DNA of 61,148 nt, taken from NCBI GenBank assembly GCA_016296945.1, contig JAEDHQ010000001.1, positions 1 through 61,148 of the forward strand. Reading direction: 5' to 3'. The position numbers and the translations under genes are program-made. The notes under the pieces were generated by a model that ran no database searches, was not told the DNA's origin, and saw only the letters and a list, made by a program, of their open reading frames with translations. Below are positions 1-61,148 of this stretch, piece after piece; position 1 is the first letter of the stretch; the number at the start of each line of letters is the position of its first letter. This DNA comes from Bacilli bacterium. Its GTDB lineage: Bacteria; Bacillota_I; Bacilli_A; ML615J-28; CAG-698.

Positions 1-325
1 AATTACTTAAAAAACTTTTTTGACTTAGTGGAAGAAGGCATTCTAAAATTATAGTTCTATCTTTCTTCTCATTTTCGTATCTTTTTAAAAGACCAATTCC
101 TTCAAGTCTTAATAAGGCTTGGTCAAAACTATTAATATTTGCTAAGCCTAAGACATCTATTAAACGACGAACAGTCGTTTCACTTTCTTTAATATTGTTA
201 ATTAAATGATAGGCACTAAAACTAACCATCCCAATTAACGGAAGATACATTTGTGATAATACATAATTATCTTCACCACTTAAATTTACTTTTGCTATTT
301 TTATTATATCTTGACTCTTAAGCAT
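1..325 (-). CDS. dnaB: Replication initiation/membrane attachment protein DnaB (helicase loader), N-terminal part. The gene starts at 325 and runs off the window edge (3' truncated).
   Basis: Reverse translation from the ATG at 323-325 gives MLKSQDIIKIAKVNLSGEDNYVLSQMYLPLIGMVSFSAYHLINN..., which matches the Bacillus DnaB N-terminal motif (LYQPLIGPVAFSLY). Its position downstream of coaE matches the polA-mutM-coaE-...-dnaB order in Bacilli. It is not in the supplied ORF track because it is truncated. Confidence 0.5.
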   Translation of the reverse strand, partial: MLKSQDIIKIAKVNLSGEDNYVLSQMYLPLIGMVSFSAYHLINNIKESETTVRRLIDVLGLANINSFDQALLRLEGIGLLKRYENEKKDRTIILECLLPLSQKSFLSN

Positions 326-327
326 AA

Positions 328-699
328 TTACATTCCTTTAAATAAGCCAACCCCTTTAAATGTCAACTTTTTATCTAATAATTTATACAATTCTTCAATA
401 ACTTTTTTACCTTTTCCAAAACCAAACAGATTATAAGTTGTCACTTTAAAATCAACAGCAGTTTCGACAGGAGAGGTTGCAGTCACTTTACAAATACATG
501 AATAATCAGATGTTTCAAAATATATTTCTAGATATAATTCATTTTCATCAATAATTTTACCCTTAACTTCTTTTACTAGTTGTTTAACGGCATCAATCGC
601 ATCATCTTCTTTACAACGATAATAATGAGTTTTTAGTTCAGGATAATAATGTTCATCATGAGTTTCAAAATCTTTTACAAAATAATCTTTAAAGCGCAT
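328..699 (-). CDS. Hypothetical protein of about 123 aa, with no recognisable motif. It occupies the slot between coaE and dnaB where nrdR often sits, but it has no zinc ribbon.
   Basis: The ORF is 328..717. A GGAGGG Shine-Dalgarno lies 6 nt upstream of the third ATG (MRFKDYF...), so the start is more likely 699. A TATAAT -10 lies at about 727-732 (minus strand). Confidence 0.45.
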   Translation of the reverse strand: MRFKDYFVKDFETHDEHYYPELKTHYYRCKEDDAIDAVKQLVKEVKGKIIDENELYLEIYFETSDYSCICKVTATSPVETAVDFKVTTYNLFGFGKGKKVIEELYKLLDKKLTFKGVGLFKGM

Positions 700-755
700 A
701 AGACCCTCCATATACATTTTTTAAATTATACAACAATTTACTAATAAAAACAATA

Positions 756-1325
756 TCAACTATTGGTAATAATGCTATTTATTATTTTCTTCGTTTCGTC
801 AATTAGTTTATTAATATCTCCGTTATTATAGATAACAAAATCAGCCAATCGTATTTTCTCTTCTATCGGCATTTGACTAGCAATTATTTTTTCAGTTTCT
901 TCTTTAGAAATATTATTTCTTGCCATTATTCGCTTCACTTGAATATCTTTATCACAAGCAACACAAATCACTTTTGCAAACATGTCTTCCATCTTTGATT
1001 CATATAGTAGTGGTACTTCTACAAATATTAATCGATTTTCTCTTCCTTTATTTTTTATTTTATTACGAACTAAAGGATGAATTAAAGATTCTAACTTCTT
1101 TTTTTCTTCACTATTATTAAAGATTATTTGGCCTAATTTTTTTCGATTTATTGTCTTGTTTTCTATAACATTAGGGAATAACTTTTCTATTTTTAATATT
1201 ACATCGTTTTCTTGATATAACTTATGAACTATCTCATCGCAATCAATAATTTCATAGCCTAGCGATTTGATAATATTACTAATAGTACTTTTCCCTGTTC
1301 CTATTGAACCAGTTATTGCAAACAT
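756..1325 (-). CDS. coaE: Dephospho-CoA kinase
   Basis: 189 aa. N-terminal P-loop ITGSIGTGKST. AGGAGGA RBS. Conserved position after mutM. Confidence 0.88.
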   Translation of the reverse strand: MFAITGSIGTGKSTISNIIKSLGYEIIDCDEIVHKLYQENDVILKIEKLFPNVIENKTINRKKLGQIIFNNSEEKKKLESLIHPLVRNKIKNKGRENRLIFVEVPLLYESKMEDMFAKVICVACDKDIQVKRIMARNNISKEETEKIIASQMPIEEKIRLADFVIYNNGDINKLIDETKKIINSIITNS

Positions 1326-1333
1326 ACTTCCTC

Positions 1334-2152
1334 CTATTTTTGGCAGTCTTCACAATAATAAGTTCCTCTGCCTCCAACATAAATTTTTGTTATCTTCTTA
1401 TTACAAATTGGACATACTTCTTTTGTATGCACTAATAACTCATTTTGAAACAATCCAGTAACGGCATGACTTGATACAAAACTTTTAATTGTTGTACCGC
1501 CTAATGAAATAGCTTTATTTAAAACAATAATTGAGGACTCAATAATTTTTTCTAATTTTTCTTCGCTAACTTCACAGGCTTTTTGCTTTGGATTAACTCT
1601 GGCCATAAAACATACTTCATCAGCATAGATATTTCCTAATCCACAAATAATAGTTTGATCAAGTAAAGCTGTTTTAATTGGTTCTTTTTTATTTTTAAAT
1701 TTTTCTTTTAAATACTCTTTTGTTAAGTCTCCACTAATCGGTTCAATTCCTAGTTTTTTTAGTGGATCTAATTTTATTACTTCTTCATAATTATTTGTTT
1801 TAAATAATTGCATTGTACCAAACTTTCGTGTATCATTGTATCTAAATGTTTCTTCATTTTCCAAGTAGAAAATTACATGTTCATGTTTCTCTTTTTCTTC
1901 ATTTCCTTTTAAGAAATATTTTCCTTCCATTCTTAAATGTGAAACAATAATATAATCATCTAAAACAAATAATATATACTTCCCACGACGCTTTATATCT
2001 TTAAATGTTTGTTTAACCAATAACTCTTTAAATTCAGTTAAATCACTTTGAATAATTCGTTCATAAAAAACTTCTACTTTATTAATTCTTTTTCCAATTA
2101 TTAATTCTTTTAAACTACGACAAACTGTTTCAACTTCTGGCAATTCTGGCAT
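1334..2152 (-). CDS. mutM: Formamidopyrimidine-DNA glycosylase (Fpg/MutM)
   Basis: Canonical MPELPEVE N-terminus with catalytic Pro2. C-terminal CxxC...CxxC zinc finger. 272 aa. Its ATG overlaps the nitroreductase stop in a TAATG arrangement. Confidence 0.92.
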   Translation of the reverse strand: MPELPEVETVCRSLKELIIGKRINKVEVFYERIIQSDLTEFKELLVKQTFKDIKRRGKYILFVLDDYIIVSHLRMEGKYFLKGNEEKEKHEHVIFYLENEETFRYNDTRKFGTMQLFKTNNYEEVIKLDPLKKLGIEPISGDLTKEYLKEKFKNKKEPIKTALLDQTIICGLGNIYADEVCFMARVNPKQKACEVSEEKLEKIIESSIIVLNKAISLGGTTIKSFVSSHAVTGLFQNELLVHTKEVCPICNKKITKIYVGGRGTYYCEDCQK

Positions 2153-2661
2153 TATAAAACCTCATAATGAACTCTTTCTTTATTATATCTATTAACATAT
2201 TTAAAAGCATCATCTTTATCTGGATAACCAAAGCACACAACTGCAAATGGTTCAATTAAAGGATTATCGAGAGCAAAAATTTCTCGAACGAATTTCATTC
2301 TTTCTGGGTTAGGATAAATTCCACACCACACTGAGCCAATATTTCTACTTCTTGCTTCTAACATTGCACATGTAATTGAGGAAGCTAAATCTTGAGGATA
2401 CATTGCTTCTGTGAAAAGATTTGTCTTATTAGCCATAAATACAATTAAAAAATCACAATTTTTAGCCATAGAAATATTTTTTAATTTTTCACTAACTAAT
2501 TCTTTTTTCTCTTGATTTTTTATAACTAAAAATTCCCATGGTTGTTGATTTCTTGCACTTGGTGCTTGCATTGCGGAATGTAATATTTTGTCAATATCTT
2601 TATTGCTTACTTCTTTTTTAAGATATGTTCTTACACTTCTTCTTGTATCAATTACTTTCAT
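2152..2661 (-). CDS. Nitroreductase-family NAD(P)H-flavin oxidoreductase
   Basis: Motifs RRSVRTY and PSARNQQPW. The ORF as tracked (to 2733) would overlap the polA 3' end. The internal start MKVID at 2661 has a GGAG RBS and lies 17 nt after the polA stop, so I trim to 2661. Confidence 0.75.
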   Translation of the reverse strand: MKVIDTRRSVRTYLKKEVSNKDIDKILHSAMQAPSARNQQPWEFLVIKNQEKKELVSEKLKNISMAKNCDFLIVFMANKTNLFTEAMYPQDLASSITCAMLEARSRNIGSVWCGIYPNPERMKFVREIFALDNPLIEPFAVVCFGYPDKDDAFKYVNRYNKERVHYEVL

Positions 2662-2677
2662 TTTTCTACTCCATTTA

Positions 2678-5314
2678 TTATTTTGCTTCAAACCAATTTT
2701 TACCATATTCAACACTTGCTTCAAGTAATACATTAAGTTTTACAGCTTTTTCCATTGTTTCCTTTACAATTTTCTTAACAATTTCCAACTCATCTTTCGC
2801 AACATCAAAAACTAATTCATCATGTACCTGAGCAATCATCAAACTCTTTAAATTATTTTTCTTTAATTCATTATTGACTTTAATCATCGCAATCTTAATA
2901 ATATCGGCAGCACTTCCTTGCACTGGTGAATTCATTGCTGTACGTTCTCCAAAGCCACGTAATGCCCCATTCTTTTCTTTTAATTGTGGAATATAACGAC
3001 GTCGACCATAAATCGTCTTTGAATAACCTAATGTATAAGCGTCCATAACAAATTTATCTAATGTTTTTTTGGCTTCTTGGAAATTATAAAAATATTTGTC
3101 AATAAAACGATTAGCTTCTTGTTGACTAATTCCTAAGTTCGAAGCTAACCCCCAAGGACTCATTCCATAAATAATTCCAAAGTTAATTGCTTTTGCAGTT
3201 CTACGCATGTCTTTAGTTACTTCTTCAATCTTTACTTCATATATTTGACTTGCTGTTTGCGTATGAATATCAATATGATTATTAAATGATTCTAACATTT
3301 TTTCATCTTGTGATATATGAGCTAAAACACGTAATTCAATTTGTGAATAATCAGAACTTAAGATATATCCATCCTCAAAACGCGAAGTAAAAATTTCTCG
3401 TATTACTTGGCCATTTTCCGTTCTAATAGGCATATTTTGAATATTCGGCTCAACACTTGAAAGCCTTCCTGTATGTGTAAGTGCTTGTTTATATAAAGGA
3501 TGAATAAAATCTTGATTCAAATCTTCATAATGATTAGAGCAATCAAATAAACCTTTTACATATGTACTAACTAATTTTGCATAGCCCCGATATTCTAAAA
3601 TATCACGAGCAATTTTATAGTCACTAGCAAGTTTTTCTAAAACATCAACACTCGTACTATATCCATTTTTATTTTTCTTTCCATTAGGTAATTTCATTTC
3701 CTCAAATAATATTTCTCCTAATTGTTTAGGAGAATTAATATTAAATTCTTTTCCTGCTTCTTGATAAATAAGTTGTTCTAACTCCTTGGCTTTTGCTTCA
3801 AACAATTTACCTATTTGCTCTAGTCTTACTAAATCAATATTTAATCCATTGTATTCCATTTCTGATAATACTTTTGATAAATCCATTTCAACGCTAAAGA
3901 GATATTCTAATTCATCATCAATAATGCGGTTAAAAACCAGATTCTTTGTTTTTTCTAAAACTTGGCATTTACTAAGAGCATAATTTATATAGATATTTTC
4001 ATCAGGAATTGCCATTTTAGTATTCGCACCATAAATGTTTTCATAATACATTATGTCCTCATCAACTCCAAGATTTTCTGCAACAATCTTAAAATCATCA
4101 TTAGCATATTCCGGATTAATTAAATAACTAGCTATTAATAAATCATAAATTACACCTTGTAAATTAATATTATTTCTAATCATTAAAAAATTTAATGCTT
4201 TATAATCAAAAGTATATTTATGATAATTTGGATTTTCTAAATAATCTTTTATTTTTACCAAATCTTTTTCTTTTATAAAATAGTATTTACTATTATTTAA
4301 GATTCCTAATCCTAAAAATGGTGCCTTGTAATAGTTTGCACCAAATACTTCAGTAATAATATAACTATCACCAGTGATGTTTTGATAATCTATAGACAAT
4401 TCAAAGTTTAAGTCTTTATTTACAACACTAACACTATTTTCTTTTAATTTCTTAAGCATTGAATTAAATTCTACTTTTGTATAAAAACTAACTAGTTCCT
4501 TTAGATTAGTTTCTTTTACACGAATATCATCTAGTGTAATATCAATTAAAGCATCTTTACATAATGTAGCAAGATAACGGCACATAAATGCATTGTCTTT
4601 ATTTTCTATAAATAATGCTTTTGTTTTTGGTGTTAGCTCATCAAGATGTTCATATATTCCTTCAAGGTTTTTATATTGTTCTAACAACTTATTTGTTGTT
4701 TTATTTCCCATTCCTTTGATTCCTTTAAGATTATCAGAGGAATCACCACATATTCCTTTATAATCAATCAGTTGGTTGGGATAAAATCCATTCTTTTCAA
4801 AGAAATTTTCTTGATTATGGATATCTAAATCTCCAACACCTTTTTTAGTTAAACATACACTTATTTTTTCATCAACTAATTGTAATAAATCATGGTCTCC
4901 CGTATATATTTCTATTTCATCAAATTCCTTTTTGAATTTTGTTGCGACAGTCGCAATTAAATCATCAGCTTCATAATCTAATGATTCCATTCTTTTTACA
5001 TTAATCAAATCTAAATATTCTTTTATTAATGGAATTTGTACTTTTAATTCTTCTGGTAACGGCTTTCTTCCACCCTTATATTCATCATATTGCAGATGTC
5101 TAAATGTTTGTTTCCCAGCATCAAACGCAACAAAAGCGTACTCAGTCTTGTCAGTAATTAACTTTGAAATCATATTGACAAAACCAAACAAAGCATTTGT
5201 ATATAATCCATCTTTTGTCTTCATTAAGTTGCCAGTATATGCTGTAGCGTAATAAGATCTAAACATTAAACTATTGCCATCAATTAATAATAATTTACTC
5301 ATAAAACTCTCCAT
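2678..5314 (-). CDS. polA: DNA polymerase I
   Basis: 878 aa. N-terminal 5'-3' exonuclease (LLLIDGNSLMFRSYYA). C-terminal family A polymerase motifs (RRTAKAINFGIIYG, QVHDELVF). Confidence 0.95.
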   Translation of the reverse strand: MESFMSKLLLIDGNSLMFRSYYATAYTGNLMKTKDGLYTNALFGFVNMISKLITDKTEYAFVAFDAGKQTFRHLQYDEYKGGRKPLPEELKVQIPLIKEYLDLINVKRMESLDYEADDLIATVATKFKKEFDEIEIYTGDHDLLQLVDEKISVCLTKKGVGDLDIHNQENFFEKNGFYPNQLIDYKGICGDSSDNLKGIKGMGNKTTNKLLEQYKNLEGIYEHLDELTPKTKALFIENKDNAFMCRYLATLCKDALIDITLDDIRVKETNLKELVSFYTKVEFNSMLKKLKENSVSVVNKDLNFELSIDYQNITGDSYIITEVFGANYYKAPFLGLGILNNSKYYFIKEKDLVKIKDYLENPNYHKYTFDYKALNFLMIRNNINLQGVIYDLLIASYLINPEYANDDFKIVAENLGVDEDIMYYENIYGANTKMAIPDENIYINYALSKCQVLEKTKNLVFNRIIDDELEYLFSVEMDLSKVLSEMEYNGLNIDLVRLEQIGKLFEAKAKELEQLIYQEAGKEFNINSPKQLGEILFEEMKLPNGKKNKNGYSTSVDVLEKLASDYKIARDILEYRGYAKLVSTYVKGLFDCSNHYEDLNQDFIHPLYKQALTHTGRLSSVEPNIQNMPIRTENGQVIREIFTSRFEDGYILSSDYSQIELRVLAHISQDEKMLESFNNHIDIHTQTASQIYEVKIEEVTKDMRRTAKAINFGIIYGMSPWGLASNLGISQQEANRFIDKYFYNFQEAKKTLDKFVMDAYTLGYSKTIYGRRRYIPQLKEKNGALRGFGERTAMNSPVQGSAADIIKIAMIKVNNELKKNNLKSLMIAQVHDELVFDVAKDELEIVKKIVKETMEKAVKLNVLLEASVEYGKNWFEAK

Positions 5315-5418
5315 TAATTAAAAATACTTAATTATTTATGTTTAATTAATTTTATCATAAATCATTTAAAAATCCTAATATTTTGTTTAAAAATATATTA
5401 TTTGTTAATAATATTAAT

Positions 5419-6342
5419 ATGAAACGATTATTAATTATAACAATTACAGCGATTTTATTAGTGTTAATCTACACAAATTTTTCTAAAACGGATAATTTCT
5501 TAGATAGTAATAATCAAAATGAAGATAATCCAAACAATATTGATAGTTCAGACAAATATAATTATTTCAATTTTTCTAATGAAGAAAAAGACTTTATCGA
5601 AAAGAATAATATTGATTTAGATAATTTAGTTAACTACTATCATTATAAATCTTTTGATTTATATAAGTATTTTGAATATGAAGAAGCACGAAAGGAAAAT
5701 ATAAGTTATTTAGAAGCTATTAATATTGTTAATAATCCTACATATTACTCTAACTATGAAGATAAAGAATCAGCAATCTTTCTTAATTCATCTGTTGTCC
5801 TAATTAATAAGCATTATTATATTGAAAAAAGTTATAAACCTAACAATTTAGTAGCCTTAAAAGATTATAAAATAAATTACATTATTCGTGATGATGAAAT
5901 AATGCAAGCATCTCTAGTTGCTTTAGAACATTTAGAAGAGATGTTTAATGATGCTTTAAAAGAAAATCTTAATCTTTATGTATTCTCTGCTTATCGTAAT
6001 TATCAAAAACAAGAATATTTATATTATGTTGTTAATAAACAAAATGATGATTATAGTGCTAGACCTGGTCATTCTGAACATCATAGTGGTTTTGCTTTTG
6101 ACATTTCAACGCTTGATATTGGCTTAACAGTAGACTTTGCAAATTCGAAAGAATACAACTGGTTAATAAACAATTGTTATCGATACGGATTTATCTTAAG
6201 ATATCCAAAGGATAAAGAAAATGTTACACTATATAAATTTGAACCTTGGCATTTTAGATATGTTGGAAAAACTATAGCACTCAATATTTATGAGAATAAT
6301 TTAACTTTAGAAGAGTACATTCTTAAAAACTATGAACTATAA
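5419..6342 (+). CDS. Membrane-anchored VanY/M15B-family D-alanyl-D-alanine carboxypeptidase
   Basis: N-terminal TM segment. Motifs SAYRNYQKQ...ARPGHSEHHSGFAFDI and EPWHFRYVG, typical of peptidase M15B/VanY. The track start at 5383 is a TTG. I prefer the ATG at 5419. Confidence 0.72.
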   Translation: MKRLLIITITAILLVLIYTNFSKTDNFLDSNNQNEDNPNNIDSSDKYNYFNFSNEEKDFIEKNNIDLDNLVNYYHYKSFDLYKYFEYEEARKENISYLEAINIVNNPTYYSNYEDKESAIFLNSSVVLINKHYYIEKSYKPNNLVALKDYKINYIIRDDEIMQASLVALEHLEEMFNDALKENLNLYVFSAYRNYQKQEYLYYVVNKQNDDYSARPGHSEHHSGFAFDISTLDIGLTVDFANSKEYNWLINNCYRYGFILRYPKDKENVTLYKFEPWHFRYVGKTIALNIYENNLTLEEYILKNYEL

Positions 6343-6381
6343 GGATATTTTTATCATATATTAAAATGAGGAGATGAAAAA

Positions 6382-6705
6382 ATGAATAATTTTGCCTATC
6401 GAAATAATAATAACAACTTAAATAATTACAATACTTTTTTACAACCTGTTCAAAAACAAATGCAGGCAGGTGATCAATTTGTTAATGATGAACGATTTGG
6501 TGGTGCTTTCTTAGTTCCTTTCTTAACTGGAGCTGTTATTAGTGCTCCATTTTGGTATCTAGGCGCACAAAACAAAGCAAACCAAATGTATCAACAACAA
6601 ATGTATTATCAATATAATAATCCATATCAAAATTATCCGCAGCATTATCCTAATTACTATCCAAATAATTACAACTATACTTATAATTATCCTATTAATA
6701 AATAA
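6382..6705 (+). CDS. Small N/Q/Y-rich low-complexity protein with one central TM helix
   Basis: GAGGAG RBS 8 nt upstream. 107 aa. Hydrophobic segment GGAFLVPFLTGAVISAPFWYLGA flanked by N/Q/Y/P-rich repeats (NYPQHYPNYYPNNYNYTYNYP). Followed by terminators. Confidence 0.5.
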   Translation: MNNFAYRNNNNNLNNYNTFLQPVQKQMQAGDQFVNDERFGGAFLVPFLTGAVISAPFWYLGAQNKANQMYQQQMYYQYNNPYQNYPQHYPNYYPNNYNYTYNYPINK

Positions 6706-6766
6706 AAAAAGATTGGACTGAGTCCAATTTTCAGACTATTGATAAAATTAACTTTGTCAATGGTCT

Positions 6767-6802
6767 AACCTCATTTAGACTTAACTAAATGAGGTTTTTT
6801 TA
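6767..6802 (+). terminator. Rho-independent terminator. A weaker hairpin attggactgagtccaat sits at 6712-6728.
   Basis: aacctcatttag-acttaa-ctaaatgaggtt followed by a T7 run. Confidence 0.55.
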
Positions 6803-6867
6803 AATATGATTCTTTGAAATTATTGTTGATAGTTTTAATATGGCATATATTATTTTACATATTAAAC

Positions 6868-8247
6868 TTAATTTACATAATCTAACACTTCAGATACCTT
6901 TGTATTTGGTGTTTTGAAAATGAAATGAATCAAAAATGGTATACTAATTAATCCACTTAATATATCTGCAATCATTTGCGATATCAGAATACCTTTTAAT
7001 CCTATAACATTAGATAAAATAATTAATGTTGGAATAAATGCTAAGCCAGAGCGTAACATTGCAAGAAATGATGCACTCATTGATTTTCTAATACTTTGAT
7101 AAAGTGTATTAGCATTAACACTAAATGGTAAGAATAATAATCCAATTGATGTTGCTCTCAAGCCATAGGTTCCGATTTCAATTACTTCAGGACTCTTTTG
7201 AAAAATCCAAATAATAATATCTGGAATCATAATTCCTAAAATTGATAATATAGTAATTACTGATATTCCTAAAATAATAGAAACAATCAATGCTTTTTTT
7301 ACACGTGTATATTCTTTTGCTTCATAGTTAAAAGCTGAAACTGGTTGGAAACCTTGACCAGTTCCTAATGCTATACACATAACAAAACTAGAAAAACGAT
7401 TTATCACAGAAATTGCGGCGATTGCTGCATCACCAAATGGTTTAGCAAGATTATTCAATAAACCATTAGATATTGAATTTAATCCTTGACGAATTAATGA
7501 AGGTAGTCCCAATTGGCAAATACCTAAATATACTCTAATGTTCTTTGTAACATATTTAATTCTTATTTTACTTTGTGCAGTTTTATAATACATTATTAGT
7601 AAAATTGTAAAACTAATTACTTGTGATAATGCTGTTGCTAATCCAGCTCCAGCTACACCCATATTTAATTGTTTAATGAAAAGAAAATCTCCAAAAATAT
7701 TAATTATTCCACCTGTAACTAAACCAATCATTGCATACATTGCTTTTCCTTCATAACGTAAATTATTATTCAGAATTAGTGAGCATGTAATAAATGGACA
7801 AGCAAGAAAAACCCAAAATCCATAATCTTTAGCATGTGGAAGAATTGTTTCTGTGCTTCCTAAGAATCTACAAAATGGATCTAAGAAGATTAAACCAAAA
7901 ACACTAAAACAAATTCCAAAAATAGCTCCTGCATAAAAAGCAGTTGAAACATATATTGAAGCTTTGTTAATATCTTTATCTGCTAAATACTTTGATACAT
8001 ATGTTCCTGAGCCATGTCCTAACATATAAGCAATTGCTTGAATAATACATTGTAGTGTAAATAATACACCTACTGCTGCTTGAGGGCTTTCTCCTAATGT
8101 CCCAACGAAATAGGTATCAACTAAATTATATATATTAGTTATTAACATTGAAATTGTAGTAGGAATACCTAAAGCAACTACTAATTTTGTAACATTTGTT
8201 TTTGTCATTTTTTGATAATATAAATCTGCTTTGTTCACTACTTTCAT
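6868..8247 (-). CDS. MATE-family multidrug efflux transporter
   Basis: 459 aa. 12-TM profile. MATE-like N-terminus and repeated hydrophobic blocks. Confidence 0.72.
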   Translation of the reverse strand: MKVVNKADLYYQKMTKTNVTKLVVALGIPTTISMLITNIYNLVDTYFVGTLGESPQAAVGVLFTLQCIIQAIAYMLGHGSGTYVSKYLADKDINKASIYVSTAFYAGAIFGICFSVFGLIFLDPFCRFLGSTETILPHAKDYGFWVFLACPFITCSLILNNNLRYEGKAMYAMIGLVTGGIINIFGDFLFIKQLNMGVAGAGLATALSQVISFTILLIMYYKTAQSKIRIKYVTKNIRVYLGICQLGLPSLIRQGLNSISNGLLNNLAKPFGDAAIAAISVINRFSSFVMCIALGTGQGFQPVSAFNYEAKEYTRVKKALIVSIILGISVITILSILGIMIPDIIIWIFQKSPEVIEIGTYGLRATSIGLLFLPFSVNANTLYQSIRKSMSASFLAMLRSGLAFIPTLIILSNVIGLKGILISQMIADILSGLISIPFLIHFIFKTPNTKVSEVLDYVN

Positions 8248-8274
8248 CTTCTTTCTAAAATAGAACTTTAATAT

Positions 8275-9384
8275 TTATATATTATATTTTTTGATATCTT
8301 TTATTGTTTTAATTATACAATTTTTCATTCCTTTATTTCGGATTATTTTTTTAATAGGTTCACTTAGATATTTTCTTTCTTTTTTATCTATTTGAAAATA
8401 ACTTGATATCGCACTTTTTTTATTTGATGATAAGTCTGTTAAAGTCTTAGCACCAATTTTTTTTGATATCTCATCTAGAACTTGGACAAACTTTAATCGA
8501 TGTTCATAATCCATTTCCGTAATTGTTTGTTTTACAATATCATCGATTTCTTCGCTATCTTTATCAAACTTCTTTTCATATACAAAATCATTACCAATTA
8601 TTTCCCAAGAGAATATATCATGTTGAAATAAAGAATTTACATTACTATGAACTATTAATTGTTTTTCTGGGTGACAAAAGAGTCTACCAACAACAGATCC
8701 TTGAGGAAGATATGTTGTAATTTTTTTAATTCTTTTTTTATCATATCTATCTTCTAAATTGATAATTCCTTGTCCATCAAAACTATATGCTGCTTTTACC
8801 TTATCATATGCTTGATCACTAATCATTAGTGTTGTATAGATTGAAAGATGTCCGCCTTTGGAATGTCCACAAATAATAATGTCTTTTTGATATTTCTTAA
8901 TTATCTCTTCTACATATTTAACTGCTTTTTGTTGGGCAGATAATTCTTCTTTATATAACATTGAAATATTTTCAATCCAACCAGTTAATGTATCATCTGT
9001 TGCGGATAAACTAATTATCATTAGATTATTAGAAATATGAATCGTTAATGCACAAAACTGGCATTGTGTTTCTTCATTGACATCATTTATATAATCTGAT
9101 ATTTCTAAATCTTTGTACCGATTAGCTTCCCCCATTAAGTAGAATGCTTTAGTTATCGCTTTAGGAATTAATAATCCTAGTCTATAATCTTTCCCTACTG
9201 TTTTCTCATATTGATTGATTGCATCAATAATTTTAATTCTTTTTTTATCTTCTATTGAAGGTACAATCTCTTTGAATTCATGCATTATTATTTGACTAAA
9301 TAATAAGCAGTCTAATTTATTTAATTCGGATTGATCAAAACTTAAATCGCCACGCCATTTAATATAGTCAATTATATTCGTCAT
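8275..9384 (-). CDS. Alpha/beta-hydrolase, DUF2974/Mbeg1-like lipase-class-3-related protein
   Basis: Nucleophile elbow IIICGHSKGGHLSIY (GHSxGG) typical of the Mbeg1/DUF2974 family. AAGAGGGA RBS. Confidence 0.58.
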   Translation of the reverse strand: MTNIIDYIKWRGDLSFDQSELNKLDCLLFSQIIMHEFKEIVPSIEDKKRIKIIDAINQYEKTVGKDYRLGLLIPKAITKAFYLMGEANRYKDLEISDYINDVNEETQCQFCALTIHISNNLMIISLSATDDTLTGWIENISMLYKEELSAQQKAVKYVEEIIKKYQKDIIICGHSKGGHLSIYTTLMISDQAYDKVKAAYSFDGQGIINLEDRYDKKRIKKITTYLPQGSVVGRLFCHPEKQLIVHSNVNSLFQHDIFSWEIIGNDFVYEKKFDKDSEEIDDIVKQTITEMDYEHRLKFVQVLDEISKKIGAKTLTDLSSNKKSAISSYFQIDKKERKYLSEPIKKIIRNKGMKNCIIKTIKDIKKYNI

Positions 9385-9453
9385 TTTTATCCCTCTTACT
9401 AATTAATATTAAACATTATACCACAAAGCTTAGTTCATTGCCACAATTTTCTA

Positions 9454-9482
9454 TTGATTTTATACTTTCTTTCGTGTATAAT
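9454..9482 (+). promoter_or_regulatory. Sigma-A-type promoter for the tandem paralog pair
   Basis: TTGATT -35, 17-nt spacer, then TATAAT with the TG of an extended -10 motif at 9477-9482. Confidence 0.45.
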
Positions 9483-9526
9483 TTATATAGTTTTTTAATA
9501 ATTATATATATTTTTAAGGAGTTTTT

Positions 9527-10006
9527 ATGGCTAAAAAGAAATCAAATAAAAAGAATACACTAGCACTTGACTATAAAAAAATTGGAATAATTGGTGGAAT
9601 ATTTATAATTCTATGTTTAGTTGTTTTAGTTTTTGTTTTAGCAACTGCCAATAAGTTTTATGAATGCACTGAATATGATTGGTACGAGAAATTCAATTCT
9701 GAAGAAATTAAAACTAGTGATGGTATGGGAGAAATCTATGACTTTTATCGCCTTTTTTTAGAAGATGATAATAAATTTATTTTAAAATATCGTCTTAAAG
9801 ATGGGACAATGATTTACACTGATAAAGGAACATACGAAAAAACTGATACACAATTAATTCTAACTTATGATTCAACTAATCCTTCTCAAGAATTAACACA
9901 AGTTTGCACTTATGAAATTGATGGTAATACTATCACTCGTGATGAATTAGTTGAAGCCCCTGATGGCACAAGAGTTAGAGTTAAACAAATATTTGTTTTA
10001 AAATAA
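9527..10006 (+). CDS. Small membrane-anchored protein, paralog 1 (N-terminal K-rich tail + TM, extracytoplasmic YECT...CTYEIDGNTITRDE domain)
   Basis: AAGGAG RBS. 159 aa. Clear paralogy with the next ORF: shared MAKK.SNKKN start, TM helix, YEC(T), YRL(F/Y)L.DD..F(I/V)LKYRL, L(I/V)LTY(D/N), CTY.(I/V)DG...RDE.VE. Confidence 0.55.
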   Translation: MAKKKSNKKNTLALDYKKIGIIGGIFIILCLVVLVFVLATANKFYECTEYDWYEKFNSEEIKTSDGMGEIYDFYRLFLEDDNKFILKYRLKDGTMIYTDKGTYEKTDTQLILTYDSTNPSQELTQVCTYEIDGNTITRDELVEAPDGTRVRVKQIFVLK

Positions 10007-10021
10007 GGAGAAGTAATTTAT

Positions 10022-10504
10022 ATGGCAAAAAAACAAAAAAATATAAAAAATAAAGCAGTAACAAATAAAAGTCATTATTTTGTTTTAGTTGCTATTATTG
10101 TTCTTGTTGCTACTTTCATTTCATTCTTTATTTTTTCAAATAAAGATCGCTATTATGAATGCACACAATTTCTAGATGGTCAAGGCATTGTTAGTCCAAC
10201 TGCCACTAATAATCGCTTAAAAAACTATGAATATTATCGCTTGTATTTGCATGATGATGGCACATTTGTTTTAAAATATCGTTTAGCAGAAACAAGTGAT
10301 GAACGAAAAGAAACAGGAACATATAAATTTAAAAATAATAATACTAAATTAGTTTTAACTTATAATGATCCAAAACAAGAAATGGATGAAACTTGTACAT
10401 ATACAGTTGATGGCGATTATTTAGTACGTGATGAAACAGTTGAATTTTCGATTGATGATACATATTACTATTATATTGTTCAACAAAAATTTAAGTATAA
10501 ATAA
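10022..10504 (+). CDS. Small membrane-anchored protein, paralog 2
   Basis: AAGGAG RBS. 160 aa. About 35-40% identical to 9527..10006 along the full length. Followed by a strong terminator. Confidence 0.55.
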   Translation: MAKKQKNIKNKAVTNKSHYFVLVAIIVLVATFISFFIFSNKDRYYECTQFLDGQGIVSPTATNNRLKNYEYYRLYLHDDGTFVLKYRLAETSDERKETGTYKFKNNNTKLVLTYNDPKQEMDETCTYTVDGDYLVRDETVEFSIDDTYYYYIVQQKFKYK

Positions 10505-10535
10505 AAATCGGTAAAAACCGATTTTTTTTATTTTT
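10504..10535. terminator. Rho-independent terminator
   Basis: aaaatcggt-aaaa-accgatttt followed by a T8 run. Confidence 0.6.
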
Positions 10536-10544
10536 ATTATTAAT

Positions 10545-11717
10545 TTACTCTTTTACAATTTTACCATCTAGAATAACAATATCCGCATTAGTCATTATAT
10601 CTAATGGATTACCGCTCCAGATAACTACATTTGCACATTTTCCTTCTTTGATACTACCAACTAGATGATCAATTTGACACATTTTAGCGGCATTTATTGT
10701 TACTGCTTTTAAAGCTTCTAATTCTGGTAAACCAGCTTTTACAAATAGTGCAAGTTGCACTAGTGTATGTTGTTGTTCAATTACTGGATGATCTGTCATG
10801 ATTGCAAATTCAATCCCGTTTTCATATAATACTTTACCACTTGCAAATGACTTGTTTTTTAATTCATATTTGCTCTTATCGCCTAATGTTGGTCCAATAA
10901 CAACTTTTGTCTTATTTTTCTTTAAAGATTCGGGAATTAGATAACCTTCTGTACAATGATCAATACTTAAGTTTAAGCCAAATTATTCCCCGATTCGAAT
11001 AGCTGTAGCGATATCGTCAGCTTGATGAGCATGAATCTTGACAAGCATTCCGTCAAATACTCTTGCCAATGATTCTAGTTTTATATTAAAATCTGGTTCT
11101 TTTGCATCTTCACCATTTTCTTTTGCTTTTAAATATTCTTTTTTCTTTTGATAATATTTTTGAGCTTTTGTTAGCCACTCACGCATTATAGCGGCAGATG
11201 CCATTCTTGTTGATGGAGAGTTTTTCATATTACCATAACATCTTTTAGGGTTTTCTCCTAATGCCATTTTCATTGCTAATTCCTTAACTAGGATCATTTC
11301 ATCAACAGTTTTTCCATATGGCTTTAAAGCAGTAAAGGTTCCTCCTATAATATTAGCACTACCTGGTCCTGTACATACTGTAGTTACGCCACTTTCAAGT
11401 GCTTCTTTAAAACAGGGATCATGTGGTTTTACCCCATCAATTCCGCGTAATTCTGGTGTGACTGGATTTGTTATTTCATTAACATCACTGCCTGCCCAAC
11501 CAATTGTTGATTCAATTAAACCGACATGGCAATGAGGATCGACTAAACCAGGAGTAACAAAACGATTATCAGCATTAATAATCATGGCATCTTGATAATC
11601 TGATTCATTAAAAGTACCAATTGCTTTAATTAATCCATTTTCAATTAGTAAATCCATCTTTTGATAGTTTATTTCTTCCATTGTAAGTAAATTTGCATTT
11701 TTGATTAAAATCTTCAT
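10545..11717 (-). pseudogene. Metal-dependent amidohydrolase (COG1228-like), 391 codons, interrupted by a single in-frame TAA at 10983-10985
   Basis: The N-terminus MKILIKNANLL...FVTPGLVDPHCHVG is the classic amidohydrolase HxH start. The C-terminus ANVVIWSGNPLD...ADIVILDGKIV is the classic amidohydrolase end. The 244-aa and 84-aa ORFs are in the same frame, since 11717-10799 is a multiple of 3. The 183 nt between them reads through cleanly (FGLNLSIDHCTEGYLIPE...) apart from one TAA. Confidence 0.7.
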
Positions 11718-11799
11718 TTTTTACACCTCACATAGAAATATTGTATTATAGAATATATATTTTTTCAATACAAATATGAAACACTGTTTTTATTAGCTA

Positions 11800-11852
11800 T
11801 TGACATCTGTATTAACTGTATTATATAATGATGATACTATAATTAATACAGA
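11800..11852 (+). promoter_or_regulatory. Near-consensus sigma-A promoter with a flanking 10-bp inverted repeat, a candidate YtrA-type autoregulatory operator
   Basis: TTGACA (11800-11805), 18-nt spacer, TATAAT (11824-11829). The inverted repeat tctgtattaa (11806-11815) / ttaatacaga (11843-11852) brackets the -10 and the transcription start. Confidence 0.5.
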
Positions 11853-11864
11853 AAGGAGAATCTA

Positions 11865-12206
11865 ATGAACTTTTCTAATAATAATCCTATATATATAGAT
11901 ATCTATAATCAATATAAAAAGTATATTGAATTAGGGATTTATAAACCTAATGACAAGCTTCCTTCAGTTAGAATGCTAGCTAATGATTTAGGAATTAATC
12001 CTAACACTGTCCAACGTGCTTATACAATGTTAGAAGAAAATGGTTTTATTAAAACCTTACCTAAAAAGGGGGTCTATGTTTTAGATACAAATAAAAAAAA
12101 TGCAAGCAAAGAAGAATACTTAAAAAAACAAATCCTATCATTAAAGAATAGTTTTGTAACCAAAGATGAATTATTAAAAATTATTTCGGAGGTATATGAT
12201 GATTAA
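11865..12206 (+). CDS. ytrA: GntR-family (YtrA-subfamily) transcriptional repressor
   Basis: 113 aa. HTH PSVRMLANDLGINPNTVQRAYTMLEENGFI. Short C-terminus typical of the YtrA subfamily. Heads an ABC operon. AGGAGA RBS. Confidence 0.85.
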   Translation: MNFSNNNPIYIDIYNQYKKYIELGIYKPNDKLPSVRMLANDLGINPNTVQRAYTMLEENGFIKTLPKKGVYVLDTNKKNASKEEYLKKQILSLKNSFVTKDELLKIISEVYDD

Positions 12207-13083
12207 AATTAATAACCTTTCAAAAACATTTACAAAGAAAAATGTCTTACGAAATTTGAATTTAGAGATTAAAGATGGATCAATTTTTGGACTAATTGGT
12301 ATCAATGGAGCAGGTAAATCAACTCTCTTGCGATTACTATCAGGTGTTTTAAAAGCTGATAGTGGTGAGATTTTATTTGATGGCATCAATATTTTTGATA
12401 ATGTGAATGTAAAAAAAGATATTTTCTTTTTGCCAGACGAACCATACTATTCAGCAAACTCTACAGCAAAAAATATTGTAGATTTCTATAGTACTTTTTA
12501 TGATCTAAACAAATTAAAGTTTTATGATATTATTTCAAAGTTCAAACTAGATATTAATCATACAATAAAAAATTACTCTAAAGGTATGAAAAGACAGTTA
12601 TTTATTGCTATTGCTTTTGCAATTGCACCAAAATATTTATTTTTAGATGAAGCATTTGATGGACTTGATCCATTAGCTAGATTAATCTTTAAACGTGAGT
12701 TAAATGAACTAATTGCTGAAAAGAAAATCACTGTTATTATTTCAAGCCATAGTTTACGTGAACTTGAAGATATTTGTGATTCTTATGGATTACTAGATGG
12801 TGGTAATATTTCTTATACTGGTTTTATCGAGGATCACAAATCTATTTATCATAAATATCAACTTGCATTTATCAACGAGTTAGAACGCAAAGATTTTGTT
12901 GATATTAATATAGTTTCTTTCAATCGCATTGGAAGAATAATTAAACTTATTGCGAAAGGCGAAGAAGCTGAAATTGATGAAAGGCTGAAAAAATATAATC
13001 CTTTAATTATAGATAAGATTAATATTGATTTTGAAGAATTATTTATTATTGAAGTTGAAGGAAAGGGGTATATCAATGAATAA
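12196..13083 (+). CDS. ABC transporter ATP-binding protein (YtrB-like)
   Basis: Walker A GINGAGKST, signature YSKGMKRQ, Walker B LFLDEAFDGLD. Its start overlaps ytrA (GGAGG RBS). Confidence 0.88.
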   Translation: MMIKINNLSKTFTKKNVLRNLNLEIKDGSIFGLIGINGAGKSTLLRLLSGVLKADSGEILFDGINIFDNVNVKKDIFFLPDEPYYSANSTAKNIVDFYSTFYDLNKLKFYDIISKFKLDINHTIKNYSKGMKRQLFIAIAFAIAPKYLFLDEAFDGLDPLARLIFKRELNELIAEKKITVIISSHSLRELEDICDSYGLLDGGNISYTGFIEDHKSIYHKYQLAFINELERKDFVDINIVSFNRIGRIIKLIAKGEEAEIDERLKKYNPLIIDKINIDFEELFIIEVEGKGYINE

Positions 13084-14077
13084 AGCATATTTTAAACATT
13101 CTTTTTTATCTGAAGTAAAAATGATGTTATTTCTTTTTCTTATTGGATTTCTTTTTTATCCTATAGTTTGTCTTACATCAGATTTTTATCAAGTTACAAA
13201 TATATCACAAAATATTGAAAAAATATCATCAAGTCAAGTTGGGATGGCTATTACTTTTTTAGCGATAATTAGTTATGTAGTCCCTGTAATTAAATTTCAA
13301 TATCTACAAAAGAAAAATCAAATCGATTGCTTTTATTCCTTACCAATTAAAAGAAGAAATTTAACTTTGATCAATTTATTAGTAGGTTATTTACAAATCA
13401 TTATTCCTTATACATTAATATATTTCCTTGGTATGGTAATCACTATACTCAAAACAGATATCTTTCATTATATTTGGTATTTGCCTTTATATGGTATCTC
13501 TTTAATTCTTGCTTTAGGTTTATTCTTATTTAATAGTTTTATTTTTACAAGAGGAAACAGTATCATTGATGGAATCATTATGATGTGTTTATATTCTTTT
13601 GTTGGTTTTTTAACTATTGAAATGTTAAATACTTCCGCAGATAGAAGTATTATCGATGAGGCATACGGAATTACTTTTTCTCCTTTTATTGAAATAGGTA
13701 ATTTTTATGATTATGCAATAAGATATAATAAACATTCTAATAATCTTAATATACTATCGTTTATTTATCCTATTATCTTAGGCATTATTGGAATTGTGGG
13801 AATGATTATTATTCCAAATACCGATAAAGCAGAACGTGCTGAACAAATTACTAATTCATATTGGGGATATCGTGTAATAATTCCGTTTTATTTTCTAAGT
13901 ATTGGTTTCGTAATCTCAGCAAGCACTACTTCATTTATTCTTTTTGTAAGCTTGTTAACTATTGCATATTTGATTGGTGAAGTTATTCATTATCGCAGAT
14001 TTAAACTCCCCCGTAAGGTATTTATCGTTCTTGGTTCTTGTATTCTAGCTCTAATTGTTTTTTCATTACTATTTTAA
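13078..14077 (+). CDS. ABC-2-type multi-TM permease component (YtrC/D-like)
   Basis: Polytopic membrane protein. I prefer the MNKAYF start at 13078 (AAAGGGG RBS), which overlaps the ATPase stop. The tracked ORF started at 13025. Confidence 0.6.
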
Positions 14078-14102
14078 AATTATGCAATATTAGGTAAATA
14101 AA

Positions 14103-14133
14103 AATGACTAGGTTTCCTAGTCATTAATTTTTT
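14103..14133. terminator. Bidirectional rho-independent terminator
   Basis: aatgactagg-tttc-ctagtcatt with T-runs on both strands. Confidence 0.6.
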
Positions 14134-14160
14134 ATTATATTCTTTTATTATTTTTTAAAA

Positions 14161-14850
14161 TTACTCATTTTGATTATTTGGATCACTTTGGCTATCATTA
14201 TCTACTATTTCTGTTTCACCATCAACAAATTTTCCATCTAATTTTTGCATTAGTTTTGAAACTCTCTTATACACAAAGTAGGTAATAACGCATACTATAA
14301 ATGCCAACATTGCATTAAATGGAATGGCAACTGCTAAAATATAATAAAGCATAAAGTTTTGTTCTGTAACGCCATTAACAAAAGACAATAAATTTACAAA
14401 ATATCCAGCATCAAGATGGAACAATTTCATATATGATGGAATAATAATTAACCAGTTTGCTATTGCAGCAAATACTACCCATGAAACAAAAGCACAAACT
14501 AAGGCAATGATTCCACCTGTTTTTGTATGTTCTTTTTTGTAAACTAAAGAACTAATCAAAACACAACTTACGCCAATAACTAAATCAGCAAGTTCTCCAA
14601 CACCTAATGTTCCTGTAAATGGTAGTTTAATTAGTGATCTAATAACAACTACTGTTACACCACCAACTGGACCAACAACAAATCCACAAATGATTGCAGG
14701 AAGATTTGAAAATTGAATATCCAAGTATTCTGGAAACACTGGAATAATCAATGTAGCTGGCATCTTTACATAATAAAGCACAATCGAAAGAGCCGCAAAG
14801 ATTGCAACTTTGGACATGTAGCTAATGCTACTTTTTCTGAAACTTTTCAT
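14161..14850 (-). CDS. ribU: ECF-transporter substrate-specific (S) component for riboflavin, RibU, with a 30-40-aa acidic C-terminal tail
   Basis: 229 aa. Multi-TM ECF S-component fold (FAALSIVLYYVKMP...). Immediately downstream of an FMN riboswitch. C-terminal tail DGETEIVDNDSQSDPNNQNE. Confidence 0.75.
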   Translation of the reverse strand: MKSFRKSSISYMSKVAIFAALSIVLYYVKMPATLIIPVFPEYLDIQFSNLPAIICGFVVGPVGGVTVVVIRSLIKLPFTGTLGVGELADLVIGVSCVLISSLVYKKEHTKTGGIIALVCAFVSWVVFAAIANWLIIIPSYMKLFHLDAGYFVNLLSFVNGVTEQNFMLYYILAVAIPFNAMLAFIVCVITYFVYKRVSKLMQKLDGKFVDGETEIVDNDSQSDPNNQNE

Positions 14851-14975
14851 AAACCCCTATCCTTTCATCTAGACTTTTACTATCGGTATTGGAATTTCAC
14901 CAATTCAGCAATTTAGTTTCTAAATCGCTCGCGGACTATTACCACCGGTCTGGAATTACACCATGCCCCGAATAT
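14851..14975 (-). promoter_or_regulatory. FMN riboswitch (RFN element) in the ribU leader
   Basis: The minus-strand RNA reads uucggggcauggugu aauuccagaccgguggu aauaguccgcg ... uuggugaaauuccaauaccgauaguaaaagucuagaugaaagga. This matches the RFN consensus blocks GGGGCAGGGUGAAAUUCCCGACCGGCGGUAGUAAAGC and CCGACAGUGAAAGUCUGGAUGGGAGA. The SD (aaaggauagggg) lies immediately after the aptamer, which is consistent with translational control. Confidence 0.8.
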
Positions 14976-16927
14976 TAATTTAATATATCATCGATTTGAT
15001 TATTTATCTTCCAATAACTATCATCAATCAAAGATAATAATTTTGAGTGAGGATATTTAATACTTTGTGATTGTTCTTTATCACCAATATTATATGAATA
15101 TTGTAAATATGGAACATAAGTACTGATTGGAGTTTCAATAAATCCATCGACTAGACAATATTTTACACCATCTATTAAAATAAAACAAGTACTAATTGCA
15201 TTATCTGGATCATATATTGAAATCTCGTATATATATTTATCATTTTCAACTCTTAAATTACAATTTTCTAGCTTTGGAGGAATCTTATTTACTTTAATTT
15301 TATCTGAAATTTCCACAGTATCAGTGGTATTATCTTTTTGATACTCAATATTGATTTTATAATCATATTCGGTATCTCTTGCAAAACCACTTACTATTAA
15401 TTGATATGTTTCTTTTGTCGCATCTATTTTATAATCTTTATCATTAATGTTAATTACTATATCTTTTAAAAGATAACCATGCATATCTAAATCTAAATCA
15501 AAAATTATTTCATTTTCGGAAATATTATTTACTTTTAATTTTGCTTCTGGTTTTCTTCTTTCTACTAGTAGTAAAGCACTTAGATTTGCTCTTGCAGAAC
15601 CATCACTTGGAGAATTAATAATTGAGAAGCCTCCATTTTCGTTTTTCACAACAGCTGTAACAGATCCACCACCATCCATTTGATATGCTTCAACAACACC
15701 ATAACTCTTTAATATTGCATTTAATTCCCAAAAGTTTGCACCACTTGCTCCAATATTTTCTTGTAGTCCATCAACAGCTACTAAAACAATTTCACCCGTT
15801 GCAGTTCTACCGACTACAGCACGAGGATATCTTCTAGTATTATATGTATTCGAACTTTCTATTCTATTATCAGTATCATTATATCGTTGAATTGTATGAA
15901 AACCAATTGCTGATTCAACTTTCGCAAAATCACCTTCGATTTCATATTGTACTAATACTCTTTTCCCAACATCTAAAGCTGCAATTAAATTTTGATCATT
16001 CGTATCAATTGCAAAATCACCATAACCAATTGTTGCTGTATTACTTACCTCTGTAATTACACCTTTGCCAAAGAAAGCATTATAAGCATCATTTGGTTTA
16101 TATTGATAATCAATGGAATTTGATGCGTACACTCTTTCCGCATCTTTAATAACATATAAATTACCTGTAATATCTATATCTTTTACAGTTTGCTTAGAAT
16201 CATAATAACTAGTCCAAACAGTTGTTTCATTTAAATATGGTGTCTCATTAATTGCACTTACTTGGAACTTTTCTAAACGATTTCCATCTTCATCTAAAAT
16301 ATATAAGAATATTCCATCAATTCGTAAATCTCCATATTTAATATTAGCAGACCCATTAATAATAGGATCATTTGATCCATTTTGTAGGAATGCGGCAATA
16401 TTTTGTCCGCCACTAACAGGAATTCCGGTCATAATAAACCAACCTTCACTATCACATATCATAGGATAATATGGTTGTGGATAATAATAGTCTTTTCCTA
16501 ATCCCCCTATATTTTCTCCAAAACCAGTAACATATTGGTCAGCATTGATAGCCCCAATTACTTTCCAATCTGGATGATGAAGCTCATAGTCTTGGGCAAT
16601 TGTGGCAACATTTGCTCTTTTCAATTTCCCATCATCTTCGCTAACCGCCCATGTTACTACTTTACTATTTTCTGTTTGTTTTTGAGAAAAAACAAATAAA
16701 GATTGATTAACAGTACTTCCATTATATGTAGTTGTTCCTATTTCATGTTTACAACTAGTATAATCTCCTGTATTATCACTCTTTGTTTCTAAATATGTAT
16801 AGCTAGCAGTTCCATCGTCATTGTAAGTAATCGCTCTCACAACAAAAAACGATGCATTGAAAGTATATAGAATAGAAAATAAAGTTAAAACAAATAATAA
16901 TTTTTTAAGAATACTTTTTAAATTCAT
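14975..16927 (-). CDS. Secreted phosphodiester glycosidase-family protein (DUF2233/NAGPA-like) with C-terminal beta-sandwich repeats
   Basis: Signal peptide MNLKSILKKLLFVLTLFSILYTF...A. Motif AYQMDGGGSVTAV, the DGGGS signature of DUF2233. I prefer the start at the second ATG (16927, GGTGGTGA RBS). The tracked ORF ran to 16945. Confidence 0.5.
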   Translation of the reverse strand: MNLKSILKKLLFVLTLFSILYTFNASFFVVRAITYNDDGTASYTYLETKSDNTGDYTSCKHEIGTTTYNGSTVNQSLFVFSQKQTENSKVVTWAVSEDDGKLKRANVATIAQDYELHHPDWKVIGAINADQYVTGFGENIGGLGKDYYYPQPYYPMICDSEGWFIMTGIPVSGGQNIAAFLQNGSNDPIINGSANIKYGDLRIDGIFLYILDEDGNRLEKFQVSAINETPYLNETTVWTSYYDSKQTVKDIDITGNLYVIKDAERVYASNSIDYQYKPNDAYNAFFGKGVITEVSNTATIGYGDFAIDTNDQNLIAALDVGKRVLVQYEIEGDFAKVESAIGFHTIQRYNDTDNRIESSNTYNTRRYPRAVVGRTATGEIVLVAVDGLQENIGASGANFWELNAILKSYGVVEAYQMDGGGSVTAVVKNENGGFSIINSPSDGSARANLSALLLVERRKPEAKLKVNNISENEIIFDLDLDMHGYLLKDIVININDKDYKIDATKETYQLIVSGFARDTEYDYKINIEYQKDNTTDTVEISDKIKVNKIPPKLENCNLRVENDKYIYEISIYDPDNAISTCFILIDGVKYCLVDGFIETPISTYVPYLQYSYNIGDKEQSQSIKYPHSKLLSLIDDSYWKINNQIDDILN

Positions 16928-17027
16928 ATCATTCACCACCAACATAATTATATTACAATGATTTTAGTTTTTCAAATATATCTTTATTTATTCGACAAAT
17001 TATGATAAAATACCAACAGGTGATTTT

Positions 17028-18185
17028 ATGAGTAAAGTTAGTTTATTAAGAGTTGATAGTTATCAAAACATTGATTTATTAGAAAAAAAGATTAAAGAAG
17101 CAATCTCTTTAATTGGTGATATCGATAAATTAATAAAAAAAGATTCGAAAGTCTTTATTAAATTAAACTGTGTTGGACCTTTTGCAAAAGAAACAGGAAT
17201 TACAACTCATCCTGCTTTTGTAGAAGCGGTTGTAAAAATCATTTTATCAAAAACAAAAAATATTGTCATTGGTGATAATCCTGCCACAAAAGACATTATT
17301 GCTGTTTTAAAGAAAAACGGTGTTTATGAAGTTGTTCAAAAATACAACTTAAAAGTGTTAGATGGTAAAAATGCAGTAAAAATTACTAATCCTAATCCGC
17401 ATATATATAGTGAATTTGAAGTATCAAGAGAATATATTGAAGCTGATACATTAATCAACATTCCAAAATTAAAAACACACACATTAACATACATGACTTG
17501 TGCGGAAAAAAACTTCTTTGGTTTAATCTTTGGTCTTCAAAAAGCTGGTTGGCATGTTAAAGCATCAAACCCATTAGAATTTGGTCAAGCATTAAATGAT
17601 TTATATGGTGCTTTATTAAATTCTTTCCAAGGAAAAACAATTCTTCACTTATGTGATGGAATCCTAGGTCTTGATGGTGATGGCCCATCAACAGGAGGCT
17701 TCCCTGTTATGTGTAATGCCATTTTAGCCTCAACCGATGCAATTAGTCTTGATACAATAGCTTGTCGTTTAGTTAAATTAGATGAAACAAAATGTTTTGT
17801 AACTAATATTGGGGCAGAGCGTGGCTATGGGGATAATTTAAATATCGAACTTTTAGGTGATTCAATAGAAAAATTTGCTGATGTGAAATTTACAGGTCCA
17901 AAATCTACTTTAAGTAGTTTTGGTTTGAGGTTATTAAGAAAAAAATTCTTTAGAAATATGTTACTTGAACATCCTGTAATTAATAAAGATATTTGTTTAC
18001 GATGTGGAGAATGTGCGAAGATTTGCCCACCAAAAACAATGCAAATTAAGCCAAAAGAATTTCCAAAGCTTAAAACAAATCAGTGTATTCGTTGTTGGTG
18101 CTGCGCTGAAGTGTGCCCAGCTAATGCTATTGAAAAGAGTAAACGACCATTGATTGGTAAGATTGTATTCTCAATCAAATTATAA
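17028..18185 (+). CDS. DUF362-domain protein with a C-terminal 2x[4Fe-4S] ferredoxin domain
   Basis: C-terminal CLRCGECAKICP and CIRCWCCAEVCP cluster motifs. The N-terminal about 300 aa resembles the DUF362 family. Confidence 0.65.
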   Translation: MSKVSLLRVDSYQNIDLLEKKIKEAISLIGDIDKLIKKDSKVFIKLNCVGPFAKETGITTHPAFVEAVVKIILSKTKNIVIGDNPATKDIIAVLKKNGVYEVVQKYNLKVLDGKNAVKITNPNPHIYSEFEVSREYIEADTLINIPKLKTHTLTYMTCAEKNFFGLIFGLQKAGWHVKASNPLEFGQALNDLYGALLNSFQGKTILHLCDGILGLDGDGPSTGGFPVMCNAILASTDAISLDTIACRLVKLDETKCFVTNIGAERGYGDNLNIELLGDSIEKFADVKFTGPKSTLSSFGLRLLRKKFFRNMLLEHPVINKDICLRCGECAKICPPKTMQIKPKEFPKLKTNQCIRCWCCAEVCPANAIEKSKRPLIGKIVFSIKL

Positions 18186-18190
18186 AAAAT

Positions 18191-18225
18191 AACACTAGCT
18201 TTACCTTTAGCTAGTGTTTTTAATT
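18191..18225. terminator. Bidirectional terminator
   Basis: aacactagct-ttaccttt-agctagtgtt flanked by T-runs. Confidence 0.55.
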
Positions 18226-18259
18226 TATTATGTTATTATTTCATTTTATATATCTATGA

Positions 18260-18814
18260 TTACTTAACTTTGATATATACTGGATAATAAACTGGATATG
18301 GTTGATACCAAACATAAGAAATATTTAATTCTTGTTCCTTTGATTTAGTTTGTATTTTCTGATTATTTAATTCTTGTTCCTTAGTGTTGTTTTGTGTTTC
18401 CTTAAGATTTGTTACTTCCTTATTTTCCTGATCAGTTAACTCTTTACTTACTTCAATAACATCAGAATCATGATGCTCTTGATTATTCTTAATACTTTCT
18501 GTTTCATCTTTGGAACCATTGAATGAAAAATCATCTGAAAATTGTTGATTATTTTGCTCATCAAATGACTGCTTTTCATTTTGAAAAATAGGCTCTTCAT
18601 TTCGTGGATAATAATCTTCAATAAATGGTTCCATATCAATTATATCCTGATCCGTTGCTTCATTTATAATCGGAATTTTAATTTTTGTTCCGGGTATTAA
18701 CTTATTCCAATCACGAACGTGTCTATTTGCTTCTTTTAATTCACTTATTGTTAACGAATAAATATTTAATATTTCTTTGGTTGTTTCTTGATTTCTCACA
18801 ATATGAAATTTCAT
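18260..18814 (-). CDS. LysM-domain protein with an acidic/Q-rich linker and a Tyr/Pro-rich C-terminus (possible spore-coat/SafA-like or cell-wall-binding protein)
   Basis: N-terminal LysM-like HIVRNQETTKEILNIYSLTISELKEANR...LIPGTKIKIP. C-terminal YVWYQPYPVYYPVYIKVK. The track start is a GTG. The ATG with an AGGTGA RBS is at about 18814-18817. Confidence 0.5.
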   Translation of the reverse strand: MKFHIVRNQETTKEILNIYSLTISELKEANRHVRDWNKLIPGTKIKIPIINEATDQDIIDMEPFIEDYYPRNEEPIFQNEKQSFDEQNNQQFSDDFSFNGSKDETESIKNNQEHHDSDVIEVSKELTDQENKEVTNLKETQNNTKEQELNNQKIQTKSKEQELNISYVWYQPYPVYYPVYIKVK

Positions 18815-18882
18815 CATTATCACCTATTAATTTATATTATGCTTAATGACAAAATATCACAAAAAAATCATAATTTTTTTGA

Positions 18883-19359
18883 TTAGTTCGGGTAGATAAA
18901 CTGTTCTTCTTTAGGATCGTTTAAAAATTCATTTAAATACTTTGAGGCAAATTTTTTAGCTCCACTTAATGACAAATCTTTATAGTTTCCACAATCTCTA
19001 GCACTTGCTCCTGGAATTAATCCTTGATAATTTACAATAAACTCATTCATTTCTTTAACGATAGGATAGATATCTTTAGAGCTTTTTTCTCCGCTTACTA
19101 TTAAATAAAACCCAGTTCTACAACCCATTGGCCCAAAATAAATAATCTCATTTTGGATTTTATGATTACGAAGGAATGTTGCCCCTAGATGCTCAATCGC
19201 ATGCAGTGAGGCTGTATCCATAACTTCATCAATATTTGGTCTGGTATAACGTAAATCAAATGTTGTCACTGGATTATTATTAACATAATCTATTCTTGAG
19301 ACATATAAACCAACTAATAAATCTATATGATTCACTTTAAAACTAGTAATCTTTTCCAT
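18883..19359 (-). CDS. luxS: S-ribosylhomocysteine lyase
   Basis: 158 aa. Metal-binding HxxEH motif (HAIEHLGATFL). Correct length and N-terminus for LuxS. Confidence 0.9.
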   Translation of the reverse strand: MEKITSFKVNHIDLLVGLYVSRIDYVNNNPVTTFDLRYTRPNIDEVMDTASLHAIEHLGATFLRNHKIQNEIIYFGPMGCRTGFYLIVSGEKSSKDIYPIVKEMNEFIVNYQGLIPGASARDCGNYKDLSLSGAKKFASKYLNEFLNDPKEEQFIYPN

Positions 19360-19504
19360 AATCCACCTCTTTAATTATTATTAATTTGCCTTTATTATAT
19401 CAATTTAGGTAAAAAAAATATATTATTTTTGAAAAATAAATATTTTTGTTGTTTTAATTATGTGATAATGGTATAATTTTTACATTAGAGAATGGAGTGA
19501 TTAG

Positions 19505-20821
19505 ATGTTAGTAGTTGCAAAATTTGGTGGTTCTTCTGTTGCCAATTCCACACAATTTAAGAAAGTTAAAGAGATTGTTTTATCTAATGATTTAGAAAAC
19601 TATCGTAATGCAGTAGTTGTTTCTGCTTTAGGAAAAAAGGAAAAAGGTGATAGTAAAATAACCGATTTACTATATTTATTACACGCTCATTTAAAATATA
19701 ATGTTCCTTATGATAATATCTATGAAATGATTAAAACTCGTTTTAATAAAGTAAAGGAAGATTTAGAACTAAATATTGATTTAGAAAAAGAATTTGCGGA
19801 ATTAGAAAAATCTTTATCAAAAGATATTAAGGAAGATTACCTAGTTAGCCGTGGGGAATATATTACATCAAAAATGATGGCTGAATACTTAGGCTATGGT
19901 TTTGTTGATGCAGCTGATGTCATAAAATTTAACTATGATGGAACTATTAACTACGAATTAACATACGATTTAATTGAAAAATCTTATATTGAACAAGGTA
20001 AAATTGTAATTCCTGGTTTTTACGGAGCTTACCCTAATGGAACAATCAAAACTTTTTCGCGCGGTGGTTCTGATATAACAGGTGCAATTGTTGCGGCGGC
20101 GTTAAAAGCATCATTTTATGAAAATTGGACAGATGTTTCTGGAATTCTAATGACTGATCCTAAAATCATAAAAGACGCTAAAACAATTAAAGAAATTACT
20201 TATGCCGAATTAAGAGAATTATCATATATGGGAGCAAGTGTTTTACATGAACATACAGTCTTTCCTGTTCAAAGAGCACATATTCCTATTAAAATCTTAA
20301 ATACAAATCGTCCTTTAGATTTAGGGACAATAATTACTGAAGATTGCAATGATTTTAGTCAAATCATTACTGGAATTGCTGGTAAAAAATTATTCACTTC
20401 GTTTACAATCACAAAGAAACAAGAAGTTAATAAATTACTTGTCATCAAATCTGCTTTAGATGTTTTTTCTAGATTTAATATAAATGTGGAGCATATACCA
20501 AGTAGTATTGATAGTTTCTCTGTTGTTGTTCCCTCTTCTGATGTTGCTAATAATTTATATGATGTTGTTACTGCCTTAAAGAATAATCCTGATATCCAAG
20601 AAGTACATATTGATGATGATATTGCCTTAATTGCTGTTGTTGGCCGAAATATGGTTGATAAACCTGGTATATCTGGAAGAATCTTTGGTATTGTTGGTAA
20701 TAATAATATTAATATTAAAATGATAGCTCAAGGTTCTCATGAATTAAATATTATTGTCGGCGTTTCTAACAAGGATTTTGAAAAAACGATAAAAGTAATC
20801 TATGATAATTTGATTAAATAA
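19505..20821 (+). CDS. lysC: Aspartate kinase
   Basis: N-terminal VAKFGGSSV (KFGG-S/T-SV). 438 aa with C-terminal ACT-like regulatory region. A promoter (TTGTTT-17-TATAAT) sits at about 19443-19472. The leader is only about 45 nt, so there is no L-box. Confidence 0.75.
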   Translation: MLVVAKFGGSSVANSTQFKKVKEIVLSNDLENYRNAVVVSALGKKEKGDSKITDLLYLLHAHLKYNVPYDNIYEMIKTRFNKVKEDLELNIDLEKEFAELEKSLSKDIKEDYLVSRGEYITSKMMAEYLGYGFVDAADVIKFNYDGTINYELTYDLIEKSYIEQGKIVIPGFYGAYPNGTIKTFSRGGSDITGAIVAAALKASFYENWTDVSGILMTDPKIIKDAKTIKEITYAELRELSYMGASVLHEHTVFPVQRAHIPIKILNTNRPLDLGTIITEDCNDFSQIITGIAGKKLFTSFTITKKQEVNKLLVIKSALDVFSRFNINVEHIPSSIDSFSVVVPSSDVANNLYDVVTALKNNPDIQEVHIDDDIALIAVVGRNMVDKPGISGRIFGIVGNNNINIKMIAQGSHELNIIVGVSNKDFEKTIKVIYDNLIK

Positions 20822-20823
20822 AA

Positions 20824-20860
20824 TAAACCGCTTAAGATTAAGTTCTTAAACGGTTTTTTA
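20824..20860 (+). terminator. Rho-independent terminator
   Basis: aaaccgcttaag...cttaaacggtttttt. Confidence 0.5.
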
Positions 20861-20896
20861 TATATCTTACTATTTATAATCTTTATATTCTCTTAT

Positions 20897-22225
20897 TTAA
20901 TAATCGTATTTCTTTCTTTTAATAGTAAGAAATGTGATTGCAAGGCTTGCTGCTACTGCTTCCGCAACTACTATTGAATACCAAATTCCATTTACTTTAA
21001 AAATTAAAGGTAAGATTATTACAGCTCCTATTTGAATAACTAAAGTTCGTAAAAAGGATATGATTGCGGAAGTAATGCCATCATTTAAAGCTGTGAAAAA
21101 TCCTGATGAAAAGATTGCAATTCCTGAAAAAATAAAACACAACGATGATATCTGTAAGGCTTTCTTAGTAATTTCTAAGAGTTCTAAATTATATCCAACG
21201 AATATTTTGCTTAAAGGAGCTGCAAGACTTTCTGCTAAAATAGCCATAACTATTGAAGTAAAAAGTACTAGTTTTATGCTCATTTTGAAAATTTTTTTTA
21301 ACTCAATAGTGTTTTGTGCTCCGAAATTATAGCCAATAATTGGTGAAACACCACTAGTATAACCTATAAATATTGCTACAAAGATAAAAGACACATACAT
21401 ATATGTTCCATAAGCTGCCACACCATAGTTTCCTATATATTTCATTAATTGATAATTGTAAAGCATTCCGACAAGAGACATTGAGATATTAGAAATAAAT
21501 TCTGAACTACCATTTACACATGTTTTGCCAATATCTTTTAAGTAAATTTTTGTTTTTCCAAGTTTAATATTATTTTTACGATTAAATATAAAGTATAATA
21601 AAGGTATTATTCCTCCTAATACTTGTGAAAAACCTGTTGCACAAGCGGCACCAACGATTCCCCACTTAAATATCGCAATAAAGAATAAATCTAAAATAAT
21701 ATTCGTAATTCCCGATATTAATGTTATTATTAATCCAACATGCGGCTTTTCCGCAGTAATTAAAAAACTTTGAAATGTAAATTGTAGTAATAAAAATGGT
21801 AACGTAAACATTAAGATTTGTCCATATATTACACAAGGATTAACCATATCTTGATCTGCCCCTAACAGAATTGCAATCCTTTCCATATTAAAAAAGCCAA
21901 TTATAGCTAATATGATTCCTAACCCAATTATCATATATACCAATAATGAAAAAACTTCATTTGCTTTTCGATAATCTTTTTCTCCTAATGTTTTCGAAAC
22001 CAAAGCGCTTCCTCCAGTTCCTACTAAAAATCCAAAAGACCCAAGAATAGAAATAAATGGAAAGATAAAATTCACCGAAGCGAATTCTATTTCACCAACA
22101 AAGTTGGAAATAAAGAATCCATCAACTACTCCATAAATTGAAATAAAAACCATCATTATTATTGATGGAATCGTAAATCTTATTAATTTATTTATTGTGA
22201 AGCTATCTGATAATTTAATATCCAT
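20897..22225 (-). CDS. MATE-family efflux transporter (second paralog in the window)
   Basis: 442 aa. 12-TM MATE topology. Confidence 0.72.
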   Translation of the reverse strand: MDIKLSDSFTINKLIRFTIPSIIMMVFISIYGVVDGFFISNFVGEIEFASVNFIFPFISILGSFGFLVGTGGSALVSKTLGEKDYRKANEVFSLLVYMIIGLGIILAIIGFFNMERIAILLGADQDMVNPCVIYGQILMFTLPFLLLQFTFQSFLITAEKPHVGLIITLISGITNIILDLFFIAIFKWGIVGAACATGFSQVLGGIIPLLYFIFNRKNNIKLGKTKIYLKDIGKTCVNGSSEFISNISMSLVGMLYNYQLMKYIGNYGVAAYGTYMYVSFIFVAIFIGYTSGVSPIIGYNFGAQNTIELKKIFKMSIKLVLFTSIVMAILAESLAAPLSKIFVGYNLELLEITKKALQISSLCFIFSGIAIFSSGFFTALNDGITSAIISFLRTLVIQIGAVIILPLIFKVNGIWYSIVVAEAVAASLAITFLTIKRKKYDY

Positions 22226-22375
22226 TTCATATCTCCTTGATTAAATATTTTTGATAAAAAATTAGGCAAAGTCAACATTTGCCTAATCTTTTTTTCTAAA
22301 TATAACCTTTATTGACCATAATATGATTATACCATAACAAATAACAGATTGCAATTATTCAAAATTTTCATTATT

Positions 22376-24166
22376 CTACTCAAATTGTGAATGATATAAA
22401 GAATAATAAAATCCTTCTTTATCTAGTAATTCTTGATGCGTTCCTGTCTCTAAGATCTTTCCATCTTTCATTACTAGGATTTTATCAGCATTTTTAATTG
22501 TTGATAAACGATGAGCAATAATAAAGCAAGTTTTATTATTTGATAATTCTTTCATTGCTTCTTGTATCAAGATTTCACTTCTTGTATCAACATTAGATGT
22601 CGCTTCATCTAATATTAGCATATCACAGTCCAATAACATTGCTCTAGCGATTGTTAATAATTGTTTTTGCCCTTTGGAGATATTTACTCCTCCTTCAGAT
22701 AGCACTGTATTATAACCTTGTGGCAAACGGTTAATAAAACCATCAACTCTAGCTAGTTTACAGACTCTTTTTACATCTTCTAATGTGACATTTTTAGCTC
22801 CATAAGCAATATTGTTATAGACAGTATCTTCAAAAAGCCATGTGTCTTGTAATACCATTGAATAGCTTTGTCTTAAACTTTTGCGTTTAATATTAATAAT
22901 ATTTGTATCATTTAAACTGATACTTCCAGAATCTAAATCATAAAAGCGCATTAATAGATTGACGATTGTTGTCTTCCCACAACCGGTTGGTCCCACTAAT
23001 GCCACAATTTCTCCTTTTTTAGCTTCAAATGAGATTCCTTTAATAATCTTTCTTTTTGTATTATAACCAAATTCCACATTATCCAATTTCACATCACCAA
23101 CATCTTGATATTTTTCTTGAATATTAATCGCATTTTTACTATCTGCTGGTTCTTTTTTCGCATCTATTAGATTAAATACACGTTCAGCAGCAGCCATTGC
23201 TGATTGCAATTCAATAAATATATTTGCTGTTTCATTTATTGGTCCGGAGAATTTCTTGGAATAAAGAATAAATGATTGAATATCTCCTAAAGAAAGTCCG
23301 TAATAGAAATTCAATAAGACGCCAAATAAGCAAATTAATGAAAACGACAAGTTGTTTACAAAGTTTACACCTGGTCCTGTAATTCCCCCATGAATTTCTG
23401 CTTCCATACTTGCTTTGGTTGCATTTCTATTAACTTCATCAAATCGATTGATAATATCATTTTTACGACTATAGGCATGAATTGTTGGCAAGCTAGAGAA
23501 TGCTTCTTCCACATTCGCATTAAGTTCCCCGAGCTTTTGACTTCGATTTCTAAACATTGGCCGAGTTTTTTTAACCATAAAGCGTGTAAATAATAAAGCA
23601 ATTGGTATTGTAATCACAAATACTAAGACTAAAACAGGTGAAATAATAATCATCATTATAAGAGATGTAATTACTGTTACAACACTTGTACAAATATTAA
23701 TCAAATCAGTTGATAAAGAAACATTGACAGTATCAATATCATAACTAATTTTACTAATAATATCACCAATCTTATTAGTATCAAAATAAGATATTGGTAG
23801 TTTCATTAATGAATCGAAGGAATCTCTTCGCATTTTTAACACTATCTTTTTACTTGTATTAACCATAACGATGGAAATTAGATAAGATAAAGATGAAGAA
23901 ACAATATAAAATAGTATCATTAATGCACCAAAAAAATAAACATTTTTAAAGTTTACATTATTAACTCCGACTATTTGGTCGATACAATAGCCTGTTAATA
24001 ATGGTCCTACTAACGCTAGTAAATTAGAAACTACTGTTAAGATTATTGCAAGAATAAAAACCCATTTATAAAACATTAAATAGTCCCATAATCTTTTTAT
24101 AGTATACAATCTGTTTTGAGGTTTACCATTATTACCAGTTACCCCTCTTTTTTGACTAAGATTCAT
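22376..24166 (-). CDS. ABC exporter, fused permease-ATPase (heterodimer partner 2, YheH/BmrD-like)
   Basis: 6-TM domain followed by an NBD with Walker A GPTGCGKTT, signature ISKGQKQ, Walker B LILDEATS. Confidence 0.9.
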   Translation of the reverse strand: MNLSQKRGVTGNNGKPQNRLYTIKRLWDYLMFYKWVFILAIILTVVSNLLALVGPLLTGYCIDQIVGVNNVNFKNVYFFGALMILFYIVSSSLSYLISIVMVNTSKKIVLKMRRDSFDSLMKLPISYFDTNKIGDIISKISYDIDTVNVSLSTDLINICTSVVTVITSLIMMIIISPVLVLVFVITIPIALLFTRFMVKKTRPMFRNRSQKLGELNANVEEAFSSLPTIHAYSRKNDIINRFDEVNRNATKASMEAEIHGGITGPGVNFVNNLSFSLICLFGVLLNFYYGLSLGDIQSFILYSKKFSGPINETANIFIELQSAMAAAERVFNLIDAKKEPADSKNAINIQEKYQDVGDVKLDNVEFGYNTKRKIIKGISFEAKKGEIVALVGPTGCGKTTIVNLLMRFYDLDSGSISLNDTNIINIKRKSLRQSYSMVLQDTWLFEDTVYNNIAYGAKNVTLEDVKRVCKLARVDGFINRLPQGYNTVLSEGGVNISKGQKQLLTIARAMLLDCDMLILDEATSNVDTRSEILIQEAMKELSNNKTCFIIAHRLSTIKNADKILVMKDGKILETGTHQELLDKEGFYYSLYHSQFE

Positions 24167-25896
24167 TAATGTTCACCTCCTTTATTAGAGGTTTCATCCA
24201 CTTGTAAAGAATAAATATTATGATATACTTCACAATTGTCTAATAATTCTTGATGCTTACCAAAACCTACTACTTTTCCTTCATCAATTACTAAAATCCA
24301 ATCACAATTCATTAAGGAAGTAACGCGACTTGAAACTAAAAAAGTAACCGAATTAGGAAAGACGCTGGCAATATTCTTTCTGATAGTAGCATCTGTTTTA
24401 TAATCTAAGGCACTGGATGCGTCATCTAAAATGAAGATATCTGGTTTAGCATACAAAGCACGTGATAATAAAATCCGTTGTTTTTGACCACCACTTAAAT
24501 TTGTTCCTCGTGATGATAACATACTTTGATAACCTTGAGGCATTTTTTCAATAAACTCACTTGCACATGCTAATGTAGCACATTCTTTTATTCTTTCTAG
24601 ATCGACTTCTTTTCCAAATGCGATATTTTCTATAACTGTATCAGACATTATTGTATCATTTTGTAAAACAACACCAATTCGATTTCGATATTCCTCAATG
24701 TCTAAACTCTTAATATTTCTACCTTCAATAAGTATTTCACCACTATCAACGTCATAAAAACGCAACAATAAGCGAATAATTGTACTTTTACCAGCACCTG
24801 TTGGTCCAATAATCCCGATTCTTTCACCTTTTTTCAACTTAAAATTAATATCTTTTAAAAACATTGAATTATCTTCTTTTTTTAGATAAGAAAATCCTAC
24901 ATTATTAAACTCAATAAAATACTTTGTATCATTATTATCAATATTTTCATCTCTTAAAAGTTCTTTCGGTAAATGTAAAATCATTTTAATTCTTCTTGCC
25001 GATGCCACTGCTTTCGAATGAGTAATAAAAATTCGTCCTAAAGTAACCATTGCATTAAGAATGATTGTGAAATAAGAAGTAAATGCAATAATGGTTCCTA
25101 CTTTTATTTCACCATTATTAACTCGATATGCTCCAAAAAAGATGACAATTACTAAACCTATATTTAATATTGCGTTAATTAAAGGATTAGTTAAGGCCAT
25201 ATTAATTCCGGCTTTCTTTTCCCGTTCATATAATGTTTCTGTTACAATATTAAATCTTTTTTGTTCATATTCTTCTTTTGATAAGGCCTTTATTACTCTA
25301 ATTCCAGTAATGTTTTCTCTGATTACTCTTACCATATCATCGTTAGAAGTTTGCACATCACTATAAATCTTTATTCCTCGTTTTGAAACAATCACAATTA
25401 CTACTACTATTACAGGTAATGTTGCTAATAATACTAATGTTAATGGGGCATCAAGCGTAAATGTAATAAAAATCCCTCCTATTAAAAGAATCGGAGCGCG
25501 TGTTCCAATTCGTTGAATCATAGTTAACATTTGATGCACATAATAAGTATCATTAGTCATCCTTGAAATCAGTGTGGGAATCGTTAATTTATCGACTTGA
25601 GATAATGATAAATCATTTATTTTTTTAAACAAATCATGTCTTAATGTTGTTGTAACTAAACGGGATACAATTGCGGCCATAGTATTAGCAATAATGTTTC
25701 CAAATAAGCCAACAAAAGCACATAAAATCATTACTAAACCTAACATTACCATTGTCTTTGGATCATCAACATCATTGATAATATACGCTAATATCCAAGG
25801 CATAATTAAGTCAACAATTGTCCCTATAATTTTAATTATCATTCCTATTGTTATTCTTAATGTATAAGGCTTGACATATTTTAAAACTTCATCCAT
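24166..25896 (-). CDS. ABC exporter, fused permease-ATPase (heterodimer partner 1, YheI/BmrC-like)
   Basis: Walker A GPTGAGKST, signature LSGGQKQR, Walker B FILDDASSALD. Its stop overlaps the partner's start (ATGA at 24166). Confidence 0.9.
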   Translation of the reverse strand: MDEVLKYVKPYTLRITIGMIIKIIGTIVDLIMPWILAYIINDVDDPKTMVMLGLVMILCAFVGLFGNIIANTMAAIVSRLVTTTLRHDLFKKINDLSLSQVDKLTIPTLISRMTNDTYYVHQMLTMIQRIGTRAPILLIGGIFITFTLDAPLTLVLLATLPVIVVVIVIVSKRGIKIYSDVQTSNDDMVRVIRENITGIRVIKALSKEEYEQKRFNIVTETLYEREKKAGINMALTNPLINAILNIGLVIVIFFGAYRVNNGEIKVGTIIAFTSYFTIILNAMVTLGRIFITHSKAVASARRIKMILHLPKELLRDENIDNNDTKYFIEFNNVGFSYLKKEDNSMFLKDINFKLKKGERIGIIGPTGAGKSTIIRLLLRFYDVDSGEILIEGRNIKSLDIEEYRNRIGVVLQNDTIMSDTVIENIAFGKEVDLERIKECATLACASEFIEKMPQGYQSMLSSRGTNLSGGQKQRILLSRALYAKPDIFILDDASSALDYKTDATIRKNIASVFPNSVTFLVSSRVTSLMNCDWILVIDEGKVVGFGKHQELLDNCEVYHNIYSLQVDETSNKGGEH

Positions 25897-26289
25897 TTTA
25901 TACCTTCTTTTTTCACAAAAAAATCTCTTAAAAAAACAAATATATGCCTAAGCCTGAAATTTCAGTTTTTTTGTTTTTGTTTTCGGAACCAATTAAGAAT
26001 TCGAAAAACAAACATAAATTGATTCTAAGGCATTTTTTGAAACAATTTTAAGGTGTTTTTTACTTCTTTAACTTCCTTCTGTTTTTTTAAAGACCTTTTT
26101 CTTATTTTATTATTTATTTGATTATTCAATTTTGAAAATTATTTTTTTATGATTTTTCTTAGATAATTATTGCAAATTCGCTATATCCTTTTTTTAATTA
26201 TTTTTTATATAATTTCTTGATGTGTTTTTTTAATTTTTTATTCTAAAAAAAGCTTAATTTCTTTACTTCTGTTTTCTTAAAAACAAGCA

Positions 26290-26321
26290 AAAAGAAAAGG
26301 TTAAAAATTATCCTTTTCTCT
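26290..26321 (-). terminator. Rho-independent terminator after the DUF4838-like gene
   Basis: Minus strand: gaaaagg-ataattttta-accttttc followed by tttttgcttgttttt. Confidence 0.5.
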
Positions 26322-28073
26322 TTATTTCATTATATAATATAGCGAATACCAGTTAGGGCGTTCTTTTGCATACAAACTATTTTTCATAACTTGAATGGAA
26401 TAATCTAAATTAGTTCTTTCAAATAGTTCTGTTATTCCTAATACTCTTAAATCATCATCAAATTTATCGATTAATTTATTTCTTTCTTTGTTTTCTAATG
26501 GCATTGTAACTAATTCTAAATATCTTAGGCCTATTTCGACAATATTTAAGTGTTTTTTTATTAATTCATTATCATATTTTGCTGCTTCAAGTGCCTTATT
26601 TATGATATTACGTGCTTTTATTATTATTTCACCACTAAATAAATCACTATCAGCATCATCATATAACCATAATGTTTTATTATTGATGGCATCTTCAAAT
26701 AAATATATATATTCTTGAATATACTTTGAAGCATTTCCATAATAATGATCACAAAAATAACTGATAATATCTTCTAATTTTTCATCACTTCGCATCATTT
26801 TGGCTGCGACATAACTCTTTAGTTCATCGAAGTAACCTTTTCCTCCATTTGAAAAGTTCCCTTGCATTAATAAACCCTTAACACCAATGCGCTTATATAA
26901 TTCAATATTTTTTGCCATACTTCTAAAATTTGGAAAAGGAAGTAAATAATTTCGATAATTTACAGCATAATCCCAAATATATAGGCGATTTGTTAGTTTA
27001 CTCCACCCAATTAAATCACTTAGAAAACTTGCATTACGTGATGATTGATCCCTTTTTGCACCTTCTTCAATTGATTCAGCCCATGAACATTCAATGTTTG
27101 TTAAGCGAACTATTACATTTTTATGAACTTTTAAGCCAACAGGAGGCTTTCTTGAATATTGATAAGCAAATGTGTGAATTAAAACATCAGGATATTCTTC
27201 TTCTAAAGCACTTGCAATTCTATTTACAAATCTAATTATTGAAGCACTTTGACTTCCATGAGCTTCATCGAAAGCTTTACAATGTTCACATTCACAAGCC
27301 ATTTTAATAAAATGGCCCATCCATTCATCTTGTGCAACACTAAAAACCTTACAATCTGGATTATCTTTAATCCATTGTTTTACTCGTTTTAAGCATAATT
27401 GAAATACTTCTTCATTTGATAAACATAATTCAGTATGTTCACTAACTCTTTTGCCATCTATATATGAAAAATATTCTGGATGTGTATCAAAGTATTCCTT
27501 TGGATTGATTAAATCCGCAAAAGAATGATGGAAATTATACCATTTTGTTTTTCCACCTAAGCGAACTGATAGATCAGCTAAATTACTATTAAGCATATTC
27601 ATTGATGCATATTTACCATTAAAGGCATCTGTGAAGTAACATTCACGATATTCAAAAGGAAGCTCATAAAAGATATCTTCTTTTACATCAATTTTTGTCA
27701 CGTTATCATAGACAATCATTTCACTATCTAAGGCGCTTAACTTTATAAAACGTTCTAAAAAATAATAAACTGCGTATAAAACGCCTCGTGAAGACTTAGA
27801 AACAAAACATAAATCATCATTATCACGAACAATTGCAAAGCCTTCATCGCTTAAATTAGCAACATATTGATGATAATCTTTACCTCTAACATTTAATCCT
27901 AAATGAATTTCTTTCCCACGACGATCTATTTTTGATGAAAATAAAGGAACAAGACACTTTGTTGATGCATACAGATATTTTTGTAATTCATTAGCCGCAA
28001 AACGTACACACTCAGAAGCATCCATTTCATAACAAATATGATAAGCTGTTTTTTTATTATTTAATATTAGCAT
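26322..28073 (-). CDS. Putative glycoside hydrolase of the DUF4838/GH20-like class. The assignment is weak.
   Basis: 583 aa, no signal peptide. The N-terminal region (VRFAANELQKYL...GFAIVRD...GVLYAVYYFLE) resembles the N-domain of GH20/DUF4838 proteins. No catalytic motif confirmed by eye. Confidence 0.35.
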   Translation of the reverse strand: MLILNNKKTAYHICYEMDASECVRFAANELQKYLYASTKCLVPLFSSKIDRRGKEIHLGLNVRGKDYHQYVANLSDEGFAIVRDNDDLCFVSKSSRGVLYAVYYFLERFIKLSALDSEMIVYDNVTKIDVKEDIFYELPFEYRECYFTDAFNGKYASMNMLNSNLADLSVRLGGKTKWYNFHHSFADLINPKEYFDTHPEYFSYIDGKRVSEHTELCLSNEEVFQLCLKRVKQWIKDNPDCKVFSVAQDEWMGHFIKMACECEHCKAFDEAHGSQSASIIRFVNRIASALEEEYPDVLIHTFAYQYSRKPPVGLKVHKNVIVRLTNIECSWAESIEEGAKRDQSSRNASFLSDLIGWSKLTNRLYIWDYAVNYRNYLLPFPNFRSMAKNIELYKRIGVKGLLMQGNFSNGGKGYFDELKSYVAAKMMRSDEKLEDIISYFCDHYYGNASKYIQEYIYLFEDAINNKTLWLYDDADSDLFSGEIIIKARNIINKALEAAKYDNELIKKHLNIVEIGLRYLELVTMPLENKERNKLIDKFDDDLRVLGITELFERTNLDYSIQVMKNSLYAKERPNWYSLYYIMK

Positions 28074-28080
28074 AACCCAC

Positions 28081-28905
28081 CTAAATTTTATAAATATATT
28101 CTTTTCTTTTTATAAAGTAAATTAATTCATCAAATCCCATTTCTTTAATTACTGCTATATGTTTATCAAAATCTAATCGATATTTACTTGCTTTATGCGC
28201 ATCACTTGATAAAGTTAGTTTTTTACCACCACATTCTTTATATAGTTTTAATAAATATCGTAGGTGATCATCAAATTGATAATTTTTATCATTTTGCAAA
28301 TATATCTCATTAATCACTTTTAACACTTTGGAATTTATTTCTAATGCTTTATTATTTTTAACTAATAATTGTAATATTTTTTTTATTCTTTCTTCATAAT
28401 CACTGAATTTATAGTGATAATCAATCATCACAATAGTTTTAAATGCAAAATCAATATGGGATAAAACATCAAAATTACTAAAAGTATTTAAAGCTTCTTC
28501 TGTAATATCAAAATACTCTTTCATGATTTTCTCAACTCCACTAGCAAATGTTTCTTTAAAGTAGTAATCACCTTTGCCACTATCATGGATACTTAATTGA
28601 ATCAAATCATAATCATATTTATTTGCAATTTCAATCATTTCCTTTAAATAATCTTTTCTGTATCCTAATTCTATTCCTAATAATGGTGTAATATCTGTAA
28701 ATTCTTGCTTTAATTCTTCTTGTGTTGCTATTAATTTATCATAATCTACATCCCAAGTTGTACCATCTACTGTCGTATGAAAATCGTAATGTTCACATGT
28801 TAAGAGATATTTAATTCCTATCCTTTTTGCTTCAAGATAGTAATTTCTTAAATCTTCAGTTGAATCTTTAGAGAAGGAAGAATGCATATGTTGATCATGC
28901 AACAT
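28081..28905 (-). CDS. PHP-domain phosphoesterase (histidinol-phosphatase HisJ/YwqE-like family)
   Basis: N-terminal MLHDQHMHSSFSKDS (HxH...D metal-binding start of PHP domains). 274 aa. Confidence 0.55.
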   Translation of the reverse strand: MLHDQHMHSSFSKDSTEDLRNYYLEAKRIGIKYLLTCEHYDFHTTVDGTTWDVDYDKLIATQEELKQEFTDITPLLGIELGYRKDYLKEMIEIANKYDYDLIQLSIHDSGKGDYYFKETFASGVEKIMKEYFDITEEALNTFSNFDVLSHIDFAFKTIVMIDYHYKFSDYEERIKKILQLLVKNNKALEINSKVLKVINEIYLQNDKNYQFDDHLRYLLKLYKECGGKKLTLSSDAHKASKYRLDFDKHIAVIKEMGFDELIYFIKRKEYIYKI

Positions 28906-28914
28906 AATTTATAC

Positions 28915-29433
28915 CTAAATTCTTTCAATAGTTTTAATTTTAATAATTGGATATGGAAAATCTGCAAACATATTGCTTATAAATTCTGTACGAGCTTGAT
29001 TTAATTCTTCTAATACCTTATATGATTCTTCACCTACTACTTTACCAAAAGCAGCATATTCTCCATTTAAATGTGGGGCATCAGCTGTACAAATAAAGAA
29101 TTGAGAAGATGCAGAATCCTTAATACTTGTTCTTGCCATTGAAACAACTCCTAAAGTATGTTTCAAATCATTTTTAACACCATTACTTTGAAATTCACCC
29201 TTAATTGAAGCAGTTTCATCTGCTTCATATAATTCATCGCCGTCTAATTTATAACCACCTGTTTGCACCATAAAATCACGAATTATACGGTGAAAGATTA
29301 CTCCATCATAATATTTTGCATCTACTAAATTTAAAAAGTTTGAAGCACTTATTGGAGCAATATCTTCATATACTTCAATATCTAAATGTTTTCCATTTTC
29401 TAAGATTAATCTTACTTTATTCATATAATACAC
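28915..29433 (-). CDS. ppiB: Cyclophilin-type peptidyl-prolyl cis-trans isomerase
   Basis: FHRIIRDFMVQTGG and WLNGEYAAFGKVV motifs. 172 aa. Confidence 0.9.
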   Translation of the reverse strand: MYYMNKVRLILENGKHLDIEVYEDIAPISASNFLNLVDAKYYDGVIFHRIIRDFMVQTGGYKLDGDELYEADETASIKGEFQSNGVKNDLKHTLGVVSMARTSIKDSASSQFFICTADAPHLNGEYAAFGKVVGEESYKVLEELNQARTEFISNMFADFPYPIIKIKTIERI

Positions 29434-29518
29434 CTCTTCTTATCTTTTAAATTATATCAAATATTAACGCTAAAAGCAACATAAAACTCATACCAAAAGG
29501 TATGAGTCTCTATTTTTA

Positions 29519-32020
29519 TTATTTAAGAATGAAATCAATCTTGACACTACATTCACCAGCAACAGTTGGAGTTTCAAAGCTTAAGTAGTATTGTGTAGCT
29601 GTACCACTTGAGACCATTGATTGAATTAAATTTTTAGCATTCGTATCTAAACAGTTATCATGAACACCAATAATATAATCATATGAAGAGGTAAAAGTAG
29701 ATAAATTCTTACCGCTTGCTAAGAATCCGACTACTTCATATAGTCCTAATTCATTATTATACTTTAGAAAAATTCTATCCCAGTATAATCCAGATACAGT
29801 TCCTGCTTTATCGCTTGACCCAAGCATAACATAATTGCCATTTCCATAACTTGTGTTATATCTTGTTGCGGTAATTGATTCGGACACATTTGTTAAGTAT
29901 ATTTCTTTTACAAATTCTGAAGTGTCTCCATCTTGATATGCTTTGATTGCAATTTCTAAAATATTACGTGTGACAGAAAAACTTGAAAATTCATAAATGT
30001 AATTACCTAAGTTTTCACTATCTTCATATTTTACATATGCTATTACACTTATATCTTGATTATACTTTTCTTTTGGAATATTATAAACAACAACATGAAA
30101 TGTGGTATTACTACCTGTTATAACCTTTTGAATTAAGTTGTTTCCATTAATAGTTGTACTATTACTTCTAAATGCTGCAATAAATTCACTTGCAGAATGT
30201 GTTCCCACAGCAAGAAGAAAACCATGTTCAACTGATTCTTCTAAAGTATCAATTGTAGCACTAAATTTAAGTCCTTGACGTTCGCCTGTTGTTCTAACAC
30301 TTGCTCCATCAATTAATTCTAATTGATATTTATCATTTAAAGAATATATTGTTTTTTCTCCTAATGTATTAGAATATGATAATGCTCGAATACCATAATT
30401 ATAACTACCGCTATCACTATCAGTCCAAGTAAAACTACTATTACTTCCACCAACAATATCAATCAATTCACTAGAATCAAATGTGACTTCACTACTACTT
30501 CTATAGATTGCATAGAATTTTGCATTGTCTAATCTATCCCATGTTAATGTTTTACCATTAACGATAAAATTATTCACTTTTCCTAAATGAATTGGATTAA
30601 TTGATTTAATTTCTGGTTGAACTACTTTAATTTTCCAACAGTTTGTTCCTAAGTGAGATGCTTGGAGGGCTGATTTTGAAGTTCCACCATCATAATACTT
30701 ACGTAAATGATCAAAATTATAAAGGCTTGCTCCACTAACATTTTCTAATGTTGTAAGATAGTTTAATTGATTATATAATTCATTTGAGTCAGTATACCAA
30801 GAAGTTGAAGTATATGTATCAGGCCAATATAAACCAATTCCTGAGTATAAATTAACATCTAAATTCTTTACTACTTTGTCCCACCAACCCATTACTTTTT
30901 TATATCCAGCAACAGAATGATCAATTGCCCAATAACTTTGTGGCATGATGTAATCAATCCAGCTTTTACAACACCAATATACAGTATCAGAGAATAAATA
31001 TGATGAATAATGAGTTTGTCCACCAGTACTAGAACCATCTGTAATTGGCCAACCATTGCCTTCATATGTTACTTCCCCACTACCATTTTTATATATTCCA
31101 GTTGGAGCAACGCCAATTTGGATATATTTGTTATTTATTTCATTAAAACTATTTACAGCACTATTTAATTGCTTAAAAAACAGATTACATTGAACACGGC
31201 GCCAATCTGCTTTATGCAACGCATTAGTTACTGTATAACTTTTACGATAGTGTTCATATTCAGCTTTATCTTCAGCACTTAAACTACTAAAATTATTACA
31301 AAAATTAACATATAAGTTATTATCTGCTTCATCTAAAATAGTAGTAGTTCCTGATGTTTTTCCATTTGCACCTAAATCAATATAGAAATAATCATCAAAA
31401 TGAACAGCATCAACATCATATCGTGAAATAAATTCAATCACTGTATCAACTACATGATCTCTTACTTCTTTGATTCCTGGATTTAAGATTGCTCTATCAT
31501 CATATACTAAGATATTATCTGAATTACTAGCAGAATTTAGTGGATAACTAGTATATTTATTAGCAACTACTTCAGCACTAATTGCACCTGAATTTGTAAT
31601 TCGATAAGGATTCATCCAAGCATGAAATTCAATTCCCCGCTTATGACATTCTTCAATAAGCCAAGCAAGAGGATCAAATGTATTAAAATTCACTTTACTC
31701 CATCCTGAATAAACAGGATTAATGTCTGATTTATATAATGCATCATTCATTTGACGCACATGAAAGATTAAAGTGTTGAGATTACTTGCCTCTAAAACAT
31801 TAAAAATATATTCCATATTTGTTTTAAAACTAGTTTCACTAGTATAATTTACTATTGATGCATCAGTAATAGGCGTAACCCAGACTGCTCTTAATTCACT
31901 TGCAGGATCAACATAATTATATGTAGTTGCTTTTGTTTCCACATTTACAGTTTCTAAAAAACAACATATTGATAATATCAACAATAAAAAACTTAGGACT
32001 TTTTTAACTATCTTCTTCAT
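29519..32020 (-). CDS. Secreted glycoside-hydrolase-like family 10 (GHL10/DUF187, YngK-like) protein with C-terminal beta-sandwich/carbohydrate-binding region
   Basis: Signal peptide. LRAVWVTP...LNTLIFHVRQMNDALYKSDINPVYSGW, the characteristic start of the GHL10 TIM-barrel. 833 aa. AGGAG RBS. Confidence 0.6.
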   Translation of the reverse strand: MKKIVKKVLSFLLLILSICCFLETVNVETKATTYNYVDPASELRAVWVTPITDASIVNYTSETSFKTNMEYIFNVLEASNLNTLIFHVRQMNDALYKSDINPVYSGWSKVNFNTFDPLAWLIEECHKRGIEFHAWMNPYRITNSGAISAEVVANKYTSYPLNSASNSDNILVYDDRAILNPGIKEVRDHVVDTVIEFISRYDVDAVHFDDYFYIDLGANGKTSGTTTILDEADNNLYVNFCNNFSSLSAEDKAEYEHYRKSYTVTNALHKADWRRVQCNLFFKQLNSAVNSFNEINNKYIQIGVAPTGIYKNGSGEVTYEGNGWPITDGSSTGGQTHYSSYLFSDTVYWCCKSWIDYIMPQSYWAIDHSVAGYKKVMGWWDKVVKNLDVNLYSGIGLYWPDTYTSTSWYTDSNELYNQLNYLTTLENVSGASLYNFDHLRKYYDGGTSKSALQASHLGTNCWKIKVVQPEIKSINPIHLGKVNNFIVNGKTLTWDRLDNAKFYAIYRSSSEVTFDSSELIDIVGGSNSSFTWTDSDSGSYNYGIRALSYSNTLGEKTIYSLNDKYQLELIDGASVRTTGERQGLKFSATIDTLEESVEHGFLLAVGTHSASEFIAAFRSNSTTINGNNLIQKVITGSNTTFHVVVYNIPKEKYNQDISVIAYVKYEDSENLGNYIYEFSSFSVTRNILEIAIKAYQDGDTSEFVKEIYLTNVSESITATRYNTSYGNGNYVMLGSSDKAGTVSGLYWDRIFLKYNNELGLYEVVGFLASGKNLSTFTSSYDYIIGVHDNCLDTNAKNLIQSMVSSGTATQYYLSFETPTVAGECSVKIDFILK

Positions 32021-32141
32021 AGTTTTTTACTCCTGACAACTCTTCAAAATTCACTTCACCAGTATTACTAAAAGTAATGATATCTTCTTCTATTTCAATA
32101 ATTTCAATAAATGGTACTTGATATTCTTTTTTCATTTTCAT
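32004..32141 (-). CDS. Candidate 45-aa acidic small protein (MKMKKEYQVPFIEIIEIEEDIITFSNTGEVNFEELSGVKNYEEDS)
   Basis: Strong RBS AAGGAGAAAGG 8 nt upstream of the ATG at 32141, placed 18 nt after the upstream lipoprotein stop. The 3' end overlaps the start of the GHL10 gene by 17 nt. It is below the size cutoff of the ORF track. Confidence 0.3.
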   Translation of the reverse strand: MKMKKEYQVPFIEIIEIEEDIITFSNTGEVNFEELSGVKNYEEDS

Positions 32142-32158
32142 TTTCCTTTCTCCTTTTT

Positions 32159-33424
32159 TTAGTATGGTTTTGTCCAGTTAGGATCATTGATTTGATAGGT
32201 TACTACGACTATTTCATCGTGCATTTCAACTTTTATATATTTATAATCCGCTTCAACATTATTTACAATTAGTTTAAAGTTGTTGCTTAACACTAATCCT
32301 TCATTTAATGTAATAATTGTTTTAATATAGATATAATCTAATGGCTTATCTATTCTAGCTTGATAGCGATCAGAACAACTACTAACAATATAATTAGTTG
32401 TGTCTAAAGTAATCTTAATTTCTCTAATGATGTTATCATTATAATTAAATGTGAGTGTTTTATTAGTTAATGTATACCCATCTTCTACTTCTTCACCATT
32501 TAATTTTAAAATGAATCTTGGAGAAAATAAACTATCATCAATAATTTCTATTGCAATTTCATAGAAATAGTTATTAACCTGATATGATAGTTTTAACTTT
32601 AAATCATTAATTGTAACTAACTTATTTTCAAAATCAATCTTTAAGTCTATTTCCTTGATTTTGTTATCCTTTATAGTTAAAGATATTTTATCATCTTCAA
32701 TATGATAATCAACTTGATTAACTACTGAATCGTTTACTTTTAATATTACATCTTCACTTAACTTTGCTTCATCATTGATTGTAATTATTATATTTATGAC
32801 TTCATAATCTAAAGTCGAAATAATCTTTGCTTGATATGTCGCATCATCGCAGTAAATAACATATTTTTCATAATCAAGTTCTAAAGTTATAGTTTTTATT
32901 TCTTCTTTAAATGCTTCTATTATTTGGTTACTAAATATTCCTGGATTACTGACTGCTAAATTATAAATACTTTCTGTATATAATTTATCACTATAACGGA
33001 ATTTGATTTCTTTCTTACTTTCATATTTATAATATAATCTAACACTTACATATTTTTTAAAGTTATCTTCAAGATCATTATCAAATAAATATGAATAATT
33101 ATTTGAATCGTTTAAAATAATATTATTATTGTATTCTATATTTCCGACGATAAAATCATTTTTATCAATATCATTTTTATAACTAATTAAAATTCCAAAA
33201 GATATAATCTTTTCATTTAATTCCTGATTATATTCATCACAATCTGATATATTATTATATTTGAAATCAATTTGAAGTCCTTTTTCTTGATTATTAATTT
33301 TAATATCTATTTGTTCAAAACCATTTGTTTCTATTGATTTTATTCTTTGATCATTACACCCAAGAATAAATGATCCTAATAGTATAAACAATAAATAAAT
33401 AGCAATATATCTCTTTTTCATCAT
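32159..33424 (-). CDS. Lipoprotein of unknown function with internal repeats
   Basis: Lipobox LGSFILGC-N. 421 aa, rich in N/K/I/D with a repetitive beta-rich composition. First gene of the GHL10 operon. Confidence 0.5.
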   Translation of the reverse strand: MMKKRYIAIYLLFILLGSFILGCNDQRIKSIETNGFEQIDIKINNQEKGLQIDFKYNNISDCDEYNQELNEKIISFGILISYKNDIDKNDFIVGNIEYNNNIILNDSNNYSYLFDNDLEDNFKKYVSVRLYYKYESKKEIKFRYSDKLYTESIYNLAVSNPGIFSNQIIEAFKEEIKTITLELDYEKYVIYCDDATYQAKIISTLDYEVINIIITINDEAKLSEDVILKVNDSVVNQVDYHIEDDKISLTIKDNKIKEIDLKIDFENKLVTINDLKLKLSYQVNNYFYEIAIEIIDDSLFSPRFILKLNGEEVEDGYTLTNKTLTFNYNDNIIREIKITLDTTNYIVSSCSDRYQARIDKPLDYIYIKTIITLNEGLVLSNNFKLIVNNVEADYKYIKVEMHDEIVVVTYQINDPNWTKPY

Positions 33425-33548
33425 CTTTCCCCTTTTATGTATTATTTTATCATATTTTTTTTAAAAAAAATATACTTTTTTCCATTTCATATTTGGTAAT
33501 TTGTAGTATAATATTATTCGATGTAAATATTATTAAAGAGGTTTATAT

Positions 33549-34253
33549 ATGTTTATAATAGAAATGGCAAAATTAAAAATTAAAATTAATAACCGTTTTT
33601 CTTTTTTAGAAAAACTTTGCAAAGACTATATTATTGATGATGAAACTTATGATTTTGAGGTTTCAGTAACTGATGATGATATTAATAAAGAGAAAAATGC
33701 CAGTGATGGTAACTTTTCTGTAGGTTATTTAGAAAGTATTTGTATTTATCGTAAGATATCAGAAAAAGTTCCCCAATATAATTGTATATTATTACATGCA
33801 GCAGTAATTAAAGTTGATAATGATGCATATGCTTTCTGTGCAAAATCTGGTACGGGTAAAACTACTCATACAAAACTATGGATGCAATTATTAGGTGATA
33901 GAATGTCATATATTAATGGCGACAAACCATTAATTAGAATTATTAACGATCAAGTATATGCTTTTGGAACTCCATGGAATGGAAAAGAGCAATATGGTAC
34001 TAATTCTTATGCAAAGTTAAAAGCGATTGCTTTTATTGATCGTGATATTACAAATTCTATTATTCATCTTCCAAAGATTGAAGTGTTACCCCGAATTATT
34101 CACCAAATATTATTACCTAAAGATGAGGATAATTTATCTAAGACTTTTGAGATATTAAATGAAGTTGTTGGTAAAACAAATACTTATTTATTAAAATGCA
34201 ATATGGATATAGAAGCGGCACAAATAGCCTATACACAAATGCGAAAGGACTAA
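33549..34253 (+). CDS. P-loop protein resembling the HPr kinase/phosphorylase C-terminal domain (HprK-related kinase family)
   Basis: 234 aa. P-loop AKSGTGKTTH preceded by LLHAAVI and followed by NGDKPLIRII, which is the same arrangement as HprK-C GxSGxGKS ... D.. Has its own promoter and AAAGAGG RBS. Translationally coupled to the next gene. Confidence 0.4.
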   Translation: MFIIEMAKLKIKINNRFSFLEKLCKDYIIDDETYDFEVSVTDDDINKEKNASDGNFSVGYLESICIYRKISEKVPQYNCILLHAAVIKVDNDAYAFCAKSGTGKTTHTKLWMQLLGDRMSYINGDKPLIRIINDQVYAFGTPWNGKEQYGTNSYAKLKAIAFIDRDITNSIIHLPKIEVLPRIIHQILLPKDEDNLSKTFEILNEVVGKTNTYLLKCNMDIEAAQIAYTQMRKD

Positions 34254-34255
34254 CT

Positions 34256-34885
34256 ATGGATAATATCACTAGACGAGATAATCAATTAGCTTATATTACA
34301 GATGAAAAAGTAATTAAACAAGCAAAAGAAACAAGAAAAAAATTACAAATATTTAATAATACTGATTGGTCAGATTTTGATAAGTTAAAAATCCTTGCTT
34401 CTAAAATTTTAGGAAAAAGTGAAAATCCATCAATCACTCCCCCTTTTTATTGTGATTATGGTTTTAATATTGAAGTAGGTAAAAACTTTTACGCTAATGC
34501 TTTTTGTACAATTTTAGATGTAGCTAAAGTAAAAATTGGTGATAATTGTTTATTAGGTCCAAATGTATCAATCTATACTGCTGGGCATCCTATTCATCCA
34601 ATTGCTAGAAATAGTTCTTATGAATATGGTAAAGTAATTACAATCGGTGATAACGTATGGATAGGAGGTAACTCTACAATCTGTCCTGGTGTAAAAATAG
34701 GAAATAATGTTGTGATTGGCGCTGGAAGTGTTGTTACAAAAGATGTTCCAGATTGGACTGTGGCCGCGGGAAATCCGTGTAAAGTTTTAAGAATTATTAC
34801 TGATGATGATAAAAGAAAATTATATAAAAACGAAGAAATTGATGATGAGGCTTGGAAAAACATATGTTTATCTTTTAATCTTTAA
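34256..34885 (+). CDS. Hexapeptide-repeat sugar O-acetyltransferase (maltose/galactoside O-acetyltransferase, Maa/LacA family)
   Basis: Left-handed beta-helix repeats GDNVWIGGNSTICPGVKIGNNVVIGAGSVVTKDVP. N-terminal Mac-type helical domain. I prefer the start at MDNITRR (34256, AAGGA RBS), 2 nt after the upstream stop. Confidence 0.8.
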   Translation: MDNITRRDNQLAYITDEKVIKQAKETRKKLQIFNNTDWSDFDKLKILASKILGKSENPSITPPFYCDYGFNIEVGKNFYANAFCTILDVAKVKIGDNCLLGPNVSIYTAGHPIHPIARNSSYEYGKVITIGDNVWIGGNSTICPGVKIGNNVVIGAGSVVTKDVPDWTVAAGNPCKVLRIITDDDKRKLYKNEEIDDEAWKNICLSFNL

Positions 34886-34952
34886 AGTCTTAAAATTATG
34901 AATTTTAGTTTTGTTTCTTTGTTTTTATTAAAATAATTTATATTTTTATTTT

Positions 34953-34992
34953 CAATAACAAAAAATAAGTTCCTTGATTTCAAGGAACTTAT
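34953..34992. terminator. Bidirectional terminator. It is strong on the minus strand, where it ends the flotillin operon.
   Basis: aaataagttccttga-tt-tcaaggaacttattt. The minus strand is followed by TTTTTTG. Confidence 0.6.
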
Positions 34993-35079
34993 TTAATATT
35001 ACAATACTTATTCTTCCTGTGGGCTTTGCAAACACTATACTTTCCAACTATTATTACTTAATAAAATAATTAGTATGAA

Positions 35080-36603
35080 CTATTCTTTCTTTTCATTATT
35101 AGAAATCAATTTACCACCTAAATAACCTGCTAATAAAGATTTAACATCGATTCCTGTTGCTTTTTCTAATCCTTCAAAAATTTGAGTACCGTTTTTTGAT
35201 ATTTCTTCTGTTAATTTAGCAGTGTTTCCTTCACCATACATCACAATTGAATCAATCTTGCTCATTGCTTCTGCAACTGGTTTACTGTAAGCATTAACAA
35301 TCTCTGGTAAAACTCCTGAGTCCAAAATTAATTGCAATGTTGCTGCTTCGCCATATTGTTTCATCGCATCTGCTTTTGCTTTGATGGCATCTGCTTCAGC
35401 CTTCCCTTTTGCTTCAATTCCAGCCGCTTCAGCTAGTGCTGCTTCCTTCAAAGCATTTGCTTTTGCAATTTGTGCACTTGCTTCGGCTTCGGCTTGAATT
35501 TTTAAAGCTTCTGCTTCTTTTTGTTTTTTTACTTTATCTGCTTCAGCTTTAATCTTTTGCATTTCTGCTTCTTGTTCTAATTCATATTTTTTTGCTTCAG
35601 CTGCTTTTTGGCGAGTAAACAATTCTGCTTCTGCTTCTTGTTGGGCAGCATATTTTTTTGCTTCCGCAACCTTATTAATTTCTGCAGCTAATTTCTTTTC
35701 TTGAATTTCTACTTCACGATTTTCTAATTCAACCATTCTCTCACGCTTTGCAATATCAGCATTTATTTGCGCAATATTTATTTCTTGCAATCTCTTTTGC
35801 TCTTCAATTTTATAGGCAGCATCTGCTTGGGCTTTAGCAGTATCCGTTTGTTGTTTTAATTCAGATTCTTTTAAAGACAATATTGTATTTTGTTCAATAA
35901 TCTTTTGATTTGCTTCAACTCTACTTCTATTTGCTGCTTCTTCAGCTGAAGATTTTGCAATTGTAACATCACGATCAGCATTTGCTTTCGCAATAGCAGC
36001 ATCTTTTGATATTTGTGCAATATTGTCAATACCTAAATTTTCAATCACATGATTATCATCAGCAAATGATTGAATATTAAAGTTTACAACTTCAATCCCC
36101 ATTTTAGCCATATCTGGTACAACATTTTCTTTAACAGAGTTGGCAACACCTTGGCGATCTTGAACTAACTTCTTAATATCAACAGTACCAACAATTTCAC
36201 GCATATTACCTTGCAATACTTGTTGAACTTGTTTAATTAAATTTTCTTCAGACATATTTAAAATTGCTTCAGCCGCTCTTTCTAATAATGCTGGATCAGA
36301 TGAAATTTTTAAGTTTGCAACGCCATCTACTCTAATATTTATAAAATTTGAAGTAGGAATTGCTTCATCTGTTTTAATATCAACTTGGAATACTCTTAAT
36401 GATAATTTATCTAGTCTTTGTAAAAAGGGAATTCTAAATCCTGCCTTACCAATTAAGATTTTTCTTTTTCCCCATCCTGAAATAATAATTGCTGTATCTG
36501 GTGCTGCTTTTACATATCCAGTTATAAAAAATACAATCAACAATGCAATGATTGCTAAACCAGCAATAATCCAACCGCCTGTACCGATTAAAAATAAAAA
36601 CAT
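35080..36603 (-). CDS. floT: Flotillin-like SPFH/Band-7 protein (FloT/YuaG-type)
   Basis: N-terminal TM anchor. SPFH domain. Long E/A/K/Q-rich coiled-coil (EAEA...AKKYELEQEAEMQKIKAEADK). 507 aa. AAAAGGAG RBS. Confidence 0.8.
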   Translation of the reverse strand: MFLFLIGTGGWIIAGLAIIALLIVFFITGYVKAAPDTAIIISGWGKRKILIGKAGFRIPFLQRLDKLSLRVFQVDIKTDEAIPTSNFINIRVDGVANLKISSDPALLERAAEAILNMSEENLIKQVQQVLQGNMREIVGTVDIKKLVQDRQGVANSVKENVVPDMAKMGIEVVNFNIQSFADDNHVIENLGIDNIAQISKDAAIAKANADRDVTIAKSSAEEAANRSRVEANQKIIEQNTILSLKESELKQQTDTAKAQADAAYKIEEQKRLQEINIAQINADIAKRERMVELENREVEIQEKKLAAEINKVAEAKKYAAQQEAEAELFTRQKAAEAKKYELEQEAEMQKIKAEADKVKKQKEAEALKIQAEAEASAQIAKANALKEAALAEAAGIEAKGKAEADAIKAKADAMKQYGEAATLQLILDSGVLPEIVNAYSKPVAEAMSKIDSIVMYGEGNTAKLTEEISKNGTQIFEGLEKATGIDVKSLLAGYLGGKLISNNEKKE

Positions 36604-36621
36604 AAATTAACACTCCTTTTC

Positions 36622-37047
36622 TTACTTAATTATTTTCCTTATATAATGCTTTATTTTTCGAAAAATTCTATTTCTTACTCTTTTCTTATAATACCTAATA
36701 TATTCTTTATTATCATTGCTTACATATGTTTCCCCACGATAAAAACCATCTACAACACCAATTATCATCTCATCAGTAACATTATATTCTTTTATAAATT
36801 GATTATCACCACATAAGACATAACTATCTTTTTTAACCCCAATTATTCGATGCAAAACATAAGTTTTATCTTTACGCTGATAAAGGATGACATCATATTT
36901 TTTAAGTCTTTTCGTTGGTTTAACTAATCTAACTGTATCAAGTCTTTGCCTAATCATTGGCATCATACTTGTCCCAATTGGTGTTGCAATATAATAACCA
37001 TTTTTTTCTATTAATTCTTTATATGAAATACTATTCAAGAATACCAC
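36622..37047 (-). CDS. Small soluble S26-family (signal-peptidase-like) serine peptidase with an apparent Ser/His dyad. It uses a GTG start.
   Basis: Box B GTSMMPMI. Box D YVLHRIIGV, with His where bacterial SPase I has the catalytic Lys (as in SipW/Sec11). Box E LCGDNQ. No TM anchor. The GTG start overlaps the PqqD gene end by 17 nt. Confidence 0.5.
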   Translation of the reverse strand: MVFLNSISYKELIEKNGYYIATPIGTSMMPMIRQRLDTVRLVKPTKRLKKYDVILYQRKDKTYVLHRIIGVKKDSYVLCGDNQFIKEYNVTDEMIIGVVDGFYRGETYVSNDNKEYIRYYKKRVRNRIFRKIKHYIRKIIK

Positions 37048-37297
37048 TCTTTTCTAATTTTTCAATAAATTGATTAATATGTTTGCTTGCTTCACTTTCT
37101 AAAACATCATATTCTGCTAGCATCTTCTTTAGTAATTCTTCCTTTTCAATTCCTTCAGCCAAATTCTTCCATAAGAATGCTCCCGTTTCATTTAAGGTAA
37201 TCATTCCTTTAAATTGCAAACTTGCTTTTCCAACAGGAACTACTGCATAACTTCCTGCAACTTCACGTAACATAAAACCTTCTTTTATTTTAATCAT
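37031..37297 (-). CDS. PqqD-family protein (RiPP precursor-peptide recognition element, RRE)
   Basis: 88 aa. ...ITLNETGAFLWKNLAEGIEKEELLKKMLAEYDVLESEASKHINQFIEKLEKSGILE is a near-textbook match to the PqqD consensus (LNeTGafIW ... YdV ... fl..L...gli). Its ATG overlaps the upstream gene's stop as ATGA. Confidence 0.75.
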   Translation of the reverse strand: MIKIKEGFMLREVAGSYAVVPVGKASLQFKGMITLNETGAFLWKNLAEGIEKEELLKKMLAEYDVLESEASKHINQFIEKLEKSGILE

Positions 37298-38472
37298 ATT
37301 TTTACTCCTGTTATTTCTTTAATCATATTAATTTCCTCAACTTTTTTGTAATTAACATTTTGAATAGTTTGATATGTTCTCTTATGAGTCTTAAAATTAA
37401 ATAATCCTTTTACTAACCTTTCAAACCAAAACCAAGGTAATAAGATTGGAATTTTTGATAAAATTGGATTTCTTCTTTTCATTACTTTAAATGGTGGAAA
37501 TAGTTTCTTTATAATCAAATGTTTTTTACTTTTTTCTAAATCATCTTTGTTTTCTAAAGAATTAACCGCTGAATTTTCAACAGTTCCATATGTTCCACAT
37601 TCAAGTATATAATTTAAAACTAAGTTAATATCTTCTTCTTTGATTTTATCTATTTTTCCTTTAAAAATATAATCACTAATAGCAATTAATGTACAAGAAA
37701 ATTTATCTAACTCTAAAGACTTAAGTTCTGAATTAATATAATTAAAATCTAATTTCTTTTGTTCTAAATAATAATATAAATCTATAATTGTACGAAGACC
37801 TGTTCCCCCGTGGCCAAAGTGTTTAGCCGCATGAACAATCATAAATACAAAGAAATCTTCATCACTTAGTTCATATAAATATTGTTTATTTTCAGCTAAT
37901 CTCACACGATCCCAAATGTTATCATAATAATTAACACCATATGATTCATCAATCATTCCCCGATGCAACTCAATATTCATATAAGGCTTTTTTATGTAAT
38001 TGTCGTGATTGCCACCCACATTATCTACAGTATAACCTATTTCTTTTAACACATTACCAGCTTTTTTTAAATCATCAATTGGAATTAAGATATCTAAGTC
38101 AGCCATTGATCTATATTGTAAATCAGGATATAGTTTACGAATTAAAGCTCCTTTTAATGGCATATGTTTGATTTTATAATGTTCCAATTCACTACATATA
38201 ATCTCTAGTTCTCCATCCTGAATTAATGATTTATATGCATTAATTGTAGCAATTTTTTTAAACGTTTTAAATATGTCTTGTTCTTCATCGATTATTAATT
38301 GTTTTAATCCTAGATATGTAATATATTCAAGACTATGAAACTTAGCATATTTTATTATTCTTTCTAAATTAAAACTATCTAAATCATCAATATGAATTTC
38401 TTTTCTAAGAATAACACTTTTTATTATCTTTAAAAAATTTAATTTATTAGGATCTCTATTCATTATACCCAT
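37294..38472 (-). CDS. Nucleotidyltransferase-family protein of the 'uncharacterised nucleotidyltransferase' (NTP_transf_5-like) type
   Basis: About 390 aa. Central GALIRKLYPDLQYRSMADLDILIP...HRGM region resembles the Pol-beta-like NTase core (G[SA]...D.D). This family is recurrently found next to PqqD proteins in Firmicutes lasso/RiPP loci. The probable start is the ATG at 38472 (GGATGG SD). Confidence 0.5.
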   Translation of the reverse strand: MGIMNRDPNKLNFLKIIKSVILRKEIHIDDLDSFNLERIIKYAKFHSLEYITYLGLKQLIIDEEQDIFKTFKKIATINAYKSLIQDGELEIICSELEHYKIKHMPLKGALIRKLYPDLQYRSMADLDILIPIDDLKKAGNVLKEIGYTVDNVGGNHDNYIKKPYMNIELHRGMIDESYGVNYYDNIWDRVRLAENKQYLYELSDEDFFVFMIVHAAKHFGHGGTGLRTIIDLYYYLEQKKLDFNYINSELKSLELDKFSCTLIAISDYIFKGKIDKIKEEDINLVLNYILECGTYGTVENSAVNSLENKDDLEKSKKHLIIKKLFPPFKVMKRRNPILSKIPILLPWFWFERLVKGLFNFKTHKRTYQTIQNVNYKKVEEINMIKEITGVKI

Positions 38473-39353
38473 GGCAACCATCCACTATCAACATTTTCAG
38501 TATATTCATAATTATCTAAAAAAGAGAAGTCACAGATAATTTCATTTTCATCTTTTGTTAATTCATATTTTTGCGCATTGATTGTAAAAAAGTTATTAGT
38601 ATAAATACATATGTTATTATTATTAGATTCAATCTTATATAACATTGTTTGTAAATCTGGATCGAAATCAGCTTCGATAAAATATATTTTTTTAATCTTT
38701 GCAAGAAATTCTTCTACTTCTTCGGTTTCTTCAAGTTTTTTAGATTTATTAATTTCTTTTCTTATTATTGTAATCTTTGAACCAAATAACTCTAAATCCG
38801 TAAATGACATTTTATTTTTAGGTAGTACTGTAACATTAATAATTAAATTTATTATTGGGTAATCTTTTAAATATAAATTTATTGTAGTTGAACCTTCTTG
38901 TAAAGCAATAATTTTATTTCCTTCTACCACACAAATTTTATCATCATTTACTTCTACAATTATCTCTAAATCGTTTGTTGCTTGAATATTGAATTCTTGT
39001 ACTTCGTCTACTTTTAATTCATAGTTTAAATTATCGCTTGTGATTTCTAAACTGCTTATTACTGTTACATTTATAGTTTCATTAATACTTGAATCACTAA
39101 TTAGAAATAATGTGATTTCACAACTTCCTGTTTTATATGCTTTAATTATTCCATTCTTAAAAATTGCCACTTCTGGATTACTATTAGCTGCAATAACTGT
39201 TTCATTAGCTGATACTTCATATCTTATCTTGACTTCTTCGCCAACTTCTAATGTTATTTTTTTATCTTCTTCTTGCAAATTAAGATATTTTTCTTCTTTA
39301 CAAGAAATTAAAAAACTTAATAAGCACAAAATAACTATTAATAATTTCTTCAT
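38463..39353 (-). CDS. Lipoprotein with two Big_2 (bacterial Ig-like) domains
   Basis: Lipobox FLISC. Big_2-like blocks (TLEVGEEVKI...NPEVAIFKNGIIKAYKTGSCEITL and a second copy). AGGAGA RBS. Confidence 0.55.
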   Translation of the reverse strand: MKKLLIVILCLLSFLISCKEEKYLNLQEEDKKITLEVGEEVKIRYEVSANETVIAANSNPEVAIFKNGIIKAYKTGSCEITLFLISDSSINETINVTVISSLEITSDNLNYELKVDEVQEFNIQATNDLEIIVEVNDDKICVVEGNKIIALQEGSTTINLYLKDYPIINLIINVTVLPKNKMSFTDLELFGSKITIIRKEINKSKKLEETEEVEEFLAKIKKIYFIEADFDPDLQTMLYKIESNNNNICIYTNNFFTINAQKYELTKDENEIICDFSFLDNYEYTENVDSGWLPWV

Positions 39354-39437
39354 AGTTTGTCTCCTAAATCTTTTAAATATTTTTAATTATTTATATTCTA
39401 TCATATAAACAAATTATTTAAAAGATTATTTAAAAAA

Positions 39438-39460
39438 ATATAAAATAATGCCTAATTAAG
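39438..39460 (-). terminator. Intra-operon hairpin (partial terminator/attenuator) between the MutS-like pair and the downstream five genes
   Basis: taatgcc-ttaatt-aaggcatta followed on the minus strand by a T-rich tract. A possible TATAAA/-10 and AGGAGA RBS for the lipoprotein gene follow. Confidence 0.35.
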
Positions 39461-39463
39461 GCA

Positions 39464-40900
39464 TTATATTTCTTTTATTTTATATTTATTTGTTTCATCA
39501 CTTGTTTCATATAATTTGACATCACTTACAAAATTTCTTCTTTCATCAAGAATTGTAATTAGATGAGTAACATCAATCCATGTTACATTAATTAAAGAGA
39601 AGTAATTTAAGATATCAAACAACGCACGTTTACCATCTTCTGCAAATGTTGATTGGAAAATCTCATTTATAATTACTAGGGATTTATCATTTACTTTATC
39701 GATTATTTCTTTAATATCGATTACTTCTTTTTCGAAACGACCGCCAACATCTGTATCTTTTTCTTCTCCTGAAAAGATTGTCGTAACGCTTTCTTTAATT
39801 TCCACTTTTGCTTGATCACAAGCTACAAATAATCCATTTTGGAAAAAGATTTGGTTAATTCCGATTGTTCTTAGTAAGACTGTTTTTCCGGTATTATTAG
39901 ATCCAACCACTAAAACACTTTGCTTATTAGCAATTGAGATATTATTTCCATATATAGGAGCAGAATATCCTTCGATAATATATTTCATTGAAAGGTATAT
40001 ATCTTTGGCATTTTTATAATCTGTCTCTTTTGCGATTTCAGGAAAAGAACAATCAATTTTTCTTTCACCTAATGAATCATATAAAGAATTTGCAAATTCA
40101 AAGAAAATAAATTCATCACTAAAATAGCTTATTTCATCATAAAGACTTTCATAAATATCTTCTACAATTACAACAACACGATTAAATGAATCAATCACAA
40201 TTCGTGAAAAATCATCTTTTACTTTTGGATTAATTTCAATCTTGCCGTCACTTCTTTCTTTTTTTCTAAATATACTTACCTTTTCACTAGTATATTTACC
40301 ACTGCATAATATAAACTTATTATCAATTGGCATTAATTTATCATCAAGATTAGTATAAAACGCAAAAGCAGAATGTTGTTCAATTATTTCTTTAATCACT
40401 TTTTGAAGTTTTTTAAAATAAACATTTTCAATTCGGTTATTGATTTTCTTTGCTAACTCTTTTAATCCAACTGATGAAGGAGAGTATGTTACAAATAATT
40501 CATTTAAGCGAATATATATTTCAATTAGTTTATTAATATCTTGAGCATAATCTTTAAGCATCATCGTTGTCTCAGAAATCTCCATTTCGGATTTAACTTT
40601 CAATTTTGCACGACTAGAACGGGTAGCATTATAATCACTATAGCATTTATTAAGATTAAATGATTCCCGACCTAACCCATAATAAAGACTGCGATTATAC
40701 ATCATATCACGCATTACACTTTGACGATATTTAATTGTTTCTTCATCAGTACAAATACTACCTAAAATATCTAATATTTTTTCTTGTTTTCCTTTATCAA
40801 CAAAGACATAGCGAACAATTGAATCTATTTGAAGATCGTGTAATGCATTGTTGACGGATCCGATTTTTTCCTTACCAAATGGATATAATAAACTACTCAT
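39464..40900 (-). CDS. MutS-family domain-V ABC-ATPase protein, paralog B (no mismatch-recognition domain I, no Smr)
   Basis: Walker A/MutS signature VLVVGSNNTGKTVLLRTIGINQIFFQNGLFVACDQAKV (compare MutS GPNMGGKSTYMRQ..LAQ.G.FVPA). Walker B region VIINEIFQSTFAEDG (compare MutS LDELGRGTSTYDG) has N-E instead of D-E. 478 aa. Confidence 0.68.
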   Translation of the reverse strand: MSSLLYPFGKEKIGSVNNALHDLQIDSIVRYVFVDKGKQEKILDILGSICTDEETIKYRQSVMRDMMYNRSLYYGLGRESFNLNKCYSDYNATRSSRAKLKVKSEMEISETTMMLKDYAQDINKLIEIYIRLNELFVTYSPSSVGLKELAKKINNRIENVYFKKLQKVIKEIIEQHSAFAFYTNLDDKLMPIDNKFILCSGKYTSEKVSIFRKKERSDGKIEINPKVKDDFSRIVIDSFNRVVVIVEDIYESLYDEISYFSDEFIFFEFANSLYDSLGERKIDCSFPEIAKETDYKNAKDIYLSMKYIIEGYSAPIYGNNISIANKQSVLVVGSNNTGKTVLLRTIGINQIFFQNGLFVACDQAKVEIKESVTTIFSGEEKDTDVGGRFEKEVIDIKEIIDKVNDKSLVIINEIFQSTFAEDGKRALFDILNYFSLINVTWIDVTHLITILDERRNFVSDVKLYETSDETNKYKIKEI

Positions 40901-42395
40901 TACCTTTCTTCCTTTCTAATAATTGTTGTTTTGTTAAACCGTGTTTATACAAAATATCATCGACATATGATAATAACTGTTTTTCTACTTTCTTTATTTT
41001 GTGTGTTCTTATATTAGATTTTCCTTCCATTACTACCGGTGTAAAAAAACCAATTCTCGAATCATGAATTTCCTCAAAAATTTTATATTGATGCGTTACA
41101 TACATTACTTTAGCTTGGGTATTACCAATATCATTAAGTAATTGTTTTGTATAAACGCACGCTTTTTCTTCACTAGTTGATGAAAATGTTTCATTTAAAA
41201 AAGCAATAGAATCGGGTCCGAAATGAGATTTAATTATATCAAGACGTTTAATTTCATCACGAAGACGTCCTTCACCAAAACTATAGTTTTCTTCATTTGG
41301 AAAATGTGTACATATATATTTTACAGGATATACTTTAGCACTTTTTGCAAACATATACCCACAAGTCATAAAGTATACATAATTTGCCCCAATACTACGA
41401 AGATAACAAGTTTTACCACCACTATTAACTCCTAAAACAAAAGATATATTTTCTTTCCCATCAATATAGAAATCATTAGGAATAACATCAATTTTACTTA
41501 CTGTTAAACTAACATCATATGCATCTGTAATTGAAGTTTTGTTTTCTTCATTCACCACTACCTTACAAAAAGGAATACCTTGTTTATTAACTTTTGTAAA
41601 CATTGTTTTTAAACTTAATAAATATTTAAATTCACTAACTAAGCTACTTAAATCAGTTACTTTTTGATGATTTGATTCGTAAAATTCAGCAATTTTTTCA
41701 TAAGTTGTTTTATCTTGTAAAGATATCTCATATAAAAAATATGGATTTACTTCTTTTTTCATAATTTGACGAGGGGTTTTAACTAATTCAATATTTAATC
41801 CTTTTACAATATCTAATAATTCATCTTCTAAATTAGTTTTTTTATCAAAAGTGATTTTATAATATGGTGCCCCTTCATGAAATTCCGCATTAAATTCAAA
41901 ATGACTTGTAATATAATCATATAAATTTTTTACTTCATTTCTTAAAGTTTTTACTTCATTATCATCGAAAATGCTATCAATTTTTACAATTAAATCAGTT
42001 AATCCTTTTGATTTTACATTTAATTTTATTAACACATCTTTTGTAATTGTTAGGAATTGATAATAATGATATATATACATTATTAAAAATATACGTCTTT
42101 TGATGTTTTCGGTTGCTTCTCTTAAAGAAATAAAGCGACCAACTAAATCAGTTAAACGATAATATAAATTTTCTAATAAACCATCCTTATCATTTAATAA
42201 ATCTTCAAAAATTCCTTGCCGATATAATAATGATTCTTTTGATGGAATAAGTTTCATAATTTCTTGCATTTCATCAACATCACTGTAATTATCAAAACAA
42301 CATTCTAATAATTTTGTTATTTTTAAATCGCTAAAGACTGCATCATCTAATTTACTAACTGCTTCATCATTTTTCCATAATAAACTAAAGGCCAT
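40893..42395 (-). CDS. MutS-family domain-V ABC-ATPase protein, paralog A
   Basis: Walker A/MutS signature ISFVLGVNSGGKTCYLRSIGANYVYFMTCGYMFAKSAKV. Walker B region IAFLNETFSSTSEEK, also N-E. 500 aa. AAAGGAGGA RBS and a TGaTATACT extended -10 upstream. 8-nt overlap with paralog B. Confidence 0.68.
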   Translation of the reverse strand: MAFSLLWKNDEAVSKLDDAVFSDLKITKLLECCFDNYSDVDEMQEIMKLIPSKESLLYRQGIFEDLLNDKDGLLENLYYRLTDLVGRFISLREATENIKRRIFLIMYIYHYYQFLTITKDVLIKLNVKSKGLTDLIVKIDSIFDDNEVKTLRNEVKNLYDYITSHFEFNAEFHEGAPYYKITFDKKTNLEDELLDIVKGLNIELVKTPRQIMKKEVNPYFLYEISLQDKTTYEKIAEFYESNHQKVTDLSSLVSEFKYLLSLKTMFTKVNKQGIPFCKVVVNEENKTSITDAYDVSLTVSKIDVIPNDFYIDGKENISFVLGVNSGGKTCYLRSIGANYVYFMTCGYMFAKSAKVYPVKYICTHFPNEENYSFGEGRLRDEIKRLDIIKSHFGPDSIAFLNETFSSTSEEKACVYTKQLLNDIGNTQAKVMYVTHQYKIFEEIHDSRIGFFTPVVMEGKSNIRTHKIKKVEKQLLSYVDDILYKHGLTKQQLLERKKGNE

Positions 42396-42449
42396 ATAAT
42401 TCCTCCTTTTATTAATTTTTAGTATATCATAACTTATAAAAAAATAAAA

Positions 42450-42473
42450 GATGAAATCATATTGATTTCATCA
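42450..42473 (-). terminator. Rho-independent terminator of the upstream zinc-ribbon gene. It also defines the 5' boundary of the MutS-PqqD-flotillin operon.
   Basis: gatgaaatca-ata-tgatttcatc followed by ttttatttttttat (minus strand). Confidence 0.5.
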
Positions 42474-42480
42474 AATAATA

Positions 42481-43083
42481 TTACTTAATTTGTAATTTTT
42501 CTTGTTTATTTTTCTTAGCAATAATACTACCTTGGATAGCAGCACCAATTCCTGTAAATACTAAATTCATAATCATATCATAGATAAATGCACCCTTATA
42601 TTCTGCGATAGAAAAGATGTAGGCTAATCCATTTAAGTTACTGCCATCTGTAATTGCAAGACCATTTCCAATTACTATCCACATAAAGAAACAAACAAGT
42701 TCAAACATTACTAAAACTGTCGCAGTTGAGATTAAAACTCTAAACTTATCTTTTTTACCTTCAAATTTTACATATAAGAAGTCAGCTAACATAACAGCAA
42801 ATAAAGCAATTAATGCGGAAACAAATCCTAATTGATATAAAATAAACCAAGCAACACAACCTACTGTTGCTCCAATTAATGAGCCTAAAAAGCCTTTAAA
42901 ATAATTACCTGGAATCTCTTTAAATTCTTTTTCTTGTAAAGTACTTGCTTCTCTCATACTATTAGCACAAGCAGGATCAACTGTAACATATACATCATTA
43001 ACTTGAATTTTTTCATATTCAACTAATTCTTCACCACATGCTGGGCAAAAGCCTTTTCCTTTTACTCCTTGATCTTTCATCAT
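42481..43083 (-). CDS. Zinc-ribbon (CPACG...C) membrane protein with 4 TM helices. It may be 5'-truncated by a frameshift.
   Basis: GFCPACGEELVEY...VDPAC zinc ribbon followed by TM helices. The reading frame stays open for 100 more codons upstream (43084-43383) without any ATG/GTG/TTG. Confidence 0.5.
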   Translation of the reverse strand: MMKDQGVKGKGFCPACGEELVEYEKIQVNDVYVTVDPACANSMREASTLQEKEFKEIPGNYFKGFLGSLIGATVGCVAWFILYQLGFVSALIALFAVMLADFLYVKFEGKKDKFRVLISTATVLVMFELVCFFMWIVIGNGLAITDGSNLNGLAYIFSIAEYKGAFIYDMIMNLVFTGIGAAIQGSIIAKKNKQEKLQIK

Positions 43084-43438
43084 TGAGATAATGTGTCTTA
43101 ACTTAACAATTAATTTTTTAGCTGCTCCAGCAGCTGTAAAGCCATTTAAAGTTAACTTAACACCAAAAGTATTTGGCTTTCCTCCCGCAAATGCTTTACC
43201 TTCATAATTTATAAATTCTTTAATAATTTGTTGTTTATATTCTTCATTGGCAAAGAAATTTAAAAATACTGTGATTCCTTCTTGTGAATTTATTGTACTA
43301 TAAATAGTTGTTTCATAGTCACCACAGTAACCATATAATCTATCCTTTGCTGTTTCTTCTAATCCAAATGCTTCTTTGATTGATCATAATTATTCTATTT
43401 TATCAATAATTATTTTTTTTCTATAGTTTTAAATTGCT

Positions 43439-43993
43439 TTAGGCTTTTTTCATTTTTACATTTCTATAAGTATTATTTATTTTATCATAAAAGAAATTAA
43501 CTTCTAATGGATAATAATTAAAATACAATAAAATACCAAAAACAATAACTAAAGTAATAATTGAAATATAATAGGGTATTTTAAAAATAATATTTGATAT
43601 TTCTAGTTTTATGTTAATAATTGATGATAAAACCAAGCCTATAAATAATGATAGAATATCAATAATCATTGCTGATATATTAAATCCATATTTTAAAGTA
43701 TAATAAATTATTGTAATAATAATTCCTGTTATTATAAATGTAATTAATGGATAAATTGCCCATTTATCTTTATTGATTATATATTTCTTTCTAAAAATAA
43801 AATAAGTTATAAGATAAAATAGAATAATTGGTATAAATGTCATTTTTATATGTTGAAAAATACTTTCATTTATTGGAGCAATTGCTCCAATTATTTCGTT
43901 ATATCCACTCCATTTATAAATATAATGAAATATAACACATATTGCAAATATTGCTAATGAACTAGCACTAATAATATAAGTTGTTCTTTTCAT
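43439..43993 (-). CDS. Hypothetical polytopic membrane protein (5-6 TM)
   Basis: 184 aa, highly hydrophobic. AAAAGGATGG RBS and TATAAT -10 upstream. Confidence 0.5.
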   Translation of the reverse strand: MKRTTYIISASSLAIFAICVIFHYIYKWSGYNEIIGAIAPINESIFQHIKMTFIPIILFYLITYFIFRKKYIINKDKWAIYPLITFIITGIIITIIYYTLKYGFNISAMIIDILSLFIGLVLSSIINIKLEISNIIFKIPYYISIITLVIVFGILLYFNYYPLEVNFFYDKINNTYRNVKMKKA

Positions 43994-44051
43994 AATAAAC
44001 CATCCTTTTTAATTATATTATATGTAAAAAGAATGATTTTATTAAAAATAC

Positions 44052-44073
44052 GATTAAAAACACATTAGAAATT
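44052..44073 (-). terminator. Terminator ending the cit-hydrolyase-pduO operon
   Basis: cacattagaa-att-tctaatgtg followed by TTTTT on the minus strand. Confidence 0.5.
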
Positions 44074-44559
44074 CTAATGTGCTTCATAAAATAACGCTAA
44101 TTCATAAAAAAATGTTGATAACTTATTTAAATATTCAAATATTGTGTTTTGCCCACCATATTTTTCATATACTTTTGCATATCTTCTTTCACAAGTTCGG
44201 GCATGTGTTCTCACAATATGAATTTTTGCACTTAGTAATGTTTGTCCAGGCAAAACAAATTCTTTGAGGATTGGTTGTGATGTTTTATATTTTTTTATCA
44301 ATTCTAAAATTGATTCAATATATTTAACTTCAAACTCTTTTTTAACACCAGCAACTAGCCCCATAATATAAGATAGTGTTTTTACAATTTCTTTTAATTC
44401 ATCAGCTAATTCTTTATCTTTAATATAATGTGTTAGTTCCATAATATAACTACTCAACATGTCTGTTTCCCCAAAAAATTCAATTCGTTCATCACATTTT
44501 GTAGTCATTGTTCCAACTAAGGCTGTATCTAGTGGTTTTTCTTTAATTATGCTTTTCAT
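44074..44559 (-). CDS. PduO-type ATP:cob(I)alamin adenosyltransferase-family protein (Cob_adeno_trans)
   Basis: C-terminal LKEFVLPGQTLLSAKIHIVRTHARTCERRYAKV...IFEYLNKLSTFFYELALF matches the family consensus FiLPGG...a.LHvARtvcRRAER...YLNRLSD.LF. 161 aa. Overlaps the hydro-lyase beta gene by 17 nt. Confidence 0.6.
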   Translation of the reverse strand: MKSIIKEKPLDTALVGTMTTKCDERIEFFGETDMLSSYIMELTHYIKDKELADELKEIVKTLSYIMGLVAGVKKEFEVKYIESILELIKKYKTSQPILKEFVLPGQTLLSAKIHIVRTHARTCERRYAKVYEKYGGQNTIFEYLNKLSTFFYELALFYEAH

Positions 44560-45106
44560 ACATCTTTACACCTTCTTGATACAAATCATTTCCATATGCA
44601 TCATATGTCACAATTGTATAAAAATCTTCTACTTCTAATCTTCTTAATGCTTCAGCTCCTAAATCTTCATAAGCTACTAAATCACATTTTTTAATACTTT
44701 CAGAAATTGATGCTGCAGCACCACCTATAGTTGACAAATATACACATTTGTATTTGACAAGTTGCTCTTTATATTCATCACTTCGTGAACCTTTACCAAT
44801 CATAATTTTCAGTCCTTGTTGCATCAGCTTTTCTGAATATGGATCCATTCTATAACTAGATGTTGGACCTGCGGAACCGATTACTCTACCTGGTTTTGCT
44901 GGAGTTGGGCCTACATAATAAATAGCCCCATTAGTAAAATCAACAGGCAATTCTAATCCTTTATCAATTAATTCCACAAATCTTTTATGAGCAGCATCCC
45001 TAGCTGTATATATAACTCCTGTTAGGTATACTACATCACCAGCACGTAATTTCAAAATAACTTCTTCGTCTTCTTTTGTTATTGGAACATTTAATTTATA
45101 CTCCAT
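44543..45106 (-). CDS. Fe-S hydro-lyase, tartrate/fumarate family, beta subunit (class I fumarate hydratase / mesaconase / L(+)-tartrate dehydratase beta)
   Basis: 187 aa. GVIYTARDAAHKR...YYVGPTPAKPG..GSAGPTSS typical of FumB/TtdB C-terminal-domain proteins. Confidence 0.85.
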   Translation of the reverse strand: MEYKLNVPITKEDEEVILKLRAGDVVYLTGVIYTARDAAHKRFVELIDKGLELPVDFTNGAIYYVGPTPAKPGRVIGSAGPTSSYRMDPYSEKLMQQGLKIMIGKGSRSDEYKEQLVKYKCVYLSTIGGAAASISESIKKCDLVAYEDLGAEALRRLEVEDFYTIVTYDAYGNDLYQEGVKMYEKHN

Positions 45107-45115
45107 ACCTCACCT

Positions 45116-45955
45116 CTATAATTCACAACTCTTATGACGATTAGCATGACATTGAATATTTATAGCAACAGGTAAACTAGCAATGTGACATGGAAAACAG
45201 TTCACCTTAACAGCAAGGCATGTAGTTCTTCCTCCAAATCCCATTGGACCAATTCCTAGATTATTTACTTCTTCTAATAACTCTTTTTCTAATTTATTAG
45301 CATATGGATCACTTGCTTCATCATCTATTTCACGCATTAACGCTTCTTTAGCTAATAATGCAGCTTTTTCTAAATCGCCACCAATTCCTAAACCTATAAT
45401 TATTGGAGGACATGGTTTACCACCTGCATATCGGACTGTGTCTAAAACCAATTTTTTTATTCCTTCAACCCCATCTGCAGGAATTAACATTTTAACTAAA
45501 CTCATATTTTCACTGCCGCCACCTTTTGGAGCAACTGTAATTTTAAACGTATCACCGACAACGCTTTTAATATGAACTATTGCAGGCGTATTATTTTTAG
45601 TATTTATGCGATTTAACGGGTGCTCAACAACTGATTTACGTAAATAACCATTAATATAAGCATTACTAACACCTTGATTTATTGCTTCGTAGATATCTCC
45701 TTTAAAAATAACTTCTGAACCAATTTCTAAAAAACATACTACAATTCCTGTATCTTGACACATTGGCAAGTTTTGTTTCATTGCCAATTTATCATTTTCA
45801 ATGATTTTACTTAATATTTCTTTTCCTAATTCTGATTCTTCTCTTTCTTTAAATTCGTTTAAATAATCTAAAAATTTACATCCGATATTGCTGCAAGCAT
45901 CTAATAATAACTCTTCGACTTTTTTAGTAACTAATTTTAAATCTATTTCACGCAT
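45116..45955 (-). CDS. Fe-S hydro-lyase, tartrate/fumarate family, alpha subunit
   Basis: 279 aa. Conserved cysteines (CQDTG..., CPPIIIGLGIGG, C...CH) of the class I fumarase/TtdA catalytic domain. Confidence 0.85.
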   Translation of the reverse strand: MREIDLKLVTKKVEELLLDACSNIGCKFLDYLNEFKEREESELGKEILSKIIENDKLAMKQNLPMCQDTGIVVCFLEIGSEVIFKGDIYEAINQGVSNAYINGYLRKSVVEHPLNRINTKNNTPAIVHIKSVVGDTFKITVAPKGGGSENMSLVKMLIPADGVEGIKKLVLDTVRYAGGKPCPPIIIGLGIGGDLEKAALLAKEALMREIDDEASDPYANKLEKELLEEVNNLGIGPMGFGGRTTCLAVKVNCFPCHIASLPVAINIQCHANRHKSCEL

Positions 45956-45965
45956 ATTTCCACCA

Positions 45966-47261
45966 TTAAATATAATTTAAATATTTTTTTAAGAAAATAA
46001 CAGTTATTAAAATATCACATGCTCCTCCAACACTGATATTTTCTTTAATACAATAGTTATTAACATTTATTAACTTTTCTTTAGAGTCAATATTTTTAAT
46101 CATTTCTTTTACATTTTGATATTTTTCAATACTTCCACATCTTTTAAACATTACAGTATCATCAATAACATCTATTATTCCTATCAAACATCGCTCTAAA
46201 TTTTCTTCGTTTATTTCATTTAACTCTTTAGTCCAATTCTTTACTATCGTTAATCCATCAATTGCTTGATGTCGAGCTCCTTTTAAATTATAACTTTTAA
46301 ATGCCTTTAACCCGTGAGTAAGGTTATGACTTATATAATCATCATTTAATTCATCTCTTAATGGCTTAGCCATTTCTTTTACATTTTTAAATATTTCTTC
46401 TATATAATACTCTTTATCTATAGTATGATTATTATTTTTTATTGTAAATCCAATTGAAGCAACTAATAAACCTAAAATAAAGATTAATCCTTTATAACAA
46501 TTTACACCTTTTGTTTCTTGATACATTGCTTGTTCTGCTTCAATTCCAAGTAATCTAATCTTTTTAAATATTTCATTTAAACTACTATCTGTAAATCCAA
46601 TATTAAACATCTTTACAAGATATGGAATAATTGCTTTTTTTGCATTACGCATTATTAAGGCATTCATATCATGATGAGATCCATTATCATTTATGCAAAC
46701 ACAACCAAATTTATAAGGCAGATTAAGTTCTATTTCCATTGCTTCATCGATTGTTTTTTTTAAAAGATCATCTAATCTAAAAAGTATCATCTCATCCATT
46801 TTTTTAAAAATTTCTTTATCAGTATGGATTTTCTTGCGGTTGCAAACAAAAGCATCATCATCACATAATAAACATTTTCTAAGTTTTTGTCTTTTAATGC
46901 TTCCATGATTATCAAGATGAACATCAAGATCTATTAATCTTCCTAATGGGTCTTCCTCTTCAATTGCAATTGTTAGCTCTTTTAAATTTCTAATTAAACC
47001 TTTTGGATAACTAAAAATAATATATGGACCATCATTAGATGTATAAGTTGTAGAATTAATGTGTCCTTTAATCCTATCTTCAATTATTTTTTTAAAATAA
47101 TTAAGTAAAAAATAACTTTCAAAAACATTTTTATCAATTCCTACAATATTAGCCTTTACTACAACAAGATCATAATATTTAATTAATTGGTCAATCTTAA
47201 TCCTTTTTTCTTCACGGTCCTTTAGGATATCTAAAACTTGTTTTTCCATTATTTTACCCAT
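45966..47261 (-). CDS. citXG: Bifunctional CitX-CitG fusion: apo-citrate-lyase phosphoribosyl-dephospho-CoA transferase plus triphosphoribosyl-dephospho-CoA synthase
   Basis: The N-terminal about 170 aa is CitX-like. The C-terminal part carries CitG motifs (INDNGSHHDMN, GVNCYKGLIFILGLL). 431 aa. Overlaps citC by 8 nt. Confidence 0.72.
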   Translation of the reverse strand: MGKIMEKQVLDILKDREEKRIKIDQLIKYYDLVVVKANIVGIDKNVFESYFLLNYFKKIIEDRIKGHINSTTYTSNDGPYIIFSYPKGLIRNLKELTIAIEEEDPLGRLIDLDVHLDNHGSIKRQKLRKCLLCDDDAFVCNRKKIHTDKEIFKKMDEMILFRLDDLLKKTIDEAMEIELNLPYKFGCVCINDNGSHHDMNALIMRNAKKAIIPYLVKMFNIGFTDSSLNEIFKKIRLLGIEAEQAMYQETKGVNCYKGLIFILGLLVASIGFTIKNNNHTIDKEYYIEEIFKNVKEMAKPLRDELNDDYISHNLTHGLKAFKSYNLKGARHQAIDGLTIVKNWTKELNEINEENLERCLIGIIDVIDDTVMFKRCGSIEKYQNVKEMIKNIDSKEKLINVNNYCIKENISVGGACDILITVIFLKKYLNYI

Positions 47262-48276
47262 TATTTTTTAAGTATTTATCTTTAGCTGTTTTTGCCATTT
47301 GATAAAATAACATTCGCGATCCTTTTGGTACTAATAAAGATGCTTCTTCAATCTTTCCTTCTAAAATCATCTTACGAACTATACTTGCACTTACTTCAAT
47401 ACCATTTTCTTGATATCTTTTAATTTCTTCGACTTTATTTCCTAGAATATTTTTTAACGCCTTATTATATTCTACCATCATTTTATTAGATTCTGTTCCT
47501 ATATAACGTTTGGAAATATTTAAATATTTCATAAAATATTCTTTGAATATTTTGGCATCAGTTGTTGCCCATTCTTTATTTTTCATTTCTTCATTTCTTA
47601 AAAAATAATTTGGAAAAGTTAAACTAGAAACAATATAACTAGAAGATGGAATAACAACAACATTTGGCAAATGATTACAAGCTAAATATAATAGTGTCAT
47701 TCGTTCTTTATAACTAAAGAAAGATAAATCTTCTTCTAAAATAAATACTAAAACATATTGATGTCTTTTGGCGGCTAATTCAATTAATTCTAGGTGGCCA
47801 ATTGTAACTGGATTGCAATTCATAACTAAGCATCCAATATCTGCATTATTAACGTTTATATCGAACTTATACTCAATTTTGTGCTTTAAAGATTCTAAAT
47901 ATTCTATAATATTAGGTGTTCCTGCTTCTAAAATACAAACAGTGTCAGTTTCAACTATTTTCTCAAATCCAAAACTCATAAATGTGTTTAAATATTCTAA
48001 TTTTGTATATACCAAATAATGATATATTTTATTTTCATAGAAATAATTTACTACTTTACTAATTAAAATTCCTCCATAATTCTCATTACGATTATCTATA
48101 TCTACGGCAAAACATTTAATAATATTTTGATAAATTGAAACTGTTCCTAAAATAGCATCATTTTCTTCAATATAAAATGTTTTTGTAATATTATCTTCAT
48201 AATCTAATTCATTTCTCTTTAAAAATTTTATTATTCTTTCTTTTTCACTTAATAGTAAAGCTTCTTTTATTTCCAT
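47254..48276 (-). CDS. citC: [Citrate (pro-3S)-lyase] ligase (ACP acetylation)
   Basis: Cytidylyltransferase-like core NPVTIGHLELIE (HxGH). N-terminal acetyltransferase-like domain. 340 aa. Confidence 0.8.
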   Translation of the reverse strand: MEIKEALLLSEKERIIKFLKRNELDYEDNITKTFYIEENDAILGTVSIYQNIIKCFAVDIDNRNENYGGILISKVVNYFYENKIYHYLVYTKLEYLNTFMSFGFEKIVETDTVCILEAGTPNIIEYLESLKHKIEYKFDINVNNADIGCLVMNCNPVTIGHLELIELAAKRHQYVLVFILEEDLSFFSYKERMTLLYLACNHLPNVVVIPSSSYIVSSLTFPNYFLRNEEMKNKEWATTDAKIFKEYFMKYLNISKRYIGTESNKMMVEYNKALKNILGNKVEEIKRYQENGIEVSASIVRKMILEGKIEEASLLVPKGSRMLFYQMAKTAKDKYLKNNG

Positions 48277-48294
48277 AATATAAACCTTTATTTT

Positions 48295-49809
48295 TTATTT
48301 TTTATAAATATGATCAATTATTGTACCATCTCGATACATTACCTCACCAACAATTTGATCTGTATGATGTGATGGTTTTGGTTTTCCTGTATAGTGATGA
48401 GCAATTTCTAATAGTTCAGATATTGTACAAATATTTAGTTTTGAACCCTTTACTTTTTCAAGTAAATCTTTTCTTCGTGGATTAATTGCTATTCCCCGTT
48501 CACACACTAAAACATCGATATCACTTCCAGGAGTTGTAATTGTTGTTACATGTTCTTTGATAATTGGCATTCTTGATTTTACTAAATTTGTTACAATGAC
48601 AGTAACATTGGCTCCATTAGCTGTGTCAGAATGACCACCGCTACCTCCGATAACATTACCATGTGAATCAGTTGTAACGTTGACATTGAAATCCAAATCG
48701 ATTTCTGTTGCTCCTAAAATAACAAAATCAAGTTTGTTTACAATAACATTTTCATCATATGGATTAGCATACATTGAAGCTGACATTCCATGATGATTGC
48801 GATTTTCTTTATATGACCTTACAGCATCTAAATCGAAGCATTGCACATCATAAATGTCTTTAAGCAAACCATCTTCTAACATCTTTACAAAATAACTTGT
48901 AATTCCTCCTGTTGCGAAACTGCCTTTAATATTTTTTTCTTCCATTAATTTACGAACATAATAAGCAACAGCAAGTGATGTTCCCCCAGCTCCCGTTTGC
49001 ATTGAAAAACCATCTTTAATTAAACCTATTTCATCTAATAATTTTACTGTATCTCTGGCTATTTTTAATCCGGTTGGATCCTTTGTTATTTTTGTTGTTC
49101 CACTAACAATTCCTTTAGCATCACCAATTGCTTGTACTTGACAAACAATATCAACATACTTTCCATCAATATCGTATTGATCTAATTTTTCAATCACATT
49201 ATCAGTAACTAAAACTACTTTATTTGCATATAAACTATCAGGAATTGCATAACCTAATGAACCACAGGCAACAGGTCCCATTGCTCCTGTTCCATTAGCA
49301 CACTTGTCAACTGTAGGTGTTGCAAGAAACGCAACATCTATTTTTATTTCTCCACTTTCAATCGAACGCGCACGACCACCATGCGTGTTCATTATTAGTT
49401 CACCTTTTAATTTTCCACTCACAATTGCATCACTAACAGGGCCATTTAAATAGTTTGTATAAATGTTTGTAACATTTCCATTTTCAATTAATTCCACTAA
49501 CGGTTTATTATTCGGAAAAATAGAACTTGCAGCGATTGATAAATTCTTTATATTTCTTTTTTTGATTACTTTACAAACATCATTTAAAACGTAATCTCCG
49601 TTTCGTAAGTGATGGTGGAAAGAAAGACACATTCCATCTGTAATATTTAAAAAGTCAAACACATCTTCTAAGCTTTTAAGCCATATAGTGTTATCTGCTT
49701 TATTCTTTTTATCAATTAATTTTCGAGGATGATTTTTATAATCTTCACTATTGATAAAAGTTTTGTATTTTCTAATTCCATTGTTTTTATCCATTTTAAA
49801 GAACTCCAA
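48295..49809 (-). CDS. citF: Citrate lyase alpha subunit (citrate CoA-transferase)
   Basis: 504 aa. CitF-type CoA-transferase with conserved G-rich blocks. Confidence 0.85.
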   Translation of the reverse strand: MEFFKMDKNNGIRKYKTFINSEDYKNHPRKLIDKKNKADNTIWLKSLEDVFDFLNITDGMCLSFHHHLRNGDYVLNDVCKVIKKRNIKNLSIAASSIFPNNKPLVELIENGNVTNIYTNYLNGPVSDAIVSGKLKGELIMNTHGGRARSIESGEIKIDVAFLATPTVDKCANGTGAMGPVACGSLGYAIPDSLYANKVVLVTDNVIEKLDQYDIDGKYVDIVCQVQAIGDAKGIVSGTTKITKDPTGLKIARDTVKLLDEIGLIKDGFSMQTGAGGTSLAVAYYVRKLMEEKNIKGSFATGGITSYFVKMLEDGLLKDIYDVQCFDLDAVRSYKENRNHHGMSASMYANPYDENVIVNKLDFVILGATEIDLDFNVNVTTDSHGNVIGGSGGHSDTANGANVTVIVTNLVKSRMPIIKEHVTTITTPGSDIDVLVCERGIAINPRRKDLLEKVKGSKLNICTISELLEIAHHYTGKPKPSHHTDQIVGEVMYRDGTIIDHIYKK

Positions 49810-50644
49810 ACTTTTTCGCTTTTTCTAATACTTTTTCAGCTCTTTCAATAACTGGTTTATCAACCATTTTACCATCTAAACTAAAAACTCCTAATCCTTT
49901 GGCAAATGCTTCATCACGAGCCATTAAAACTCGTTTTGCATAATCAACTTCTTTTGTTGTTGGCGTAAAGATCTGATTGATTGTCTCAATTTGATTGGGA
50001 TGAATCGCACTTTTTGCATTCATACCAATACTTTTTGCAAATTTTGTATCTTTTGTTAATCCCTCATTATCAGTAGTATCAGTAAATGGTGTATCAATTG
50101 CATCTATTTTATATGCTTTACAAGCAGTTACAATGCGATTGCGAGCATAAAAAATCTCTACTCCTTCTTTCGTTCTTGTTACTTCTAAATCTTTAGTAAA
50201 GTCTTCAGCTCCTAATAATATCCCATCAACAAGTTCCAGTTTTGCAATTTGATCTACTTCTATTAATGATATTGCTTGTTCGATAATTGGGATAATCTTA
50301 ATATCTTTTTTGTTATTTTTAATCATTTCAGATAATTGTAATAAGTCTTCAACTCTTGCTTTAGGTAACATAATCGTATTCAAGTTATCAAGCATAAATA
50401 AGGCCTTTAAATCTTCTGCGCAAAAAGGTGTGTCAAATCCATTAATGCGAACTATTACTTCTAAAGATGGGGAATAGTTTTTTAAATAACTTGTGACTAA
50501 AAATCTTGCGCTGTCTTTTTCTGTTCCACTAACTGCATCTTCTAAATCAAAAATCACAGCATCAGCTTCAAAAACATCACTACTTTGTAACATCCCTGGA
50601 TTATTTCCAGGAATAAATAATAAACTACGTCTCATTTTATTCAC
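49796..50644 (-). CDS. citE: Citrate lyase beta subunit (citryl-CoA lyase)
   Basis: MRRSLLFIPGNNP...FDLEDAV, the HpcH/HpaI/CitE family N-terminus. 282 aa. Confidence 0.85.
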   Translation of the reverse strand: MNKMRRSLLFIPGNNPGMLQSSDVFEADAVIFDLEDAVSGTEKDSARFLVTSYLKNYSPSLEVIVRINGFDTPFCAEDLKALFMLDNLNTIMLPKARVEDLLQLSEMIKNNKKDIKIIPIIEQAISLIEVDQIAKLELVDGILLGAEDFTKDLEVTRTKEGVEIFYARNRIVTACKAYKIDAIDTPFTDTTDNEGLTKDTKFAKSIGMNAKSAIHPNQIETINQIFTPTTKEVDYAKRVLMARDEAFAKGLGVFSLDGKMVDKPVIERAEKVLEKAKKFGVL

Positions 50645-50924
50645 CTAAATATCTTTCTATTGCGCATAATAGTCTTGCTTTTATCGTGTAATCAAGAGCG
50701 CCTTTGTCTGTACATTCTACTAAGACATTATTAAGATTTTTTTCTTTTAAAGTAATAGCAATAACTTCATATATTTGTTCATAAAAGAAGTCACCTACGA
50801 TACTATTTATAATAATGTGATTCCCATTTTCTTTATTATTTTTAATTACAATTAAACAATCATTAGACTCAATCGATCCACACATACCTATTTTCATTTT
50901 CATCACCTTTTCCTTCTTCTTCAA
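50637..50924 (-). CDS. citD: Citrate lyase acyl carrier protein (gamma subunit)
   Basis: 95 aa. MCGSIESND prosthetic-group serine region. First gene of the operon. Confidence 0.8.
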   Translation of the reverse strand: MKKKEKVMKMKIGMCGSIESNDCLIVIKNNKENGNHIIINSIVGDFFYEQIYEVIAITLKEKNLNNVLVECTDKGALDYTIKARLLCAIERYLGE

Positions 50925-51080
50925 TTTTCATTATAACATAAGAGCCTCTTTTTTTCAATTAATATACTATTAATTTTAATAGCTTATTTTTTTATTTATA
51001 ATTGTTATTAATTATTAACTCATAATTTTTTAATTTGCAATTAAGAATAAAACACGATTAATTTTCTTAACCGTGTTTTT

Positions 51081-51974
51081 TTATAAACTAAAAATAATAA
51101 TAACTAGAATGCCTAAAGTTAATAAAATCAATCCTAAAATAGATTTTTTGTTAAACTTTTCTTTTAGAATCAAAAAAGAAAATAACATTGTTATTAATAT
51201 CGAGAATTTACCAATTGAGTTAACAGCAACAGGATTAACATTATCTAGATTTAAAGCAAAATATTCACTTAGCCACGCTCCCCCAGTAGCAATCCCAGAA
51301 ATCACTAAAAAAACATAACTCTTTAATGATATTTTTGTAGCTCCTTTATAATCTTTTCTAAACAAAACAATTGTAATGGAAAAAATAAACACAACAATTG
51401 TTCTAATTAATGTTCCTAAGCCAGAACTAATTCCTTTTAAACCTATTTTTATAAATAAAGATACCAAAGAAGCAAAAACAGCTGATAGAATGGCATATAT
51501 TAGCCAACTACTATTTTTCTTATCCTCTTCATTCTTTTTATCAATCATTAAAAGAGTTCCCAAAAGCATTAGAATCATTGATAATGATAGTGCAAGAATA
51601 GTTTTCATATCTCCATTATTTGTTGTATCATTAAAAAAGAATATTATAAATAAAATACTTGTAATAATGAAACTTGATTTATCAATTGCGACTACTTTAT
51701 TAGTGCTTCCTAATTTTAATGCTTTATAATAACATAACCAAGAACAACCTGTAGCAATTCCCGACAATATTAAAAATAACCAGTTATTCCTGTTTATACT
51801 GCCAATATCATTGATACTTCCGGAAATAACACATAATAATAATGAAAATATAATTACTACACCTGTTCTAAATGCTGTTGCAAAATTTGAATTTACATCT
51901 TTAATTCCGATTTTTGTAAAAATGGTTGATAAAGATGTGCATACTGCACCTATTAATGCTATCATTAACCACAT
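51081..51974 (-). CDS. EamA/DMT-superfamily transporter (10 TM)
   Basis: 297 aa. Two EamA-like 5-TM repeats. Confidence 0.68.
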   Translation of the reverse strand: MWLMIALIGAVCTSLSTIFTKIGIKDVNSNFATAFRTGVVIIFSLLLCVISGSINDIGSINRNNWLFLILSGIATGCSWLCYYKALKLGSTNKVVAIDKSSFIITSILFIIFFFNDTTNNGDMKTILALSLSMILMLLGTLLMIDKKNEEDKKNSSWLIYAILSAVFASLVSLFIKIGLKGISSGLGTLIRTIVVFIFSITIVLFRKDYKGATKISLKSYVFLVISGIATGGAWLSEYFALNLDNVNPVAVNSIGKFSILITMLFSFLILKEKFNKKSILGLILLTLGILVIIIFSL

Positions 51975-52105
51975 AATATCTCACCTTCTAAAATATTATA
52001 CTCTCTTTATTTTATTTTGCAATATAATATTCTTTTTTATTTGCTTATTCTATTTTTAATTGATATAATATATATCGTAAGTTTATATTTTAAAGAGGTG
52101 TTATT

Positions 52106-54388
52106 ATGTCATTAGATGATTTAATTATTAAGAGTAATGGTGCTAGAAAAGAGATTTTTGATAAAGAAGAAAATTGTAGTGATTATCGTTTTAAAAATAA
52201 GCATGTTTATGAGAAATTAGTAATTTTTGATAGTAAAAATTTTTCAAGTTGTACACTTAATGGCCGTGGTTCTATTTCTTTAAGCAGTAAATATACGAAA
52301 ACAAATCCTTTTGCTTTATGTTTATCCACAAGTACTGATATTGAAAATATTACTCCAAGACCTTCATCTTCATTAAGATTTGCTCTTAATGGGCTTAATT
52401 TAGAAAAATATAACCGAATATCTGCGCTTTGTTATATTGAAGCAACTGGTTATCAAAATTTTTATTTTCATTTCGCTTTTGGAAATGACGGGCATCATAC
52501 AAACCATGCTCCAAGCATCTATCCTAACCAATGGACATATGTGACTTGGGAATGCAATCATATCAAACGGGACAATGTTAACTTAATGACTGTTACACCA
52601 TATTTAATGGGTTGTCCACCTGAAGCATTACCTAATATCAATATATACATTGATAATATTTCAGCGGAGGTTGTTGATTTAGAATATGATCTTGGTTGGG
52701 ACTTAGAAGATCGTATAGCTTACTCTCATGTTGGTTATTTACCAATAAGTAAAAAACAGGCTTTTAGTTCAACTTGCAATTCTGATTATTTTACTATTGT
52801 TAACGAAGATACTTTAAAATCTATTAGAATGAAAGTAAAAGAACTAAATAGTAATTTAGGCCATTTTTATCTCTTTGATTTTTCCTCAATTAATGAAATA
52901 GGCAATTATCATTTAGAAGTTGATAATCGTAAAACTGAATCCTTTATGATTGATTTTGTCTGCTATGACTCTTCAATTTGGAAAAGTTTAAACTTCTTGC
53001 GTTCATTAAGATGTGGGGAAGATGTAGAAGGAGTTCATTCTGCTTGTCATTTAAATTGTCGTTCAGTTCATCCTGATGGTAGAACAGTTCCAACATTTGG
53101 TGGTTGGCATGACGCTGGTGATGTTTCTCAATTTGAAATTTGTACTGCAGAAATGGCGCATGCGATTTGTGATCTTGCCCTTAAAAATAAAGCTGACTCA
53201 TTTATGTTTAATCGTCTTTTAGAAGAAGCAAAAGTCGGATTGAACTGGCTTTTACGTACTCGCTTTGGTGATGGTTACCGTGCTAATGCTGTTGGTTATA
53301 GCATTTGGAGAAAAAATACATTAGATCCAACTAATACTTCTATTATTAGCAAAGCTGAAGAAGGATCATTTGAAAACTTTTTATCTGCTGCTGCTTTAGC
53401 AAGTGGTGCTAATTTGTTTAAAGATCTTGATATTATATATAGTGATTGGTGTAAACGTAGTGCTATTGAGGATTTCAAATTTGCATGTTCAGAATATCTT
53501 AATAAAATTTATACTGTTCGTTGGGGTGAACCTATTGAAAGCCAAACTATGGGGGCTGCTATTTTAGCTGCTTGTGAAATATATGTGATTACAAATGATA
53601 TATTTTATTTAGAAAAAGCTTTAGAGTTTTCTAAAATTGTTATGAATTGCCAAGAAAAAGGTAATGATACTCCGATGAAAGGCTTTTTCTATGAAGATCA
53701 AGAACATAAATATATTTTAGCTTATGAACATCGCGGCCATGAGCAATCTCCTGTTCAAGGACTTGCTCGTTTATATCAACTACTTCCAAATGGTGATAAT
53801 AAAGATAAAATCAAAAAATCTTTAGAATTATATCGTAGCTATGTTTTAGAATCAATGAAATATACAAAACCATATAATCTACTTCCTGGTCACATTTATC
53901 ATATTGATAAAATCAATATTGAACACTTTACAGTTTTCCCAAAAACAGCAAAACTTGAAGCATTACAATCATTAATTGCTCAAGTTAAAGAGGGAATTGA
54001 TTTAGGTAATGGTTGGTATCTTCGTATTATGCCAATTGCTTATACAAGACGCGGTTTTCATGCTACGTTATTAAGTAAAGCAAAAGGCGTAAGTATGATT
54101 GCTAAAGTATTTAATGATACTGAATTGAGAAATATTGTGATCAGTCAATTAGAATGGATTTTAGGTAAAAACCCATTTGCCTCTAGTACAATGTATGGAG
54201 AAGGTCATAATTACCATCCATTATATGTTGCCTTTTCACGCCAAATAGTTGGTGCCCTACCTGTAGGTATTAAGACAAAAGATGAAAAAGATTTACCATA
54301 TTGGCCAACAATTAATAATGCTGTTTATAAAGAGATATGGGGCCATACTACTGGTAAATATCTTTGGGTTTTAGCGGACGTATTATAA
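52106..54388 (+). CDS. Glycoside hydrolase family 9-like protein (cytoplasmic, N-terminal Ig-like domain)
   Basis: GGWHDAGDVSQFEICTAEMAHAI (the GH9 DAGD catalytic-Asp motif). C-terminal NAVYKEIWGHTTGKYLWVLA (the GH9 catalytic Glu region). No signal peptide. Confidence 0.6.
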   Translation: MSLDDLIIKSNGARKEIFDKEENCSDYRFKNKHVYEKLVIFDSKNFSSCTLNGRGSISLSSKYTKTNPFALCLSTSTDIENITPRPSSSLRFALNGLNLEKYNRISALCYIEATGYQNFYFHFAFGNDGHHTNHAPSIYPNQWTYVTWECNHIKRDNVNLMTVTPYLMGCPPEALPNINIYIDNISAEVVDLEYDLGWDLEDRIAYSHVGYLPISKKQAFSSTCNSDYFTIVNEDTLKSIRMKVKELNSNLGHFYLFDFSSINEIGNYHLEVDNRKTESFMIDFVCYDSSIWKSLNFLRSLRCGEDVEGVHSACHLNCRSVHPDGRTVPTFGGWHDAGDVSQFEICTAEMAHAICDLALKNKADSFMFNRLLEEAKVGLNWLLRTRFGDGYRANAVGYSIWRKNTLDPTNTSIISKAEEGSFENFLSAAALASGANLFKDLDIIYSDWCKRSAIEDFKFACSEYLNKIYTVRWGEPIESQTMGAAILAACEIYVITNDIFYLEKALEFSKIVMNCQEKGNDTPMKGFFYEDQEHKYILAYEHRGHEQSPVQGLARLYQLLPNGDNKDKIKKSLELYRSYVLESMKYTKPYNLLPGHIYHIDKINIEHFTVFPKTAKLEALQSLIAQVKEGIDLGNGWYLRIMPIAYTRRGFHATLLSKAKGVSMIAKVFNDTELRNIVISQLEWILGKNPFASSTMYGEGHNYHPLYVAFSRQIVGALPVGIKTKDEKDLPYWPTINNAVYKEIWGHTTGKYLWVLADVL

Positions 54389-55152
54389 TGAAAAGAATCA
54401 AGAATTATCATACACATACACTTTTTTGTGGACATGGAAAAGGTCATCCAATTGACTATGCTAAATATGCTAACTTAAAAGACTTTGAAGTATTAGGCTT
54501 TTCTGAACATGCACCAACAATCATTAAAGGATTAGGTGGTGTTCCGTTTGAAAAAATTGATCAGTATTATAATGAAGTTCATGAATTAAAGAAGATTTAT
54601 CCTAATATGAAAATCTTATGTGGTTTAGAAGTAGATTATTTTGAAACATTTCATCCATATTTCAAAAAACTATTAGAACGATACGATTTTCTTTCTTTAA
54701 GTTGTCACTATATTAAATGTAATGTTCATAATCCTGGTGATTATAGTTGTTTTTGTTTGCAGAATAGTCAAGATGTTGTTACATATACTGAAATATTAAT
54801 TAAAGGAATGGAAAGTGGTTTCTTTAGCTTTGTTAATCATCCTGATTTATTTATACGGGAACCTCTTGCAGGTTATGAAGAGGCAACTAAAAAAATCGTT
54901 GCGGCGGCTATCAAATATGATCTTCCATTAGAACTTAATCTAAATCAAATGCGTGCTCGAAAACAGTTATACGAAAGAGATAACTATCGATATAATTTTT
55001 GGAAATATGTTGGTAAAACTAACGCAAAAGTTATTATTAACTTTGATGCACATTTTCCAGAGTTTTTAGCATCAGACATCTATTTAGATGCATTATCTTT
55101 TGCAAAAGAATTGAATTTAAATTTAGTTGATGAAATTAAAATCGTGAAATGA
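54388..55152 (+). CDS. PHP-family histidinol-phosphatase (HisJ/HisK-type)
   Basis: NYHTHTLFCGHGKG (the HTHTxxCxHG signature of HisJ). Its start overlaps the GH9 stop (TAATG). A second PHP paralog is present in the window. Confidence 0.7.
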   Translation: MKRIKNYHTHTLFCGHGKGHPIDYAKYANLKDFEVLGFSEHAPTIIKGLGGVPFEKIDQYYNEVHELKKIYPNMKILCGLEVDYFETFHPYFKKLLERYDFLSLSCHYIKCNVHNPGDYSCFCLQNSQDVVTYTEILIKGMESGFFSFVNHPDLFIREPLAGYEEATKKIVAAAIKYDLPLELNLNQMRARKQLYERDNYRYNFWKYVGKTNAKVIINFDAHFPEFLASDIYLDALSFAKELNLNLVDEIKIVK

Positions 55153-55159
55153 GGTACTC

Positions 55160-56053
55160 ATGAGAGCATATGAAATAAAACCAAATGGATTTTGTAATGG
55201 TGTTAAACGCGCTATTAAAATGATTAAAGACATTGTTATTGATTCTAATACAATAAGACCAATTTATATGTTAGGTTATTTAGTACATAACAAAAACATC
55301 ATAAATAGTTTCATTGAAGATTATGGAATTATTCTAATTACTAGTGATTATGAAAAACATCTAAAAGAAATTAAAAAAGGAACTATTATTTTTACAGCAC
55401 ATGGTATTTCACCATCCATAAAACAAATTGCAATTGATAATAATTTAAACATTGTGGATACAACATGTCCTAATGTTTTAAAGATTCAAAAAATTATTAA
55501 AGACAGAATAAATGAAAATTATAATGTTTTAGTTGTTGGAAGTGAAAATCATCCCGAAACAAAAAGTTATCTAGGTATTTCAAAAAATGTCCAATTATAT
55601 AATGATAATAAAGATTATTCAAATTTATCAAAGATATTTGTAATAAATCAAACAACACTTATTTATGATGATGTTTTAAATATTTTTGAACATATTAAAA
55701 AAACTAACAAAGATGCAGAAATAGCGGAAGAAATTTGTAATGCAACTAAACAAAGGCAAAAAGCTTTGCTTAAAAATATTGATAAGTTTGATTGTTATCT
55801 AATTATTGGAGATAGACTAAGCAATAACTGCGATTCGTTATATAGGATTGCAATAAATCACCATAAAGATGCTTTTAAAATTGAATCAGCTGAAGAATTA
55901 AATTATATTGATTTATCTAAGTATAATACGATTGGTGTTACTGCAGGAGCCTCAACTCCATCTGCAATTGTTTGTGAAGTAATTACACAAATTAATTCAA
56001 ATGAAAATCATTTTAAAACAACTCTTTCAAATAAAGATTACATTGATATATAA
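55160..56053 (+). CDS. ispH: 4-hydroxy-3-methylbut-2-enyl diphosphate reductase
   Basis: N-terminal GFCNGVKRAI (IspH GFC[FA]GV.RAI). Three-Cys Fe-S ligands. 297 aa. Confidence 0.9.
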   Translation: MRAYEIKPNGFCNGVKRAIKMIKDIVIDSNTIRPIYMLGYLVHNKNIINSFIEDYGIILITSDYEKHLKEIKKGTIIFTAHGISPSIKQIAIDNNLNIVDTTCPNVLKIQKIIKDRINENYNVLVVGSENHPETKSYLGISKNVQLYNDNKDYSNLSKIFVINQTTLIYDDVLNIFEHIKKTNKDAEIAEEICNATKQRQKALLKNIDKFDCYLIIGDRLSNNCDSLYRIAINHHKDAFKIESAEELNYIDLSKYNTIGVTAGASTPSAIVCEVITQINSNENHFKTTLSNKDYIDI

Positions 56054-56059
56054 AAATAT

Positions 56060-56095
56060 GAGGTAAACCTAAATTGGTTTACCTCTTTTTAATTT
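56060..56095. terminator. Bidirectional rho-independent terminator
   Basis: gaggtaaacc-taaatt-ggtttacctc followed by TTTTT. Confidence 0.65.
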
Positions 56096-56109
56096 CTAAA
56101 TTTCAAATT

Positions 56110-57255
56110 TTACATTAATGACTCATATAATTTGATTATATCTTCTAATGTAGGGTCTTTTGGATTGCCAGGGCGACATGCATCATCCATTGCAGATTGT
56201 GCTAAGAATGGGATATCTTCTGCTTTAACGATTTCTTTTAAACTAGTAGGAATTCCAACATCTTGGCTTAATTTCTTAACTGCATCTACTGCTGCTTTAC
56301 GATATTCTTCTTGTGTCATTTCATCAACACCCTTAACTCCCATTGCTCTTGCAATTTCACGATATTTTTCACCAGTTTCGGAAGCATTATATTCCATTAC
56401 TGTTGGTAAAATAATGGCATTAGCAACACCATGAGGGGTATTATATACTGCACCTAATGGATGAGCCATTGAGTGAACAATTCCTAGTCCAACATTAGAG
56501 AATCCCATACCTGCCACATATTGGCCTAAAGCCATTCCTTCACGTCCTTCTGGAGTGTTTGCAACAGCACCACGAAGATTTTTAGAAATTAATCTAATAG
56601 CTTCTAAATGGAACATATCAGACAAAGCCCATGCACCTTTTGTAATATATCCTTCAATTGCATGAGTTAGGGCATCCATACCTGTTGCAGCTGTTAATCC
56701 TTTTGGCATTGATGACATCATATCTGGGTCAACAACAGCTACAACTGGAATATCATGTGTATCTACACAAACAAATTTACGATTTTTTTCTACATCTGTA
56801 ATTACATAATTAATTGTAACTTCAGCAGCTGTTCCTGCTGTTGTTGGAACAGCAATAATTGGAACACATGGTTTTTTAGTAGGAGCTACACCCTCTAGTG
56901 AACGAACATCTTCAAATTCTGGATTAGCAATAATAATACCGATTGCTTTGGCAGTATCCATAGAAGATCCACCACCAATAGCAATAATACAATCTGCTTT
57001 TGCTTCTTTAAATGCTATAACACCCGTTTGTACATTTTCAATTGTTGGATTAGGTTTAATGTTAGAATATAATGAATATTCAACTTTTGCTTCTTCTAAT
57101 AATTTTGTAACTTTTTGAGTTACACCAAATTTCACTAAATCAGGATCACTAGCAACGAATGCTTTTTTAAATCCACGAGCAACAATTTCAGGAACGATAT
57201 TTAGAATCGCACCAGAACCATGATAAGAAGTTTCATTTAAAACAAATCTTGGCAT
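56110..57255 (-). CDS. Iron-containing alcohol dehydrogenase (lactaldehyde reductase/1,3-propanediol dehydrogenase-like)
   Basis: GGGSSMDTAKAIG NAD-binding motif. His-rich Fe site. 381 aa. Confidence 0.85.
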   Translation of the reverse strand: MPRFVLNETSYHGSGAILNIVPEIVARGFKKAFVASDPDLVKFGVTQKVTKLLEEAKVEYSLYSNIKPNPTIENVQTGVIAFKEAKADCIIAIGGGSSMDTAKAIGIIIANPEFEDVRSLEGVAPTKKPCVPIIAVPTTAGTAAEVTINYVITDVEKNRKFVCVDTHDIPVVAVVDPDMMSSMPKGLTAATGMDALTHAIEGYITKGAWALSDMFHLEAIRLISKNLRGAVANTPEGREGMALGQYVAGMGFSNVGLGIVHSMAHPLGAVYNTPHGVANAIILPTVMEYNASETGEKYREIARAMGVKGVDEMTQEEYRKAAVDAVKKLSQDVGIPTSLKEIVKAEDIPFLAQSAMDDACRPGNPKDPTLEDIIKLYESLM

Positions 57256-57288
57256 TTTTTTTCCTTTATTTTTATTTATTATATATAA

Positions 57289-59694
57289 TTATGCTCTTAA
57301 TTTTGCAAAATTATTCTTTTCTAATGTCTTTAATATTTTATTAACTTTTGCATTAACTACTTCATCAGTCAATGTTTCATTTGATGAGAATACTACTTTA
57401 CAAGCAATACTCTTTTCATCAGATTCTATTTTTTCTCCTACATATAAGTCAAAGATAATAACATCAGTTATCATTTTCTTATCTACTGCCTTAATTGCTT
57501 CAACTAATTGACTAGCACTAATTTCTTTCTTTAAGACAAATGCTAAATCGCGTTCTACGTTAGGTACTTTTAAGACAGGTGTATAAATGCGTGTTGCTTC
57601 TACTTCTGTTAAGATATCATGAACATCGATTTCCGCAACATATACATTCTTTAAATCATTAGCTTGTGCATATTTTGGATGTAATTCTCCAACATAACCA
57701 ACCATTTTACCTTTGTATAATATTTTTGCAGTACGTAATGGATGCATTGTGCTTTCAAATACATCAAGTTTTTGATAATCAAATTCAACACCAATTTCAG
57801 AAAATGCTTGATTGATTAAACCTTTTATTAAATAGAAATCCACTTTTTCTACTTTTCCATTCCATAAAGTATTTGAATATTGATTTGCTAAAGCGATTGA
57901 TAAATGCTCTTTTTCTATATATTTTCCATTATTTTGAGCATAATCTTTGTAATATACTTTACCTATTTCATAAAATGCAACATCAGTCATCTTACGATTA
58001 AATGAATAACTAACATTTTCTAAAATACTAGGAACTAGACTGCGACGTAATACTTTTCTTTCATTACTGATTGGTAACATTAATTCAATGCTTTCTTCAC
58101 CATCATTGAATAAAAATTTAAATTCATTATTGTTTTCACGTAATGAATAGTTTATTGCTTCTACTAAGCCTAAATCTTTTAAAACATGTTTTAGGGTTCT
58201 TCTTCTTTTTTGATAATTAGTAAGTTCTCCTGCTAATGCAGTATTAGGAAGTGTAACAGGTAATTCTTCATAACCATGAATTCTTCCAACTTCTTCGATA
58301 ATATCTTGTTTAATGGCAACATCAAAGCGACGATTTGGAACTTCTATTTCAATTTTTCCGTCTTGTAAAGACGCAGCAAATTGTAAACGATGCATAATAT
58401 CAATTACATCTTCATCACTTACCTTTACTCCTAAATAATTAGATATATATTCACTAGTTATTTCTACTTTTTTAGATTCTTTAGAAGTAATTCCTTTAAC
58501 GACATCCCCTTTCGCAATACTTGCTTCACATAATTCTTTGAATAAATAACATGTATAATCTAATGCTTGTTTTATTCGATTAACATCTACTCCCTTTTCA
58601 TAACGAATAGATGACTCACTACGTAAATCAAGACGAGTGAAAGTCTTACGAATACTAACTGGATCAAAGATGGCTGCTTCAATTACAATGTCTTTTGTTT
58701 CATCATTAATTGATGAATTAGCACCACCCATAACACCAGCTAAAGCAACAGGTTTTTCACCATCAGTAATAACAATATCACTAGGAAGTAAATCTCGTTT
58801 GATTCCATCAAGTGTTACTAATGTCTCATTTTCGAATGCTTGACGCACTTTAATTTTATTACCTAACAACTTGTAATCAAATGCGTGTAATGGTTGCCCA
58901 AATAGCGCTAGGATGTAATTTGTGATATCAACCGCGTTATTTATTGGACGAATACCAAAAGCGATTAAACGCGAAATTAACCAATCAGGAGATTTTTTAA
59001 TTTTTACATCTTTAATAACTTTTGCATAGTATGTTATACACTTATCAGTTTCTATTTCTACATCGATTAATTCTTTATTTTCAAATTCTGCTTCTACTAA
59101 CTTATAAGCTAGTGGCTTCATTGGACGATTGAAAACAGCACTTACTTCATAAGCAACACCTAACATTGATAATAAATCTCCACGATTTGGAGTTAATCCT
59201 AATTCGATTACCTCATCATCTAGTTCCAGTGCTTTTAGTGGATCATCTCCAGCTTTAACTTCCTTTTCAAAATAATAAATACCATTAGCATATTTTTCAT
59301 CGATATATTTCTTTTCCATTCCTAATTCAGCTAAAGAGCATACCATACCATTTGATTCAACGCCACGAATCTTTGATTTTTTAATCTTAAAACCACCAGG
59401 CAATTCACATCCGTTTAAAGCAACAATTACATATAAACCTTCTTTAATATTTGGAGCACCACAGACAATTTGTTCAACGCTATTACCAACATCAATTGTA
59501 CATATATGTAAATGATCACTATCTGGATGATTAACACATGTTAATACATGACCGATAGCAAGGTTGCTACCTTCCACAATTCTTTCGACACTTTCAATTT
59601 CGATTGAATGCAAGCTTAATGTATCAACTATTTCTTTAGTGCTTAAATCACTTAAATCTACTAATTCATTTAACCAGTTTAATTTTACTTTCAT
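57289..59694 (-). CDS. pheT: Phenylalanine--tRNA ligase beta subunit
   Basis: 801 aa. MKVKLNWLNE... N-terminus. tRNA-binding B5 and B3/4 regions. Confidence 0.95.
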   Translation of the reverse strand: MKVKLNWLNELVDLSDLSTKEIVDTLSLHSIEIESVERIVEGSNLAIGHVLTCVNHPDSDHLHICTIDVGNSVEQIVCGAPNIKEGLYVIVALNGCELPGGFKIKKSKIRGVESNGMVCSLAELGMEKKYIDEKYANGIYYFEKEVKAGDDPLKALELDDEVIELGLTPNRGDLLSMLGVAYEVSAVFNRPMKPLAYKLVEAEFENKELIDVEIETDKCITYYAKVIKDVKIKKSPDWLISRLIAFGIRPINNAVDITNYILALFGQPLHAFDYKLLGNKIKVRQAFENETLVTLDGIKRDLLPSDIVITDGEKPVALAGVMGGANSSINDETKDIVIEAAIFDPVSIRKTFTRLDLRSESSIRYEKGVDVNRIKQALDYTCYLFKELCEASIAKGDVVKGITSKESKKVEITSEYISNYLGVKVSDEDVIDIMHRLQFAASLQDGKIEIEVPNRRFDVAIKQDIIEEVGRIHGYEELPVTLPNTALAGELTNYQKRRRTLKHVLKDLGLVEAINYSLRENNNEFKFLFNDGEESIELMLPISNERKVLRRSLVPSILENVSYSFNRKMTDVAFYEIGKVYYKDYAQNNGKYIEKEHLSIALANQYSNTLWNGKVEKVDFYLIKGLINQAFSEIGVEFDYQKLDVFESTMHPLRTAKILYKGKMVGYVGELHPKYAQANDLKNVYVAEIDVHDILTEVEATRIYTPVLKVPNVERDLAFVLKKEISASQLVEAIKAVDKKMITDVIIFDLYVGEKIESDEKSIACKVVFSSNETLTDEVVNAKVNKILKTLEKNNFAKLRA

Positions 59695-59709
59695 AATAAA
59701 TCACCTCTA

Positions 59710-60732
59710 CTAAAATTGCTTAATGAAACGAGGATCATTTGTATAAAAATTACGAATGTCATCAATTCCATATTTAAGCATAGTAATTCTTTCAATACCG
59801 ATACCAAATGCAAATCCTTGATATTTTAAAGGATCATAACCTGCCATTCTTAATACATTAGGATGAACCATACCAGCTCCTAATACTTCAATCCAACCAT
59901 TTCCTTTACATAGTGGGCATCCTTTTCCACCACATTTAAAACATGTAACATCAACTTCAACGCTTGGTTCAGTAAATGGAAAATATGAAGGACGAAATCT
60001 AACTTTTGTATTTTCTCCTAAAATTTTTGAAAATACTTGTGTTAATGCTCCTTTTAAGTCTGCCATTGTAATATTAGTATCAACAACTAATCCTTCAATT
60101 TGCATAAATTGATGTGAATGTGTTGCATCATCATTATCACGACGATATACTTTACCAGGACAAACTACCTTAATTGGTTTTCCTTTGGCTTCTAGCATTA
60201 CACGTGCTTGAACTGGTGAAGTATGAGTACGCATTAAATTAGTTTCAGTGATATAAAATGTATCTTGCATATCACGTGCTGGATGATCTTTAGGTAGATT
60301 CATCATTTCAAAGTTATATAAATCTTCTTCTACTTCAGGTCCTTCCGCAATTTGATAACCCATACCAATGAAGATATCTTCTAATTCTTCGATTGTTTTA
60401 GTAAGAACATGTAAACTACCTTTAGAAAACTTTTTGCCAGGTAATGTAACATCAATTTCTTCGCTAGCTAATTTCTTGTTTACTTCTTCTTCTTTAATTT
60501 CTTCTAAACGTTTTAAAACAGCAGCTTCAACAGCAACCTTAAATTGATTAACCCGTCCACCAATTTCCTTTTTTTGTTCTACGCTAAATTCACGCATTTT
60601 ACCCATAATTTCAGAAACAGGACTTTTCTTACCTAAAAACTCTGCTTTTGTTTCATTAAGTTCGTTAACATTTTTCGCTTGACTGATTTTTTCTAATGCA
60701 CGAACTTCTAAATCATTAATAACATTAATCAT
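59710..60732 (-). CDS. pheS: Phenylalanine--tRNA ligase alpha subunit
   Basis: 340 aa. Class II aaRS motifs ([23 protein letters not shown]). Confidence 0.95.
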
Positions 60733-60739
60733 TTTCTTC

Positions 60740-61018
60740 CTCCATTTCCTATAAAAGAACTTAACAAATTAAAAAGTCCTTAAAAGTATAAAACTCTTAA
60801 GGACGAATTATCGCGGTACCACCTTAATTCTAAAAATTAGATAACCTAATCTTCAGCACTCGATTCAACCTTTAACGCAGATATACGGACTCTATTAAAG
60901 CCATTCAATTAGCGAATTCAAAATAATCCATTGTTAAGTCACACCATACCTTAACTCTCTTTAAACTTCATTATTTTTACTACTCTAATCTCACAATGTT
61001 AATTATTCTTTTTTCTTC
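60740..61018 (-). promoter_or_regulatory. T-box riboswitch leader (Phe-specific) controlling pheST
   Basis: Minus-strand T-box sequence aattaaggtggtaccgcga (60811-60829, consensus AAUUAGGGUGGUACCGCG). It is followed by the terminator gtccttaag...cttaaggac plus a U-run (about 60770-60805). An AGAGAG box is at about 60955. A UUC (Phe) specifier candidate sits in gaaUUCgc (about 60914-60916). Confidence 0.8.
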
Positions 61019-61024
61019 GATAAT

Positions 61025-61053
61025 ATTATAACACTTTTGTATTCTTTTTTCAA
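61025..61053 (-). promoter_or_regulatory. Consensus sigma-A promoter for the T-box-pheST transcript
   Basis: Minus strand: TTGAAA (61048-61053), 17-nt spacer, gTG-TATAAT (61025-61030). Confidence 0.55.
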
Positions 61054-61148
61054 TTAAATAATTTATCAAAATCTAAAAAATCTGTATATAGAGTTAAATC
61101 ATAACCACCCGTAAAACGGGTGGTTTGCTCTGAGGGTATAACCCTCTT

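Follow-up and report, generated by a model that had tools for sequence, protein, structure and literature searches.

Seven open reading frames, all on the minus strand, occupy positions 35080-42473 of the window, by which we mean the whole 61,148-nt stretch of DNA that was analysed. All seven were found where a first-pass annotation had placed them, and the junctions were also as it described: an 8-nt overlap at 40893-40900, a 10-nt overlap at 38463-38472 (assuming an ATG start of the nucleotidyltransferase (NTase) gene at 38472, the 392-aa call), an ATGA at 37294-37297, and a 17-nt overlap at 37031-37047 (for a GTG start; with the TTG at 37038 of the public gene calls it would be 8 nt). The strong RBS AAAGGAGGA was seen upstream of 42395, and the two outer terminators were recovered as terminator-like hairpins on the minus strand, one at 42450-42472, which belongs to the upstream gene and bounds the unit of the MutS-like pair, and one at 34963-34994, with a 14-bp stem and a T-run, downstream of the flotillin gene. 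A single seven-gene transcript is doubtful, because the second MutS-like gene is separated from the lipoprotein gene by a 110-nt gap that includes a terminator-like hairpin over the stop codon of the former (39445-39467, minus strand, with a T-run after it) and, 3' of this hairpin, a promoter-like site (TTTAAA..TG.TAGAAT, 39422-39395, minus strand), features that the first-pass annotation had overlooked.

The upstream end of the block (39464-42395) encodes two MutS-domain-V-only ATPase paralogues of 500 and 478 aa, which overlap by the 8 nt given above and have a KamC-like ATPase domain; the assignment holds for the second (MutS_V, 53.5 bits), while the first scores only 26.7 bits, under the Pfam cut-off. 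The next gene (38463-39353) encodes a 296-aa lipoprotein with the lipobox ...LISC and the C-terminus ...SGWLPWV; the Big_2 domain proposed for it was not recovered, the sole match being a sub-threshold one to HL_N-beta. The other domain assignments stood. The NTP_transf_5 NTase-fold enzyme of 392-395 aa (37294-38481; PF14907, 170 bits) is of the lppN type, and its role has named homologues in PsmN (PMC6993621) and LppN (PMC13381572). It is followed by a discrete PqqD-family RRE of 88 aa (37031-37297; PqqD, 55 bits, and lasso_PqqD NCBIfam matches), a predicted leader-binding adaptor of the lppB type. The profile of this RRE family matches TbiB1 (1.4e-9), TfuB1 (1.7e-8), LppB (9x8z, 1.5e-6) and PbaB1 (9x90, 7e-6), and is by these scores no nearer to LppB than to the lasso B1 proteins.

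The 141-aa lppS-type peptidase (36622-37047) gave only sub-threshold S24/S26 and SipW matches in sequence searches. Its assignment as an S26-type Ser/His peptidase is nonetheless confirmed by an AF2 model (pLDDT 93; best PDB matches SipA, SEC11C, SPase I and LexA) and by the predicted catalytic residues Ser27/His66/Asp81, kept in 59 of 60 homologues. With the SipW/Sec11 signal peptidases (ER-type, Ser-His-Asp) it shares the S26 fold, the GxSMxP serine box and an HR box replacing the bacterial Lys; it differs from them in size, in a basic amphipathic C-terminal helix pair and in the absence of a transmembrane anchor, no such segment being found in it, and by homology it would be cytoplasmic and act on an RRE-presented leader rather than on Sec signal peptides. 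An 18-nt gap with an RBS separates lppS from the last gene (35080-36603), which encodes a FloT-like flotillin of 507 aa with an N-terminal membrane anchor (Band_7, 78 bits; FloT, 258 bits) and is probably on the same transcript as lppS.

The earlier statement that none of the usual RRE partners is present did not survive: a kinase and a precursor peptide are encoded just beyond the block, and escaped notice because their positions fall outside 35080-42473. The lppK-type HprK/ScmC-like P-loop kinase (33549-34253, plus strand, 234 aa, Walker A SGTGKTT) is recognized at the level of its family. On its own the window protein is weakly assigned (E about 0.007), with faint matches to HprK_rel_A/B and to ScmC (PF27840) and a single-sequence AF2 model with a pLDDT of 36; in 27 members of the family there are 21 matches to ScmC (best 1.6e-10) and 11 to HPr(Ser) kinase (best 1.8e-5). 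G101/G103/K104/T106 are invariant. A 209-aa acetyltransferase call begins 2 nt past the lppK stop (34256-34885, plus strand). This hexapeptide-repeat gene of the maltose/galactoside O-acetyltransferase type (NCBIfam maltose O-acetyltransferase, 191 bits, below the cut-off; Hexapep Pfam match) is present in just 5 of the 88 NTase loci described below, and may either act in tailoring specific to its lineage or have nothing to do with the genes beside it.

The lppA-type precursor (32004-32141, minus strand) is a 45-aa peptide, MKMKKEYQVPFIEIIEIEEDIITFSNTGEVNFEELSGVKNYEEDS, with an RBS (GGAG) 5' of its ATG. An HMM of 29 precursors from related loci recognises it with E = 1.3e-6 (30 bits), and public gene calls of same-species contigs have an independent 43-aa ORF at this site. 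The family, present in about 40 loci with the window among them, has the leader pattern Y-x-x-P-x-M/L-E-V...ED-V/I-I-T-T-S followed by a hypervariable acidic core; the conserved Ser25 of the window peptide lies 18 residues past the Tyr of YxxP, which is the spacing of LppA (Y-16 to S+3). Directly upstream of lppA an ORF (32159-33424, minus strand) encodes a 421-aa lipoprotein with a signal peptide (a hydrophobic N-terminal segment) and Cys, and the C-terminus ...DPNWTKPY. Homologues adjoin the linear polyphosphorylated peptide (LPP) genes in loci L001, L004, L005 and L016, and a related lipoprotein is found in L006; it is an associated neighbour, outside the published LPP core.

Conservation was assessed in 88 loci, each chosen by its NTase homologue. 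Of these, 59 had PqqD, 61 an S26-like peptidase and 55 an HprK/ScmC-like kinase, and all four genes occurred together in 51, of which 38 also had an MsbA-like ABC exporter (~570 aa); the usual order of the cassette is precursor-kinase-RRE-peptidase-exporter-NTase, and in L043 and L044 the NTase is fused to the peptidase. The MutS-like pair and the lipoprotein were each found in 5/88 loci and the flotillin in 1/88; these genes are missing from more than 90% of loci with the RRE/NTase/peptidase core, against the earlier view of the seven genes as a functional unit. The 35080-42473 block is thus very probably a mosaic of three unrelated pieces rather than one conserved seven-gene system. In all likelihood the lppN-, lppB- and lppS-like genes belong, with the lppK-like kinase and the lppA-like precursor outside, to one LPP RiPP cluster; there is good reason to regard the MutS-like pair as a separate conserved two-gene module that adjoins the LPP island in one lineage, and, with much the same confidence, the 296-aa lipoprotein and the flotillin can be called lineage-specific neighbours.

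The LPP family was first described in 2026, as lppA-K-B-S-D-N of Paenibacillus alginolyticus DSM5050 (Popov et al., Nat Commun 2026, PMC13381572), so this kind of gene set is already known. While the first-pass annotation was right in seeing peptide-maturation (RiPP) machinery around a PqqD-type RRE, an NTP_transf_5 enzyme and a Ser/His S26-type peptidase, the core of what it took for an undescribed system corresponds to one already characterised. The LPP gene content of the window, its conservation at the level of the family, and the precursor are established. Shared with the published system are a discrete lasso-type RRE, a soluble archaeal/SipW-type Ser/His/Asp peptidase, an HprK-like kinase, an NTP_transf_5-type NTase, the lack of a cyclase, and the design of the precursor, with a YxxP leader and a Ser 18 residues past the Tyr; the order A-K-B-S-D-N is identical in the Clostridia relatives retrieved. 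This likeness is one of gene set and descriptions, the comparison at the sequence level being only that of the RRE profile with 9x8z (E = 1.5e-6).

The window copy appears to be a divergent, split and exporter-less member of the family. Its genes are divided among three transcription units that use both strands (N-B-S; K; A); the flotillin and acetyltransferase genes lie between units, and a lipoprotein gene directly precedes each of lppN and lppA. The MsbA-like exporter is missing: no LppD-type exporter was found in the window. The nearest ABC pair, at 22376-25896, reaches 313-336 bits with the exporter profile, compared to at least 561 bits for true members. With about 20-23 aa against 45 in the published system, the core is short, and it is strongly acidic. 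Just ahead of the predicted cleavage site D-I-I takes the place of F-E-T, and the host, in place of Paenibacillus, is an uncultured Bacilli-type MAG of low GC content (27%).

The chemistry of the window cluster is what we infer from the literature. By homology to the Paenibacillus alginolyticus system, the RRE would bind the YxxP of the precursor leader, and the kinase would put several phosphates on the conserved Ser25, at predicted core position +3, as LppK polyphosphorylates core Ser3 of a precursor with the leader motif YxxP...S (PMC13381572). The leader, presented by the RRE, would then be removed by the soluble S26-type peptidase: LppS is a SipW-like Ser/His/Asp peptidase with essential S29/H68/D93, and leader cleavage by it is RRE-dependent (PMC13381572). 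It had been suggested that the RRE serves either the NTase or the protease; the second option is the one supported. The NTase-fold enzyme would probably decorate the phosphate further, a step unproven even in the model system, for which PsmK/PsmN offer a kinase and NTase precedent, PsmN adding a hexose to the phospho-Ser of pseudomycoidin (PMC6993621). The paeninodin and pseudomycoidin lasso clusters (PadeK/PsmK, PsmN, B1, D) have in common with the window the HprK-family kinase and NTP_transf_5-type tailoring pair, the B1-type RRE and a YxxP/WxxP leader motif; their Ser is multiply phosphorylated before the PsmN-dependent addition of hexose to the phosphate (PMC6993621). The window lacks their macrolactam synthetase (C) and B2 cysteine protease, its leader peptidase is a non-homologous S26-type serine enzyme, its product is predicted to be linear, and its modified Ser is close to the core N-terminus, whereas that of the lasso systems is C-terminal.

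Could the window genes be a decaying, non-functional remnant, from which the mature peptide is no longer made? The exporter is gone, lppK lies on the opposite strand behind the inserted flotillin and acetyltransferase genes, a relative (L089) lacks both the NTase and the precursor, the precursor HMM finds no precursor in L004, L005 or L006, and gain and loss of LPP clusters are reported to be frequent (PMC13381572). Since the cluster is split over three units and those of relatives are decaying, the window copy is possibly en route to loss. We nevertheless consider that a remnant is improbable: all five LPP ORFs are intact and have good RBSs, catalytic and Walker residues are kept, the precursor retains YxxP and a Ser at the expected spacing, and it is conserved in L001, where the NTase is only 85% identical, a divergence at which a pseudogene would have decayed; the same arrangement is also shared by many independent metagenome contigs.

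Still less likely is the original proposal of a single new seven-gene system, with the RRE acting for the NTase or the peptidase, and with the product organised or exported at membrane microdomains by the MutS-like proteins and the flotillin. The genes are tightly spaced on one strand, their order recurs in L001 and in the same-species contigs L093-L095, MutS-like genes adjoin LPP genes in L001-L004 and in L089, and the lack of the usual exporter would call for another export route. Among the 51 complete cassettes, however, the MutS-like pair is present just in close relatives and the flotillin just in L001; of the five NTase loci with a MutS-like gene, four are the close relatives L001-L004, and in the fifth (L006) it is a canonical full-length MutS ~8 kb away. 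Because flanking housekeeping genes are also conserved in these relatives, the adjacency looks like plain synteny. The pair occurs with no LPP gene nearby in L090, L091 and L092, and in L090 everything that would lie between the MutS-like pair and the PPIase-PHP-DUF4838 genes is missing. The block is split by the hairpin and promoter-like site, no membrane segments were found in the MutS-like proteins, and the published LPP core has no genes of this type (PMC13381572). Neither a flotillin-raft role nor export driven by the MutS-like proteins finds any support. A lasso-peptide or radical-SAM (SynChlorMet-type) cluster with its class-defining enzyme encoded elsewhere, to which the best RRE matches (lasso B1 proteins), the lasso-type YxxP, the ScmC-like kinase and an rSAM/SPASM gene between precursor and kinase in Ruminococcus flavefaciens-group relatives might point, is hardly tenable, as an asparagine-synthetase-like cyclase, a B2 transglutaminase-type protease and a radical-SAM enzyme are neither among the annotated neighbours and large ORFs of the window nor recurrent neighbours in the 51 cassette loci, the rSAM gene occurs in only 2/88 loci, and the cyclase-less set works as a pathway of its own (PMC13381572).

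With the block read as a composite, the flotillin is outside the conserved LPP system. It is found in L001 and L093-L095, and not at the corresponding position in L004, L005 or L006; since its position after lppS is limited to the species of the window and one relative, no functional link to LPP is indicated. Like FloT (YuaG) of Bacillus subtilis it combines an anchor at the N-terminus with an SPFH/Band_7 domain and a coiled-coil flotillin tail rich in Ala and Glu, and in contrast to FloT, with its NfeD partner YuaF, no NfeD gene adjoins it. The 296-aa lipoprotein is present in L001, L004, L005 and L093-L095, and absent in L002 and L003, where a MutS-like gene directly precedes lppN.

Since the MutS-like pair keeps its place beside LPP genes in several related lineages (L001-L004, L089), a link between them that is specific to these lineages is conceivable, if unlikely. 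Like other MutS-family ATPases that have no mismatch-binding domains (the KamC reactivase ATPase, the MutS2 core), the two proteins have a C-terminal MutS domain V ABC-type ATPase with a Walker A GKT, and KamC is the best NCBIfam match of the second (77 bits); they differ from the KamC/MutS2 type in having neither MutS domains I, II and IV nor Smr, and their scores are far under all equivalog cut-offs. The family is narrow (48 clusters found), and its genes always form an overlapping pair of paralogues, the products of which are probably a heterodimer.

Judged by its gene content, the core of the flagged region (35080-42473, minus strand) is a divergent member of the Linear Polyphosphorylated Peptide (LPP) family of RiPPs, defined by Popov et al. 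(Nat Commun, 20 May 2026; PMC13381572). What marks an LPP cluster is an archaeal-type, SipW-like signal peptidase I encoded together with a discrete RRE, and the precursor carries the motif YxxPxVLxHQxIxFETxxS (PMC13381572). [quoted passage not shown] The novelty that the first-pass annotation had claimed for this system is therefore lost for its core, and the unit and partners that it drew were wrong: with edges set by strand and spacing, it missed the kinase and the precursor, which lie outside the region, and took in four unrelated genes, those of the MutS-like ATPases, the flotillin and the lipoprotein, which are bystanders.

A screen for small ORFs with an RBS surrounding the cassettes identified, in 28 loci, a precursor peptide family directly 5' of the kinase gene; its leader is conserved (M-K-E-x-Y-E-x-P-E-M-E-V-x-E-F-E-x-E-D-V-I-T-T-S), and the tail that follows consists of 8-30 hypervariable, mostly acidic, Pro/Gly-rich residues. 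An HMM of this family finds members in ~40 loci including the window (E = 1.3e-6 for the window precursor). The search for leader-bearing short ORFs suggested in the first-pass annotation thus led to an lppA-like gene beyond the flagged coordinates, at 32004-32141 (minus strand), with a GGAG RBS and encoding MKMKKEYQVPFIEIIEIEEDIITFSNTGEVNFEELSGVKNYEEDS; it comes directly after a lipoprotein gene (32159-33424), and the public gene calls for the same-species contigs include it. The window precursor has the YxxPx(V/L) leader, conserved Ser and variable C-terminus of the LPPs (motif residues Y7, P10 and S25), whereas the HQxIxFET part of the published motif is not conserved. Its Tyr-to-Ser spacing of 18, versus 19 in most members of the family, is the same as that between Tyr -16 and Ser +3 of LppA (PMC13381572). 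Cleavage of the window leader is predicted between I22 and T23, or up to two residues further on. The precursor ORF also overlaps by 17 nt (32004-32020) the start of the gene of an 833-aa secreted GHL10 (glycoside-hydrolase-like) protein (29519-32020, minus strand), a pairing seen as well in the compared locus L001 and in the same-species contigs L093-L095; in locus L004 the GHL10 gene directly follows the lipoprotein gene, with no precursor in between.

The HprK-like kinase of LPP clusters is likewise represented beyond the flagged coordinates, by an lppK-like (ScmC/HprK-like) gene at 33549-34253 (plus strand). This gene converges on that of the flotillin, and an acetyltransferase gene lies directly 3' of it. 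On its own the window protein gives faint HprK matches (E ~0.007); among the 27 members of its family, ScmC was matched by 21 (best 1.6e-10) and HPr(Ser) kinase by 11 (best 1.8e-5), and the Walker A residues are invariant. The family profile gave insignificant P-loop matches in the PDB (TsaE 0.03, PEPCK 0.16, HprK 0.77), and a single-sequence structure model of the kinase had a pLDDT of 36.

The other LPP genes lie inside the flagged region, on the minus strand. As in published clusters, a SipW-type Ser/His/Asp peptidase (lppS-like, 36622-37047, 141 aa) stands beside a discrete RRE (lppB-like, 37031-37297, 88 aa; PqqD, PF05402, 55 bits), whose gene it overlaps, although the HMM matches of the peptidase alone (S24, S26, SipW) are sub-threshold. 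Residues Ser27, His66 and Asp81 of the peptidase are kept in 59 of 60 homologues, and the best matches of its AF2 model (pLDDT 93) are S. pyogenes SipA, human SEC11C, bacterial SPase I and LexA-type domains. There is no hydrophobic segment in the window peptidase, and a word-based search among its homologues for the LppS of P. alginolyticus returned close relatives only, with no Paenibacillus entry. The RRE is assigned to the lasso-B1 kind by profile matches: the family profile matches TbiB1, TfuB1, LppB (9x8z) and PbaB1, while the window RRE alone, compared with the PDB, matched the lasso protein PbaB1 weakly (0.006) and missed LppB, which was found only by the family profile. The earlier proposal of RRE-guided peptide maturation, in which the RRE would serve the Ser/His peptidase, is thus right in spirit.

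The nucleotidyltransferase (lppN-like, 37294-38481, 395 aa; NTP_transf_5, PF14907, 170 bits) corresponds to the uncharacterised NTP transferase of LPP clusters. In two Lachnospiraceae MAGs single 556-aa ORFs (L043:287-1954 and L044:3976-5643) combine an S26-like peptidase (residues 12-125) with an NTP_transf_5 enzyme (residues 184-552); by the Rosetta-stone argument, the two proteins would act on the same substrate or peptide complex, and LppN would thus act on the peptide. A precedent for the pairing of kinase and nucleotidyltransferase is found in the related lasso system of pseudomycoidin, in which a Ser is polyphosphorylated by PsmK and the addition of a hexose onto the phosphate needs PsmN (PMC6993621).

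Conservation was studied in 88 loci (among them L001-L006) anchored on the window nucleotidyltransferase, an exact look-up of which matched no record. Eighty of these came from a scan that took one genome per species, with a query alignment of 15 sequences; all 88 were annotated by HMMs that started from the window proteins and were iterated. The PqqD gene is present in 59/88 loci, the S26-like peptidase in 61 and the ScmC/HprK-like kinase in 55, and all four core genes occur jointly in 51. The seven genes do not hold together as one unit in this neighbourhood check: the MutS-like pair is found in 5/88 loci, four of them close relatives and the fifth (L006) a match to a canonical MutS ~8 kb off, the 296-aa type of lipoprotein in 5/88, and the flotillin in 1/88 (by the phmmer step). 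In the individual neighbourhoods, the seven-gene order is complete only in the close relative L001 (nucleotidyltransferase 85% identical); the lipoprotein is gone from L002 and L003 (62%) and the flotillin from L004 and L005 (53%), while L006 (43%) has lipoprotein, ScmC-like gene, nucleotidyltransferase, PqqD, S26-like gene and ABC transporter, with neither adjacent MutS-like genes nor flotillin. Clustering of all neighbours recovered a single further common partner, a fused ABC exporter of ~570 aa in 38 of the 51 complete cassettes, the typical gene order being kinase, RRE, peptidase, exporter, nucleotidyltransferase. At the position of the window's flotillin, L004:3907-4970 and L005:2312-3375 contain ~1 kb with no convincing ORF, perhaps the remains of a gene or else non-coding DNA.

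The family reaches well past Paenibacillus: it is also present in Clostridia of the rumen and gut (Lachnospiraceae, Ruminococcus), in Erysipelotrichales and in Acholeplasma-like Bacilli MAGs, and its acidic, hypervariable core peptides number in the hundreds. In their published description LPPs are restricted to Bacillota. Complete LPP-type cassettes with precursors were also seen in two bins outside that phylum, L029 (Spirochaetales MAG) and L039 (Alistipes MAG); these could be due to horizontal transfer or mis-binning.

Taken on its own, the window locus is unremarkable within the family and somewhat eroded. Its LPP genes form three units on both strands, with one lipoprotein gene immediately 5' of each of lppN and lppA. 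It differs from published clusters in lacking an MsbA-like ABC exporter: no dedicated exporter lies between 32004 and 42395, and the nearest ABC pair (22376-25896) was rejected as LppD, since it reaches 313-336 bits with the exporter profile, where true members score 561 or more (median 855). One might take such a cluster for a remnant, particularly as decay is seen in relatives (a compared locus, L089, is reduced, and no precursor was found in L004, L005 and L006). We consider this quite unlikely, because all LPP ORFs of the window are intact and conserved in L001; by the same evidence the cluster is probably functional.

Other identities fared worse. Neither an asparagine-synthetase-like macrolactam synthetase (C) nor a transglutaminase-like B2 protease was found in the window with its large ORFs, in the neighbouring genes, among the genes called on the syntenic contigs or among the recurrent neighbours of the 51 cassettes. 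LPP clusters lack both as well, and a lasso peptide cluster was rejected on this ground. A SynChlorMet (Scm) cassette needs, besides ScmC/ScmD, two PqqE-like radical SAM/SPASM enzymes; the window has no rSAM gene, and an rSAM/SPASM gene adjoins the cassette in only 2/88 loci. An anti-phage defence system was dismissed, as PADLOC gave no match at E <= 0.001 for nine proteins (the seven ORFs and two neighbours). The two rSAM/SPASM loci (L059:1811-3380 and L046:5314-6855) belong to the Ruminococcus flavefaciens group and have a 459-aa gene between precursor and kinase; their core peptides contain Cys (e.g. ...ITTSCPSHIEGGCDFF), and they may be hybrids of LPP with a thioether-type RiPP.

As to the layout of the flagged block, all seven minus-strand ORFs were found where they had been placed, the reported junction overlaps are correct, a strong RBS does precede 42395, and hairpins are present at both 42472-42450 and 34994-34963. 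A third terminator-like hairpin (39467-39445) had gone unnoticed; the stop codon of the second MutS-like gene falls within it, and between it and the lipoprotein gene come a T-run, a site resembling a promoter and a spacer of 110 nt, so that the block probably comprises at least two transcription units. The lipoprotein (38463-39353, 296 aa) has a lipoprotein signal and a sub-threshold HL_N-beta match; this being its sole match, the earlier Big_2 assignment is unsupported. It is lineage-specific. The flotillin (35080-36603, 507 aa; Band_7 78 bits, FloT 258 bits) is an ordinary FloT-like protein, found at the post-lppS position only in the window species and L001; an 18-nt gap with no terminator suggests that it is probably co-transcribed with lppS. 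A flotillin-NfeD module was rejected: upstream is the S26-like peptidase, downstream a terminator, and no neighbour has an NfeD Pfam match.

The MutS-like genes (40893-42395, 500 aa, MutS_V 26.7 bits, under the Pfam cut-off; 39464-40900, 478 aa, MutS_V 53.5 bits, KamC-type ATPase domain 78 bits) are not MutS1/MutS2 repair proteins: domain V alone is matched, with no domains I-IV, Smr or membrane segment, and the NCBIfam MutS, MutS2 and KamC scores are 21-78 bits versus cut-offs of 300-642. By eye, N-E replaces the MutS Walker B D-E in both (IAFLNETF, LVIINEIF). The family is narrow (48 clusters found, in low-GC Bacilli-type MAGs) and always consists of two overlapping paralogues. In locus L090 (54% identical) the pair is directly followed by PPIase-PHP-DUF4838 genes, which in the window lie at 26322-29433, on the far side of the LPP block; in L091 and L092 its surroundings are quite unlike these and include no LPP gene, and in L089 it precedes a reduced lppB-lppS-lppK remnant with no lppN and lppA. 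These arrangements argue that the LPP genes are a variable island that in one lineage lies beside a conserved MutS-like module; the pair probably functions independently of the LPP genes. The gene 5' of the pair (42481-43083, minus strand) encodes a protein of 200 aa that has several membrane segments and, at its N-terminus, a CPxC motif like that of zinc ribbons; its counterparts in L001, L002, L003 and L094 have 306-307 aa, and the window gene may be truncated or differently started.

The remaining interest lies in how broad and varied the family is and in a recurrent large surface-protein gene 5' of the precursor. In ~22 of 34 assessable loci the gene directly 5' of the precursor, on the same strand, encodes a large protein (600-2150 aa) of secreted or surface type; it ends within 100 nt of the precursor in L007, L020, L024, L028, L031, L038, L039, L041, L044, L046, L050, L053, L058, L059, L069, L074, L076, L084 and L087. 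The domains of these proteins vary (BspA LRR_5 with Flg_new, cadherin-like, DUF6273, NlpC/P60), and two C-terminal sequence types recur among them; in the window (32159-33424), L001 and L016 the upstream gene encodes instead a lipoprotein ending DPNWTKPY. The portion of PMC13381572 that was searched makes no mention of this association, which suggests, from gene order, that LPP peptides are linked to envelope proteins. Together with the peptidase-nucleotidyltransferase fusions, rSAM hybrids and exporter-less variants, it offers leads on the biological role of LPPs. The position of the precursor after a lipoprotein gene, the second lipoprotein and the flotillin among the lpp genes, and the absence of the exporter also allow a bolder reading, which we regard as improbable: the lineage would have rewired the LPP pathway such that envelope proteins, instead of the free secretion of the product, are the destination, attachment site or target of the phospho-(glyco)peptide, and the flotillin and lipoproteins would then be lineage-specific accessories. 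A 656-aa protein encoded ~15 kb from the precursor gene (14975-16945, minus strand) contains a NAGPA phosphodiester glycosidase domain (73 bits), which is noteworthy since sugar-phosphodiester groups are expected on products of the LPP/PsmN type.

Follow-up and report, generated by a model that had tools for sequence, protein, structure and literature searches.

We asked what a compact peptidase of the signal peptidase type, encoded directly beside an RRE gene, does in a 61,148-nt stretch of DNA from a Bacilli bacterium (contig JAEDHQ010000001.1; here, the window). The original prediction had taken the pair for an orphan RRE coupled to a leaderless S26 enzyme that might remove the leader in a RiPP-like pathway. 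In the LPP (linear polyphosphorylated peptide) RiPP system of Paenibacillus alginolyticus, which comprises LppA, LppK, LppB, LppS, LppD, and LppN, the SipW-like peptidase LppS requires the RRE LppB in order to remove the leader, and Ser3 of the LppA core is polyphosphorylated (Popov et al., Nat Commun 2026;17:6633, PMC13381572). Given LppB and LppS, a compact cytoplasmic S26 enzyme beside an RRE is no longer without precedent (PMC13381572). We put at roughly 78% the probability that the RRE and peptidase genes are part of a split LPP-type RiPP cassette working by the pathway proposed below, in which the anchor-less enzyme most likely trims the leader of a precursor encoded at 32004 to 32141.

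A soluble enzyme with a signal peptidase fold

The peptidase and RRE ORFs both lie on the minus strand, where the original prediction had placed them. The peptidase, SpI/SipW-like, a probable leader peptidase and an analogue of LppS, is encoded at 36622 to 37038 and counts 138 aa from TTG 37038; the longest ORF begins at GTG 37047 and counts 141 aa, and its numbering is used here. The AF2 model (pLDDT 92.4) adopted a LexA/signal-peptidase fold, with an alpha1 helix at residues 9 to 16 of the N terminus and two strongly basic helices at the C terminus, where the final 30 residues include 13 K or R. The predicted catalytic residues are Ser27, His66, and Glu87. The S26 boxes reported earlier, SM(M)P, H-R-I-I-G, and GDN, are indeed present (G-T-S27-M-M-P, L-H66-R-I-I-G, and G80-D81-N), and their core residues are among those invariant in 39 homologues, namely, G25, S27, M28, P30, D52, L65, H66, R67, G80, D81, and E87. 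In an alignment of 48 sequences, Ser and His were each conserved in 48/48, while the third column held Glu in 44 and Asp in 4. Residues S29, H68, and D93 of LppS, all proven essential (PMC13381572), align with S27, H66, and E87 of the window peptidase; the catalytic Ser-to-His spacing is 39 residues in both enzymes, whereas the third residue is Asp in LppS and Glu in the window peptidase.

This conservation bears on whether the protein cuts at all. A non-catalytic signal-peptidase-like chaperone, such as SipA of S. pyogenes, would hold the RRE-peptide complex uncut; we regard this as very improbable, since Ser27, His66, and Glu87 show no or only conservative replacements in the 48 sequences and the homologue LppS is catalytically active, its S/H/D mutants being dead (PMC13381572).

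As the original prediction had stated, the peptidase is devoid of a membrane anchor: its maximal hydropathy (Kyte-Doolittle, 19-residue window) was 0.49, indicating that there is no TM segment, and across the family the median was 1.0, with just 3 of 87 members reaching 1.6 or more. Sequence profiles alone identified the enzyme weakly, all matches falling below curated cut-offs: TIGR02228 (E 2.2e-7, 30.9 bits against a cut-off of 51.85), SipW NF046067 (26.7 bits against 190), and, as the only Pfam match, Peptidase_S24 (PF00717; E 0.0054, 16.9 bits against a gathering threshold of 23.3). A single-sequence search of PDB sequences returned noise only, and a fold search was required. The enzyme shares with SipW/Sec11 (MEROPS S26B) the fold, the Ser-His pair, and the S-M-x-P, H-R, and G-D-N boxes but differs from it by the missing TM anchor, by the extra basic C-terminal helices, by a substrate that we propose is presented by the RRE in the cytoplasm, and by scores far under the equivalog cut-offs. 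Membership in S26B was rejected on the TIGR02228 and NF046067 scores and the hydropathy maximum; the scores and the missing anchor also bear out the earlier statement that this is not a housekeeping signal peptidase.

A specialized SipW-like secretory signal peptidase, serving neighboring lipoproteins or secreted proteins and lying next to the PqqD gene incidentally, would be in line with the weak matches of the enzyme to the SipW and archaeal SPase I models of NCBIfam and with the several secreted proteins encoded close by. We nevertheless find such a role hard to credit, since an enzyme with neither TM anchor nor signal sequence would have its active site in the cytoplasm, the SipW score is so far under the curated cut-off, and PqqD is adjacent at 36 of the 43 full-flank loci and fused in some proteins. 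Least probable of all is a self-cleaving regulator of the S24 LexA/UmuD/cI type, to which the sole Pfam match would point: His and not Lys serves as general base, the protein has no DNA-binding domain, its Pfam score stays under the gathering threshold, and the genomic context is that of a RiPP cassette. Membership in MEROPS S24 (LexA/UmuD) was rejected on the invariant His at the general-base position and on the score.

The start of the peptidase is almost certainly TTG 37038 and not GTG 37047. The original prediction had allowed a start only at GTG 37047, with a 17-nt overlap. An in-frame ATG is indeed absent from the upstream in-frame stop to the Ser codon of GTSMMPMI, but TTG 37038 is in frame and is preceded, 8 nt 5', by the SD-like AAAGAG, with an anti-SD duplex of -5.0 kcal/mol compared to +0.2 for GTG 37047, and public gene callers chose TTG on 33 contigs and GTG on 4. 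The nearest Bacilli relatives likewise start at a TTG, displaced by about one codon relative to 37038, this being the sole possible start at two loci (L009 and L010) and one of two, with better SD support, at two others (L006 and L011). Because of the TTG start, the RRE and peptidase genes most likely overlap by 8 nt (TTGAATAG) rather than 17, and RRE termination would be coupled to peptidase initiation through this overlap.

The RRE, its partners, and a candidate precursor

The RRE gene (37031 to 37297, minus strand) encodes a discrete 88-aa protein with a PqqD fold of the lasso-B1/LppB type (PF05402, E 9e-15). Its ATG overlaps the stop codon of the NTP_transf_5 gene (ATGA), and its terminus, ...SGILE-TAG, falls within the peptidase ORF, as described before. 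With the RRE family profile, the crystal-structure chains of lasso B1 proteins and LppB scored above PqqD itself (TbiB1, 1.5e-8; PbaB1, 2.9e-7; TfuB1, 8.4e-7; LppB, 3.2e-6; matched structures 5v1u, 9x90, 6jx3, and 9x8z). The LppB leader-contact residues N33, Y60, D70, and F74 correspond to N36, Y63, H73, and F77 of the window RRE; these columns are conserved in the RRE family (N in 31/31, Y in 30/31, D in 30/31, and F in 24/31), His73 standing in the window protein in place of the Tyr-anchoring Asp of its relatives. The window RRE shares 20% identity with LppB (E 0.012) and 37 to 45% with the "RRE others" of clusters 4 and 9 in the dataset of PMC13381572; judged on identities rather than on a phylogeny, it thus appears to lie outside the LppB clade ("LPP RRE").

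The RRE can no longer be called an orphan, since an NTP_transf_5 gene, an HprK/PEPCK-fold kinase gene, and a leader-bearing precursor are all found within the window. The NTP_transf_5 nucleotidyltransferase, an analogue of LppN, is encoded at 37294 to 38472 on the minus strand (PF14907, E 6.6e-50) and counts 392 aa as publicly called, the longest ORF extending to 38481. The first gene of the NTP_transf_5-RRE-peptidase operon (38463 to 39353, minus strand) encodes a 296-aa lipoprotein with the tail ...NVDSGWLPWV, whose tie to the pathway we infer from co-transcription and the tail motif only. A palindromic terminator-like hairpin (39445 to 39467) separates this operon from upstream MutS-like genes. 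At the other end, a flotillin (SPFH) gene (35080 to 36603, minus strand) begins 18 nt past the peptidase stop and is probably co-transcribed with the peptidase; as it is conserved in same-species loci only, it probably has no part in the pathway. Neither the flotillin gene nor the MutS-like neighbors are conserved with the cassette, and both were rejected as members and regarded as unrelated.

On the plus strand, positions 33549 to 34253 encode a 234-aa HprK/PEPCK-fold P-loop kinase, ScmC-like and analogous to LppK, with the Walker A motif SGTGKTT; the P-loop is kept in 55 of 58 homologues. Directly 3' of it lies a gene for a maltose/galactoside O-acetyltransferase-like hexapeptide transferase (34256 to 34885, plus strand), found in same-species loci only, whose product could be an accessory tailoring enzyme. 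A 14-bp terminator-like hairpin (34963 to 34994, minus strand) stands between the convergent peptidase/flotillin and kinase/acetyltransferase operons. The window cassette is divided among three transcription units, and no exporter of the MsbA-like ABC type that LPP clusters include adjoins it, the nearest ABC pair (22376 to 25896) lying 6 kb past the precursor.

The surroundings of the peptidase gene encode several secreted proteins and are rich in surface-glycan enzymes and in lipoproteins with similar acidic Trp tails. C-terminal Trp was found in 71 of 665 signal-bearing ORFs, approximately the chance rate, and the shared acidic-Trp tail is therefore an anecdote only.

The candidate precursor, a 45-aa analogue of LppA (32004 to 32141, minus strand), is preceded by a strong SD, AAAGGAG, and lies 4.9 kb from the RRE/peptidase gene pair. 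It reads MKMKKEYQVPFIEIIEIEEDII before and TFSNTGEVNFEELSGVKNYEEDS after a cleavage site predicted from its register with LppA. The leader carries a YxxPxI motif, and its Y-to-S spacing of 18 residues equals that of the LPP consensus, YxxPxVLxHQxIxFETxxS (PMC13381572); acidic and aliphatic residues take the place of the HQxIxFET half. The F-E-T of LppA matters for cleavage by LppS (PMC13381572), and since the window leader has E-D-I-I before the predicted cut, the position of the cut is an extrapolation. Phosphorylation is predicted, by analogy with LppA, on the Ser at core position 3.

The precursor belongs to a family. Thirty-one small ORFs, spread over 26 loci, have in common the leader MKE.YE.P.[IVLM]EI.E...[DE][IV]I..S followed by hypervariable tails, and 191 precursor clusters were found in the public protein set; the Y-to-S spacing is 19 to 20 in many Clostridia loci. 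The cores of the lineage are acidic, short (3 to 25 aa), and Trp- or Cys-containing; among the short ones are SEAE and GIYE, at loci L030 and L065, each with a terminal Glu. One candidate precursor, from Coprococcus phoceensis (...SGLDNDGDVGDWGDEDLG), was present on at least 1000 contigs. A precursor was recognizable in only about 30% of loci; small-ORF clustering in Ruminococcus-type loci yielded only shadow ORFs of conserved genes, and six precursor peptides scanned against Pfam and NCBIfam at E <= 10 gave no match.

A family related to, and distinct from, the LPP system

Relatives were confirmed at 200 sites among species-representative bacterial and archaeal genomes, their hosts being gut and rumen Bacillota, and the lineage comprises 581 clusters at 50% identity with E <= 1e-30. 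We counted neighbors at 43 independent loci flanked on each side by 5 kb of sequence or more. Within 5 kb of the peptidase, an RRE was encoded at 37/43, a kinase at 31/43, an NTP_transf_5 protein at 24/43, and a recognizable precursor at 13/43 loci; the PqqD gene lay no more than 300 nt away at 36/43. Among relatives, an exporter was found within 3 kb at 17 of 87 loci, often directly 3' of the peptidase gene, and four loci (L029, L033, L036, and L045) show the order kinase-RRE-peptidase-ABC-NTP_transf_5, which is that of lppK-B-S-D-N. Fusions join the peptidase to PqqD (P0113, P0141, P0235, and P0239), to NTP_transf_5 (P0166), and to an ABC exporter (P0203 and P0216), and at L030 and L065 NTP_transf_5 is fused with a TupA-like ATP-grasp. 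The leader-protease idea thus gains from the LppB/LppS precedent, the aligned residues, the adjacency to the RRE, and the fusions, even though the orphan RRE and the GTG start that came with it do not hold.

Both the window locus and LPP comprise a soluble SipW-like peptidase, a discrete lasso-type RRE with conserved pocket residues, an HprK-fold kinase, and a PF14907 NTP-transferase, and both lack a macrolactam cyclase. The precursors share YxxPx[V/I], a conserved Ser 18 residues past the Tyr, and a hypervariable C-terminal core, and in relatives of the window locus an ABC exporter adjoins and the gene order is in many cases K-B-S-(D)-N. The two systems differ in the leader before the cut (D/E-I/V-I/L in the window lineage, F-E-T in LPP), in their cores (Gly/Asn/Pro/Lys-rich in LPP but acidic, short, and Trp- or Cys-containing in the window lineage), and in their hosts, which are Bacillales for LPP and, for the window lineage, gut and rumen Clostridia, Erysipelotrichales-like bacteria, and uncultured Bacilli. 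In addition, no lasso cluster accompanies the window locus, whose cassette is split and lacks an adjoining exporter. The window peptidase is 32% identical to LppS over 90 aa (E 2e-8), and the family HMM scores 63.7 bits. In the published network, the characterized LPP peptidases form SSN cluster 1, and cluster 9 has 2 members, with "other" RREs and without determined precursors (PMC13381572). Taking an edge of E <= 1e-23 to LppS-group sequences as membership in cluster 1, the best match of the window peptidase to four cluster-1 sequences was 1.6e-11 and none of the 87 family members reached the threshold, while cluster 9 was nearest for 87/87. Sequence similarity thus places the window lineage outside the characterized LPP cluster 1 and within cluster 9, and the cassette appears to be a diverged sister of the LPP pathway.

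Phosphorylated lasso clusters of the paeninodin/pseudomycoidin type likewise combine a lasso B1-type RRE recognizing [Y/W]xxPx[L/V/I] with an HprK-like kinase and a PF14907 nucleotidyltransferase as tailoring enzymes. They differ in that the window leader would be removed by the predicted serine peptidase, not by a B2 cysteine protease, and in that the predicted phospho-site lies near the core N terminus rather than at a C-terminal Ser. A lasso-cluster reading was rejected because neither an Asn-synthetase-like cyclase (C) nor a transglutaminase-like B2 protease was found by Pfam among all window ORFs of at least 500 aa and the cassette neighbors. P0203 and P0216 resemble PCATs, carrying the S26-like peptidase as the N-terminal domain of an ABC exporter, an architecture that couples leader removal to export; their domain is a serine S26-like one and not the C39 cysteine domain of PCATs, and the window peptidase is free-standing.

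Proposed pathway and significance

We propose that the 45-aa precursor supplies an N-terminal leader whose Y-x-x-P-x-I motif would be bound by the 88-aa RRE as an added beta-strand and that the RRE-leader complex would then dock onto the soluble SipW-like peptidase at its N-terminal helix. Cleavage, which by analogy with LppB and LppS would depend on the RRE, would be performed by Ser27 and His66, with Glu87 as the third residue, at a site predicted to separate Ile-Ile from Thr-Phe-Ser. The conserved Ser two residues past the cut would be phosphorylated, probably before cleavage, by the HprK-fold kinase (33549 to 34253), as suggested by LppA and LppK, and the phosphate would be elaborated further by the NTP_transf_5 enzyme, giving an acidic linear peptide of 23 residues. 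Phosphorylation may not be universal in the family, since a nearby kinase is missing from 12 of the 43 full-flank loci.

Recruitment and cleavage could also be LPP-like while the chemistry is another, the ScmC-like P-loop protein or NTP_transf_5 introducing, for instance, a nucleotidyl or glycosyl-phosphate link instead of a Ser polyphosphate and the peptide perhaps being ligated to a surface polymer. In favor of this are the loci without a kinase, the fusion of NTP_transf_5 with a TupA-like ATP-grasp where short cores end in Glu (L030 and L065), the surface-glycan enzymes and acidic-Trp-tailed lipoproteins of the neighborhood, and the facts that LppN had no detectable activity and that the final LPP product is not defined (PMC13381572). 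The conserved Ser is, however, in register with phospho-Ser3 of LppA, the kinase has kept its fold and P-loop, and nothing observed points directly to an alternative modification; we therefore consider this chemistry unlikely, though less so than the secretory or chaperone roles.

An equally tentative extension sees a large, gut-abundant sister family of LPP in which very short acidic peptides are coupled, after RRE-guided cleavage, to a surface polymer or a partner lipoprotein via phosphate/NTP_transf_5 and, in some lineages, the fused TupA-like ATP-grasp. Its products would be Trp-tailed, Cys-rich, or reduced to 3 or 4 residues with a terminal Glu. If true, this would constitute a ribosomal route to a teichuronopeptide-like wall decoration, and an S26-type PCAT would join cleavage to export in some lineages.

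As to the split LPP-type cassette itself, RRE-dependent serine leader peptidases with a signal peptidase fold were first described in 2026, for a single Bacillales cluster of 126 proteins, and the same RRE-peptidase logic appears to extend to a far larger and more diverged lineage of gut and rumen Bacillota. The precursors of this lineage can now be recognized, so that the leader consensus is usable for genome mining, and abundant human-gut candidates, such as the Coprococcus phoceensis peptide, are available. The natural RRE-peptidase and peptidase-ABC fusions are possible tools to study and engineer leader removal, and the gut-abundant family offers a second, ecologically relevant way into the question of what role LPP-type peptides play.

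Peptidase ORF and start codon

Both predicted ORFs were confirmed on the minus strand, namely, an 88-aa PqqD-domain RRE (37031-37297; PF05402, E 9e-15) ending in ...EKSGILE-TAG and a peptidase ORF that ends at 36622 and whose longest form, from GTG 37047, comprises 141 aa. The S-M-x-P, L-H-R-I-I-G, and G-D-N boxes claimed for the peptidase were all found, and residues G25, S27, M28, P30, D52, L65, H66, R67, G80, D81, and E87 (numbered on the 141-aa form) were invariant in an alignment of 39 homologues. Searches with S26/S24-type profiles did return matches, but all were weak and fell short of the curated cut-offs (Pfam Peptidase_S24, E 0.0054; TIGR02228 archaeal-type SPase I, 2.2e-7; SipW, 3.6e-6), and a PDB sequence search gave no match. 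The predicted lack of a membrane anchor was borne out, since no hydrophobic segment was present (maximal 19-residue Kyte-Doolittle mean, 0.49); among 87 family members, the median of this maximum was 1.0, and three reached 1.6. The protein has two C-terminal helices, with 13 Lys/Arg in its last 30 residues.

The original prediction was right that no in-frame ATG occurs from the upstream in-frame TAG down to GTSMMPMI. Its claim that translation can only start at GTG failed, however, because position 37038 holds a TTG in the same frame, three codons 3' of the GTG. This TTG is preceded at 8 nt by an SD-like AAAGAG (in the flotillin gene downstream, AAGGAG stands 9 nt ahead of the ATG), its anti-SD duplex is computed at -5.0 kcal/mol versus +0.2 for the GTG, and public gene calls favor the TTG start (138 aa, 33 contigs) over the GTG start (141 aa, 4 contigs). 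In the closest Bacilli relatives, the start is confined by in-frame stops a short way upstream: TTG is the sole possible start in loci L009 and L010, and in L006 and L011 an extra upstream TTG lacks an SD, the SD-supported TTG being the likelier start. The TTG of these relatives lies about one codon off the position of 37038, with GAGG ahead, and L019 and L043 carry an ATG near that position. Most likely, therefore, RRE and peptidase overlap by 8 nt (TTGAATAG) and not by the 17 nt that went with the GTG. Across the family, such overlaps are as a rule short (4 to 14 nt) and starts are as a rule TTG or GTG; translational coupling as such is a conserved feature. The stop of the NTP_transf_5 gene overlaps the RRE start too (ATGA).

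Gene neighborhoods in the window and among relatives

Contrary to the original prediction, the RRE is not an orphan. Upstream in its operon lie an NTP_transf_5 nucleotidyltransferase gene (37294-38472, minus strand; PF14907, 6.6e-50) and a gene for a 296-aa lipoprotein (38463-39353, minus strand) with the tail ...SGWLPWV, and the window also holds a kinase-like gene and a candidate precursor. A flotillin/SPFH gene (35080-36603, minus strand) begins 18 nt past the stop codon of the peptidase ORF and seems to be co-transcribed, a linkage limited to same-species contigs (L001-L004). Terminator-like hairpins (39445-39467 and 34963-34994) flank the lipoprotein-to-flotillin unit on either side. Converging on it is the gene for the kinase-like 234-aa protein (33549-34253, plus strand), which NCBIfam HprK-related models match only faintly and which carries the public precomputed label PF27840 ScmC. 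The unit diverging from the kinase gene encodes a 421-aa lipoprotein, a 45-aa ORF (32004-32141, minus strand) that is preceded by a strong SD (AAAGGAG) and annotated as a gene in public data, and a GHL10 glycosyl-hydrolase-like protein, whose gene start overlaps the 45-aa precursor ORF by 17 nt (29519-32141, minus strand). DUF4838, a PHP-domain protein, and an NAGPA phosphodiester glycosidase occur in the wider neighborhood (14975-16945, 26322-28073), and these glycan-enzyme surroundings of the precursor recall the capsular-polysaccharide context reported for linear polyphosphorylated peptide (LPP) clusters. Just upstream of the cassette operon, beyond a terminator-like hairpin, are tandem 478-aa and 500-aa proteins with MutS domain V only (39464-42395, minus strand); their best NCBIfam match, KamC (lysine 5,6-aminomutase reactivase ATPase), is sub-threshold. 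No lasso cyclase or B2 protease was found among the window ORFs scanned, including every ORF of at least 500 aa.

When 1.84 billion representatives were searched with a profile, 581 clusters fell into the peptidase family at E <= 1e-30, a number that rose to 3734 at E <= 1e-10. Scanning a single genome from each species confirmed 200 relatives, most of them in Lachnospiraceae, Ruminococcus, Oscillospiraceae, Erysipelotrichaceae, and uncultured Bacilli/Clostridia MAGs; Dorea acetigenes, Lachnoclostridium sp. An181, and a Desulfotomaculum are among the named isolates. ORFs were called in 87 loci, HMMs were iterated from window proteins, and neighbors were counted in the 43 independent loci whose flanks extended at least 5 kb on each side. 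A PqqD gene lay within 5 kb of the peptidase in 37/43 loci (within 300 nt in 36), the kinase in 31, NTP_transf_5 in 24, and a recognizable precursor in 13. The commonest order was precursor, kinase, RRE, peptidase, and then ABC exporter and/or NTP_transf_5, the exporter lying within 3 kb in 17 of the 87 loci, often 10 to 25 nt past the peptidase. Ten Ruminococcus-type loci (L047, L050, L054, L060, L061, L063, L064, L077, L080, and L081) have RRE, peptidase, and NTP_transf_5 without kinase or recognizable precursor in their 10-kb flanks; either these genes lie elsewhere or the loci operate without phosphorylation.

Public protein records, which may include assembly or frameshift artefacts, contain fusions of the peptidase to an N-terminal PqqD domain (P0113, P0141, P0235, and P0239), to NTP_transf_5 (P0166), and to an ABC exporter (P0203 and P0216). 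The last two are built like PCATs, except that an S26-type domain replaces C39. These natural fusions support functional coupling. Readings of the peptidase as a secretory SipW, a LexA-like regulator, or a SipA-like pseudo-peptidase are jointly disfavored by the invariant Ser and His, by the lack of an anchor and of a DNA-binding domain, and by the conserved RRE linkage.

Candidate precursors

The 45-aa ORF of the window reads MKMKKEYQVPFIEIIEIEEDIITFSNTGEVNFEELSGVKNYEEDS. Small ORFs of other loci share the N-terminal consensus MKE.YE.P.[IVLM]EI.E...[DE][IV]I..S, followed by unrelated tails that are acidic with Trp (...GLDNDGDVGDWGDEDLG), Cys-rich (...GGTCECNQSPAECP), or only three or four residues long (GIYE, SEAE, DAE). 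Such a pairing of conserved leader and hypervariable core is the hallmark of RiPP precursors, and the YxxPx[I/L/V] motif is the one bound by lasso-type RREs. Pfam and NCBIfam scans of six of these peptides at E <= 10 gave no match; a precursor profile search gave 191 clusters, every one short and "hypothetical," one of which, from Coprococcus phoceensis, is on at least 1000 contigs. Precursors of the ...EDVILMSGLDNDGDVGDWGDEDLG type (public proteins P0507, P0471, P0497, and P0411), from C. phoceensis, Thomasclavelia, and others, turn up very often in public metagenome assemblies, each on 167 to at least 1000 contigs, and some have YENLEL or YETLEL, without the Pro of YxxP. In L030 (2873-4963) and L065 (2940-5048), NTP_transf_5 carries a fused TupA-like ATP-grasp domain (PF14305), and the precursor cores of such loci are the short, Glu-ended ones, which hints at ligation chemistry on a peptide carboxylate.

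Lipoproteins and secreted proteins beside the cassette or precursor also carry acidic Trp-containing tails that look like precursor cores (...SGWLPWV, ...DPNWTKPY, ...PKEWNE, and ...PENWGE; window 38463-39353 and 32159-33424, both minus strand; L006 12286-12468, minus strand; L007 3970-4272; L055 5927-6238; L011 2061-2237, minus strand). In L011, the lipoprotein tail EFYDENVDPDGWI and the adjacent precursor core EWYDSNVDMGGWI are identical at 9/13 positions. Overall, signal-bearing ORFs had a Trp among their final 8 residues no more often than expected by chance (71/665), and the likeness is therefore anecdotal.

Relation to the LPP system

Popov et al. (Nat Commun 2026;17:6633; PMC13381572) described "linear polyphosphorylated peptides," made from a precursor, LppA (leader consensus YxxPxVLxHQxIxFETxxS), with an HprK-like kinase (LppK), a discrete RRE (LppB), a SipW-like peptidase (LppS), an MsbA-like exporter (LppD), and an NTP transferase (LppN) without detectable activity. 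Leader removal, after T-1, needs LppS, which cleaves only with LppB present, and is inactivated by S29A, H68A, and D93A; the F-E-T residues ahead of the cut affect its cleavage, and core Ser3 receives several phosphates from LppK (PMC13381572). Compared with the sequences of their Supplementary Data 1, the window peptidase shares 32% identity with LppS across 90 residues (E 2e-8), LppS scores 63.7 bits against the family HMM, and S29/H68/D93 align with S27/H66/E87. The LppB residues N33, Y60, D70, and F74, which hold the leader in the crystal structure, D70 being hydrogen-bonded to the leader Tyr (PMC13381572), align with N36, Y63, H73, and F77 of the window RRE, in columns with N in 31/31, Y in 30/31, D in 30/31, and F in 24/31 family sequences. 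His73 (codon 37079-37081) is the one His at this position, Asp in LppB and the other 30 sequences.

All 87 peptidases were closest to SSN cluster 9, which has two members (uncultured Ruminococcus SCH01704.1 and Firmicutes CAG:56), with RREs listed as "others" and precursors as "ND" (PMC13381572), and none was linked to a cluster-1 sequence at the edge threshold used in the paper. The window RRE is 37 to 45% identical to these "other" RREs versus about 20% to LppB. The third catalytic residue is Glu instead of Asp, D/E-I/V-I/L replaces F-E-T before the predicted cut, cores are acidic rather than Gly/Asn/Pro/Lys-rich, host taxa differ, and no associated lasso cluster was found among the window ORFs scanned. 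By sequence, the window locus lies outside the characterized LPP group, and we therefore file it as a diverged sister lineage that would work like the LPP system.

We consider the peptidase highly likely (about 80%) to act in the cytoplasm as an RRE-dependent protease that cuts the leader from Y-x-x-P peptides. The Ser of the window precursor lies 18 residues after the Tyr, the spacing of the LPP consensus, which predicts a cut between ...EEDII and TFS... and phosphorylation of the Ser; many Clostridia precursors have a spacing of 19 to 20 residues, not 18, and the exact site and the phosphorylation are extrapolations by analogy that we hold tentatively, at slightly less than even odds. The core of the original prediction, an RRE-coupled leader protease, was sound and has since been validated in the homologous LPP system (PMC13381572), which lowers its surprise value. 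What is still new is the size and gut prevalence of this peptidase lineage, the identification of its precursors, its fusion architectures, and hints of a link between the cassette and surface glycans and lipoproteins.

What the first reader, a model, noticed from the sequence alone, without database searches (positions are those of the whole stretch)
44074..50924. Citrate-lyase-type operon fused to a two-subunit class I Fe-S hydro-lyase and a PduO-type B12 adenosyltransferase: possible citramalate lyase/mesaconase module of the methylaspartate pathway
citD-citE-citF-citC-citXG are followed, with overlaps of 8-17 nt, by the alpha and beta subunits of a tartrate/fumarate-family Fe-S hydro-lyase and a Cob_adeno_trans protein. 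A terminator ends the unit at 44052-44073.

Established knowledge:
- Citramalate lyase has the same ACP/alpha/beta architecture and prosthetic group as citrate lyase.
- Mesaconase is a class I fumarase-family enzyme.
- The upstream step of glutamate fermentation, glutamate mutase, needs adenosylcobalamin.

The B12 adenosyltransferase is unexplained by citrate or tartrate fermentation but fits a methylaspartate pathway: mesaconate to citramalate to pyruvate plus acetate. The alternative is a combined citrate plus tartrate (or fumarate) module producing oxaloacetate.
Basis: inference. Interest (0 to 1): 0.55.

Follow-up and report, generated by a model that had tools for sequence, protein, structure and literature searches.

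The report
Citramalate lyase–mesaconase operon for glutamate fermentation
This eight-gene operon looks like citrate lyase plus fumarase, but it most likely runs the last two steps of B12-dependent glutamate fermentation (mesaconate to citramalate to pyruvate plus acetate), an arrangement already described in other anaerobes, so it is a sound but ordinary finding.

Summary
Eight tightly packed minus-strand genes (44074-50903) encode CitD, CitE, CitF, CitC, a CitX-CitG fusion, the two subunits of a class I Fe-S hydro-lyase, and a PduO-like protein. A strong promoter lies upstream and a hairpin downstream.

- Of the 80 closest CitE relatives in species-representative genomes, 71 of 77 assessable loci have methylaspartate ammonia-lyase next to citD.
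- 47 of 49 loci with enough upstream DNA carry the full glmS-mutL-glmE-mal set.
- True citrate lyases (E. coli, E. faecium) are only 36-44% identical to the window proteins. They pass the NCBIfam citE cut-off (452-470 bits against 443); the window CitE (273) and glm-linked CitE (271-316) fail it.
- The 61 kb window holds no citrate carrier or oxaloacetate decarboxylase.

Glutamate mutase and methylaspartase are also absent from the window. I could not test whether they lie elsewhere in this genome. This split layout is conserved in sister species and was described for Treponema denticola in 2015.

The one unusual feature is the PduO-like protein. Its whole subfamily lacks the canonical N-terminal TxGDxGxT ATP loop, yet it models confidently as an ATP-bound PduO fold.

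Verdict: a new member of a known kind, of low to moderate interest.

The parts
50930..50958 (-). Sigma-70-type promoter TTGAAA-17-TATAAT with a TG extension, upstream of citD
   Evidence: 11 of 12 matches, TG present; sequence read.
50637..50903 (-). citD-like acyl carrier protein (gamma subunit, 88 aa); the prosthetic-group serine lies in the conserved ESND motif
   Evidence: Pfam ACP 72 bits. NCBIfam citD 66 bits against a cut-off of 63.5. Called as 88 aa on Logan contigs. ES[NS]D aligns with E. faecium CitD.
49796..50635 (-). citE-like beta subunit; proposed (S)-citramalyl-ACP lyase
   Evidence: HpcH_HpaI 164 bits. TIGR01588 citE 273 bits against a cut-off of 443; true CitE scores 452-470 and glm-linked CitE 271-316. 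Best PDB match is RipC 3QLL. 71 of 77 nearest homologues lie next to mal.
48295..49794 (-). citF-like alpha subunit; proposed acetyl-ACP:citramalate ACP-transferase
   Evidence: Pfam CitF 499 bits. TIGR01584 542 bits against 811-817 for true CitF and 549 for glm-linked L019. 41-44% identical to true CitF and 50-70% to glm-linked ones.
47254..48276 (-). citC-like acetate:SH-lyase ligase, which activates the ACP thiol by acetylation
   Evidence: Citrate_ly_lig 168 bits. TIGR00124 218 bits, below the 262 cut-off.
45966..47261 (-). citX-citG fusion: holo-ACP synthase plus triphosphoribosyl-dephospho-CoA synthase, which build and attach the prosthetic group
   Evidence: CitX (residues 10-159) and CitG (residues 172-424) on one 431-aa protein.
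45116..45955 (-). mesA: alpha subunit of a two-subunit class I Fe-S hydro-lyase; proposed mesaconase (it may also act as a fumarase)
   Evidence: Fumerase 371 bits. NF004885 394 bits against a cut-off of 276; TtdA 172 against 365. Three invariant Cys (66, 182, 269) across 28 orthologues. Orthologues sit inside glm-mal-cit clusters.
44543..45106 (-). mesB: beta subunit of the same hydro-lyase
   Evidence: Fumerase_C 190 bits. NF005310 254 bits against a cut-off of 238; TtdB 102 against 264.
44074..44559 (-). PduO-like protein with a non-canonical N-terminus; proposed ATP:cob(I)alamin adenosyltransferase supplying glutamate mutase
   Evidence: Cob_adeno_trans 95 bits. TIGR00636 89 bits, below the 108.45 cut-off. 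TxGDxGxT loop absent in 120 of 120 homologues. AF2 model with pLDDT 92.6 matches ATP-bound MMAB 2IDX at TM 0.85. It is the last gene of 15 full glm-mal-cit clusters and of the split operon in L007.
44057..44085 (-). Terminator-like AT-rich hairpin that overlaps the stop codon and runs into a T tract
   Evidence: -13.6 kcal/mol, z = -6.3, 0 of 200 shuffles fold as well; sequence read.

Best explanation
The operon encodes the lower half of the 3-methylaspartate pathway of glutamate fermentation.

MesAB, a two-subunit [4Fe-4S] class I hydro-lyase, hydrates mesaconate to (S)-citramalate. A citrate-lyase-type complex then cleaves citramalate to pyruvate and acetate:
- CitD is an ACP carrying the 2'-(5''-phosphoribosyl)-3'-dephospho-CoA thiol.
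- CitF acts as the acetyl-ACP:citramalate transferase.
- CitE acts as the citramalyl-ACP lyase.
- CitXG builds and attaches the prosthetic group.
- CitC acetylates the thiol.

The last gene is a divergent PduO-type corrinoid adenosyltransferase. It would make adenosylcobalamin for glutamate mutase, which together with methylaspartase is expected to be encoded elsewhere in the genome.

Shown: gene content, operon structure, orthology to genes embedded in glm-mal clusters, and separation from true citrate lyases.
Inferred: substrate specificity, adenosyltransferase activity, and the presence of glm and mal elsewhere in this genome.
For: - Domains and order.
- Nearest 80 CitE relatives: mal is adjacent to citD in 71 of 77 assessable loci. 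The full glmS-mutL-glmE-mal set is present in 47 of 49 loci with at least 5.5 kb upstream. The set was Pfam-verified in L019.
- Window CitE/CitF identity is 47-70% to these relatives and 36-44% to E. coli and E. faecium citrate lyases, which sit beside citT or a 2-hydroxycarboxylate transporter.
- NCBIfam calibration: the citE model scores true CitE 452-470 bits, the window 273 and glm-linked CitE 271-316. The citF model scores true CitF 811-817, the window 542 and L019 549.
- The RipC/Ccl citramalyl-CoA lyase model scores the glm-linked clade higher (193-204) than true CitE (158-173). RipC 3QLL is the best PDB match.
- MesAB orthologues at 51-79% identity lie in the same clusters.
- Window-type PduO-like genes are the last gene of 15 full clusters. 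Canonical PduO genes precede glmS in L058, L063, L073 and L085.
- The operon is intact and syntenic in four related species or MAGs: L007, L088, L091 and L093.
- Published precedent: PMC4682846 describes glmSE-mutL-mal-mesAB-citDEF-citCXG clusters and a split layout in Treponema denticola.
Against: - No glmS, mutL, glmE or mal lies in the 61 kb window or next to the operon in any member of this lineage. Their presence in the genome is unverified.
- No citramalate lyase gene has been matched to activity at the sequence level. The literature assignment is itself by gene context.
- The PduO-like protein fails the TIGR00636 cut-off and lacks the canonical ATP loop.
- The hydro-lyase passes a 'fumarate hydratase' equivalog model, so sequence alone does not show mesaconase specificity.
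Confidence: 0.78

Rival explanations
1. The module stands alone and degrades C5-dicarboxylates. The lineage would have lost, or never had, glutamate mutase and methylaspartase. It would use MesAB plus the lyase on imported mesaconate or citramalate, and the PduO-like protein would have a role unrelated to glutamate mutase.
For: The split layout without glm and mal is conserved across the lineage. The PduO-like subfamily also occurs without adjacent cit or glm genes in L089, L094 and L095. The PduO-like protein is non-canonical.
Against: Almost all relatives couple these genes to glm and mal. Treponema denticola has the same split layout with glm and mal elsewhere. Keeping a PduO-fold gene in the operon is most simply explained by an adenosylcobalamin enzyme. 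No dedicated dicarboxylate carrier is conserved beside the operon, since EamA is missing in L091 and L093.
Confidence: 0.13
2. It is a genuine citrate lyase combined with a fumarase or tartrate dehydratase. This would be a citrate plus tartrate or fumarate fermentation module feeding oxaloacetate or malate.
For: CitF passes the citF equivalog cut-off (542 against 501), CitD passes citD, and the hydro-lyase passes a fumarate hydratase equivalog. Databases would annotate the genes this way.
Against: CitE, CitC, CitX and CitG all fall below their citrate-lyase equivalog cut-offs. True CitE and CitF score far higher. Identity to true citrate lyases is 36-44%, against 47-70% to glm-linked ones. No citrate carrier, oxaloacetate decarboxylase or malic enzyme is in the window, unlike at the E. 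coli and E. faecium loci. The TtdA and TtdB models score far below cut-off.
Confidence: 0.05
3. The PduO-like protein is not an adenosyltransferase. It would be a cobalamin-handling or other accessory protein that has lost ATP-dependent catalysis, for example a carrier or chaperone, or an accessory of the Fe-S hydro-lyase. This rival concerns only the last gene; the rest of the best explanation would stand.
For: None of 120 homologues has TxGDxGxT; they have KxPLxTxL[VI]G instead. All tested members fall below the TIGR00636 cut-off. The subfamily travels with mesAB in a second, cit-free context.
Against: The core motifs FVLPG, RTxxRxxER and YLNKLS are conserved. The model matches ATP-bound PduO and MMAB structures over 157-160 of 161 residues at TM 0.81-0.85, including the N-terminal hairpin. 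The gene occupies the role taken by canonical PduO in the Izemoplasmatales clusters.
Confidence: 0.3

Closest known systems
Putative citramalate lyase (CitDEF, CitCXG) and mesaconase (MesAB) genes of clostridial glutamate-fermentation clusters (C. tetani, C. tetanomorphum and others; Kronen & Berg 2015, PMC4682846)
   Same: The same eight-protein repertoire apart from the adenosyltransferase. Orthologues of every window gene lie in glmS-mutL-glmE-mal-containing clusters, including Caloramator, Tissierella and Clostridiaceae loci.
   Different: Here glm and mal are not adjacent, citX and citG are fused, and a PduO-like gene is added at the 3' end.
Treponema denticola arrangement: class I fumarase genes together with citrate-lyase-type genes, with glm and mal elsewhere (PMC4682846)
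   Same: The same split layout: a lyase plus hydro-lyase operon that is separate from glutamate mutase and methylaspartase.
   Different: It is a different phylum. I could not check whether T. denticola has a PduO-like gene there, or whether this genome has glm and mal at all.
Citrate lyase CitDEF with CitC, CitX and CitG (E. coli K-12 b0613-b0618; E. faecium plasmid locus)
   Same: The same ACP/alpha/beta architecture, prosthetic-group machinery and Pfam families.
   Different: Only 36-44% identity. Window CitE scores 273 bits against 452-470 on TIGR01588. There is no citrate carrier or malic enzyme nearby.
(S)-citramalyl-CoA lyases RipC/Ccl (Yersinia pestis, PDB 3QLL) and human CLYBL (5VXC)
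   Same: They are the best solved-structure matches to window CitE (E = 3.6e-40 and 5.6e-37). The expected chemistry is the same: citramalyl thioester to pyruvate plus acetyl thioester.
   Different: These are free-standing CoA-dependent enzymes without the ACP and transferase subunits. The RipC_Ccl model scores 204 bits, below its 375 cut-off.
PduO-type ATP:cob(I)alamin adenosyltransferases (L. reuteri PduO, human MMAB, B. cereus PduO)
   Same: The same fold, at TM 0.81-0.85 to ATP-bound structures. The motifs FVLPG, RTxxRxxER and YLN(K/R)LS are conserved.
   Different: The N-terminal TxGDxGxT loop is replaced by KxPLxTxL[VI]G throughout the subfamily. The protein scores below the TIGR00636 trusted cut-off.
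Enterobacterial glutamate-fermentation cluster with FumD mesaconase and CobA adenosyltransferase (E. coli O157:H7; PMC4682846)
   Same: It is a precedent for a corrinoid adenosyltransferase gene inside a methylaspartate-pathway cluster.
   Different: The adenosyltransferase is CobA-type rather than PduO-type, the fumarase is a single polypeptide, and the cluster has no citramalate lyase.

Membership tests
Citrate (pro-3S)-lyase, EC 4.1.3.6 (CitDEF) | Three subunits (ACP gamma, beta CitE, alpha CitF) plus the CitC, CitX and CitG accessory genes | tested here: met
   All Pfam families are present in one operon.
Citrate (pro-3S)-lyase, EC 4.1.3.6 (CitDEF) | The beta subunit reaches the NCBIfam citE equivalog cut-off (TIGR01588, 443.4 bits) | tested here: not met
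   The window scores 273 bits. E. coli scores 452 and E. faecium 470. Glm-linked L019 scores 271 and L067 scores 316.
Citrate (pro-3S)-lyase, EC 4.1.3.6 (CitDEF) | The alpha subunit reaches the citF equivalog cut-off (TIGR01584, 501 bits) | tested here: inconclusive
   The window scores 542 bits and so passes. However, glm-linked L019 (549) and L067 (684) pass too, while true CitF scores 811-817. The cut-off therefore does not separate the two clades.
Citrate (pro-3S)-lyase, EC 4.1.3.6 (CitDEF) | Genomic association with a citrate carrier and an oxaloacetate-handling enzyme (OAD or malic enzyme) | tested here: not met
   None is present in the 61 kb window. They are present at the reference loci. 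The rest of the genome was not seen.
Citramalate lyase, EC 4.1.3.22, of the 3-methylaspartate pathway | Citrate-lyase-type ACP/alpha/beta complex encoded with mesaconase genes | tested here: met
   citDEFCXG is followed directly by mesAB in one transcription unit.
Citramalate lyase, EC 4.1.3.22, of the 3-methylaspartate pathway | Orthology to the lyase genes that sit beside glutamate mutase and methylaspartase | tested here: met
   71 of 77 nearest relatives have mal adjacent, and 47 of 49 have the full glm-mal set. In the NJ tree the window groups with L006 and L007, next to the glm-linked loci L011, L012 and L030.
Citramalate lyase, EC 4.1.3.22, of the 3-methylaspartate pathway | [quoted passage not shown] | not testable with these tools
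   They are absent from the window. The genome accession could not be recovered. A GlmE search returned 7591 hits that could not be attributed to this organism.
Citramalate lyase, EC 4.1.3.22, of the 3-methylaspartate pathway | Cleavage of (S)-citramalate to pyruvate plus acetate | not testable with these tools
   This needs an enzyme assay.
Two-subunit class I Fe-S hydro-lyase (fumarase/mesaconase) | Fumerase and Fumerase_C domains on separate polypeptides, with three conserved cluster-binding cysteines | tested here: met
   Pfam scores of 371 and 190 bits. NF004885 and NF005310 are above their cut-offs. Cys66, Cys182 and Cys269 are invariant in 28 orthologues.
L(+)-tartrate dehydratase TtdAB | Reaches the TtdA (365 bits) and TtdB (264 bits) equivalog cut-offs | tested here: not met
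   The scores are 172 and 102 bits.
PduO-type ATP:cob(I)alamin adenosyltransferase | Cob_adeno_trans helical-bundle fold | tested here: met
   Pfam 95 bits. The AF2 model has pLDDT 92.6 and matches ATP-bound MMAB and PduO structures at TM 0.81-0.85.
PduO-type ATP:cob(I)alamin adenosyltransferase | Reaches the TIGR00636 PduO_Nterm cut-off (108.45 bits) | tested here: not met
   The window scores 88.9 bits and other subfamily members 90-101. Canonical PduO proteins from glm clusters score 114.
PduO-type ATP:cob(I)alamin adenosyltransferase | N-terminal TxGDxGxT ATP-binding loop. Its role is taken from my own knowledge of the L. reuteri PduO and MMAB structures, not from a tool result. | tested here: not met
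   None of 120 homologues has it, and 109 of 120 match P[LFIM]xTx[LI], the core of KxPLxTxL[VI]G, in the first 40 residues. The loop is present in the canonical proteins of L058, L063, L073 and L085.
PduO-type ATP:cob(I)alamin adenosyltransferase | Core active-site motifs (FxLPG, RTxxRRxER, YLNRLS) | tested here: met
   F101, P104, G105, R117, R121, E124 and N145 are invariant in 39 subfamily members and align with canonical PduO.

The most novel reading that the evidence does not exclude
The PduO-like protein belongs to an undescribed subfamily tied to the methylaspartate pathway and to mesAB. The subfamily has replaced the canonical ATP-binding loop. It may work differently from known adenosyltransferases, for example with an altered nucleotide-binding mode or as an adenosylcobalamin carrier or chaperone for glutamate mutase. 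Alternatively, it may serve the Fe-S hydro-lyase in lineages whose operon lacks adjacent glm and mal genes.
Probability: 0.2. Interest if true: 0.5.

Novelty: new member of a known kind. Interest (0 to 1): 0.27.

Why it matters
Annotation pipelines would label these genes as citrate lyase plus fumarate hydratase. That label wrongly predicts citrate fermentation instead of B12-dependent glutamate fermentation, here in an uncultured low-GC Bacilli lineage recovered from metagenome assemblies.

The comparative set also shows the methylaspartate cluster to be common in MAGs from gut samples (sheep colon, goat cecum, Hadza) and in many Christensenellaceae and Bacilli MAGs. A 2021 review (PMC8473912) treats the pathway as typical of soil clostridia.

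The calibrated model scores give a simple rule for separating the two lyases: on TIGR01588 citE, glm-linked proteins score about 270-320 bits and true citrate lyases more than 443.

The non-canonical PduO-like subfamily is a small, testable lead in cobalamin biochemistry.

Tried and rejected
1. Finding the window's own genome. An exact look-up of PheT found nothing on record. Cluster look-ups show the 61,148-base contig is in NCBI but give no accession. The closest species-representative genome has only 67% CitE identity.

2. Finding the organism's GlmE with the GlmE of the nearest glm-linked relative (L011). The search gave 7591 hits. The top 120 (at least 75% identity) held no candidate with the window's source pattern, so the result is uninformative.

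3. Exact look-up of CitF using the TTG start failed because the called start is different.

4. Tartrate dehydratase was rejected on model scores.

5. An itaconate-type free citramalyl-CoA lyase (RipC) as the family was rejected: the score is 204 bits against a 375 cut-off, and the ACP and transferase subunits are present.

6. EamA as the operon's transporter was rejected. It has its own terminator and is absent in L091 and L093.

7. The ECF S-component at 14161-14850 as a B12 importer has no support; the only matches are weak ones to MPN527 and folate-type models.

8. The DUF4430 gene downstream in Christensenellaceae loci is only a weak hint, at 23.2 bits just below the 23.8 cut-off.

9. The first phylogeny script timed out before the CitF tree was built. 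Pairwise identity matrices were used instead.

Full report
**Observation**

The minus strand between 44074 and 50924 carries eight consecutive ORFs.
- ACP (CitD)
- HpcH_HpaI (CitE)
- CitF
- Citrate_ly_lig (CitC)
- a CitX+CitG fusion
- Fumerase
- Fumerase_C
- Cob_adeno_trans

Identical or near-identical genes with the same calls occur on five independent metagenome contigs.

Some details need correcting:
- Overlaps exist only at citC/citXG (8 nt) and mesB/pduO (17 nt). The other junctions are gaps of 1-18 nt.
- An 11-of-12 promoter with a TG extension (50958-50930) ends 6 nt before the TTG at 50924. citD therefore most likely starts at ATG 50903 and is 88 aa long.
- The 3' hairpin lies at about 44057-44085 and overlaps the stop codon (-13.6 kcal/mol, z = -6.3).
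- The upstream EamA gene has its own terminator-like hairpin. It is missing at this position in two sister species, so it is not part of the unit.

**What the lyase is**

NCBIfam places CitE, CitC, CitX and CitG below their citrate-lyase equivalog cut-offs, and CitF only just above its cut-off.

I scanned species-representative genomes with CitE. The best match was only 67% identical, so this species is not among the representatives. I then searched the 80 retrieved loci with tblastn for every operon protein and for GlmS, MutL, GlmE and Mal. Those four queries came from L019, where Pfam confirmed their identity.

The results were clear:
- 71 of 77 assessable loci have methylaspartate ammonia-lyase directly upstream of citD.
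- 47 of 49 loci with at least 5.5 kb upstream carry the complete glmS-mutL-glmE-mal set.

For contrast I fetched two citrate lyase loci with citrate-type context. One is E. faecium, with a 2-hydroxycarboxylate transporter and malic enzyme. The other is E. coli K-12, with citT.
- Window CitE/CitF are 36-38% / 41-44% identical to these references. They are 47-70% identical to the glm-linked proteins.
- On the citE model, true CitE scores 452-470 bits (cut-off 443). The window scores 273 and glm-linked proteins score 271-316.
- On the citF model, true CitF scores 811-817. The window scores 542 and L019 scores 549.
- A neighbour-joining tree puts the window with L006 and L007, next to the glm-linked loci L011, L012 and L030.
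- The best solved-structure match of CitE is RipC (3QLL), which I know to be a citramalyl-CoA lyase. The RipC_Ccl model scores the glm-linked clade slightly higher than true CitE.

The rest of the window holds housekeeping and glycan-degradation genes. It has no citrate carrier, oxaloacetate decarboxylase or malic enzyme.

**The hydro-lyase**

The two subunits pass the generic two-subunit class I hydro-lyase models and fail the tartrate dehydratase models by a wide margin. Three cysteines are invariant across 28 orthologues. Orthologues at 51-79% identity lie inside glm-mal-cit clusters. Class I fumarases are known to be promiscuous mesaconases. The clostridial two-subunit genes were named mesAB on the same contextual grounds (PMC4682846).

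**The PduO-like protein**

It is a real Cob_adeno_trans family member (best PDB match E = 2e-16). An AlphaFold model (pLDDT 92.6) superposes on ATP-bound human MMAB and on bacterial PduO structures at TM 0.81-0.85 over 157-160 of 161 residues.

Window-type copies (46-54% identical) are the last gene of 15 full glm-mal-cit clusters, most of them in Christensenellaceae MAGs. A 16th copy ends the split operon in L007. In four Izemoplasmatales clusters a canonical PduO lies just upstream of glmS. An adenosyltransferase is therefore a recurrent accessory of this pathway, as CobA is in the enterobacterial cluster.

The window-type subfamily is nevertheless unusual:
- None of 120 homologues has the N-terminal TxGDxGxT loop. 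They have KxPLxTxL[VI]G instead.
- All tested members score below the TIGR00636 cut-off (89-101 bits against 108.45). The canonical proteins score 114.
- The core motifs are invariant.

The same subfamily also occurs in a second conserved context: mesAB-DUF6305-capB-capC-x-response regulator-histidine kinase-pduO-like, with an Asp/Glu racemase gene nearby (downstream in L089, upstream in L095). No cit or glm genes lie within 10 kb there.

**The gap**

The window has no glmS, mutL, glmE or mal. The operon sits in the same chromosomal place (GH9, PHP and LytB on one side; MutS-like genes on the other, preceded by a DUF6512 gene in all but L093) in sister species whose PduO-like proteins are 89%, 78% and 65% identical, and with the same GH9-side neighbours in L007. 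glm and mal are never adjacent. The split layout is therefore conserved and under purifying selection; MesA, for example, is 81-98% identical across these species.

Kronen and Berg reported the same split in Treponema denticola, with glm and mal elsewhere in the genome. I could not recover the genome accession. I also could not attribute any GlmE hit to this organism. This step remains inferred.

**Comparison and verdict**

The system works like, and by orthology belongs with, the putative citramalate lyase and mesaconase genes of methylaspartate-pathway clusters described in 2015. It fails the decisive citrate-lyase membership test (the citE equivalog score) and the tartrate dehydratase tests. 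It is a new member of a known kind, found in an uncultured low-GC (28%) Bacilli lineage.

Its stated alternative of citrate plus tartrate is unlikely (about 5%). A stand-alone mesaconate or citramalate module without glutamate mutase remains possible (about 13%). The only mildly novel element is the PduO-like subfamily with a non-canonical N-terminus.

Noticed in passing
window 44074-44559 (-); homologues P0001-P0120: The whole PduO-like subfamily lacks the canonical N-terminal TxGDxGxT loop: none of 120 homologues has it, and they carry KxPLxTxL[VI]G instead. Members score below the TIGR00636 cut-off. Even so, the window protein models as an ATP-bound PduO fold (pLDDT 92.6, TM 0.85 to 2IDX).
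   Followed up: partly
L089 2880-11230; L094 2880-11080; L095 1124-10513: The same PduO-like subfamily has a second conserved context: mesAB-like hydro-lyase, DUF6305, CapB-like Mur ligase, CapC, an unknown gene, response regulator, histidine kinase, PduO-like, with an Asp/Glu racemase gene nearby (downstream in L089, upstream in L095). No cit or glm genes lie within 10 kb. The context is glutamate-related (poly-gamma-glutamate synthesis and a racemase) but unexplained.
   Followed up: partly
L006-L085 (80 loci from species-representative genomes): Complete glmS-mutL-glmE-mal-citDEFC(XG) clusters are common in MAGs labelled Christensenellaceae, Bacilli, Acholeplasmataceae and Izemoplasmatales, including isolates from sheep colon, goat cecum and Hadza gut samples. 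Buckel's 2021 review (PMC8473912) treats the 3-methylaspartate route as typical of soil clostridia and the 2-hydroxyglutarate route as the gut pathway.
   Followed up: no
window 35080-39353 (-): A run of genes lies downstream of two MutS_V paralogues (39464-42395): an unknown 296-aa gene with a faint HL_N-beta hit, NTP_transf_5 (37294-38472), a PqqD-like 88-aa gene (37031-37297), a 141-aa protein weakly resembling signal peptidase I, and a Band_7 protein. This may be a small peptide-maturation or export cluster. It is conserved in the sister species L088, L091 and L093.
   Followed up: no
L088 6951-9307: In the sister species, a resolvase gene and a TnpB gene (Cas12f1-like_TNB) are inserted immediately downstream of the operon. 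The DUF6512 gene there is cut to 80 aa.
   Followed up: no
window 10983-11717 (-): This 244-aa ORF matches only the first 65-115 residues of amidohydrolase and dihydroorotase models that are about 430 aa long. It is probably a truncated or degenerate gene.
   Followed up: no
window 51049-51974 (-): An EamA-family transporter lies directly upstream of the operon on the same strand. It is followed by a 13-bp terminator-like hairpin (51079-51049) and is absent at this position in L091 and L093, so it is probably not the pathway's carrier.
   Followed up: yes
window 26322-32020 and 52106-54388: Several glycan-degradation genes (DUF4838, GHL10, GH9, and a NAGPA-domain protein at 14975-16945) suggest a polysaccharide-degrading lifestyle for this low-GC Bacilli lineage. 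An ECF S-component (14161-14850) weakly resembles the mycoplasmal MPN527 family.
   Followed up: no
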